From Metabacillus indicus LMG 22858 (GTDB taxonomy: Bacteria > Bacillota > Bacilli > Bacillales > Bacillaceae): DNA of 24,000 bases. How positions within the stretch are numbered: the stretch's first letter is position 1; each line of letters opens with the position of its first letter. A model generated the notes under the pieces. The model did no database searches. It was given only the letters and a program-made list of their open reading frames with translations, and had not been told where the DNA came from. The position numbers and the translations under genes were made by a program. Positions 1 through 24,000 of this stretch are shown here, piece after piece. Where the stretch lies: assembly GCF_000708755.2 (NCBI RefSeq), contig NZ_JGVU02000001.1, forward strand, positions 556,694-580,693, written 5' to 3'.

Positions 1-1039
1 ATGCAAGAACCGGGAATGTCTGCTGATTTGAAATGGAGACGAAGCCTTCTGAAATGACCGCAGCGAGTCCGGATGTGACCATCATCCCCATAATGCCTGC
101 ATAAAACGGAAACTGAATGATGATTCCAGAAGTGCCTTTAATGGCTTCTGCCACAGCATTCAGGAAATTCCTCGGAGTGCCGTGGAACAAGATGCCCAAA
201 AATAAAAACATGAAATTTACTACATCCAGGTTCAGCAGAAATCCATTCTTCATAAAATAAGAAATAAGGTAGATCAGGCCCATTATGCCAATGACCATTG
301 AGATGATTTTGCTGTTTTCAGCCTTTTCAGCCGGAGTGTGAGAGGCAAACTCGAGCGAAGCAGCTTCAGCGCCTGTCTCATTCAAAAGAGCAGGATCAAT
401 TGATATCGTCTCCTCTTTTCCCGGCATCATCAATCTGTTAACAAGCGGGAGTGCGATAAACAATACGGCAACAATGATCAGGTTGAACGGGGCAAAAATG
501 GTTTCGGATGTCGGAATCAGTCCAATCAGATCCTGTGCAAAATGCCCTTCTGTTGCAATCGTCAGCGGAACAGAGCCTGAAATTCCTCCATGCCAAATAA
601 CAAATCCGCTGTATGCGCTTGCTATCAAAAGACGGTAGTCAACATTTGTTACCTTTTTAGCTAGCTCCTTAGCAAAAAGTGCTCCGATGACAAGGCCGAA
701 ACCCCAGTTGATAAAGCTTGCGATCATCGATACTGCCGTTACATAGACGATGGCCTGACCGGGTGTTCTAGCCGCGGAAGCCATTGCGCTGAGTCCCTTT
801 TTAAAGAGGGGGCTGCTTGCGAGAACGTGGCCTGTTACAAGAACGAGCACCATCTGCATGGCAAAACTGAGCAGTCCCCAAAATCCTCCTCCCCAGAATT
901 CCACCATTTGAAGAGGGGTGGACGGCGTAAAGATAAGACCAAGGAAGAAAACGGCAAGAGTTAGAATAATGACGAATAAATACGGGTCGGGCAAGTAGCG
1001 CTGCATAAGCCTGTTCGACAGTGAAATGACTGCTTTCAT
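1..1039 (-). CDS. Short-chain fatty acid transporter, AtoE family (first ~346 codons; 3' end lies beyond the window start)
   Basis: Absent from the ORF track because it is open at the window edge. Manual minus-strand translation from ATG 1039-1037 (SD GGAGGGAAA = complement of 1043-1051) gives MKAVISLSNRLMQRYLPDPYLFVIILTL..FWGGGFWGLLSFAMQMVLVLVTGHVLASS..INWGFGLVIGALFAKE..IIQFPFYAGIMGMM with no stop down to base 2. These blocks match my memory of E. coli AtoE (PF02667). Confidence 0.8.
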   Translation of the reverse strand, partial: MKAVISLSNRLMQRYLPDPYLFVIILTLAVFFLGLIFTPSTPLQMVEFWGGGFWGLLSFAMQMVLVLVTGHVLASSPLFKKGLSAMASAARTPGQAIVYVTAVSMIASFINWGFGLVIGALFAKELAKKVTNVDYRLLIASAYSGFVIWHGGISGSVPLTIATEGHFAQDLIGLIPTSETIFAPFNLIIVAVLFIALPLVNRLMMPGKEETISIDPALLNETGAEAASLEFASHTPAEKAENSKIISMVIGIMGLIYLISYFMKNGFLLNLDVVNFMFLFLGILFHGTPRNFLNAVAEAIKGTSGIIIQFPFYAGIMGMMVTSGLAAVISEGFVSISNQQTFPVLA

Positions 1040-1175
1040 TCGTTTCCCTCCAATTTTAGTTCTTGTGTGCACTAAAATGTATTCGCTTTCAATGCGCAAT
1101 CTCCTTTTTTACACCAGATTCTATGATGAGGTTTTAAAATGATGATAAACTAGTTAAAGAGTATGTATGTTGATG

Positions 1176-1250
1176 ACAAATAAATAATCATTTGTTGTAT
1201 TTACACAATATAGAAAATAGTGTAATATTACACCACGAACACAAATGATT
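1176..1250. promoter_or_regulatory. Operator-like inverted repeats overlapping a putative sigma-A promoter in the divergent intergenic region
   Basis: Perfect 14-bp palindrome GTGTAATATTACAC at 1220-1233. Perfect 10-bp inverted repeat AATCATTTGT (1186-1195) / ACAAATGATT (1241-1250) flanks it. A further ACAAAT half-site lies at 1176-1181. Putative -35 TTTACA (1200-1205), 17-nt spacer, -10 TAATAT (1223-1228) for the + strand gene, so the palindrome covers the -10. Confidence 0.4.
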
Positions 1251-1290
1251 GCTTTTCTGTGAAACGTGTACAAAGGAAGGGGCATGTAAG

Positions 1291-3435
1291 ATGAAAAAAA
1301 CGATCCCGCTTGGCTATGCAGCTTCAATTATTTTTATCCTCTCAGGCATCATCTTTTTCTTTGCATCAAACTGGGGAGGCTTTGAACGAACGGAAAAGAC
1401 CGCCCTTGCAGCAGGTATTATGATTCTGTTTTATGGAGGAAGCTTTCTTTTTGGAAAATGGATGAAGAGACCGGATTTGACTAGATGGCTGCTGGTTGGC
1501 GGGGCAGTGTCCTTTGGGGCTGCCGTCGCTCTGATCGGGCAAATTTACAATTCACATGCAGACAGCTATCTCCTTTTTGTCATATGGCTGATTCCATCCC
1601 TGCTGCTTGCTGTTATTACCCGCTATCAGCCTTTTGCCATACTATCCTACGTGCTGTTTATGCTTTCTTACTGGTTTTATCTCTATCCGTCAAGCATCTT
1701 TCTTTACCGGACGGAATTTGAGCAGCTCCTCATTTATCTGGGCATCGTGGTGCTGAATGGCCTTGTCTTTTTTCTTGCAAGGTCACTGGGTCTGAAGGTG
1801 CTTGAATATTGTGCGTTTGCTGTCGTTCACCTCTTTTTGATCATCATGTCATTTTACTATGTATTTGAAACCTACAGTCTCTGGATGAATGTCATGTTCC
1901 TTGCCGTTCTTTTGTTGAGCTATTTTTCTTTCATGAAAAAAGCGGGGCATCAGGGCCTGACGTTTATTGGCTTCACAATGGCCGGCATCTATGTTCTGTC
2001 AAAATATATCGAGATGAGCATACGACTGTCAGATCAGCTTGGAGGACTCAGCTTTTACTTTTTCACCATTCTTCTGGCTCTTATCTTTTTAGGTGCCGGG
2101 ATTTTTGCAGCAGTAAAAGCAGCTAAACAGGCATCAAGTGATTCGGCAGCGTTTAAAGTGTCTAAAAATATTCTGATTGTCATCATCACGTTAACATCTT
2201 CCATTTTACTGTCATCAAGCTTGGCGGGCTTGCTTTACCTTATATTTGAGTCCTCATATGCTTTGGCAATCGTGAGTATGGTGTTTCTGATTTTGGCTGC
2301 AGTGCTGAAAACAGTAAATCCTGCAGCAAGGTATACGCTTTTCATTACAGGATTTTTATCGGCTCTTGGGGTCATCACCATCATGGATACAGCGGCTGTT
2401 TATCTTTTTCTAATAGCGGGAGCAGTCATCCTCCTGATTGAAAGAGAAGGTTTCCTTCAATTTCTCGCATATTCATTCGTGCTCGCTTTATTGCTTAACC
2501 TGTTTTCCGTGCATTTTGAGTGGACGGATCATTTCAGAGTGATTCTTGCAGCTGTGTCACTCATCCAATTTGCCCTTTTGCTGATTCCGTTCAAGCCTCT
2601 GCGAAAGCTTGACAGTGTGTTTCTGGCATATGGGTTTCTGCTGTTGTATCCTGCAGCGTTCTGGGGGACGGACTGGCGGGAAACACTTGTCTATCAGATT
2701 TTGTATTTTGGACTGAATCTTGCGGCACTGGTCATTTATCAGCAAAAGGAGGAAGTGTTTAAGAGAAATGCAGCCTGGGTGTTTTTCATTCTGTTTTTGA
2801 CAGGCTTATATTACGATTTTGCCTGGAAGCTTCTTCATAAATCGGTCACTTTCCTGATTATTGGCATCGTGCTGTTTGCAGCTGCCCGTTACTTTGACCG
2901 GGAAAAGAGAGCAGGGGAATCTGCATTTTCAAAAAAGAGATGGGCGATGATTGCAGCAGTAGTTCTTCTTCAGCTGGGATTTACGGGATATCAGTCTGTT
3001 GCCAATGAGACTGCCTTAAAAGAAGGAACGTCTGTCATTCTTGAGCTCGAACCGCTGGATCCGAGATCTGTGCTGCAGGGGGATTATGTTCAGCTTAGAT
3101 ATGAAGCCGGCCGTTTTGAAGGGGATGAAACCATGAAAAGCGGCACGGTTGTCACTGTTAAGGTGAAGAAGGACAGTACTGGGGTTTTCAGACCGGAAGG
3201 AAAGCCTGTCATTGGAAGGGCGGCCGACATGGGAGAGCCTGAACAGGACACCGTCTATCTCACCGGGAAATACAACGGCTATGACAGCGTGCATTTCGGC
3301 ATAGAATCGTTTTTTGTGGAAGAAGGTACCGGTCTTGAGCTTGAACGCTCGGCGAAGTATGCAAAAGTAATCGTATCTGATGAAGGAAATGCTTTACTGA
3401 CGGATGTAAAAAAGGATCTTTCTTCATTAAAATAG
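1291..3435 (+). CDS. Large polytopic membrane protein with C-terminal GDYXXLXY domain (DUF2157/DUF4401-like N-terminal membrane region fused to GDYXXLXY)
   Basis: ORF 1249..3435. Preferred start is ATG 1291 (MKKTIPLG), preceded by AAGGAAGGGG at 1274-1283. About 560 aa of repeated hydrophobic segments are followed by a soluble tail containing LEPLDPRSVLQGDYVQLRYE, a literal GDYxxLxY motif (PF14345 from memory). Confidence 0.75.
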   Translation: MKKTIPLGYAASIIFILSGIIFFFASNWGGFERTEKTALAAGIMILFYGGSFLFGKWMKRPDLTRWLLVGGAVSFGAAVALIGQIYNSHADSYLLFVIWLIPSLLLAVITRYQPFAILSYVLFMLSYWFYLYPSSIFLYRTEFEQLLIYLGIVVLNGLVFFLARSLGLKVLEYCAFAVVHLFLIIMSFYYVFETYSLWMNVMFLAVLLLSYFSFMKKAGHQGLTFIGFTMAGIYVLSKYIEMSIRLSDQLGGLSFYFFTILLALIFLGAGIFAAVKAAKQASSDSAAFKVSKNILIVIITLTSSILLSSSLAGLLYLIFESSYALAIVSMVFLILAAVLKTVNPAARYTLFITGFLSALGVITIMDTAAVYLFLIAGAVILLIEREGFLQFLAYSFVLALLLNLFSVHFEWTDHFRVILAAVSLIQFALLLIPFKPLRKLDSVFLAYGFLLLYPAAFWGTDWRETLVYQILYFGLNLAALVIYQQKEEVFKRNAAWVFFILFLTGLYYDFAWKLLHKSVTFLIIGIVLFAAARYFDREKRAGESAFSKKRWAMIAAVVLLQLGFTGYQSVANETALKEGTSVILELEPLDPRSVLQGDYVQLRYEAGRFEGDETMKSGTVVTVKVKKDSTGVFRPEGKPVIGRAADMGEPEQDTVYLTGKYNGYDSVHFGIESFFVEEGTGLELERSAKYAKVIVSDEGNALLTDVKKDLSSLK

Positions 3436-3470
3436 AAAACATCCATCCAGGCTTCCTGGATGGATGTTTT
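3436..3470. terminator. Bidirectional rho-independent terminator shared by convergent genes
   Basis: AAAACATCCATCCAG (3436-3450), loop GCTTC, CTGGATGGATGTTTT (3456-3470): a perfect 15-bp stem. T-rich flanks on both strands (ctgtttctgtt on +, CTATTTTAATG on -). Confidence 0.8.
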
Positions 3471-3479
3471 CTGTTTCTG

Positions 3480-3815
3480 TTAATTCGTTTCGTTGGCCAG
3501 TTTGACCAGCATGTGCGCAAGATAATGTCTTTCTTCATCATTTCCGACTTTCCAAAGCTGGTGGAGAAGATATTCTTCGCTGTTTTTAGGTTCTACGTTA
3601 TTGGCAAGGTAACCGGCCACTTTTTCTGCGCCTTTGGCCAGCATCTCATCACTTAGTCCGAGACGTTTCCCGGCTTCCACTTTGTCGCCTAAGTACGATT
3701 TAAACTCTTCAAAGTCTCTTAGGATCGCGTCCATTTTTTCGTTGTTCATAGAATCCAGCTTGTTCTCAATCTTTTCGGTTTGAATTGACTCGTCTTTTAC
3801 TTGATGATTTGACAT
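3480..3815 (-). CDS. DUF3243-family small protein (B. subtilis YmfJ-like)
   Basis: 111-aa ORF with SD CCAGGAGGTG upstream (complement of ~3826-3835). The pattern F..FKSYLGDKVE....GLSDE.....AEKVAGYLANNVEPKNSEE.LL.QLWKVG..EE...LAHMLVKL matches my memory of the YmfJ/DUF3243 family. Confidence 0.65.
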   Translation of the reverse strand: MSNHQVKDESIQTEKIENKLDSMNNEKMDAILRDFEEFKSYLGDKVEAGKRLGLSDEMLAKGAEKVAGYLANNVEPKNSEEYLLHQLWKVGNDEERHYLAHMLVKLANETN

Positions 3816-3909
3816 GTTTCTTGCACCTCCTGGTAAAGTTACTTGTTACATTCCCTTATCACAGAGAGGTAAACCTTGGGAATGTGCAAAAGTGCGGAAG
3901 AATGCCTTT

Positions 3910-5025
3910 TTAATCATAGGTTCTTCCTTTCCAGGTATAGCCGGTTTTTTTGACAGAAGCAAACATGGACGCATAAAGGAGTAGCAGGAAGGCTGCAGCC
4001 GAAAATGGAATGGCAGGGGACAAAGCCAGTGTCTGCCTGCTGCGTAAGTCGATGTATGCTTTTTGCAGTACGATAAGCAAGTAGGGGACAAAAAAATGCA
4101 GGTTCATTTTCCCCTGAATCAGTTCTGTAATTCCATAGAGTGCTAGAAAAAAAGGAAACAGGTAGACCAATCCGTAAAACAGCGAAAAGAGAATAACAAT
4201 TAAAATTGATCGCCCAAACCCCGGAAAAATGTTTTTTTTGAACCCTTCCCAAACAGCTTTATTGCTGTCATACATATAACAGGTGACATACTCCGTGACA
4301 TTCGCAAGGACCGCGCGATATCCGTTTTGTTTCGTGATTTTTGCAAGAGCCACATCATCTACTATGGCGTCTTTAACCGCCTTATGTCCCCCGAACTTGC
4401 GGTATGCGTTTTTTTCAAACATGATAAAGGCTCCGTGTGCAGCGGATGCAGCTGCCATAGTTGTGTAATTGGCAAGGTAAAGGGGAAGATGAAAATAGAT
4501 TAAGAGATGCTGCATGGGCACAAGCCATTTTTCCAGAATTGTTTTAACCGGAAAGCGGGGAAAACCGGAAAGCATGTTTGCTTTTTTTTGTTTCATTAAG
4601 GCGAGAGAACGTTCGATCGTATGTTTATGTACGCGAACATCTGCATCAAGAAATAAATAATAGTCGCCTGATGCCATGCTGCTGAGCTGGTGGCAGGCAA
4701 ACACTTTGCCTGCCCAACCATCAGGCAGGTCTGAACCTGTCACAATTTTAAACCGGCTGTCATTCCTTGCTGCATTAGTCAGGATTTCTTTTGTCCGGTC
4801 TGTAGACTGATCATCAAGCATGATGATTTCAAGGTTTGGATAGGAAAGGTTTTTAAGGGATGCGGCAAGATCTTCTGCATTTTTTTCCTCATTGCGGAGG
4901 GGAATCAAGATTGATACTAAAGGTGCCGCACCTGTCGAACCTTTTTTTAAAGACGGCATGAAAAGTGAATTAAGTATGGTCCAGGCGAGAAGACAGGCTA
5001 GGAAAATCTCAAACAGGAGAAGCAT
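3910..5025 (-). CDS. crtQ: Family-2 glycosyltransferase, carotenoid (4,4'-diaponeurosporenoate-type) glycosyltransferase CrtQ-like
   Basis: ORF 3910..5154, trimmed to ATG 5025-5023 (MLLLFEIF..., SD AAAGGATGTG). N-terminal TM; GT2 signatures VSILIPLRNEE, MLDDQSTD, PDGWAGKVFAC, LFLDADV; C-terminal TM bundle. It sits directly downstream of a crtP-like gene, as in the S. aureus crtOPQMN operon. Confidence 0.75.
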   Translation of the reverse strand: MLLLFEIFLACLLAWTILNSLFMPSLKKGSTGAAPLVSILIPLRNEEKNAEDLAASLKNLSYPNLEIIMLDDQSTDRTKEILTNAARNDSRFKIVTGSDLPDGWAGKVFACHQLSSMASGDYYLFLDADVRVHKHTIERSLALMKQKKANMLSGFPRFPVKTILEKWLVPMQHLLIYFHLPLYLANYTTMAAASAAHGAFIMFEKNAYRKFGGHKAVKDAIVDDVALAKITKQNGYRAVLANVTEYVTCYMYDSNKAVWEGFKKNIFPGFGRSILIVILFSLFYGLVYLFPFFLALYGITELIQGKMNLHFFVPYLLIVLQKAYIDLRSRQTLALSPAIPFSAAAFLLLLYASMFASVKKTGYTWKGRTYD

Positions 5026-5069
5026 GGAATCACATCCTTTTATATAGATAAAATAAGGGCAAAAGGCAA

Positions 5070-5101
5070 AAGAAGGATGAAGCTCAGTGCTTATCCTTCT
5101 T
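5070..5101 (-). other. Intercistronic stem-loop between crtP-like and crtQ-like genes
   Basis: AAGAAGGAT (5070-5078) and ATCCTTCTT (5093-5101) form a 9-bp perfect stem with a 14-nt loop. On the minus strand it is followed by TTGCCTTTTGCCCTTATTTTA. It could be a partial terminator, a stabiliser or a processing site. Confidence 0.4.
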
Positions 5102-5107
5102 GCATGT

Positions 5108-6628
5108 TCAGGAAATTTCTTTGTCTTGATTGATTTGAGGCTTTTTGTCTTCATGTTCTGCTATTAAATCTGCGGTCAGCTGTCCGGATAGGGTGACCAT
5201 TGGCACTCCGCCGCCCGGATGGGTGGATCCTCCGACAAAATACAGATTCTCAAGCAGCGTGCTTTTGCTCGGGATTTTAAATCCTCCATTTTTCTTCCGG
5301 TCTGTAGCAACTCCGTAAATCGAGCCGCCGTTCGCTCCGTATAAACTTTGAAGGTCGTTTGGTGTAAACGTATATTCAAATTCAATATGCTCTCTCAACC
5401 CGGTCATCCCCATGCGCTCAAGCTTATCAAGGATTTGTGCCCGGTACGTTTCTTTTCTGAATTCCCAGTTCTCACCCTCCTTAAGAGGAGGAACATGAGT
5501 AAGAACAAACAAGTTTTCTTTTCCGGAAGGTGCCTGAGTCGGATCGGATTTTGCCGAAATGCCGACATAAACCGTCGGGTCATCTGCAAGCTTGCCTTCA
5601 TTAAAAATCTGATGAAATTCTTTTTCAGGATCTTCCGAGAAAAAGAAATTATGATGGGCAAGATTTTCGTATGTCCGGTCTACCCCAAGCAGCATGACCA
5701 GACCTGATACGGTAGGCTCATATTTTTGGAGATCTGACGCCTTCTGGCTGCTGCCGGCTTTGTCTTTAAGAAGCGTATTGTAGGCAGGAATGGCTTCCAG
5801 ATTGGATACCACAATGTCTGCATGAAGGATTCTGCCATCTGCAAGCTCGACGCCGGCTGCTCTTGAGCCCTCAGTGACAATACGTTCTGCCTTTGTGTTC
5901 AGCAGAATGTCAGCACCTAGTTCATGAAGCAGTTTGTTCATGGCCAGTGCAATGTTGTACATGCCGCCTTCAACGTAGTAGACGCCAAGCCCGAGCTGCA
6001 CATGAGTCAGCTGCGAAAGAACGGCAGGGGCATGGTAAGGTGAAGAGCCTATGTACATAATCAGAAAATTGAACAGCTGTCTGATTTTCTTGTTTTTAAA
6101 ATGTTTGCGTGTGACGCCGTCCATTGATTTCAGCGGTTCCATCATCAGCAGTTCCTTCACGCTGTGAAGAGAGCGGAGGTCATTCAGGCCGGATAGGCTT
6201 TTGCTGTAAAAGCTCTTCATGCTGTATTCATACATTTTACTGCAATACTGCAGGTAATCAAAGAATTCGTTTGCATCTTCTTCGGAAACTTTTTTCAGTT
6301 CCTCAAGCATAACAGGCAAATCGCTTGTTAAATCAATCGTTGTCCCGTCTTCATAGAATGTTCTCCAGCCCGGCTCAATCCTTTTAATGGTCAGGTAATC
6401 TGATAGATTCCGCCCGGCGCTTTTAAATAATTTTTCAAGCACCCAGGGCATTGTCAAAATAGACGGTCCTGTATCAAAGGTATAGCCGAGTCCGCCGCGC
6501 ATATTAAGCTTGCCGCCGACACGTTCTCCTTTCTCCACTACTGTGACATGATAGCCGTCTGAACGGAGCCTGATAGCCGCTGACAGCCCGCCAAGCCCGC
6601 CGCCGATAATGACTGCTTTCTTATTCAT
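5108..6628 (-). CDS. crtP: CrtN/CrtP-family FAD-dependent C30 carotenoid desaturase/oxygenase (4,4'-diaponeurosporene oxygenase CrtP-like)
   Basis: 506 aa with SD AAGGAGGG upstream. Dinucleotide fold VIIGGGLGGLSAAIRL. Blocks GPSILTMP, DYLTIKR, DGTTIDL, LAHHNFFF, DDPTVY, ILDKLERMGMTGLR and NLYFVGGSTHPGGGVPMVTLSG match my memory of S. aureus CrtP. I cannot separate CrtP from the CrtNb/CrtNc sub-functions by eye. Confidence 0.8.
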   Translation of the reverse strand: MNKKAVIIGGGLGGLSAAIRLRSDGYHVTVVEKGERVGGKLNMRGGLGYTFDTGPSILTMPWVLEKLFKSAGRNLSDYLTIKRIEPGWRTFYEDGTTIDLTSDLPVMLEELKKVSEEDANEFFDYLQYCSKMYEYSMKSFYSKSLSGLNDLRSLHSVKELLMMEPLKSMDGVTRKHFKNKKIRQLFNFLIMYIGSSPYHAPAVLSQLTHVQLGLGVYYVEGGMYNIALAMNKLLHELGADILLNTKAERIVTEGSRAAGVELADGRILHADIVVSNLEAIPAYNTLLKDKAGSSQKASDLQKYEPTVSGLVMLLGVDRTYENLAHHNFFFSEDPEKEFHQIFNEGKLADDPTVYVGISAKSDPTQAPSGKENLFVLTHVPPLKEGENWEFRKETYRAQILDKLERMGMTGLREHIEFEYTFTPNDLQSLYGANGGSIYGVATDRKKNGGFKIPSKSTLLENLYFVGGSTHPGGGVPMVTLSGQLTADLIAEHEDKKPQINQDKEIS

Positions 6629-6795
6629 CGAAAACCCTCCTTATGAAATTCTTCTAATTTGACTAAACTAATGACCAGTCTTTACAGACATCCATTCTGC
6701 CCTGAAAAGCTTGTTTTAAACCAGTTTTGCAGGAGAATGGTGGGCTGTCCGCATGGAGGCGGGACGGATCATTCCATTAGGAAAGTGTGATGTGC

Positions 6796-7881
6796 ATGTT
6801 TACGATTACAGCCGGTATAGCTGCCGGCGTATATCTTCTATACAGAATTCAGACTCTTGAAAAGCAAAACAGAGATACAAATTCTCTCCGCAGGCTTTCA
6901 ATTATTATTCCTGCAAGAAATGAAGAACAGAATATCGGCAGACTGCTGCATTCGCTGAAAGGCCAATATCCAGCCGAAATCCTTGTTGTCGATGATGGTT
7001 CAGAAGACAAAACGGCCGAGATTGCGGCTGCATGCGGAGCAGAAGTCATGCATGCGGAGGAACCTCCGGAAGGTTGGCTCGGAAAATCATGGGCATGCTT
7101 TTCGGGGGCAAAGAAAGCTAAAGGAGAGTGGCTCATGTTTCTTGATGCAGATACTTTCTTTGAGGAGTTTGGCGCGGAAAAAACGGCCGCTGCCTTTCTT
7201 GATCAGGGAGCTTCCGGAATTCTGTCCATTCATCCGTATCACAGCATACAAAAGCCATACGAATCACTTTCTGCTTTTTTCCACTTGGCAGCTTTTTCGG
7301 CAATGGGCGCTTTTCGTTTCCTTCAGAGAAAAGGTGTTTCATACGGTGCGTTTGGACAGTGCATGATCTGTACAAAACAAGATTATTTTAATTGGGGCGG
7401 CCACGGCCTCATAAAAGACAAAGTCGCAGAAAATATGGAACTTGCCGTCCTTGTAAGCCGGACTGGAGCACCTGTCCGCTGCATGAGCGGAAAAGGCGCT
7501 CTTTCAATGAGAATGTATCCGGAAGGTCCCGCATCTCTTGTTGCCGGCTTTTCAAAAACATTTGCAAGCGGAGCGAAGGCAACAAATTGGAAGGTTCTGC
7601 TTCCATTTGTGCTCTGGATAGCCGGATGTTTATCCTTTTTGACTGAATTCCGGCTGGGTGAGTGGCGGGAGGTATATGCTCTTCTTTATGCTGCTGCTGT
7701 TCTGCATATTTGGATGACGGTAAGAAAGATTGGTTCTTTCGGCATCATCACCGCTCTGTTCTTTCCTTTTCATGCAGGTTTTTTCATGCTTGTTTTCATC
7801 ACATCATTTTGGAGGACCTTCATCAGCAAATCAGCATCATGGAAAGGGAGAAAAATTATTGTAAAGGAAGATGCTAAGTGA
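6796..7881 (+). CDS. Second membrane-anchored family-2 glycosyltransferase, paralogous in architecture to CrtQ
   Basis: ORF 6787..7881. ATG 6796 has the best spacing to SD AGGAAAG (6779-6785); alternatives are GTG 6787 and ATG 6790. Motifs LSIIIPARNEE, VVDDGSED, PEGWLGKSWAC, MFLDADT, plus C-terminal TMs. Its TGA overlaps the GTG of the next gene. Confidence 0.7.
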   Translation: MFTITAGIAAGVYLLYRIQTLEKQNRDTNSLRRLSIIIPARNEEQNIGRLLHSLKGQYPAEILVVDDGSEDKTAEIAAACGAEVMHAEEPPEGWLGKSWACFSGAKKAKGEWLMFLDADTFFEEFGAEKTAAAFLDQGASGILSIHPYHSIQKPYESLSAFFHLAAFSAMGAFRFLQRKGVSYGAFGQCMICTKQDYFNWGGHGLIKDKVAENMELAVLVSRTGAPVRCMSGKGALSMRMYPEGPASLVAGFSKTFASGAKATNWKVLLPFVLWIAGCLSFLTEFRLGEWREVYALLYAAAVLHIWMTVRKIGSFGIITALFFPFHAGFFMLVFITSFWRTFISKSASWKGRKIIVKEDAK

Positions 7882-8414
7882 TCTTTCTGACAGGTGCAGA
7901 GGCGGTGGCCTTGAACATAGCGGCATGGGTGGGCATCCACCTTTCAGTTTCTTTGCTGACAAGCAGGATGGACGGCCGCTCCATTTGCCGGTTTAACTGG
8001 ATGTGGAGTGAAAAAACCGTTGAGAAAAGCGGCAAACTTTATGAACGGCTGCTGATAAAAAGATGGAAAGACAGAATGCCTGAAGCTGGCGGTTTGTTTC
8101 CGGGCGGCATGTCAAAAAAACACCTGCATGCGGCAAAAGACATGGAACGTTTCTTCCTTGAGACAAAAAGGGGAGAGCTGTCCCACTGGATGCAGCTGTT
8201 TGCCTTTCTGCTGTTTTTTATTTGGAATACTCCTGGTTCAGTTCTTATCAATGGACTGTATGCAGCCTGCTTCAATTTGCCGTTTATCATGATTCAGCGG
8301 TATAACAGGATTCGTCTGAACCGGGCATTATCTAAAAGAAAGATGAAAAAAAGTCATACTCCGGCGGAGGAGGTCAAACCGCCTTCTTTAAGTTCTGATG
8401 AAATTGGCGTATGA
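7878..8414 (+). CDS. crtO: Glycosyl-4,4'-diaponeurosporenoate acyltransferase CrtO-like
   Basis: 178 aa. GTG 7878 overlaps the upstream TGA (GTGA), with SD AAAGGAAGA at 7862-7870. ETKRGELSHWMQL and FIMIQRYNRIRL match my memory of S. aureus CrtO (ETKRAEFIHW, IIVQRYNRPRL). Confidence 0.75.
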   Translation: MIFLTGAEAVALNIAAWVGIHLSVSLLTSRMDGRSICRFNWMWSEKTVEKSGKLYERLLIKRWKDRMPEAGGLFPGGMSKKHLHAAKDMERFFLETKRGELSHWMQLFAFLLFFIWNTPGSVLINGLYAACFNLPFIMIQRYNRIRLNRALSKRKMKKSHTPAEEVKPPSLSSDEIGV

Positions 8415-8450
8415 TAGAGAAGAGATATGCAGATGAAGGAGAGAGTGCGG

Positions 8451-9554
8451 ATGAAGAAAGAAAGACTCCAAAAACTCGGCGATTGGCTTAACGAGCAGAA
8501 CACAGATGCTGCGTTCATATCGTCAACAGAAAATATTTTCTACTTGACAAATTTTTACACGGATCCTCATGAGCGATTAATGGGGCTGTTTGTATTTAAA
8601 GAGGCGGAACCGTTTTTTATTTGTCCCGGCATGGAAGTCTCCCAGGCGAGAGACGCAGGTTTTGAAGGTGAAATCATCGGATATGCCGATCATGAAGATC
8701 CATGGGAAAAAGTAAAAACGGCCATTCATAAAAGAGGCCGGCAAAATATGAAGCAGGCAGCCGTGGAAAAGGAACTTCTTCCTTTTTCAAGAGCAGAAGA
8801 AATTCAGAAAATTCTTCCGGATGCAGCCTTAGTATCAGCTGAAGAGATTATGAATGAGCTTCGTCTTGTAAAGGATGAAAAGGAGCTTGCCGTTCTGAAG
8901 CAGGCAGCAGAACTTGCCGACTACGGTGTTGAAATCGGTGTTCAGTCCTTAAAAGAAGGCGTTTCTGAAATGGACGTCCTTGCTAGAATCGAATATGAGC
9001 TAAAGCGGAAAGGAATACGCGAAATGTCCTTTTCAACGATGGTTCTGTTCGGGAAAAAATCAGGCCAGCCTCACGGAAACCCTGGGCTTGCAGCCTTAAA
9101 AGAAGGAGATTTTGTCCTGTTTGATATGGGCGTTGTTCTTGATGGGTACTGCTCGGATATAACACGGACACTAGCTTACAAATCTGTCAGCAGTGAACAA
9201 AGAAAGATCTATCAGACCGTTCTTGATGCCCAGCTGCAGGCACTTGATGCAAGCAGACCCGGCACAAGAATCGGAGATCTTGACCAGATTGCACGAGATG
9301 TCATTACAAATGCCGGCTACGGCGAGTATTTCCCTCACCGGCTTGGCCACGGGCTAGGCATCAGCGTTCATGAGTACCCGTCTATAAGCCATACAAATAA
9401 CGGCGTGCTTAAAGAGGGAATGGTTTATACGATTGAACCGGGCATCTATGTTCCTGAAATTGGCGGCGTCCGTATAGAAGATGATGTATGCATTACAAAA
9501 GACGGCCATGAAACGCTGACAAAATTTCCAAAAGACCTGCAAATTATTCAGTAA
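8451..9554 (+). CDS. M24B Xaa-Pro dipeptidase/aminopeptidase
   Basis: ORF 8427..9554; preferred ATG 8451 after GAAGGAGAG. Metal-ligand blocks FDMGVVLDGYCSDITRT, HRLGHGLGISVHE, YTIEPGIY and VRIEDD are typical of PepP/PepQ (B. subtilis YqhT/YkvY class). Confidence 0.85.
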   Translation: MKKERLQKLGDWLNEQNTDAAFISSTENIFYLTNFYTDPHERLMGLFVFKEAEPFFICPGMEVSQARDAGFEGEIIGYADHEDPWEKVKTAIHKRGRQNMKQAAVEKELLPFSRAEEIQKILPDAALVSAEEIMNELRLVKDEKELAVLKQAAELADYGVEIGVQSLKEGVSEMDVLARIEYELKRKGIREMSFSTMVLFGKKSGQPHGNPGLAALKEGDFVLFDMGVVLDGYCSDITRTLAYKSVSSEQRKIYQTVLDAQLQALDASRPGTRIGDLDQIARDVITNAGYGEYFPHRLGHGLGISVHEYPSISHTNNGVLKEGMVYTIEPGIYVPEIGGVRIEDDVCITKDGHETLTKFPKDLQIIQ

Positions 9555-9558
9555 GACT

Positions 9559-9590
9559 AACAAACCGCACTGCATGTGCGGTTTGTTTAT
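9559..9590 (+). terminator. Rho-independent terminator
   Basis: CAAACCGCAC (9561-9570), loop TGCAT, GTGCGGTTTG (9576-9585), then TTTAT. Confidence 0.8.
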
Positions 9591-9635
9591 GCCGTTTGAA
9601 GGAACGGCCTGATTTTACAAAAGGGGAAGAGCGAC

Positions 9636-10451
9636 ATGAAAAAATGGATTGCACTCATGCTCGGAGCCATGCTCTCGGCTGGCTGCTCAGATGAGGCGGC
9701 AGAGCAGCCCGAAACCGGACAGCCTGCTGTTATGCAGGATGAAAAAGAAGAAGTAACAGAAGATGCCGCTGCACCTGCAGTCCAGGAAGAAAAACCGCAG
9801 GATAAACAAGAAAGCAGTTCCGAATCATTTATTGAGGCTGAAGTTATCAAAGTAATTGACGGAGATACCGTAAAAGTAATGACAGAAGGAAGAGAAGAAA
9901 CGCTTCGCCTCCTGCTTGTTGACACACCCGAAACCGTCCATCCGAATAAACCGGTTCAGCCGTTTGGCCCTGAAGCCAGCCGCTTTGCCAAAGACGCGCT
10001 CTCAGGAAAAAAAGTCGAGCTTGAACTCGACGTTGGCGAGAGAGACAAGTACGGTCGGCTCCTTGTTTATCTTCACGTGGACGGGAAGATGTTTAATGAA
10101 ATGCTGATAGAAAAAGGCCTTGCAAGAGTGGGATATGTGTATGCTCCGAACACAAAGCATGTAGACCGGTTTTATGAGCTGCAAAAGCAGGCTCAGCAAA
10201 GCGAGATCGGAATATGGAGCATTGAAAACTATGCAGCTGAAGACGAGGGGTTCAGGGATTTCCAGGAAAAAGAGGAAGCGCCTGCAGAAAGCAAGGATGA
10301 GTCATGCGCCATCAAGGGGAATATTTCTTTTTCAGGAGAGAAAATCTACCATCTTCCAGACGGCCAGTATTATGATGTGACGGAAGAAGAGGAACTGTTC
10401 TGTTCAGAAAAAGAAGCCGCTCAGGCAGGATACAGAGCGTCAAAAAGGTAA
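9636..10451 (+). CDS. Secreted lipoprotein thermonuclease (SNase family) with acidic linker and C-terminal Cys-bracketed tail module
   Basis: Lipobox MLSAGC. SNase core LRLLLVDTPET, PFGPEASRFAKD, DKYGRLLVYLHVDG, ARVGYVY. The tail CAIKGNISFSGEKIYHLPDGQYYDVTEEEELFCSEKEAAQAGYRASKR resembles the recurrent nuclease C-terminal ('sunset'-type) module as I remember it. Confidence 0.85.
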   Translation: MKKWIALMLGAMLSAGCSDEAAEQPETGQPAVMQDEKEEVTEDAAAPAVQEEKPQDKQESSSESFIEAEVIKVIDGDTVKVMTEGREETLRLLLVDTPETVHPNKPVQPFGPEASRFAKDALSGKKVELELDVGERDKYGRLLVYLHVDGKMFNEMLIEKGLARVGYVYAPNTKHVDRFYELQKQAQQSEIGIWSIENYAAEDEGFRDFQEKEEAPAESKDESCAIKGNISFSGEKIYHLPDGQYYDVTEEEELFCSEKEAAQAGYRASKR

Positions 10452-10480
10452 GCAGCGGGAGTTGATTCCGCTGCTTTTTA
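10451..10480. terminator. Probable bidirectional terminator between convergent nuclease and EAL genes
   Basis: AGCAGCGG (10451-10458) / CCGCTGCT (10468-10475), followed by TTTTTA on + and by TACCTTTTTG on the minus strand. Confidence 0.6.
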
Positions 10481-10485
10481 TATTG

Positions 10486-11511
10486 CTAACCCGCTAAAAT
10501 CATTGGAATAACCGGTTTTGCACTTGGCTTGCCTATAAGATAGCCCTGTATAAAATCAATCCCTTTCTCTCTGAGAAAAGCAAACTCTTCTTCTGTTTCA
10601 ACACCTTCGCCAAGCACCTGAATGCCGAGCTTTTTGCCGATGGCTATGACATTTGACACGAAAGCCTGTTTTTCTGTGTCGCTGTGGCAGTTCGAGATAT
10701 AATGCCTGTCAATTTTCACATAATCAGGCTGCAGTTCATGAAGCATATCAAGTGTGGCGTATCCGGCCCCTAAATCATCGAGAGCCACTTTCATTCCATT
10801 CTCCCTGTATACGTTAAGCACTTTTTTTAAATGAACGACATCCTCTATTTTTTCCGTTTCAACGACTTCAAAGACTAGATCCTGCGGAGAAACCCCGTAT
10901 TTCTTTACGATATCAAAGGTATGCTTCAGACAATACTCCGGATTATAGATGGTGGAAGGCAGAAAGTTAATAAAGCTTTTAATGCCTGCAGGAATATGAG
11001 ATGCCTTCGCTTTAATCGCCGCTTCTCTTGCCTTTTTATCCAGGACTGACTGCATGTTCGTTTCGACGGCTGTTTGAAAGAGCCGGTATGGGGAGATTTC
11101 CTGATCCATCGCACGCAGCAGTGATTCATAGCCGTAAAGCCTGCCGCTTTGTGCATGGATGATAGGCTGCAGATGGCTGACAAATGTTCCGTTTTGTATA
11201 AGATGGACAGTCTCCTCGTTCAAAATATGGGCACAGACTAACTGGAGATCATGAAAAGATGTTTTTTCTTCTTTCATGCCTGAATGAATGGCGGCAAGCC
11301 ATGGTTTATCTGCAAAAAAAGGAGCTAACGGCAGGATTTTCTCTTTGAGTTCATGTTTAGTTGAATAGGCCAGGTGGAAGCTTCCGTCAGCTTTGAACGT
11401 AAAACCGGATGATTCCAGGAAGCTCATATAGGCTGAGTCTGTATTTTTTAGAGTTAAGAAACCAGCCGGGCTGATTGGAAATGACTGATAACAAAACGAA
11501 CACGGATGCAT
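10486..11511 (-). CDS. EAL-domain c-di-GMP phosphodiesterase with an uncharacterised ~110-aa N-terminal domain
   Basis: ORF 10486..11517; ATG 11511-11509 after AAAGGGGA. EAL catalytic set present: YESLLR, FINFLP (N), FEVVETE, ALDDLGAGY, VKID, VLGEGVETEEE, IQGY. Confidence 0.85.
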   Translation of the reverse strand: MHPCSFCYQSFPISPAGFLTLKNTDSAYMSFLESSGFTFKADGSFHLAYSTKHELKEKILPLAPFFADKPWLAAIHSGMKEEKTSFHDLQLVCAHILNEETVHLIQNGTFVSHLQPIIHAQSGRLYGYESLLRAMDQEISPYRLFQTAVETNMQSVLDKKAREAAIKAKASHIPAGIKSFINFLPSTIYNPEYCLKHTFDIVKKYGVSPQDLVFEVVETEKIEDVVHLKKVLNVYRENGMKVALDDLGAGYATLDMLHELQPDYVKIDRHYISNCHSDTEKQAFVSNVIAIGKKLGIQVLGEGVETEEEFAFLREKGIDFIQGYLIGKPSAKPVIPMILAG

Positions 11512-11542
11512 GAACAAATCCCCTTTATTTCATAATAAATCC

Positions 11543-11571
11543 ATTATACCAAAATACTAGAATGATATGAA
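11543..11571 (-). promoter_or_regulatory. Sigma-A type promoter with extended -10 for the EAL gene
   Basis: On the minus strand: TTCATA (11571-11566), 17-nt spacer, TGgTATAAT with TATAAT at 11548-11543. Confidence 0.55.
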
Positions 11572-11606
11572 TAAAAAGGCCTATGAAAATAGACTTATTG
11601 GAAGGT

Positions 11607-11633
11607 TAAACATTTCCTATCTGCCTCCGATAG
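11607..11633 (+). promoter_or_regulatory. Sigma-D-like promoter for the chemoreceptor gene
   Basis: TAAA (11607-11610), 15-nt spacer, tCCGATAg (11626-11633), against the B. subtilis sigma-D consensus TAAA-N15-GCCGATAT. It lies 34 nt upstream of ATG 11667. Confidence 0.55.
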
Positions 11634-11666
11634 TAAACGTAGATAAAGAATAAAGGGGTTAAAAAT

Positions 11667-13379
11667 ATGAAAAAAGCGGTCATGTTCTGGAGAAATATCA
11701 AAATTGGCTGGAAGTTCAGCTTTTCTGTTATGATGTGCATTCTTCTCTTTGCGATCTCTATGATGGTAACGTTTGCACAGCTGAGCAGAGTGGACGGGCA
11801 TATTTCAGAAATGGACAAATTGAGCACCAGCGCAAGCACAATCACTGAGATGGGTTCAATTTTCCGGTCGATGGATATTGCCATTGCTGATTACATCATT
11901 AATCCTACAGATGAAAACAAAGAAAACTATCTTGAAAAGAGAAAGAAATTGCTGGATGCAGGAGACAAAAGCAAAAAAGAATTCAATGATCCGGAAGAAA
12001 CGGCCCTGTATTTAAAGATGATTCAAAATGACAAAATGTTAAATGATCTTTTTTACATAACGATCATGCCGGCGGTTGAACAAAACAATTCTCAAACGTT
12101 AAGTCAGGCGAGAGAGAGAGCCAATGTACTCAGAGATGAGACCATTACAGCCCTCTATGAGCTCAGGGACTTGAAAAACAAAGAAAGAACAGATGCAGCT
12201 GAAGATTCCCGCAGCAGCATGGAACAGATTGCTTTCACTTTGCTTTTAGCCTTAGTTGTCTCTATTGTTCTCTCGGCGGCGATTACGTTCGTCGTTCAAA
12301 GAATGATCATCAGGCATTTCAACCGGGTCATCCGCTTCTCACATGAGATATCAGCCGGGAATCTAGCTGCGCAGGACCTTGAATATGGTGGAAGGGATGA
12401 AATCGGTCAGCTGACCGCTTCCCAAAATGAGCTGAAATCAAAGATGAACAACATGGTCCGCCAAATTAAAAAAGCATCTGAAGAACTTCAAGTGCGAAGC
12501 AGAGAGTTAAACAAAGCTTCCGGCGAAGTCAACGAAGGAAGCCAGCATGTATCTGCAACAATGCAGGAGCTTGCTGCAGGTTCATCCGCGCAGTCCAATG
12601 CTTCATCAGACATCGCATCTCAAATGGATGACTTCTCAAGGCAGCTCGAAAAAGCGAATGAAGAAGGCGCCTTTATGAGAAAGTCATCAAATGAAGTCAT
12701 GCATCTAGTTTCACAGGGATCAGTTCAGATGAACTCATCCTCTGCCAGAATGAATGACATCATGGGTGTGATGAATACATCTGCAGCAGAAGTCATGAAT
12801 CTTGATGGAAAAACAAAAGAAATTGCAGCGCTTGTTACGGTCATTGAACAAATTGCCGAACAGACAAATCTTTTATCTCTCAATGCTGCGATTGAAGCTG
12901 CGAGAGTAGGAGAGCACGGGAAGGGATTTGCCGTTGTTGCGGATGAAGTAAGAAAACTCGCTGTAGGGGTATCGGCTTCTGTATCTGATATTACAAGGAT
13001 TGTTGAAGACTTCAGAAACGTTTCCAAAAATGTAGCAGCCACGTTAAACAGCGGACAGCTCCGTGTGAAAGATTCTGCTTCATCTATTAAACAAACAGGT
13101 GAATCATTTGAGATGATCACAAAGTCGATCCGAAAGCTTGATGAAAAGATAGCCAATGTGGACGATTACTTGAAAACAATTGCAGGCGGTATGGTGCTGG
13201 TCAACAGGGCGGCAGAAGAAGTTGCTGCTGTGTCTGAAGAGTCAGCAGCTGGAATTGAAGAAGTCTCCGCTTCTGTGCACCAGTCTTCTGAAAACATAAG
13301 AGAAGTAGCAGCCTCCTCCGACCGTCTGAAAGATCTGTCTGATGAACTCTCAAAGCTTGTTGGAGAATTTCAAGTATAA
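11667..13379 (+). CDS. Methyl-accepting chemotaxis protein (two TMs, ~150-aa extracytoplasmic helical sensor, HAMP, MA domain)
   Basis: 570 aa with SD AAAGGGG. HAMP segment ...[19 protein letters not shown]. Signalling hairpin [37 protein letters not shown]. Confidence 0.9.
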
Positions 13380-13383
13380 GCAC

Positions 13384-13414
13384 GAAACCTGATCATAATT
13401 GGTCAGGTTTTTTA
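13384..13414 (+). terminator. Rho-independent terminator
   Basis: GAAACCTGATC (13384-13394) pairs with GGTCAGGTTTT (13401-11), two of the pairs being G-U. 6-nt loop and a T-run. Confidence 0.7.
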
Positions 13415-13559
13415 TATCCCAAAAATAAAATAAGGAAAAAAATACCGTCATCCAATCAGGACATTTTTCCGTTATCTTTTCATGAAAGCATATTCCTGCT
13501 TGAATCCGCGTCAGGTTAATAGCATCATGAAGAGAGGATGACCCTTAAAGGAGGATAAA

Positions 13560-14792
13560 ATGAAGCCATTTTTATTGTTTTTAGTTCTGTTAGTAGCGGC
13601 AGCCGGATGCTCCCAGTCGTCTGCTCAAAATGAAAACCGGGAGTCACTTGATCAATCATGGGAAGAGATTGAAAACAAAGCAGATGGAACGACAGTCAGA
13701 ATGTTTATGTGGGGCGGTGACGAGGGAATTAACCAGTACATTGACGACTGGGCTGCACCGAGGCTTAAAGAACAATATGGACTGACCCTTGAACGGGTTC
13801 CGATGGACGCCCCTGAATTTCTTCAAAAGCTCCTGAACGAGAAAAAGGCGGGAGAAAACAAAGGTTCAACAGATATTATCTGGATCAACGGCGAAAACTT
13901 TAAAAACGCCAAAAACAGTGATCTTCTGTACGGGCCATTCACAGAAAAGCTTCCGAACTTCAAAAATCATATCAACGGGGATGCTCTTGATATTCAGTAT
14001 GATTTCGGTGAAAAAACAGAAGGTCTTGAAGCGCCGTGGGGCAAGGTGCAGTTTGTTTTTCACTATGACGGGGCGAAGGTGAAGGATCCTCCGGCATCAC
14101 TTGAAGAACTTAAGAAATGGGCAGAGGATAATCCCGGAAAGTTCACGTACCCCGATGCAAATGAATTCACGGGAAATGCATTTTTAAGGCATGTTTTCTA
14201 TGAGTCGGGAGGAGGAGCAGACCTGTTTTTAAAAGAGGGTTTTGATGAAGAACTTGCTGCCTCATCAAGCTCTGATATGTGGACGTATCTGAATGATCTG
14301 AAACCATCTCTATGGAAAAAGGGAGCTACTTACCCGAATACGCTGACAGAGCTTGACAGACTGTACAGCAGCGGGGAAGTGTGGATGACAATGGGCTACA
14401 ACGAAGCAAGAGCGGAAAGCTTAATCGAAAAAGGAATTTTCCCTGAAACGACAAAATCATTCGTGCTTGATTCCGGGTCACTCGGAAACACTCATTTTCT
14501 TGGCATTCCATTTAACACTCAAAACCCGGAAGGCGCTATGACGGCCATTAACTTCTTCATGTCTCCGGAAGCTCAGCTTGCGAAGTATGACAGCACATAT
14601 TGGGGAGAGGGAATGGCTGTTGATCCAGAAACATTTAACGAGGAGCAAAAGAAGAAGTTTAATGACATCGAAAGGGGACAGTCAGTGCTCCCTCAGGATG
14701 TGCTCCAAAAAGCGCTTGTTCCTGAAGTGGACGCACAATATGTGGACTGGTTAAAGGAGAATTGGCTGAATGAAGTGGCAGGAAAGAAATAG
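13560..14792 (+). CDS. ABC transporter substrate-binding lipoprotein, YnjB-like (ligand unknown)
   Basis: 410 aa with SD AAAGGAGG. Lipobox VAAAGC. The size and the downstream fused permease resemble the E. coli YnjB/YnjC arrangement (from memory). Confidence 0.7.
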   Translation: MKPFLLFLVLLVAAAGCSQSSAQNENRESLDQSWEEIENKADGTTVRMFMWGGDEGINQYIDDWAAPRLKEQYGLTLERVPMDAPEFLQKLLNEKKAGENKGSTDIIWINGENFKNAKNSDLLYGPFTEKLPNFKNHINGDALDIQYDFGEKTEGLEAPWGKVQFVFHYDGAKVKDPPASLEELKKWAEDNPGKFTYPDANEFTGNAFLRHVFYESGGGADLFLKEGFDEELAASSSSDMWTYLNDLKPSLWKKGATYPNTLTELDRLYSSGEVWMTMGYNEARAESLIEKGIFPETTKSFVLDSGSLGNTHFLGIPFNTQNPEGAMTAINFFMSPEAQLAKYDSTYWGEGMAVDPETFNEEQKKKFNDIERGQSVLPQDVLQKALVPEVDAQYVDWLKENWLNEVAGKK

Positions 14793-16425
14793 GCTGAAGC
14801 CTGCCGTCCCCGCAGTCCTGTTTACCTTGTTGATGGTTTTTGCAGGACTGTGGCTTGCTGCGGCTGAGAGCTTAACGGCGCCTGATGGAGCGAAAAGCCT
14901 GTCAGCGTATCAAGATCTTTTTACTAATGAGTCTTTCAGGGACTCATTATTTTATAGTCTGAAAATCACCCTGCTGTCGACAGTCATCTCTATTTTGGCA
15001 GGGCTATTGATTATCAGGTCTGTCTATCCGCTTTTGAAAAATAGATATCTAAAGCTTGCTGCATGGATTCCAATGCTTTTCCCCCATTTTGTATGGGGGT
15101 ATATGCTGTTTTTACTTTTATCACAGAACGGGTGGATTTCATCCATTTCAACAGAACTGGGACTGATCTCTTCAACAGGCGCTTTTCCTGATTTTATGAA
15201 AGATTCAGAAGGGACCGGCATTATTCTCACGTATGTTTGGAAAGAGATTCCGTTCGTTCTTCTCATCCTTCTTCCTGTCTATCTGCAGCTGAATACGGGA
15301 CGCAAAGATGCTGTGTATACTCTCGGAGGCAATGAATGGGATGCTTTTAAACTGGTGGAATGGCCGGTGCTCATCCCGAGTCTAATTGAAATCTTTATCC
15401 TTTTGTTTTCCTTTATTTTTGCAGCCTACGAAGTGCCTGCTCTGCTTGGGACGACTTACCCGAAAATGGTTTCTGTTTTAACTTATGAGTGGTTTTATTC
15501 GGGCGACTGGAGCAGAAGACCGGCTGCATTTGCGGTTATGATTCTCTCGACTGCTGTCATTCTGGCAGCTCTGGCAGCTGTTTACCTTCTATTCAATAAG
15601 CAAAGAGAAAGAATAACCAGGTCCAGTACGGTGGAAAGCGTCCGACACGGCAGCGGGTCCCGTCCTGTGATGGCCGTTCTGCTGATACTGTTTACAGCCC
15701 CGGTGTTATTCGTTATAGCAAAAAGCATGACATCCGGATGGACGGGACTGTTTCCGGAAACTTTCTCAGTAAGAGGATACGCTTTATTGATGGATGAGCC
15801 AAAACTGGCAGAAGCTTTGTCTCAGTCCATCACGATAGCCGTCTGTGTGATTGTTTTGAACCTGCTGCTTGGCATACCGGCTGCCCAGGTTCTTGCCCAC
15901 CATTCTTTTAAAGGGAAATCAGCAGCAGAAACGCTGCTGCTTACACCTGTCATTGTCCCGGTTCTGGCCATCGCAATGGGACTTCATACAGTGTTTATCC
16001 AGGCAGGCTTGGCCGGGTCGCTTTCAGGTGTCATCCTGATCCACCTTCTCCCGACTCTGCCCTACACCATCAAGGTAATGCGTTCAGGATTTGAGAGAGC
16101 GGGAGTTTTGACGGGCGAACAGGCTGCTCTGCTTGGAGCCGGCAGGTTGAAAGTGTTTTACACCATTTATTTTCCTCAGCTGATTCCGTCCATACGAAGC
16201 GTTATTTTTTTGGCATCCACCATCTCCCTGAGCCAGTATTTACTTACAGCTCTAATAGGAGGCGGAAATGTACTTACACTTGCAGGTCTGTATTTTCCTT
16301 ACTTCAGCAGTGCAGATGACACGGTGATTGCGAGTTTCTCTCTGCTGTTTGCCATCCTTCCGATTGGGATCTGGCTGTTGTTTGAAGGGCTGCTTCGCTT
16401 AGTAACTCCATATCAGAAAAGGTGA
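14770..16425 (+). CDS. ABC transporter permease, fused two-domain type (YnjC/ThiP-like)
   Basis: 551 aa. ATG 14770 with SD AAGGAGA (14754-14760), overlapping the SBP gene by 23 nt. About 12 hydrophobic segments. Two EAA-like loops: DAVYTLGGNEWDAFKLVEWPVLIP and EQAALLGAGRLKVFYTIYFPQLIP. Confidence 0.8.
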   Translation: MKWQERNRLKPAVPAVLFTLLMVFAGLWLAAAESLTAPDGAKSLSAYQDLFTNESFRDSLFYSLKITLLSTVISILAGLLIIRSVYPLLKNRYLKLAAWIPMLFPHFVWGYMLFLLLSQNGWISSISTELGLISSTGAFPDFMKDSEGTGIILTYVWKEIPFVLLILLPVYLQLNTGRKDAVYTLGGNEWDAFKLVEWPVLIPSLIEIFILLFSFIFAAYEVPALLGTTYPKMVSVLTYEWFYSGDWSRRPAAFAVMILSTAVILAALAAVYLLFNKQRERITRSSTVESVRHGSGSRPVMAVLLILFTAPVLFVIAKSMTSGWTGLFPETFSVRGYALLMDEPKLAEALSQSITIAVCVIVLNLLLGIPAAQVLAHHSFKGKSAAETLLLTPVIVPVLAIAMGLHTVFIQAGLAGSLSGVILIHLLPTLPYTIKVMRSGFERAGVLTGEQAALLGAGRLKVFYTIYFPQLIPSIRSVIFLASTISLSQYLLTALIGGGNVLTLAGLYFPYFSSADDTVIASFSLLFAILPIGIWLLFEGLLRLVTPYQKR

Positions 16426-16430
16426 TCGGT

Positions 16431-17417
16431 TTGAATCAAGGAATAGAACTATGCGCGTTAACAAAAATGTATAAGCAAAAGCCTGTTTTTGACAGGATGG
16501 ACTTGACCATACACAAAGGGGAAATTGTTTCACTGGTCGGTCCTTCGGGGACGGGAAAAACGACTTTACTGCGGTGCATTGCAGGACTTGAGACGCTGGA
16601 TGAGGGTGAAATTAAGATTAACGGAGAGAATGTAACCTGGAGTAAACCCCAGAAACGTCCGGTCGTCATGATGTTTCAGCAGCCGCTGCTTTTTTCGCAT
16701 ATGACGGTATTTGAAAATGTTGAGTACGGGTTAAAGGCAGCTAAAAAGAAAAACCGGCGGGAACAGGTCGCTGCGATGCTTGAAAAAGTGGATATGTCAG
16801 CTTATTCAGATGCTTATCCAAACGAATTATCAGGCGGCCAGCAGCAAAGGATTTCTCTAGCGAGGGCACTTATCGTGAAACCTGAGCTGATCCTTTTGGA
16901 TGAGCCGTTTTCAAGTCTTGATCCAGAGCTCAGGAAAAAAATGAGGATGTGGGTCAGAAGGCTGCTTAAGGAAGAGGGCATGTCTGCATTATTTGTTACA
17001 CATGATATGGAAGAAGCCATGTACATGGGGGACAGGGCAGCCGTGCTTGCTGACGGAAGGGTTCATCAGGCAGATGTCCCGGAAACCGTCTATCTGCATC
17101 CTAAAACGGTAGCTGCCGCTTCGATCTTCAGTGAAGGGATGATGACCGGCATCGGCTCCTTTGTGCACATCAGCAACCTGAGACTTGCTGTCGATAAGAA
17201 GGAGCAGTATCCATACAGCTATGCTGCTGAAATTGAAGACATTTTCATGAAGCACGGCGTCACTTTCTATACGCTTAAACTGAAAGATGCAAATGATAGA
17301 ATAACCATCCATTCAGATATATTGGCAGGCATCCAGGATTCAGTCTATGTTGAAGTCGTTCATCCGGAACTCATTCAGACGTTTGATCATTCCGAAAAAG
17401 AGGAAGATGCAGGATGA
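16431..17417 (+). CDS. ABC transporter ATP-binding protein with C-terminal regulatory/TOBE-like extension
   Basis: ORF 16422..17417. TTG 16431 is preferred (SD AAAGGTGA 16417-16425); the alternative is GTG 16422, overlapping the permease TGA. Walker A GPSGTGKTT, Q-loop MFQQP, signature LSGGQQQR, Walker B LILLDEPFSSLD, H-loop VTHD. Confidence 0.9.
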   Translation: MNQGIELCALTKMYKQKPVFDRMDLTIHKGEIVSLVGPSGTGKTTLLRCIAGLETLDEGEIKINGENVTWSKPQKRPVVMMFQQPLLFSHMTVFENVEYGLKAAKKKNRREQVAAMLEKVDMSAYSDAYPNELSGGQQQRISLARALIVKPELILLDEPFSSLDPELRKKMRMWVRRLLKEEGMSALFVTHDMEEAMYMGDRAAVLADGRVHQADVPETVYLHPKTVAAASIFSEGMMTGIGSFVHISNLRLAVDKKEQYPYSYAAEIEDIFMKHGVTFYTLKLKDANDRITIHSDILAGIQDSVYVEVVHPELIQTFDHSEKEEDAG

Positions 17418-18067
17418 AAAAGAACAGTGTATGGAAATTGCTTGTCATTGCTGCGGGAGCGGGAGTGCTGCTGTGGATTAACAGCCGTTATCTGAATCTG
17501 CAGCCTAAGACGATCAAGGACTGGATGTTATCCTTCGGGGCAGCTGCACCGCTCCTTTATATCGTTTTATATTCCGTCAGGCCGTTAATTCTTTTTCCGG
17601 CGTCTGTCATGTCCCTTGCAGGCGGCCTTGCTTTCGGCCCCTATCTGGGGACACTGTATACTCTGGCCGGCGCAACAATTGGAGCCGTTGTGGCTTATTT
17701 GGCAGCCGGCACCTTCAAGCTTGACATGTTCAGGAAATCAGATAATCAAAGAATGCAGACACTGAAAAAGCAGCTTGAGCAGAACGGATTTTTCTATGTG
17801 CTTATCCTCAGGCTGATTCCGATTGTCCATTTTGATGCCATAAGCTATGCAGCCGGCATTTCAAAAGTGAGACTTCTTCCATTCGCGGCTGCAACTTTTA
17901 TAGGGGTAATCCCGGGTACATTTGCCTTCACCTTTTTAGGATCAAGCTTTGCCGAAGGGAACGTGCTGCTGCTTGCTGCTGCAGGAGCTGTATTTCTTCT
18001 TTTGATGCTCTTGCCCCTTCTTTTCAGGGAAAAAGTAAAACAGCTGCTTACCAATGAATCGAAATGA
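17414..18067 (+). CDS. TVP38/TMEM64 (DedA-superfamily, SNARE-associated PF09335) membrane protein
   Basis: 217 aa. Its ATG overlaps the ATPase stop (ATGA 17414-17417). Five to six TMs, with LRLIPIVHFDAISYAAGIS typical of the family as I remember it (E. coli YdjX/YdjZ class). Confidence 0.75.
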   Translation: MKKNSVWKLLVIAAGAGVLLWINSRYLNLQPKTIKDWMLSFGAAAPLLYIVLYSVRPLILFPASVMSLAGGLAFGPYLGTLYTLAGATIGAVVAYLAAGTFKLDMFRKSDNQRMQTLKKQLEQNGFFYVLILRLIPIVHFDAISYAAGISKVRLLPFAAATFIGVIPGTFAFTFLGSSFAEGNVLLLAAAGAVFLLLMLLPLLFREKVKQLLTNESK

Positions 18068-18076
18068 GGAAAATGT

Positions 18077-18658
18077 ATGCTTGATACACATGCAAGAAAA
18101 TATGTTCAGCCCATCATCCATCATTCTGCAAAGCGTCTCCTGCGAGCGGGACTCACGGCGAATCAGGTGACGGTTCTGGCTTTTATCATCGGTTCGTCTT
18201 CCGGCTTTTTCGTTTATATCGGACAGCCTTTCTGGGCCTTGGCCGTACTGTGGCTATCCGGATATTTGGATGCCGTTGACGGAACGATGGCGAGGCTGAC
18301 GAAACCTTCAGGATTTGGAACCGTTCTTGATATTACATTTGACAGGGTGGTTGAAATAAGCGTCATCGTAGGCCTTGCGTTTGCGTTTCCTGATGCGCGT
18401 CTTGCCCTTCTGCTGTTGTCGGTTTCTATTATCCTTTCAATGACAATCTTCCTTACAGTAGGGGCCGTCAGCGAAAAACAGGGAGTGAAAACCTTTTATT
18501 ATCAGGCTGGACTGGCTGAGAGGACAGAAGGATTTATTTTGTTTTCTCTTATGATTCTTTTAACTGATCACCTTATTCTAATTACCTATTTATTCTTTGC
18601 AATTGAACTGTTTACAGCCATGCAGAGGCTGAGAGAAGCGAAAACCATTTTGAAGTAG
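18077..18658 (+). CDS. CDP-alcohol phosphatidyltransferase family protein (YnjF-like subfamily, not PgsA-like)
   Basis: 193 aa, 9 nt after the previous stop, with SD GAGGAAAA. Motif DAVDGTMARLTKPSGFGTVLDITFD = D-x2-D-G-x2-A-R-x7-G-x3-D-x3-D. The N-terminus MLDTHARKYVQPIIHH and KTFYYQAGLAERTEG resemble my memory of E. coli YnjF. Confidence 0.8.
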   Translation: MLDTHARKYVQPIIHHSAKRLLRAGLTANQVTVLAFIIGSSSGFFVYIGQPFWALAVLWLSGYLDAVDGTMARLTKPSGFGTVLDITFDRVVEISVIVGLAFAFPDARLALLLLSVSIILSMTIFLTVGAVSEKQGVKTFYYQAGLAERTEGFILFSLMILLTDHLILITYLFFAIELFTAMQRLREAKTILK

Positions 18659-18669
18659 GGGGATCAGAC

Positions 18670-20091
18670 ATGGAATATGACGTAATTGTAATTGGCGGAG
18701 GATCAGGGGGGCTGACGGCTGCTGCAGGCGCTGCAAGCTTTGGGGCGAAGACGGCTTTAATAGAAAAAGAGAAAGCTTTAGGGGGAGACTGCCTTCACGC
18801 TGGCTGTGTTCCTTCTAAAGCTTTTATCGCTGCAGCAAACAAAGTGTACAGCGCTAAAAAAGCAGCAGCCGCGTTCGGACTTACCTCAGGCGGCAAAGCC
18901 GATATGAAAAAAGTGATGGAGTCCGTTCAAAGGGCGATAGCTGTTATTCAGGAGCATGATGATGATGAGCGTTTTGAGAGTCTTGGAATCGATGTGATTC
19001 ACGGCGAGGCCGTTTTTGTCTCAAGTCATGAGGTCAGTGTGGGAGATAACATCCTCAAAGGGAAAAAAATCATTCTTGCAACAGGCTCAAGACCGGCGAT
19101 TCCGGATATTGACGGCATCCGCGATTCCGGCTATTTGACAAACCGGAATGTATTTAATCTGGAGGTTCTGCCTGAAAGTCTTGCCGTTATAGGCGGAGGA
19201 CCGATCGGAGTGGAGCTTGCACAGGCTTTCTCCAGGCTTGGGACCCAAGTAACACTTATTGAAAGGTCCTCATTGCCGCTCTCAAAAGAAGATGATGAGA
19301 TCAGGGAGACCGCAGCCCGCCTGCTAAGTAAGGAATTCACCATTTTAACAGAAGCAGCCATTGAATCAGTGTCTTCTTTTGAAGACAGGAAAGAGCTTGT
19401 GATACGGCAGAATGATGTTCTTAAAACGCTTGAAGTGAGCCATATTCTCGTAGCAGCCGGAAGAAAACCGAACAGTGACGGGCTGAAGCTTGAGACTATA
19501 GGGGTCGAATGCGACGAGAAAGGAGCCGTGAAAGTCAACCGTTCCATGCAGACGAGCGTTCCGCATATTTTCGCCATCGGAGATGTTAACGGAAACCAGC
19601 TTTTTACTCATGCTGCCGGCCTGGAAGGAAAAGGCGTCGTTCAAAAAGCAGTCCTTGGATTGCCGCATACCGTCAAGTATGACAGCATGCCTTGGGTTAC
19701 ATATACGCACCCGGAGATCTTTCATCTTGGCATGACAGAGGATGAAGCGCGGAAAAATTACAGGGATATTGGCGTATACAAGGCTCTCCTCAATGAAGTG
19801 GACAGATTTATAGCCGAAGATGAGACAGAAGGATTTGTGAAAATCATAACGGATAAACACGGCGCTATCTTAGGTGCCCACGCAATAGGAGAGGGAGCGG
19901 GAGACTGGATGCAGCCTGTCGTATATGCCAGTCAGCTCGGGAAAAAAATCGGCGATCTTTCCCAGATGGTTTATCCTTATCCCAACAGGGCAGCAGCTGT
20001 TCAAAAAACGGCGGACCTGTACTGGAGAGAAAAACTTTTTTCAGGCATTGTGCCTAAACTGACAGAAAAATGGATCAAAGTAAAACGCTGA
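18670..20091 (+). CDS. Class-I pyridine nucleotide-disulfide oxidoreductase (dihydrolipoamide dehydrogenase / mercuric reductase-like)
   Basis: 473 aa with SD AGGGGGA. FAD fold VIVIGGGSGGLTAA, redox-active pair GGDCLHAGCVPSK, NAD fold LAVIGGGPIGVELA, FAIGDVNG, and a dimerisation-domain His in GAHAIGEGAGDWM. Confidence 0.85.
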   Translation: MEYDVIVIGGGSGGLTAAAGAASFGAKTALIEKEKALGGDCLHAGCVPSKAFIAAANKVYSAKKAAAAFGLTSGGKADMKKVMESVQRAIAVIQEHDDDERFESLGIDVIHGEAVFVSSHEVSVGDNILKGKKIILATGSRPAIPDIDGIRDSGYLTNRNVFNLEVLPESLAVIGGGPIGVELAQAFSRLGTQVTLIERSSLPLSKEDDEIRETAARLLSKEFTILTEAAIESVSSFEDRKELVIRQNDVLKTLEVSHILVAAGRKPNSDGLKLETIGVECDEKGAVKVNRSMQTSVPHIFAIGDVNGNQLFTHAAGLEGKGVVQKAVLGLPHTVKYDSMPWVTYTHPEIFHLGMTEDEARKNYRDIGVYKALLNEVDRFIAEDETEGFVKIITDKHGAILGAHAIGEGAGDWMQPVVYASQLGKKIGDLSQMVYPYPNRAAAVQKTADLYWREKLFSGIVPKLTEKWIKVKR

Positions 20092-20110
20092 AGAAAAATT
20101 CTTCAGCGTT
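20084..20110. terminator. Bidirectional terminator whose arms contain both convergent stop codons
   Basis: AACGCTGAAGAA (20084-20095) / TTCTTCAGCGTT (20099-20110): a perfect 12-bp inverted repeat. TGA of the + gene is at 20089-20091; TGA of the - gene is the complement of 20103-20105. T-rich flanks on both strands. Confidence 0.75.
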
Positions 20111-21179
20111 TCATCTTTTGCATATATCTTCTGTCAATCCAGTGCTTTATTTTCCAGGGGAAACTGCCGTATAAAGAGTATGTCCCGTATAGCAGAACCC
20201 CCTTTTTATTTCCTGCAGAAAGAATACTCAAATAGCGTTTTTTAGGTTTGAACGGCTTTAGCTTCTGCCCGAGCTGAAATCTCTTGATATTTTTAAACAA
20301 GACTGGAGCCTGCCGGACGGCATATACGCCGTTCTTTGCAAGACCGGGGTATTCCTCAAACGATACACAGTCTCCTGCACCAAAAATATAAGGAAACTGA
20401 ACAGATTGAAGAGTCTTTGAGACAAGCATAAAACCGTTCTCATCGCATGCAATCCCGCTTTCCTTCAGCATGGGATGCGGAGCCGGTCCTGTAAGGATAA
20501 GCGCTGAGTCGAAAGGAATCCTGCTGGTTTCTGTGTGTATTGATTGTAATTTGGCGGATACAGCTGACTGATGGAGAAAGAGCGGGATGTTGTTTTCTTC
20601 AAGCAGGCGTGTCAATCCTTTAGAGATATTTTCAGCTGCAGAAGGTGCTATGCCGCTGTTTGAAAGAATCGTAACATTTGAAAGGAACCCGTTTTTCCTT
20701 CTGTATGCTGATACGGATAATGCAAGCTCCAACCCTGCGATTCCTGCTCCTATAATAACGGGTGAGTCTGCTTCTCTGAATTTTCTCATCTTTTCAGGAA
20801 AGGTATAGGCCGGCTTTATGGAACGGACTGCCGGATGACCTGGAAAAGGGGAATGACTTTCTGACCCGAGGTTCAGGCTGAGCAGGTCAAAAGCCAATTT
20901 TCCCCCTGTTTGCAGAAGAACCTCCTTTTTCAATGGATCAATTCTGACTGCTTCTGCTTTTAAAAACTCCGCACCTGCTCTTCTGCAGAGCGCCTCAATA
21001 CTGAAAGTCAGATCTGCTTCCTCATAAAGCCCCTCTGAAAATCCGGAAAACATGCCGGAGTAAAACTGATATTCAGAAGGAGAAACACATGTGATGCGGC
21101 AATTCCATTTTTCTGATTTAGCTCTCTGAAGGAAGGAAGCGTGAACATGCCCTCCTCCAAGCAGCACCAAATGCTTCAT
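20103..21179 (-). CDS. FAD-dependent pyridine nucleotide-disulfide oxidoreductase family protein (NDH-2/SQR fold; resembles the 'N-terminal to SelD' TIGR03169 family)
   Basis: ORF 20103..21218, trimmed to ATG 21179-21177 (MKHLVLLGGGHVHASF, SD AAGGGGTG). Also YSGMFSGFSEGLY, a second Rossmann fold VIIGAGIAGLELA, and FGAGDC. There is no N-terminal CxxxxC. Confidence 0.7.
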   Translation of the reverse strand: MKHLVLLGGGHVHASFLQRAKSEKWNCRITCVSPSEYQFYSGMFSGFSEGLYEEADLTFSIEALCRRAGAEFLKAEAVRIDPLKKEVLLQTGGKLAFDLLSLNLGSESHSPFPGHPAVRSIKPAYTFPEKMRKFREADSPVIIGAGIAGLELALSVSAYRRKNGFLSNVTILSNSGIAPSAAENISKGLTRLLEENNIPLFLHQSAVSAKLQSIHTETSRIPFDSALILTGPAPHPMLKESGIACDENGFMLVSKTLQSVQFPYIFGAGDCVSFEEYPGLAKNGVYAVRQAPVLFKNIKRFQLGQKLKPFKPKKRYLSILSAGNKKGVLLYGTYSLYGSFPWKIKHWIDRRYMQKMKR

Positions 21180-21202
21180 TTGAACACCCCTTGACCGCAA
21201 TG

Positions 21203-21234
21203 AAAAGCACACGCGCATACAGCGGCGTGTGCAA
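21203..21234 (-). terminator. Leader (attenuator) terminator immediately upstream of the oxidoreductase RBS
   Basis: Minus strand: GCACACGC-CGCTGTATGC-GCGTGTGC followed by TTTTCATT. It ends about 25 nt before ATG 21179, with the SD lying between the terminator and the start codon. Confidence 0.7.
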
Positions 21235-21400
21235 TAAGTAGTTGTAATAGTAGACTGTACTTTTGTGAAAGTCTGATTGTTTCAGCCATGCCGGTACCAC
21301 CTACACGACGTAAGCCCTGCCTCTCAAACGTCCTTGCGGTTCCAAGCCCGCGCCAGCTGGAGTAAGTGAATTCATGATTGGCTGAAATCTTGCCTCTAGC
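21235..21400 (-). promoter_or_regulatory. Candidate riboswitch-like structured 5' leader of unknown class
   Basis: About 165 nt between a putative promoter and the leader terminator. Long-range 9-bp helix TTTCAGCCA (21387-21379) / TGGCTGAAA (21288-21280) encloses ~91 nt. An internal helix GACGT/ACGTC is present. CGTCGTGT can pair 7/8 with the terminator 5' arm ACACGCCG (anti-terminator). I could not match it to any riboswitch class I know. Confidence 0.45.
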
Positions 21401-21401
21401 C

Positions 21402-21429
21402 ATTATTTACCCGATATTCAGGTTGTGAA
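21402..21429 (-). promoter_or_regulatory. Putative sigma-A promoter for the structured leader
   Basis: Minus strand: TTCACA (21429-21424), 16-nt spacer, AATAAT (21407-21402). Confidence 0.35.
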
Positions 21430-21446
21430 ACACACCATAGAGAGTT

Positions 21447-21902
21447 TTATTTTATCTTGAGAAGCAGGTATCTGACGAAAAATCCAGCGGAGAGTCCGGG
21501 GATCAAAGAGAGCATAGGCAGCCATATCGGCCCTGGCAAAACTCCAAACAGCCGCACTTTGGGGGACAGCATTAACCCGACTGTTACAAAATAAGCACAG
21601 GATGCAAATGGCAGAAAGGACAGCTCAGGCTGATGTCCATCTGCATGTTTGTAAGCATCATACATAGCATACATGTAGATGCATGGATAAAACATGAGCC
21701 ATCCAAAGTCCACCGTCTGAAAAGCAGTATCTATTTCCCCTAAAAAGCTCAGCATAATTCCTCTGTTAAAATGGCTGTACGTATTTATAATCACTTCCAG
21801 AGCAATAAAAAGGATCCCCTTCACAAGCTGTCTGTTCAGCAGCTGCCCAAACCCCGGAAATGCTATGCTCCATAACAAAACTTCAAGCTTAGTTGTTTTC
21901 AC
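21447..21902 (-). CDS. Small integral membrane protein, function unknown
   Basis: 151-aa ORF with a GTG start. Four to five hydrophobic segments. N-terminal FPGFGQLLNRQLVKG motif. No terminator before the downstream leader. Confidence 0.55.
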   Translation of the reverse strand: MKTTKLEVLLWSIAFPGFGQLLNRQLVKGILFIALEVIINTYSHFNRGIMLSFLGEIDTAFQTVDFGWLMFYPCIYMYAMYDAYKHADGHQPELSFLPFASCAYFVTVGLMLSPKVRLFGVLPGPIWLPMLSLIPGLSAGFFVRYLLLKIK

Positions 21903-22089
21903 ATTCTAACCTGCCTATCCCTGTCTGTCTTATGTATAGAAGAATATGATCTAATGTTATTTTCTGTAAAAAAACAGAGAACATACAGTAAATTTGAACA
22001 TGAAAAGTAAAAGATGAAAAAAATGATGCCTGACAATGCTACTCCATTCATGATATCCATGTATAACATTCATGAAAGGAGGTGATGAA

Positions 22090-22308
22090 ATGGCAGAAAC
22101 AGTCATTCTTGATTCACAGCTCCGCCTTGTGTTTGATATGGGTCTAAATGAAAAGGGCGAGCCGGCAGTTAAGTACAAAAATTACAACAACATTAAGACA
22201 ACAGCAACGCCTGAACAGCTGCTGCAGGCAGCAGCAGCCATTGCGGAACTGCAGACGGAAACGCTTTTGCATGTTGAACGCAATGATTCTCATCAAGTCA
22301 TGGCGTAA
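22090..22308 (+). CDS. DUF1659-family small protein
   Basis: ORF 22072..22308; ATG 22090 lies 7 nt after the GGAGG core (22078-22082). 72 aa, MAETVILDSQLRLVFDMGLNEKGEP..., which fits my memory of PF07872 and its usual pairing with DUF2922. Confidence 0.65.
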   Translation: MAETVILDSQLRLVFDMGLNEKGEPAVKYKNYNNIKTTATPEQLLQAAAAIAELQTETLLHVERNDSHQVMA

Positions 22309-22344
22309 TGAAAAAACAGCTGGAGGGAAGGAGGTGGGAGGACT

Positions 22345-22560
22345 ATGGCAAAAACACTTGAACTTCATTTTTTAAATGAAGAGGGAAAAATCGTGAAACT
22401 GATGATCGATTCTCCGAAAGAACCTGTTGTGCCCGGTGACGTGTCACTTGCAATGGATGAAATTCTTGCATCCAACGCATTTTTTTCAGCGGGGGGAAAC
22501 TTCATCAGCAAAAAAGGAGGCCGCATCGTTGAGCGCAATGTAGCAGACCTGACGATATAA
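22345..22560 (+). CDS. DUF2922-family small protein
   Basis: 71 aa, with a very strong SD GGAGGGAAGGAGGTGGGAGG at 22322-22341. MAKTLELHFLNEEGKIVKL...; its position downstream of DUF1659 is typical. Confidence 0.65.
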   Translation: MAKTLELHFLNEEGKIVKLMIDSPKEPVVPGDVSLAMDEILASNAFFSAGGNFISKKGGRIVERNVADLTI

Positions 22561-22566
22561 AGATAG

Positions 22567-22607
22567 AGGGCCGGATCCCATGCACGGAGGATCCGGCCCT
22601 TTCCTGT
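22567..22607 (+). terminator. Rho-independent terminator
   Basis: AGGGCCGGATCC (22567-22578) / GGATCCGGCCCT (22589-22600): 12-bp stem, 10-nt loop, then TTCCTGTATT. Confidence 0.7.
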
Positions 22608-22693
22608 ATTCAAATCATGCCGGCTGTTAACAGTTGAAAAAACGTGTTTTCAGTCTTTGTGCAATAAATGATGGAAAAGGAGGAAAACCTAAT

Positions 22694-22834
22694 ATGGAAG
22701 AATGGATTCAAGTAGTGAGTGAAGTCGGATTTCCAATCGTGGTGACGCTCTATTTGCTGCATAGAATTGAAAGTAAACTGGACACTCTGAACAGTACAAT
22801 CCAGATGCTTCCAAATCAGCTGAACAGCAAGTAA
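22694..22834 (+). CDS. YvrJ-family small membrane protein
   Basis: ORF 22634..22834, trimmed to ATG 22694 after AAAGGAGG (22676-22683). 46 aa, MEEWIQVVSEVGFPIVVTLYLLHRIESKLDTL..., which matches the YvrJ (PF12841) pattern as I recall it. Confidence 0.7.
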   Translation: MEEWIQVVSEVGFPIVVTLYLLHRIESKLDTLNSTIQMLPNQLNSK

Positions 22835-22872
22835 GACTGTGCCGGCCCTCACCGGCGTTAGGAAGTGAACAA

Positions 22873-23736
22873 GTGGATGTTTATGATGACCTGAAAAAGG
22901 GGGAGCGCGGAGCTTGGCTGAGCATCGCATCCTATTTAATTCTGGCAGCGGCAAAACTCTCGATCGGCTATCTTTATTCCTCTCAGGCTCTGCTTGCAGA
23001 CGGCCTGAACAACGGCACGGACGTTATTGCCTCCGCTGCCGTTCTGGTCGGGCTGAAAATCTCCCAGAAGCCGCCGGATAAGGACCACCCGTATGGACAT
23101 TTCAAAGCAGAGGCCATAGCTGCGCTTGTCGCATCTTTTATTATCATGTCAGTGGGGCTTCAAGTATTGTTTGAAGGCTTTAAATCTATTATTGAGCCGA
23201 AAACAGAATCCCCAAGCCTAATTACCGCATGGGCGGCCATTATCAGTGCGGCCATCATGTACGGTGTTTACAGATATAACCGGGCTCTGACTGCAAAAAT
23301 CAACTCCAAAGCTCTCGTTGCCGCCGCCCATGACAACAGATCGGATGCGCTTGTAAGTCTGGGGGCGTTTGCCGGCATTGCAGCCTCTCAGTTTGGGATT
23401 GCGTGGTTTGATACTCTTACAGCCATTACCATTGGGTTTATCATCTGTAAAACAGCATGGGATATCTTTAAAGATACGGCCCATTCTCTGACAGACGGTT
23501 TTGATGACCAGAAGCTTCTCAGCTTTAAATCCACCGTTGAATCAACACCGGGAGTCGACCGAATAAAGGATATTAAAGCAAGGTACCTCGGAAGCAGTGT
23601 TCTTGTTGATGTCGTAATTGAGGTCCATGCCGGATTGAATGTGACTGAAAGCCATGAAATTACAGATCTCGTTGAAAGAAGGATGGAAATGGAACACAAG
23701 ATTTCTCATGTCCATGTTCATATTGAACCATCCTGA
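22873..23736 (+). CDS. Cation diffusion facilitator (CDF) family metal efflux transporter
   Basis: 287 aa, GTG start after AGGAAGTGA. Six TMs, TM2 ALLADGLNNGTD, TM5 AAHDNRSDAL, and a C-terminal cytoplasmic domain ending HVHVHIEP. Confidence 0.85.
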   Translation: MDVYDDLKKGERGAWLSIASYLILAAAKLSIGYLYSSQALLADGLNNGTDVIASAAVLVGLKISQKPPDKDHPYGHFKAEAIAALVASFIIMSVGLQVLFEGFKSIIEPKTESPSLITAWAAIISAAIMYGVYRYNRALTAKINSKALVAAAHDNRSDALVSLGAFAGIAASQFGIAWFDTLTAITIGFIICKTAWDIFKDTAHSLTDGFDDQKLLSFKSTVESTPGVDRIKDIKARYLGSSVLVDVVIEVHAGLNVTESHEITDLVERRMEMEHKISHVHVHIEPS

Positions 23737-23738
23737 AG

Positions 23739-23767
23739 AAGCGGCCGGATTCGGCCGCTTTTTTTTG
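23739..23767 (+). terminator. Rho-independent terminator
   Basis: AAGCGGCCG (23739-23747), loop GATT, CGGCCGCTT (23752-23760), then a T7 run. Confidence 0.85.
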
Positions 23768-23864
23768 GCATCTGCCGCAGATTTATTTCTCGACACAATC
23801 ATACAAAGGGAATTCTGCTCGTGAAGCGAATGTAATATAGTATGAAACGTAAGGAGGATGAATC

Positions 23865-24000
23865 ATGAGGGAGAAAGAGAAAGCAGCCAAAATCAAAGAA
23901 CTGAGTGATGAGATTCTGCGAAAAGTGCTACATGATGGATACGCACCTGATGCTTATTCACTTAAGAACGTGGCCGAACTGCTGTCAAGATCCATTTATG
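23865..24000 (+). CDS. Hypothetical protein, 5' fragment (continues past window end)
   Basis: ATG 23865 lies 7 nt after AAGGAGG (23851-23857). The frame MREKEKAAKIKELSDEILRKVLHDGYAPDAYSLKNVAELLSRSIY... is open to the window edge. No family recognised. Confidence 0.45.
   Translation, partial: MREKEKAAKIKELSDEILRKVLHDGYAPDAYSLKNVAELLSRSIY

Follow-up and report, generated by a model that had tools for sequence, protein, structure and literature searches.

A conserved seven-gene locus of Metabacillus indicus linking a YnjBCD-type importer to a DedA/TVP38 protein, a CDP-alcohol phosphatidyltransferase and two flavoproteins

A counterpart of the locus analyzed here lies in Escherichia coli, in which ydjX-ydjY-ydjZ-ynjA-ynjB-ynjC-ynjD-ynjE are grouped with a convergent ynjF, as an earlier note on the present DNA had correctly stated. 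The E. coli ynjABCD genes are induced on overexpression of BaeR (PMC2731931), and under colistin the P213S mutation of ynjC confers a strong fitness advantage (PMC9184624). It has also been argued that DedA proteins of COG0398 are phospholipid scramblases, the commonest fusion partner of which is a flavoprotein of the class-I type (PMC10127716). A literature search for the function of the gene set as a whole returned nothing.

In this study, a window of 24,000 nucleotides from M. indicus LMG 22858 was analyzed computationally. Six closely packed genes on the + strand occupy positions 13560-20091 between two strong hairpin terminators; the earlier note had taken these six as the complete unit, which is corrected here to seven, as the convergent gene for an NDH-2/FSP1-like flavoprotein at 20103-21218 also belongs to it. 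The features are as follows.

13384..13414, + strand: intrinsic terminator belonging to the chemoreceptor gene upstream, and 5' limit of the unit; 12-bp stem followed by a U-run
13560..14792, + strand: YnjB-type substrate-binding lipoprotein (SBP), 410 aa; NF008633/PRK11622, PF13416; lipobox Cys17
14770..16425, + strand: fused double permease of the YnjC type, 551 aa; two BPD_transp_1 stretches
16422..17417 (alternative start 16431), + strand: ABC ATPase, 331 aa, extended at the C terminus by a regulatory region; PF00005
17414..18067, + strand: YdjX-type DedA/TVP38 membrane protein with a VTT domain, 217 aa, lacking cysteine; PF09335, 94 bits
18077..18658, + strand: YnjF-type CDP-alcohol phosphatidyltransferase, 193 aa, nearest to PIP synthases; PF01066
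18670..20091, + strand: class-I pyridine-nucleotide flavoprotein, 473 aa, redox pair C41-x4-C46; Pyr_redox_2 and Pyr_redox_dim
20083..20111, both strands: bidirectional terminator common to the two convergent flavoprotein genes; 13-bp stem
20103..21218, - strand: seventh gene, NDH-2/FSP1/AIF-like NAD(P)H flavoprotein, 371-aa ORF; TIGR03169 'Nterm_to_SelD'

The tight junctions described previously were all recovered. The SBP gene overlaps the permease start by 23 nt, and the permease gene either overlaps the ATPase gene by 4 nt (GTG start at 16422) or ends 5 nt before it (start at 16431, the choice of two of three NCBI annotations). The ATPase and TVP38 genes share the ATGA overlap at 17414-17417, and gaps of 9 and 11 nt precede the transferase and class-I flavoprotein genes, respectively. 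On folding, the upstream hairpin reached -15.9 kcal/mol (z = -5.5). For the downstream hairpin, the two strands gave -17.0 (+) and -20.3 (-) kcal/mol, with z between about -5 and -6.5; located between convergent genes, this hairpin can serve both. A terminator scan of the block yielded no further site with more than three G-C pairs and a long stem, only weak matches at chance level (14 observed versus 10.5 +/- 3.7 expected), which agrees with the view that convincing terminators stand only at its two ends. The arrangement is considered to exceed chance because it is conserved across loci, and not on the basis of the window itself.

This conservation was assessed in a census of 80 Bacillales loci (80 species) anchored on the transferase. 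The SBP, the ATPase and the TVP38 protein were each present in 78 loci, the class-I flavoprotein in 73 and the seventh gene in 61, whereas the next commonest neighbour outside the module was found in 15. The module genes remain together in at least eight gene orders while the flanking genes vary, and the seventh gene directly follows the transferase gene on the same strand in 18 of its 61 loci and the class-I flavoprotein gene in 13. Among 72,556 plasmids, the SBP type occurs on 78 and the transferase type on 66; 52 of the 64 records listed for each type were common to both, compared with approximately 0.07 expected by chance, and in 48 the two genes were no more than 8 kb apart. The gene set was also found in Fusobacteriota, Clostridia, Alpha- and Gammaproteobacteria, Spirochaetota and Actinomycetota, and on conjugative plasmids. 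Furthermore, module parts are joined in four natural fusions of three kinds: TVP38::flavoprotein (Paracoccus, Sphingopyxis and Catenovulum), which confirms the earlier statement that NCBI annotates such proteins, rhodanese::TVP38 (Ilyobacter) and transferase::SBP (two independent assemblies). Co-occurrence lies far above chance outside close relatives, and the census bears out the proposal that uptake, a DedA protein, phosphatidyl transfer and redox chemistry form a conserved module to which no function has been assigned. Taken together, the data show the seven genes to be functionally linked, as one conserved and horizontally mobile module.

Profile searches and comparison with the E. coli proteins upheld every family assignment made previously. 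The SBP scores 462 bits against NF008633/PRK11622 (cut-off 203) and is 34% identical to YnjB (E = 6e-72). Its AF2 model (pLDDT 90.8) has PhnS, PotD/SpuD, FutA and TbpA as fold neighbours; neither sequence nor fold yielded a ligand, all PDB neighbours being ~16% identical and having very different ligands. The permease is 23% identical to YnjC over 508 aa and resembles the fused ThiP and PhnU2 permeases along its full length. The fused permease is a minority form, present in 11 of the 80 loci against 67 with two separate genes. The ATPase core is 37% identical to YnjD; the alignment of UgpC type extends to residue 318, and TOBE_2 is present in a relative. Identity of the TVP38 protein is 32% to YdjX (E = 8e-24) and 25% to YdjZ, and it is homologous to the N-terminal half of the TVP38::flavoprotein fusions and the C-terminal half of the rhodanese::TVP38 fusion.

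The transferase is 30% identical to YnjF over its full length and carries a complete catalytic motif (D65-x2-D68-G-x2-A-R-x7-G81-x3-D85-x3-D89). Its top NCBIfam matches are AIPS (91 bits) and PIPS (70 bits), both under cut-off, and the best fold matches of its AF2 model (pLDDT 85) are the PIP synthases of Mycobacterium tuberculosis, M. kansasii and Renibacterium (TM 0.72-0.77), compared with 0.58-0.60 for PgsA. The possibility raised earlier that this protein is an ordinary PgsA can be set aside, as TIGR00560 gives no match and the score against E. coli PgsA is just 22 bits. In both sequence and fold, the nearest relatives are PIP synthases that use CDP-diacylglycerol. Of the seven acceptor-phosphate-pocket residues of M. 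tuberculosis PgsA1 (PMC6506517), four are retained, including the equivalent of the critical R94.

The best-supported reading, which is put forward tentatively, is that the module salvages a head group into a specialized lipid that is kept reduced. The YnjBCD-type importer would take up an exogenous polar, hydroxyl-bearing compound; in other lineages this would be the task of a PTS, of an APC permease or of a TonB receptor paired with a CNT carrier. The PIP-synthase-like transferase would then join this compound to CDP-diacylglycerol at the inner membrane face, giving a minor, specialized phospholipid, which the YdjX-type protein would spread across the bilayer. Finally, the two NAD(P)H flavoproteins, one CxxxxC class-I and one NDH-2/FSP1-like, would act at the membrane surface to keep reduced a redox-active moiety, probably a sulfur-based one, in either the head group or its immediate lipid surroundings. 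In Proteobacteria, the class-I flavoprotein and the DedA protein are physically joined in a fusion.

One type of importer can stand in for another, the transferase and flavoprotein being kept: the ABC importer is replaced in Brevinema by an ascorbate-family PTS IIB/IIC, in an Actinomycetota cluster by an APC permease, and in Sphingopyxis by a TonB receptor with a NupC-like carrier. In Deinococcus, the transferase itself is replaced by a PlsC-type lysophospholipid acyltransferase, the gene for which overlaps that of the SBP. The head-group mechanism gains indirect support because of these importer swaps and the Deinococcus substitution. Other lipid enzymes in the clusters are a YiiX-like NlpC/P60 protein (Legionella) and a sterol-desaturase-family protein (Catenovulum), and redox or sulfur accessories recur (AhpD-like/YnjA, C_GCAxxG_C_C, DCC1-like, thioredoxin, rhodanese, TusA and DUF547). 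Against this reading stand ABC systems without the transferase, paired with a nucleoside hydrolase in Peptoclostridium and a radical-SAM gene in Chondrinema, two transferase relatives (P0283 and P0316) that stand alone, and the fact that two of the basic acceptor-pocket residues, R90 and R149, are not retained in E. coli YnjF. In addition, E. coli is not known to make an additional phospholipid although it carries the locus, and there is no conserved kinase or phosphatase dedicated to a phosphorylated intermediate.

An alternative that we consider rather unlikely is a system for the uptake and reduction of a chalcogen species, such as thiosulfate or sulfane sulfur, selenite or tellurite, or of a metal species such as Cu(II) or Hg(II), in which the DedA protein and/or the ABC system would carry the ion in, the flavoproteins, with rhodanese in anaerobes, would reduce or transfer it, and the transferase would have a secondary membrane-remodelling role only. 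The class-I flavoprotein, an orthologue (34-39%) of the reductase half present in the TVP38 fusions, has MerA 5x1y as its first PDB sequence match, followed by lipoamide dehydrogenases, and NF004991 as its top NCBIfam match (445 bits, under the 620 cut-off). Its only invariant Cys and His residues are C41, C46 and H314, and the sequence at the position of the His-Glu dyad is YPYPNR. The acid-base His found in glutathione and lipoamide reductases has been replaced, as in MerA-type enzymes, with Tyr at the catalytic position as in MerA itself; the protein is a MerA/RclA-like active-site variant. The label of disulfide reductase given previously is accordingly not established, and since this His is absent the enzyme may act on a metal ion or an oxidant instead of a lipid disulfide. 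The seventh protein, probably of 358 aa with a start at 21179, lies nearest to a family found fused to SelD (TIGR03169, 258 bits, under the 310 cut-off), with FSP1/AIFM2, SQR and NDH-2 as PDB sequence matches and orthologues in an enterobacterial plasmid island (29%, E = 2e-48) and Paracoccus (E = 5e-37). A conserved Cys pair is absent from this protein, in which the GDC FAD motif alone is kept. Variants of the module contain rhodanese, TusA, a TauE exporter and YgfK-like/'diclust_near_Sec' flavoproteins, on conjugative plasmids it adjoins ECF-sigma and DUF2282/DUF692/DoxX genes of metal-stress type, and a connection of DedA proteins with selenite has been published. However, of all members the transferase is conserved best (66-84% identity across Bacillales) and it is the one fused to the SBP, and is therefore not peripheral; the replacing PTS, APC and NupC-type carriers transport no inorganic ions. 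In addition, the SBP residues invariant across phyla (W, F, D, E, N and Q) include no R, K or H, although a basic residue is expected for an oxyanion site; the class-I flavoprotein has neither a C-terminal Cys pair nor a metal-binding domain and falls under the MerA and RclA cut-offs; and neither SelD nor any other selenium gene is conserved nearby in the 80 Bacillales loci.

A soluble phosphodiester of compatible-solute type, for which the transferase would join the imported compound to a CDP-activated alcohol as DIPP synthase does and no lipid would be formed, is improbable. DIPP synthase and AF2299 are close to the transferase in fold (TM 0.71-0.76) and also appear among its NCBIfam matches, and halophiles, alkaliphiles and marine organisms are numerous among the carriers; however, no cytidylyltransferase gene for a soluble CDP-alcohol occurs in any cluster examined, the PIP synthases are closer relatives, and the DedA partner, the Deinococcus acyltransferase and the flavoproteins are left unexplained. 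Slightly less probable still is a transporter for the salvage of a cofactor or nutrient, of thiamine, polyamine or phosphonate type, whose operon simply includes membrane and redox housekeeping genes unrelated to it, a reading to which the ThiP/PhnU2/PotA affinities of the permease and ATPase, the presence of TbpA, PotD and PhnS among the SBP fold neighbours, the name 'putative spermidine/putrescine' in some sources and the relatives with ABC genes alone beside a nucleoside hydrolase or radical-SAM gene would point, whereas the linkage persists through at least eight rearrangements, phylum jumps and three kinds of fusion, no riboswitch is present in the window and all equivalog scores are far under cut-off.

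If the salvage of a head group into a reduced lipid is correct, the likely physiological role of the module would be protection of the envelope against oxidative, metal or similar stress. Stress-type neighbours of the module comprise ECF sigma/anti-sigma genes, DUF2282-DUF692-DUF2063-DoxX genes and msrAB.

The analysis shows that seven genes of the window are functionally linked, encoding a substrate-binding lipoprotein (SBP), a fused permease and an ATPase of an ABC importer, a DedA-type TVP38 protein, a YnjF-type CDP-alcohol phosphatidyltransferase and two flavoproteins, the second of which converges on the other six genes. The six plus-strand genes had been described in the earlier note as a tightly packed unit, and the ORF listing reproduced exactly the junctions given there. 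The genes and the hairpins that bracket the six are as follows.

13384-13414, hairpin before the six-gene block (-15.9 kcal/mol, z = -5.5)
13560-14792, plus strand, SBP (from the ORF listing)
14770-16425, plus strand, fused permease, overlapping the SBP gene by 23 nt
16422-17417, plus strand, ATPase, with a GTG start inside a GTGA overlap
17414-18067, plus strand, TVP38, with an ATGA overlap with the ATPase gene
18077-18658, plus strand, transferase, preceded by a 9-nt gap
18670-20091, plus strand, class-I flavoprotein, preceded by an 11-nt gap
20083-20111, hairpin after the six-gene block (-17.0 and -20.3 kcal/mol on the two strands)
20103-21218, minus strand, NDH-2/FSP1-like flavoprotein (the seventh gene)

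Both hairpins fold far better than shuffled controls, and the second lies between the convergent genes. The start of the ATPase gene is ambiguous: GTG at 16422 gives 331 residues and overlaps the permease stop codon, and a start at 16431, chosen in two out of three annotations of the identical locus at NCBI, gives 328; public annotations of the same sequence run to 331, 328 or 316 residues. A protein identical to that of the window was found in GCA_046603695.1, GCA_016839225.1 and GCA_000709935.2. An Rfam scan of the window found no riboswitch or RNA leader that could serve as a clue to the ligand, and the lack of a TPP riboswitch makes thiamine less likely. The sole Rfam match, located elsewhere, was to the BsrC small RNA at 21295-21381 on the plus strand (55 bits against a gathering score of 38, over the full model), in intergenic DNA 5' of the seventh gene and on the strand opposite to it. 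As for a shared operator 5' of the SBP gene, 8-mer counts over 79 upstream regions returned A/T-rich words only, and an alignment of five Metabacillus upstream regions, for which the start coordinates were imprecise, was uninformative.

A genome scan with the transferase alignment found a relative in 482 species, and the best 80 of these 482, all Bacillales with 66-84% identity, were analysed; diversity outside Bacillales was drawn from plasmids and cluster representatives. The 80 loci were searched by tblastn with the window proteins (E ≤ 1e-8 and at least half of the query covered, thresholds of our own choosing). Around the transferase gene in these closest loci, the SBP, ATPase and TVP38 genes were each present in 78 of 80, the class-I flavoprotein gene in 73 and the seventh gene in 61. 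All-versus-all clustering of every ORF in the 80 loci returned the same seven families, with the permease mostly split into two genes. The next most frequent neighbouring family occurred in 15 of 80, and this sharp drop indicates that the gene set is conserved and the flanks are not. At least eight orders of the module genes were observed. Planococcaceae have the flavoprotein, TVP38, SBP, permease and ATPase genes on one strand and the transferase gene, with the seventh gene directly behind it, on the other; in other genera, the seventh gene is found on the same strand behind the class-I flavoprotein gene or between the ATPase and TVP38 genes. The frequency and placement of the seventh gene make the unit one of seven genes, so that the six-gene boundary drawn in the earlier note fell one gene short. 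Four alkaliphile loci carry a rhodanese gene and a more YdjX-like TVP38 gene, and three of these are without the flavoprotein, an arrangement like that of E. coli.

The content of the E. coli locus given in the note proved to be exact: ydjX, ydjY, ydjZ, ynjA, ynjB, ynjC, ynjD and ynjE lie on one strand and ynjF is convergent. Like the window, the K-12 locus joins uptake, a DedA protein, phosphatidyl transfer and thiol-type proteins. However, it has neither the class-I nor the FSP1-like flavoprotein, and in their place are YdjY, YnjA (AhpD-like), YnjE (a rhodanese) and another TVP38. In addition, ynjF is convergent and not co-transcribed, and the ATPase is without a C-terminal domain. BLASTP against the K-12 proteins gave 34% identity between the SBP and YnjB (E = 6e-72), 23% between the permease and YnjC (E = 4e-17) and 37% between the ATPase core and YnjD (E = 6e-35). 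The TVP38 protein matched YdjX (32%, E = 8e-24), and the transferase belongs to the YnjF orthologous group, with 30% identity over the full length of 201 columns (E = 6e-19); both transferases are genomically associated with ynjB-type genes.

The association extends to plasmids and across phyla. In a tblastn search of 72,556 plasmids, the SBP type was matched in 78 records (E ≤ 1e-30) and the transferase type in 66. Among the 64 accessions listed for each type, 52 were common to both, and in 48 of these the two genes lay within 8 kb, against about 0.07 shared records expected by chance, although the counts are not independent because many come from a single island carried by IncC-type plasmids of cattle-associated enterobacteria. 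This accessory island is seen on the E. coli IncC plasmid CP063738 (positions 1-13000 of locus L087), where DoxX, a TVP38::flavoprotein fusion interrupted by IS150, FSP1-like, SBP, fused permease, ATPase and transferase genes are followed by ECF sigma, AhpD-like and HAD genes. Genes of the DUF2282-DUF692-DUF2063-DoxX type are presumably a metal-stress peptide operon. The island occurs in plasmids from E. coli, Klebsiella, Salmonella, Citrobacter and Providencia, with cattle or milk as the source of many, and only three of 5,426 complete E. coli genomes have it. The module was also found in independent lineages, among them in Fusobacteriota (Ilyobacter and Cetobacterium), in Clostridia (Acetoanaerobium), in several Rhodobacterales and Rhizobiales, and in Sphingopyxis, Legionella, Pseudoalteromonas and Catenovulum. 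A 362-kb plasmid of Metabacillus dongyingensis (L093, 1-8600) carries a second, paralogous copy with 44-53% identity directly downstream of msrA and msrB. Among 1.84 billion cluster representatives, 362 clusters of transferase relatives were obtained at E ≤ 1e-10, and module genes adjoined the transferase gene in seven of nine diverse representatives that were looked up, the exceptions being P0283 and P0316. For the 19 transferase-anchored contexts beyond the core Bacillales (representatives, plasmids and E. coli), our tally was about 14 with TVP38, 14 with a reductase flavoprotein, 14 with an importer and two with none of these.

The most informative results are the natural fusions and substitutions. 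Paracoccus, Sphingopyxis and Catenovulum encode TVP38 fused to the class-I flavoprotein (about 710 aa), and a fusion of this kind, split by IS150, is present in the enterobacterial island; the window flavoprotein shares 34-36% identity with the C-terminal halves of these fusions. In Ilyobacter polytropus, a rhodanese is fused to TVP38 (515 aa; L089, 3276-4823), with 27% identity to YnjE in the N-terminal part and 33% to YdjX in the C-terminal part. The representative P0261 (591 aa; L099, 4891-6666) is a fusion of the transferase to a YnjB-type SBP through a hydrophobic linker resembling a signal peptide; it is known from two sequences in two assemblies, and next to it lie two VTT genes and the gene of a C_GCAxxG_C_C redox protein. 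Descriptions of the transferase::SBP and rhodanese::TVP38 fusions were not found in the literature searched.

The importer is interchangeable. In Brevinema (Spirochaetota), the operon consists of transferase, flavoprotein, PTS IIB, PTS IIC, TVP38 and DUF547 genes, the IIC component being of the ascorbate family (336 bits against a cut-off of 380). A metagenome-assembled genome of Actinomycetota combines flavoprotein, radical-SAM, transferase, APC permease and methyltransferase genes, and in Sphingopyxis the transferase is accompanied by a TonB receptor, a NupC-like carrier and an AhpD-like protein. The radical-SAM and methyltransferase genes of the Actinomycetota locus raised the idea of an arsenosugar or arsenolipid, which was rejected as the radical-SAM protein matches no NCBIfam model, including ArsS. 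Other components are also exchanged: in Deinococcus, the place of the transferase is taken by a PlsC-type lysophospholipid acyltransferase, whose gene overlaps that of the SBP, and in anaerobes (Ilyobacter and Thermosediminibacteraceae) a GltD/Hdr-like 'dicluster' flavoprotein and a rhodanese replace the class-I flavoprotein. Small thiol-redox proteins recur, namely AhpD-like/YnjA, DCC1-like, thioredoxin, TusA, C_GCAxxG_C_C and DUF547 proteins. Three distant lineages have a DUF547 gene within the module, namely a Legionella plasmid (L090), Catenovulum (L095) and Brevinema (L109), and a sequence search with the DUF547 protein gave no solved relative.

The 193-residue transferase is a PF01066 protein, a family defined here by the motif D-x2-D-G-x2-A-R-x7-8-G-x3-D-x3-D and about six transmembrane helices; the motif is complete, with D65, D68, G69, A72, R73, G81, D85 and D89 invariant. 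Its AF2 model (pLDDT 85) is all-helical and matches the folds of phosphatidylinositol-phosphate synthases (PIPS), with TM scores of 0.72-0.77 for PIPS, 0.71-0.76 for DIPPS/AF2299 and 0.58-0.60 for PgsA, and PIP synthases are nearest both by sequence and by fold (6h53 at E = 6e-9). The NCBIfam scores fell below the cut-offs for PIPS (NF045883, 70 bits against 170) and for archaetidylinositol-phosphate synthase (NF040950, 91 against 180), and the protein thus resembles PIPS without being a member. An ordinary PgsA was rejected on the lack of a TIGR00560 match at E ≤ 0.01 (cut-off 109 bits; E. coli PgsA scores 222), on a BLASTP alignment to E. coli PgsA of 22 bits confined to the motif region, and on the lower TM scores. 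The acceptor-phosphate pocket of M. tuberculosis PgsA1 is lined by R94, S132, K135, R137, R152, R155 and R195 (PMC6506517). Four of these seven are kept in the transferase, R94 as R90, R137 as K134, R152 as R149 and R195 as R184, and the equivalents of S132, K135 and R155 are lost, the positions being occupied by G129, S132 and G152. Compared with PIPS, M. tuberculosis PgsA1 and archaeal AIPS, the metal-binding motif is the same and four of seven basic pocket residues are kept, but three pocket residues differ and a family-specific loop, K-x-F-Y-Y-x-x-G-L-x-E-x-T-E, is present. In this loop, K138, F140, Y141, Y142, G145, L146, E148, T150 and E151 are invariant, E. coli YnjF included. R90 and R149 are missing in E. 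coli YnjF, and the acceptor pocket is therefore not uniform across the family. Inositol lipids are, to our knowledge, not known in these Bacillales, and no inositol-phosphate synthase gene was found near the module.

The TVP38 protein (217 aa) contains the VTT domain PF09335 (94 bits against a gathering score of 33.9) and scores only 27-31 bits with UptA models, against cut-offs of 250-300, whereas YdjX is matched at E = 8e-24. It probably falls in the same subfamily, COG0398, as the fusions reported by Todor et al. (2023; PMC10127716), and the window flavoprotein is orthologous to their fused domain. In the passages searched of that paper, COG0398 is described as essential in Caulobacter and as the part of the DedA superfamily nearest to human TMEM41B and VMP1, its commonest fusion partner is of the PF07992/PF02852 flavoprotein type, and scramblase activity is proposed with the function left open; the operon or gene neighbourhood of the fusions is not mentioned in those passages.

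The importer has the features of a type I ABC system: a lipobox (...AAAGC) with an invariant Cys17, two BPD_transp_1 stretches and a PF00005 ATPase (131 bits) with a MalK/UgpC-like C-terminal extension. The SBP is a member of the curated YnjB subfamily (NF008633/PRK11622/COG4134), scoring 462 bits against a cut-off of 203 over residues 10-405 of 410. A sequence search of solved structures gave no match for the SBP, and its profile gave only weak tails of PotD and SpuD. Foldseek with the model (pLDDT 90.8) gave a mixed set of neighbours with about 16% identity (PhnS, PotD, FutA, TbpA, AfuA and sugar binders), which do not single out a ligand. In twelve phylum-spanning sequences the invariant residues are aromatic, acidic or amide and none is basic, which would fit a neutral or cationic polar ligand (a sugar, polyol or amine) better than an oxyanion. 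YnjB-type ABC systems without the transferase were seen in Peptoclostridium acidaminophilum (L096, 6984-11925), adjoining a nucleoside hydrolase gene, and in Chondrinema (L098, 4899-12443), adjoining TonB receptor and radical-SAM genes, and the SBP family may accordingly serve more than one pathway.

The class-I flavoprotein (473 aa) has FAD/NAD(P)H and dimerisation domains and a C41-x4-C46 pair, and in 81 orthologues C41, C46 and H314 are the only invariant Cys or His residues. A canonical disulfide reductase combines CxxxxC with a C-terminal acid-base dyad, H-P-T-x-x-E; at this position the window protein has YPYPNR and proteobacterial orthologues have H-x-Y-P-T-x-[SA]-E, so that Tyr stands in place of the catalytic His. 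A disulfide reductase of the glutathione or lipoamide type was rejected on this replacement and on equivalog scores that were all below cut-off. MerA itself also has Tyr at the dyad position; however, assignment to MerA failed (TIGR02053, 354 bits against 454; no HMA domain), no Cys occurs within the last 60 residues of any class-I orthologue inspected, and the RclA model gave 222 bits against a cut-off of 740. The seventh protein scored 258 bits with TIGR03169 ('N-terminal to SelD') against a cut-off of 310 and is thus not a curated member. It is nearest to FSP1/AIFM2, SQR and NDH-2, the best solved relatives being FSP1/AIFM2 (E = 1e-13); no Cys pair is conserved in it and only the GDC motif for FAD is present, which argues against an SQR function, and the simplest reading of its sequence is an NDH-2/FSP1-like reductase that would act on a lipophilic acceptor. 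Both flavoproteins may have amphipathic membrane anchors at the C-terminus, but the hydrophobic moments of 0.44 and 0.39, compared with means of 0.25 and 0.20 over the two proteins, are no more than suggestive. A direct selenium link was rejected, as neither SelD nor any other selenium gene is conserved in the 80 loci and TIGR03169 is below cut-off; several accessory families bear '(seleno)protein' in their NCBIfam names.

With regard to function, the importer would bring in the substrate of the module's pathway, as suggested by its being swapped while the rest is kept and by the fusion of the SBP to the transferase; a nutrient transporter that is merely co-located with the other genes is less likely. 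The destination of the substrate would be a lipid, which is suggested by the PIPS-like, CDP-diacylglycerol type of the transferase, the absence of a cytidylyltransferase, the substitution by an acyltransferase in Deinococcus and the DedA partner, and a soluble phosphodiester is likewise a less likely product. The fusions of flavoprotein and rhodanese to the DedA protein and the many thiol-redox accessories point to NAD(P)H-driven, probably sulfur-related redox chemistry at the membrane. These three elements together favour, tentatively and somewhat short of probability, a head-group salvage pathway yielding a minor phospholipid that would be redistributed by the DedA protein and kept reduced by the two flavoproteins. 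The logic of a head-group precursor taken from outside is shared with phosphatidylcholine synthase (Pcs), in which imported choline is condensed with CDP-diacylglycerol by an enzyme of the CDP-alcohol family, and with the GPC route to phosphatidylcholine, in which a scavenged glycerophosphodiester is acylated, for which the Deinococcus PlsC-type variant may be compared. However, the window transferase is not in the Pcs family by sequence, and we know of no head-group salvage pathway with a DedA protein and two flavoproteins.

The main rival, in which a chalcogen or metal species would be taken up and reduced, is considered unlikely. The MerA-like active site of the class-I flavoprotein, the plasmid and stress-island contexts and the sulfur/selenium flavour of the accessory families speak for it, and a link to selenium is retained under this explanation only. 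Like the mer operon, where uptake by MerP/MerT is coupled to the MerA reductase, and like oxidant defence of the RclA type, the window combines import with a CxxxxC flavoprotein without the acid-base His and the module occurs in plasmid-borne, stress-island settings; unlike the mer operon, it has no C-terminal Cys pair, NmerA domain, MerT, MerP or MerR. Furthermore, reduction of such species does not account for a transferase that is central to the module and fused to the SBP, nor for importers of the PTS, APC and CNT kinds.

Within head-group salvage, a more specific and rather improbable mechanism can be considered, in which a redox-active phospholipid (with a thiol, persulfide or enediol function on its scavenged head group) would act as a trans-membrane shuttle of reducing power. 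The lipid would be reduced on the cytoplasmic leaflet by the DedA-tethered CxxxxC flavoprotein with the FSP1-like protein as a backup, flipped out by the DedA scramblase, quench oxidants or metals at the outer leaflet, wall or periplasm, and return for re-reduction. If true, bacteria would have in this shuttle a lipid-anchored equivalent of the FSP1/ubiquinol system of membrane antioxidants, and COG0398 DedA proteins, YnjF and YnjBCD would gain a first function.

Full-text literature searches found no functional work on ynjF or ynjBCD. Under overexpression of BaeR, E. coli ynjABCD is mildly induced (PMC2731931); the ynjC substitution P213S confers a strong fitness gain under colistin and deletion of ynjC lowers the uptake of a cationic dye (PMC9184624); and ydjY and ynjE change alongside anaerobic genes in one transcriptome table (PMC9068703). 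These three hints are compatible with an envelope role but are not specific. The present analysis places YnjBCD, YnjF, YdjX/YdjZ and COG0398 in one module that is spread across phyla and conjugative plasmids of livestock-associated enterobacteria, and establishes which genes belong to it in full, which natural fusions it forms and which importers can replace one another. If the lipid reading is true, it would add a new class of bacterial phospholipid and connect membrane lipids to redox defence in a new way, with a possible bearing on polymyxin tolerance in view of the ynjC mutation (PMC9184624).

Several other genes of the window were observed. Another membrane-antioxidant lipid system, an apparent set of C30 carotenoid glycolipid genes (3910-8414), lies 5 kb upstream of the module; this proximity may be incidental because the flanks are not conserved in other genera.

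3910-5154, minus strand, family-2 glycosyltransferase
5108-6628, minus strand, amine-oxidase/CrtN-P-like desaturase
6787-7881, plus strand, family-2 glycosyltransferase
7878-8414, plus strand, CrtO acyltransferase

Further upstream, a gene at 1249-3435 on the plus strand encodes a 728-aa membrane protein with DUF2157 and a C-terminal GDYXXLXY domain. Beyond the module, three small plus-strand genes at 22090-22834 are annotated as DUF1659, DUF2922 and YvrJ genes in L002, an identical locus, and these are followed by a cation-diffusion-facilitator gene at 22873-23736 on the same strand.

Follow-up and report, generated by a model that had tools for sequence, protein, structure and literature searches.

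What does the structured leader in front of an oxidoreductase gene of Metabacillus indicus LMG 22858 do, and does it act on that gene? The window analysed here is a 24,000-nt stretch of this genome. Its first-pass annotation described the leader as an orphan riboswitch-like RNA in a transcription-attenuation layout, in the order promoter, structured RNA, terminator, SD and ATG. This order is present on the minus strand, and the elements of the locus are as follows.

21447..21902, minus strand: co-directional 151-aa membrane ORF upstream of the element, with no family match
21402..21429, minus strand: predicted sigma-A-type promoter-like site, with TTCACA (21429-21424), a 16-nt spacer and AATAAT (21407-21402)
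21390..21398, minus strand: conserved 5′ box UAGAGGCAA, in which the P3-loop word AGAGGCA recurs
21280..21387, minus strand: complete folded element of 108 nt, including the outer closing helix P0
21298..21368, minus strand: three-way-junction core, based on alignment, pair counts, strand asymmetry, mutual information and covariance model R1
21368-21363 with 21303-21298, minus strand: helix P1
21362-21352, minus strand: J1/2, CUCCAGCUGGC
21351-21348 with 21339-21336, minus strand: helix P2 (GCGG with CCGC), loop at 21347-21340
21335-21332, minus strand: J2/3, AAGG
21331-21325 with 21314-21308, minus strand: helix P3, loop AGAGGCAGGG at 21324-21315
21307-21304, minus strand: J3/1
21233..21279, minus strand: poorly conserved 47-nt spacer from element to terminator
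21199..21232, minus strand: predicted intrinsic terminator, GCACACGC-CGCUGUAUGC-GCGUGUGC (21232-21207) followed by UUUUCAUU
20103..21192, minus strand: SD AAGGGGTG (21192-21185) and the 358-aa Pyr_redox_2 oxidoreductase gene, with its ATG at 21179
21295..21381, plus strand: match to Rfam BsrC (RF01410), 55 bits, on the same DNA as the core but on the opposite strand

The promoter noticed in the first pass, TTCACA-16-AATAAT, agrees with the consensus at 10 of 12 positions and predicts a transcription start near 21395; together with the terminator it predicts an RNA of about 195 nt. Its -10 region, CGGGTAAATAA, is kept in three related loci (L123, L124 and L128). The 5′ box is invariant in M. 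indicus, Metabacillus sp. SLBN-84 and M. idriensis, and is also found in L128. Both words reported as duplicated, AGAGGCA and GGGCTT, were found. The terminator arms GCACACGC and GCGTGTGC, followed by TTTT, form a hairpin of -17.4 kcal/mol (z -2.7), which the automatic terminator scan missed (its loop is 10 nt). The hairpin ends 27 nt, and the U-tract 23 nt, before the ATG, and the SD follows. Homologous terminators with compensatory interiors are present in L124 (-17.4 kcal/mol) and L128.

Four genomes of the Metabacillus lineage keep the order of promoter, structured RNA, terminator and SD-ATG before this oxidoreductase, with compensatory variation in the terminator stem, and their oxidoreductases are only 48-89% identical to the protein of the window. 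The closest NCBIfam family of the latter is TIGR03169 'Nterm_to_SelD', below its cutoff. The 151-aa membrane ORF also precedes the element in L123, L124 and L128. Conservation of the leader with the gene holds within this lineage, but orthologous oxidoreductases in other syntenies do not have the element.

The fold of the element includes pairings that were visible by eye. The 9-bp closing helix formed by TTTCAGCCA and TGGCTGAAA (21379-21387 and 21280-21288, 90 nt apart) is 100% complementary and corresponds to P0, in which UUUCAGCCA (21387-21379) pairs with UGGCUGAAA (21288-21280). Other pairs take its place elsewhere: GAUUC/GAAUC in M. idriensis and UUCUGC/GUGGAA in the subclass of family members that we call subclass A. 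The TCACTTA/TAGGTGG pairing and the GACGT/ACGTC hairpin are P1 and P3 of the three-way-junction model, and both are present in the minimum-free-energy fold. However, folding energy does not set this region apart. The whole region folds no better than shuffled sequence (z -0.34), and neither strand can be distinguished from its shuffles, hence thermodynamic folding is uninformative. The leader, described as GC-rich, is indeed raised in GC, but only modestly (0.52-0.54 versus 0.41-0.49 in the flanks). The reality of the element therefore rests on conservation and not on thermodynamics.

Conservation was assessed in an alignment (A1) of 104 distinct copies from Bacillales, which gave a three-way junction in which about 45 positions are invariant or nearly so. 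In all, 90.7% of cells were paired, compared with 30-47% when the partners were slid, 191 cells had changed on both sides of a pair, and the observed pairing was reached in none of 500 shuffles. The top mutual-information pairs were the modelled base pairs. Covariation in homologous loci, which the first-pass annotation had named as the check on its proposal, is thus strong. Reference genomes contained more than 119 exact matches to a core pattern with 21 specified bases, compared with none in 100 shuffled versions of the window. The near-invariant junctions and loops are purine-rich, i.e., GGAG/GGAA in the P2 loop, AAGGA in J2/3 and AGAGGYAGGG in the P3 loop. Invariant words on the strand supported by covariation (minus-type) are AGAGAGG, which covers parts of both the stem and the loop of P3, and the SD-like AAGGAG, AAGGA and GAGAGG. 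The columns of a possible pseudoknot of J1/2 (AUUC) with the P2 loop (GGAG/GGAA) were too invariant to give a covariation signal. Covariance model R1 found exactly one copy per locus and scored the window core at 68.2 bits, versus 75-106 bits for complete copies elsewhere. With P3 carrying two U·U mismatches and J1/2 of a variant form, the window copy is the most diverged complete member of the family that we encountered.

That this conservation is instead protein-coding, with a small protein encoded by the 75-codon ORF at 21403-21176 (minus strand), is hardly credible: both the window and the near-identical L123 have the ORF, but it is not conserved, being truncated to 30 codons in M. idriensis where the RNA core is nearly invariant, it has neither a Pfam match nor an SD before its ATG, and the changes within the family are compensatory substitutions in base pairs and 1-nt indels in loops.

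The RNA is not an orphan, as had been supposed. Rfam BsrC (RF01410) matches the same DNA on the plus strand, with a score of 55 bits against a gathering score of 38 (E 3e-07 for the whole window, 7.5e-09 in a local search), and 18 related loci score 69-108 bits. On the minus strand, no riboswitch, ribozyme or T-box family of Rfam matched even at E<=10, and weak matches to MIAT, Mu-gpT-DE and Twister-P5 were rejected as noise. RF01410 represents a B. subtilis sRNA from the ydaG-ydaH intergenic region, according to Saito et al. (2009) as relayed in PMC2784878 and PMC3574147. The window copy shares its conserved core sequence. However, RF01410 is modelled as a single hairpin on the opposite strand, in contrast to the three-way junction, and the window copy lies between a membrane ORF and an oxidoreductase gene and not in the ydaG-ydaH (amj) region.

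Which strand is the functional one? If the Rfam model were right, the locus would encode a trans-acting plus-strand sRNA, antisense to the leader, with a CU-rich anti-SD loop (CCCUGCCUCUC). The model itself does match the plus strand, and pairing of a C/U-rich loop with SD sequences, known from RoxS/RsaE, is conceivable. However, the helices on the covariation-supported strand contain 218 G·U wobbles and 12 A·C combinations (73 and 1 in P3 alone), so that the plus strand has C·A/A·C mismatches where the minus strand has wobbles. The RNAalifold consensus energy is -11.0 kcal/mol for the minus-type strand and -4.2 kcal/mol for the Rfam strand. On the supported strand, 48 of 117 loci have a sigma-A-type promoter upstream, compared with 3 of 118 on the other strand; the expectation from shuffles is 8.25. 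The promoter-to-element distance shows a sharp peak across loci. Terminators lie downstream in 66 of 120 and 18 of 120 loci, respectively. Published transcripts also lie on the strand opposite to that of Rfam: Irnov et al. 2010 (PMC2965217) placed ncr1566 on the ydeB strand, which is the covariation-supported strand, and in the work of Rasmussen et al. the bsrC segment was connected to the gene upstream of it. In the ydaG-amj locus, the BsrC-family RNA is co-directional with both genes. Transcription and a single-hairpin fold on the Rfam strand are thus not borne out for the family as a whole, and not just for the window copy. The Rfam strand for BsrC is not supported by these comparisons, and the trans-sRNA reading, which comparative data have already largely refuted, appears very unlikely. 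We conclude that a conserved structured RNA on the minus strand is genuine, supported by covariation, G·U/A·C asymmetry, promoters and terminators. Judged by its sequence, the element is homologous to the RF01410 sequences, with strand and fold revised.

Genomic contexts of the family were examined with neighbour genes taken from clustering; naive ORF calling was too noisy. The family occurs as the core of non-coding RNAs of approximately 300-450 nt downstream of ydaG and ydeB, in long csp leaders and upstream of amj. The nearest downstream gene was co-directional for 54 of 116 copies and convergent for the other 62. Genuinely downstream genes were varied and included csp, folD, OYE, Fur-like, OsmC and amj genes besides the oxidoreductase of the window. 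Thirteen copies were in csp leaders with strong promoters. A general role as a csp leader element was rejected: csp is directly downstream in just 13 of 120 loci and is convergent in the B. subtilis group. Assignment to folD was rejected as well, as a ZTP riboswitch stands between the element and the gene. OYE has its own promoter after the terminator that follows the element. A role as the leader of amj was weakened by an ECF-type promoter-like site, which we read in the sequence as AGAAAC-N17-AGTCTA, after the terminator. In addition, a phage origin was rejected, with a single match in IMG/VR, of the ydeB-downstream type.

Two groups of copies appear as stand-alone RNAs. Members of subclass A are closed RNAs of about 300 nt, each with a TATAAT box and a terminator of its own and a GUAACUUG/CAAGUUAC helix formed over a long range, with no gene after them; ydaG lies upstream of these copies. 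The ydaG-amj context was recovered in L017 and L104. The second group is the ydeB-downstream subclass (L045, L008, L049 and L083), which belongs to a common family with ncr1566 and the cspC-ydeB match to bsrC (PMC2965217, PMC8208703). Its copies lie inside conserved non-coding sequence of approximately 400-450 nt, with no controllable co-directional gene after them, whereas the copy in the window is short and lies directly against a gene. B. subtilis 168 has two family copies, bsrC and ncr1566, and BSGatlas (PMC8208703) also gives cspC-ydeB as a second location of bsrC-type sequence. A 322-nt 'BsrC' transcript has been reported in Paenibacillus. A literature search with the core sequence in both orientations found the string only in unrelated work, and no account of this RNA.

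We consider it somewhat probable that the leader is a structured non-coding RNA of the minus strand, a diverged member of the BsrC family, and that its terminator controls read-through to the oxidoreductase gene. The predicted unit of about 195 nt would comprise the promoter, 5′ box, P0, three-way junction, 47-nt spacer and terminator. Such an RNA would be made from its own promoter and mostly end at the terminator, as stand-alone family members appear to do, and the many copies that face a convergent gene or have none after them agree with this behaviour. Because no promoter was detected between terminator and start codon in the window, the oxidoreductase gene would be transcribed by read-through of the terminator. 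The conserved junction may serve to dock a cellular factor and not to sense a metabolite for one particular gene. Candidate factors are the 30S subunit, through the SD-like words, and Hfq, whose (AG)3A motif resembles AGAGAGG; binding of (AG)3A by B. subtilis Hfq was reported by Someya et al. 2012 (PMC3287200). The AGAGAGG word on the supported strand is a likeness to the Hfq-binding AG-repeat RNAs of that study, but the conserved core of the BsrC family is much larger than an AG repeat. In B. subtilis, bsrC was the top Hfq co-IP sRNA, a result reported for B. subtilis bsrC only, and the authors of the co-IP study cautioned that enrichment of structured RNAs may be non-specific. The nearly invariant junctions and loops count against a docking module, since some 45 such positions would also be expected of a ligand-binding aptamer.

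This consideration bears on the proposal made in the first pass, a transcription-attenuation riboswitch in which binding of a small molecule to the three-way junction would govern the terminator before the FAD/NAD(P) oxidoreductase. Variable covarying helices combined with near-invariant junctions are typical of aptamers, and riboswitch aptamers often correspond to Hfq co-IP peaks. The P1, J1/2, P2, J2/3, P3 and J3/1 arrangement with conserved junctions resembles the purine riboswitch, a transcriptional riboswitch with a three-way junction, and the window shares with purine-type riboswitches the order of promoter, aptamer-like domain, terminator and SD. Retention of this order in four lineages with compensatory terminator changes, and the missing promoter between terminator and ATG in the window, also fit a riboswitch. 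In addition, a cis role is hinted at by the csp, amj and oxidoreductase loci, in all of which the element is followed by a terminator and then the SD. However, the family has no conserved anti-terminator, no coherent regulon and no Rfam riboswitch match, unlike purine-type riboswitches. The anti-terminator proposed in the first pass comes down to a 5-bp CGUGU/ACACG pairing, which does not outperform shuffled controls and is not kept in related leaders; for the anti-terminator duplex energies of the four lineages, the fractions of shuffles as good or better were 0.07, 0.08, 0.72 and 0.38, with no conserved register. The gap between closing helix and terminator, 47 nt here, is 50-250 nt across the family. 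About half of the copies lack a co-directional gene downstream; folD has its own ZTP riboswitch, and OYE and probably amj have their own promoters. Absence of the element from orthologous oxidoreductases elsewhere also argues against such control. The real, conserved and covarying RNA and its layout in four lineages are what stands of this reading, which we regard as rather unlikely; nothing specific supports a ligand-sensing riboswitch for the FAD oxidoreductase, and the outcome for this claim is mostly deflationary.

A T-box was rejected. The word GGTGGTACCG noted in the first pass is present and resembles the T-box consensus GGUGGUACCGCG, but it consists of the 3′ side of P1 and an internal loop, other T-box architecture is lacking, and RF00230 had no match at E<=10. 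Unlike in a T-box, the GGTGG word is a helix strand, and its equivalent in subclass A, GUGGAA, pairs with UUCUGC to form P0.

A cis leader module that acts at a distance, with no alternative pairing, fares a little better and is put forward as a tentative alternative only. It could be a termination modulator dependent on CSP, Hfq or temperature, a put/EAR-like processive antitermination element, or a 5′ mRNA stabiliser resembling STAB-SD, i.e., SD-like 5′ stabilisers. For action of this kind, the absence of an anti-terminator is as expected. In leaders of csp, amj and the oxidoreductase, terminator-like hairpins follow the element at distances that vary. Copies are present in strongly promoted csp leaders, and in published work CSPs alter terminator read-through in B. 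subtilis. The invariant SD-like words also favour this alternative, and AAGGAG and AAGGA on the supported strand are a likeness to the STAB-SD stabilisers. However, the family element is usually not at the transcript 5′ end, lying approximately 60-120 nt from the predicted start, unlike such stabilisers. Moreover, many copies have only a terminator and a convergent gene after them, where antitermination would harm.

For the preferred reading, a BsrC-family RNA with read-through into the oxidoreductase gene, the link between element and gene may vary within the lineage. M. idriensis has a promoter-like ATTACA-16-TATAAT in the spacer between element and terminator, and L128 has a TATATAAT word, promoter-like in our reading, at the equivalent place; therefore, the gene may be transcribed independently of the element there. 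In the window spacer (21233..21279), no promoter-like site comparable to that of M. idriensis was detected. In addition, the window scan detected no terminator between the 151-aa membrane ORF and the element. The terminator could equally belong to this upstream ORF, which would put the element in the 3′-UTR of that gene.

A broader interpretation, which we offer as speculative and rather improbable, is that the BsrC core, once correctly stranded, acts as the sensor domain in a so far undescribed class of Bacillales regulatory RNAs responsive to a ligand, a protein or temperature, which would gate terminators of csp, amj and redox leaders and also be embedded in larger stand-alone non-coding RNAs. 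Because B. subtilis 168 has both bsrC and ncr1566, this idea is directly testable in a model organism. If true, the Rfam family would need re-stranding and re-folding.

For the curated family BsrC (RF01410), the modelled strand and fold both appear to be incorrect, and because of this, annotation pipelines have spread a mis-stranded "sRNA" across Bacillales. The corrected RNA occurs in long leaders of cold-shock proteins, beside general-stress and redox genes, and as the core of non-coding RNAs of approximately 300-450 nt. It appears to be among the more strongly conserved structured RNAs of Bacillales and is a good candidate for functional work.

The element lies in an intergenic gap of 267 bp (21180-21446) bordered by two minus-strand genes:

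21902-21447, minus strand: membrane ORF of 151 aa, with no family match
ATG at 21179, minus strand: Pyr_redox_2 oxidoreductase of 358 aa

The first-pass annotation had described this gap, from the sequence alone, as an orphan riboswitch-like leader with an attenuation terminator, and all of the sequence features that it named were recovered. The promoter-like TTCACA-16-AATAAT is present (10/12 matches), the 9-bp closing helix is a perfect inverted repeat (21379-21387 with 21280-21288), both inner helices occur in the window, and the terminator GCACACGC...GCGTGTGC-TTTT (-17.4 kcal/mol, z -2.7) is followed by the SD and ATG of the oxidoreductase gene. The leader had also been called GC-rich; its GC content is only slightly above that of the flanks. 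Neither strand of the whole region folded better than shuffled sequence (z -0.34 and -0.74), and thermodynamics by itself would not validate the window element. The terminator hairpin ends 27 nt and its U-tract 23 nt before the ATG, the tightest such spacing in the family.

The element is not an orphan. Rfam BsrC (RF01410) matched 21295-21381 with 55 bits (gathering score 38). This was the only hit in the 24-kb window to pass its gathering score, and it lay on the plus strand, whereas the first-pass annotation had proposed the minus strand. On the minus strand, the riboswitch, T-box and ribozyme families in Rfam had no match even at E<=10. BsrC is a B. subtilis sRNA without known function from the ydaG-ydaH intergenic region. 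We surveyed a one-per-species set of reference genomes with a conserved-core pattern of 21 specified bases, which, with up to two mismatches allowed, was absent from 100 window shuffles, and found more than 119 exact matches. Among the matches listed, all were from Bacillales or from MAGs assigned only to Bacillota, save two contigs labelled Pseudomonas sp. ISL-84; they included Bacillaceae in the broad sense, Paenibacillaceae, Brevibacillus and Sporolactobacillaceae, and some genomes had two copies. Each 8-kb locus contained exactly one copy. An alignment of 104 distinct copies (A1) had 31 invariant and 15 nearly invariant columns. The window copy had the lowest score of the complete copies seen (68 bits vs 75-106), diverging by a J1/2 variant and two U·U mismatches in P3.

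The alignment supported a three-way junction on the minus strand of the window and its equivalent in other loci (hereafter the supported strand):

A1 columns 21-25 / 86-90, supported strand: helix P1
UUCACACUGGC, supported strand: junction strand J1/2
A1 columns 37-41 / 49-53, supported strand: helix P2, its loop with an invariant GGAG
AAGG, supported strand: junction strand J2/3
A1 columns 58-64 / 75-81, supported strand: helix P3, with an invariant 10-nt loop AGAGGYAGGG
YGUU, supported strand: junction strand J3/1

Covariation among the 104 copies was strong. Paired cells made up 90.7% of the modelled helices, compared to 30-47% with slid partners, both sides had changed in 191 cells, and the observed values were reached by 0/500 shuffles. 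The top three mutual-information column pairs were modelled base pairs.

Several lines of evidence agreed with the minus-strand choice of the first-pass annotation. On the supported strand, the helices contained 218 G·U wobbles vs 12 A·C cells (one loop position left out), the latter being the would-be wobbles of the Rfam strand; in P3 alone, these numbers were 73 and 1. RNAalifold gave -11.0 kcal/mol vs -4.2 for the other strand. Sigma-A-type promoters (at least 10/12 matches) were present upstream in 48/117 loci, with a peak 60-120 nt from the element, vs 3/118 on the other strand and 8.25 in shuffles, and intrinsic terminators were present within 450 nt downstream in 66/120 vs 18/120. In a B. 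pumilus-group genome, ydaG and amj both run in the direction of the supported strand, and the Rfam match at this locus is antisense to them. Published transcripts also agree with the supported strand: ncr1566, located between cspC and ydeB, was placed on the ydeB strand by Irnov et al. (PMC2965217), which is the supported strand in locus L045, and Rasmussen et al. found the bsrC segment joined to the transcript of the upstream gene. The Rfam strand and its single-hairpin structure are not supported for any family member.

Family members occurred in a variety of contexts. Subclass A (L032, L007, L010, L018 and ~20 more; e.g., L032 ~5360-5800, plus strand) is often found 3' of a ydaG-like gene, the bona fide bsrC locus, and forms a closed ~300-nt RNA that has a TATAAT box and is not followed by a gene. 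Its 5' GUAACUUG pairs with CAAGUUAC immediately ahead of a strong terminator, both words being conserved and complementary ~200 nt apart, and the outer helix around the junction is UUCUGC/GUGGAA. Further conserved blocks, CUGGCAUUC and ACCGCGGCAA, matched no Rfam family. A cobalamin riboswitch in L018 (5620-5802, minus strand, 108.6 bits) and a Bacillaceae-1 RNA in L009 (5049-5114, minus strand, 39 bits) were also seen.

In the ydeB-downstream subclass (23 loci, e.g., L008, L041, L045, L049, L057 and L083), the junction lies in the middle of ~400-450 nt of conserved non-coding sequence, with ~200 nt on each side, that spans from the CarD-like ydeB gene to a terminator and is kept across the B. 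cereus group, the B. subtilis group, Mesobacillus and Peribacillus. Since no obvious sigma-A promoter was seen directly upstream, this block may represent either a large ncRNA or an extended ydeB 3' UTR. One ydeB-type copy (L127 6954-7056, minus strand, 103 bits) was detected in IMG/VR contig IMGVR_UViG_2684623142_000002, which is 52.7 kb long and carries a viral classification; the contig may be mis-binned, or the copy may come from host DNA flanking a prophage.

The element was also upstream of cold-shock protein (csp) genes in 13 loci, in ~10 of which it is within a long leader driven by a strong promoter, with a long hairpin plus U-tract between element and SD; in L062 and L109, csp is preceded by a promoter of its own, 3' of the element. 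Seven csp leaders (L006, L025, L035, L059, L074, L076 and L121) had a common hairpin, AAUUCACAUAU...AUAUGUGAAUU, ~90-190 nt past the core, with the U-tract next to it just 5' of the csp SD. Because the J1/2 word AUUCACA recurs in its 5' arm, two partners are conceivable for the 3' arm: the hairpin 5' arm and J1/2. In folD loci, a separate ZTP riboswitch is located between the element and folD; in L005 (4103-4186, plus strand) and L054 (2250-2333, minus strand), these ZMP/ZTP riboswitches (57-58 bits) were directly upstream of folD and ~200 nt past the BsrC-type element on the same strand, with a csp gene after folD. OYE genes have their own promoter past a terminator. The same is probably true of amj, as judged from an ECF-sigma-type promoter-like AGAAAC-N17-AGTCTA between the BsrC terminator and amj (L017 5375-5410, plus strand). 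The gene amj is reported to be under sigma-M control, which would fit this site. Overall, 54 loci had a co-directional and 62 a convergent gene as the nearest one downstream, and the real co-directional genes were diverse in kind; this pattern is no signature of a gene-specific metabolite riboswitch.

The order of membrane ORF, element and oxidoreductase was found in three more genomes:

Loci sharing the window arrangement (oxidoreductase identity to the window; score with R1, the covariance model built here)
L123, Metabacillus sp. SLBN-84: 89%; 69.5 bits
L124, M. idriensis: 52%; 78.8 bits
L128, metagenomic relative: 48%; 73.7 bits

These loci share a nearly invariant core, and the outer helix varies in sequence with pairing kept. 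In all four leaders, a terminator is directly 5' of the SD. Three distinct stems were seen, which start with GCACA, end with UGUGC-UUUU and have different, compensatory interiors; that of L123 is a near-copy of the window's. Oxidoreductase orthologues in other syntenies (L125, L126, L129, L130 and L131) had neither element nor terminator. The proposed anti-terminator did not hold: the pairing is a 5-bp match, not above shuffled controls. In none of the four lineages did the best duplex between the element 3' side or spacer and the terminator 5' arm exceed shuffles, and there was no conserved register. In addition, a promoter-like site in M. idriensis and a TATATAAT word in L128 are present between element and terminator, making their coupling looser still. 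A 5' box, UAGAGGCAA (21390-21398, minus strand, just past the predicted transcription start), is kept in all four leaders and repeats the word AGAGGCA of the P3 loop, with no pairing partner found.

Neighboring genes were also conserved. A four-gene cluster (17414-21179), also present in L125, L129 and L130, encodes a VTT/DedA-family membrane protein, a CDP-alcohol phosphatidyltransferase closest to phosphatidylinositol-phosphate synthases, a 473-aa class-I pyridine-nucleotide-disulfide oxidoreductase and an 'Nterm_to_SelD'-like oxidoreductase. The fourth gene diverges from the rest in Sutcliffiella and B. tianshenii (gap ~40 nt) and converges with them in the Metabacillus lineage, where the element and terminator were acquired upstream. 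Divergent from the membrane ORF is a trio of small-protein genes, DUF1659, DUF2922 and YvrJ (22072-22834, plus strand), followed by a cation-diffusion-facilitator gene, in the same order in L123, L124 and L128.

We somewhat favor a structured ncRNA unit that docks a factor, with the terminator gating the gene. A predicted RNA of ~195 nt would end at the terminator, and read-through would supply oxidoreductase transcription, the simplest source given that no promoter was detectable between terminator and ATG in the window. The single-stranded words that are invariant on the supported strand (AAGGAG, AAGGA, and AGAGAGG with UAGGG or CAGGG after it) are purine-rich and SD-like, and AGAGAGG is similar to (AG)3A, the motif that B. 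subtilis Hfq binds (PMC3287200). bsrC was the sRNA most strongly co-precipitated with Hfq in B. subtilis, although the authors of that study cautioned that structured RNAs may be enriched non-specifically. Less probable, and ranked second, is a cis module that influences termination or stability from a distance. Ranked third, a ligand-sensing riboswitch appears unlikely, considering the varied contexts, the convergent downstream genes and the anti-terminator results. A plus-strand sRNA, as in Rfam, is very improbable in view of the wobble, promoter and terminator counts. Least credible is a small protein, since the 75-codon ORF named in the first-pass annotation retains only 30 codons in M. 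idriensis and is thus non-coding.

In this study, we corrected the strand and fold of BsrC and described the modular contexts of the family. The window feature is a new, diverged member of this known, functionally uncharacterised family; our analysis did not establish a new riboswitch for an FAD enzyme. A sensor role of the junction would be directly testable in B. subtilis, which has two copies.
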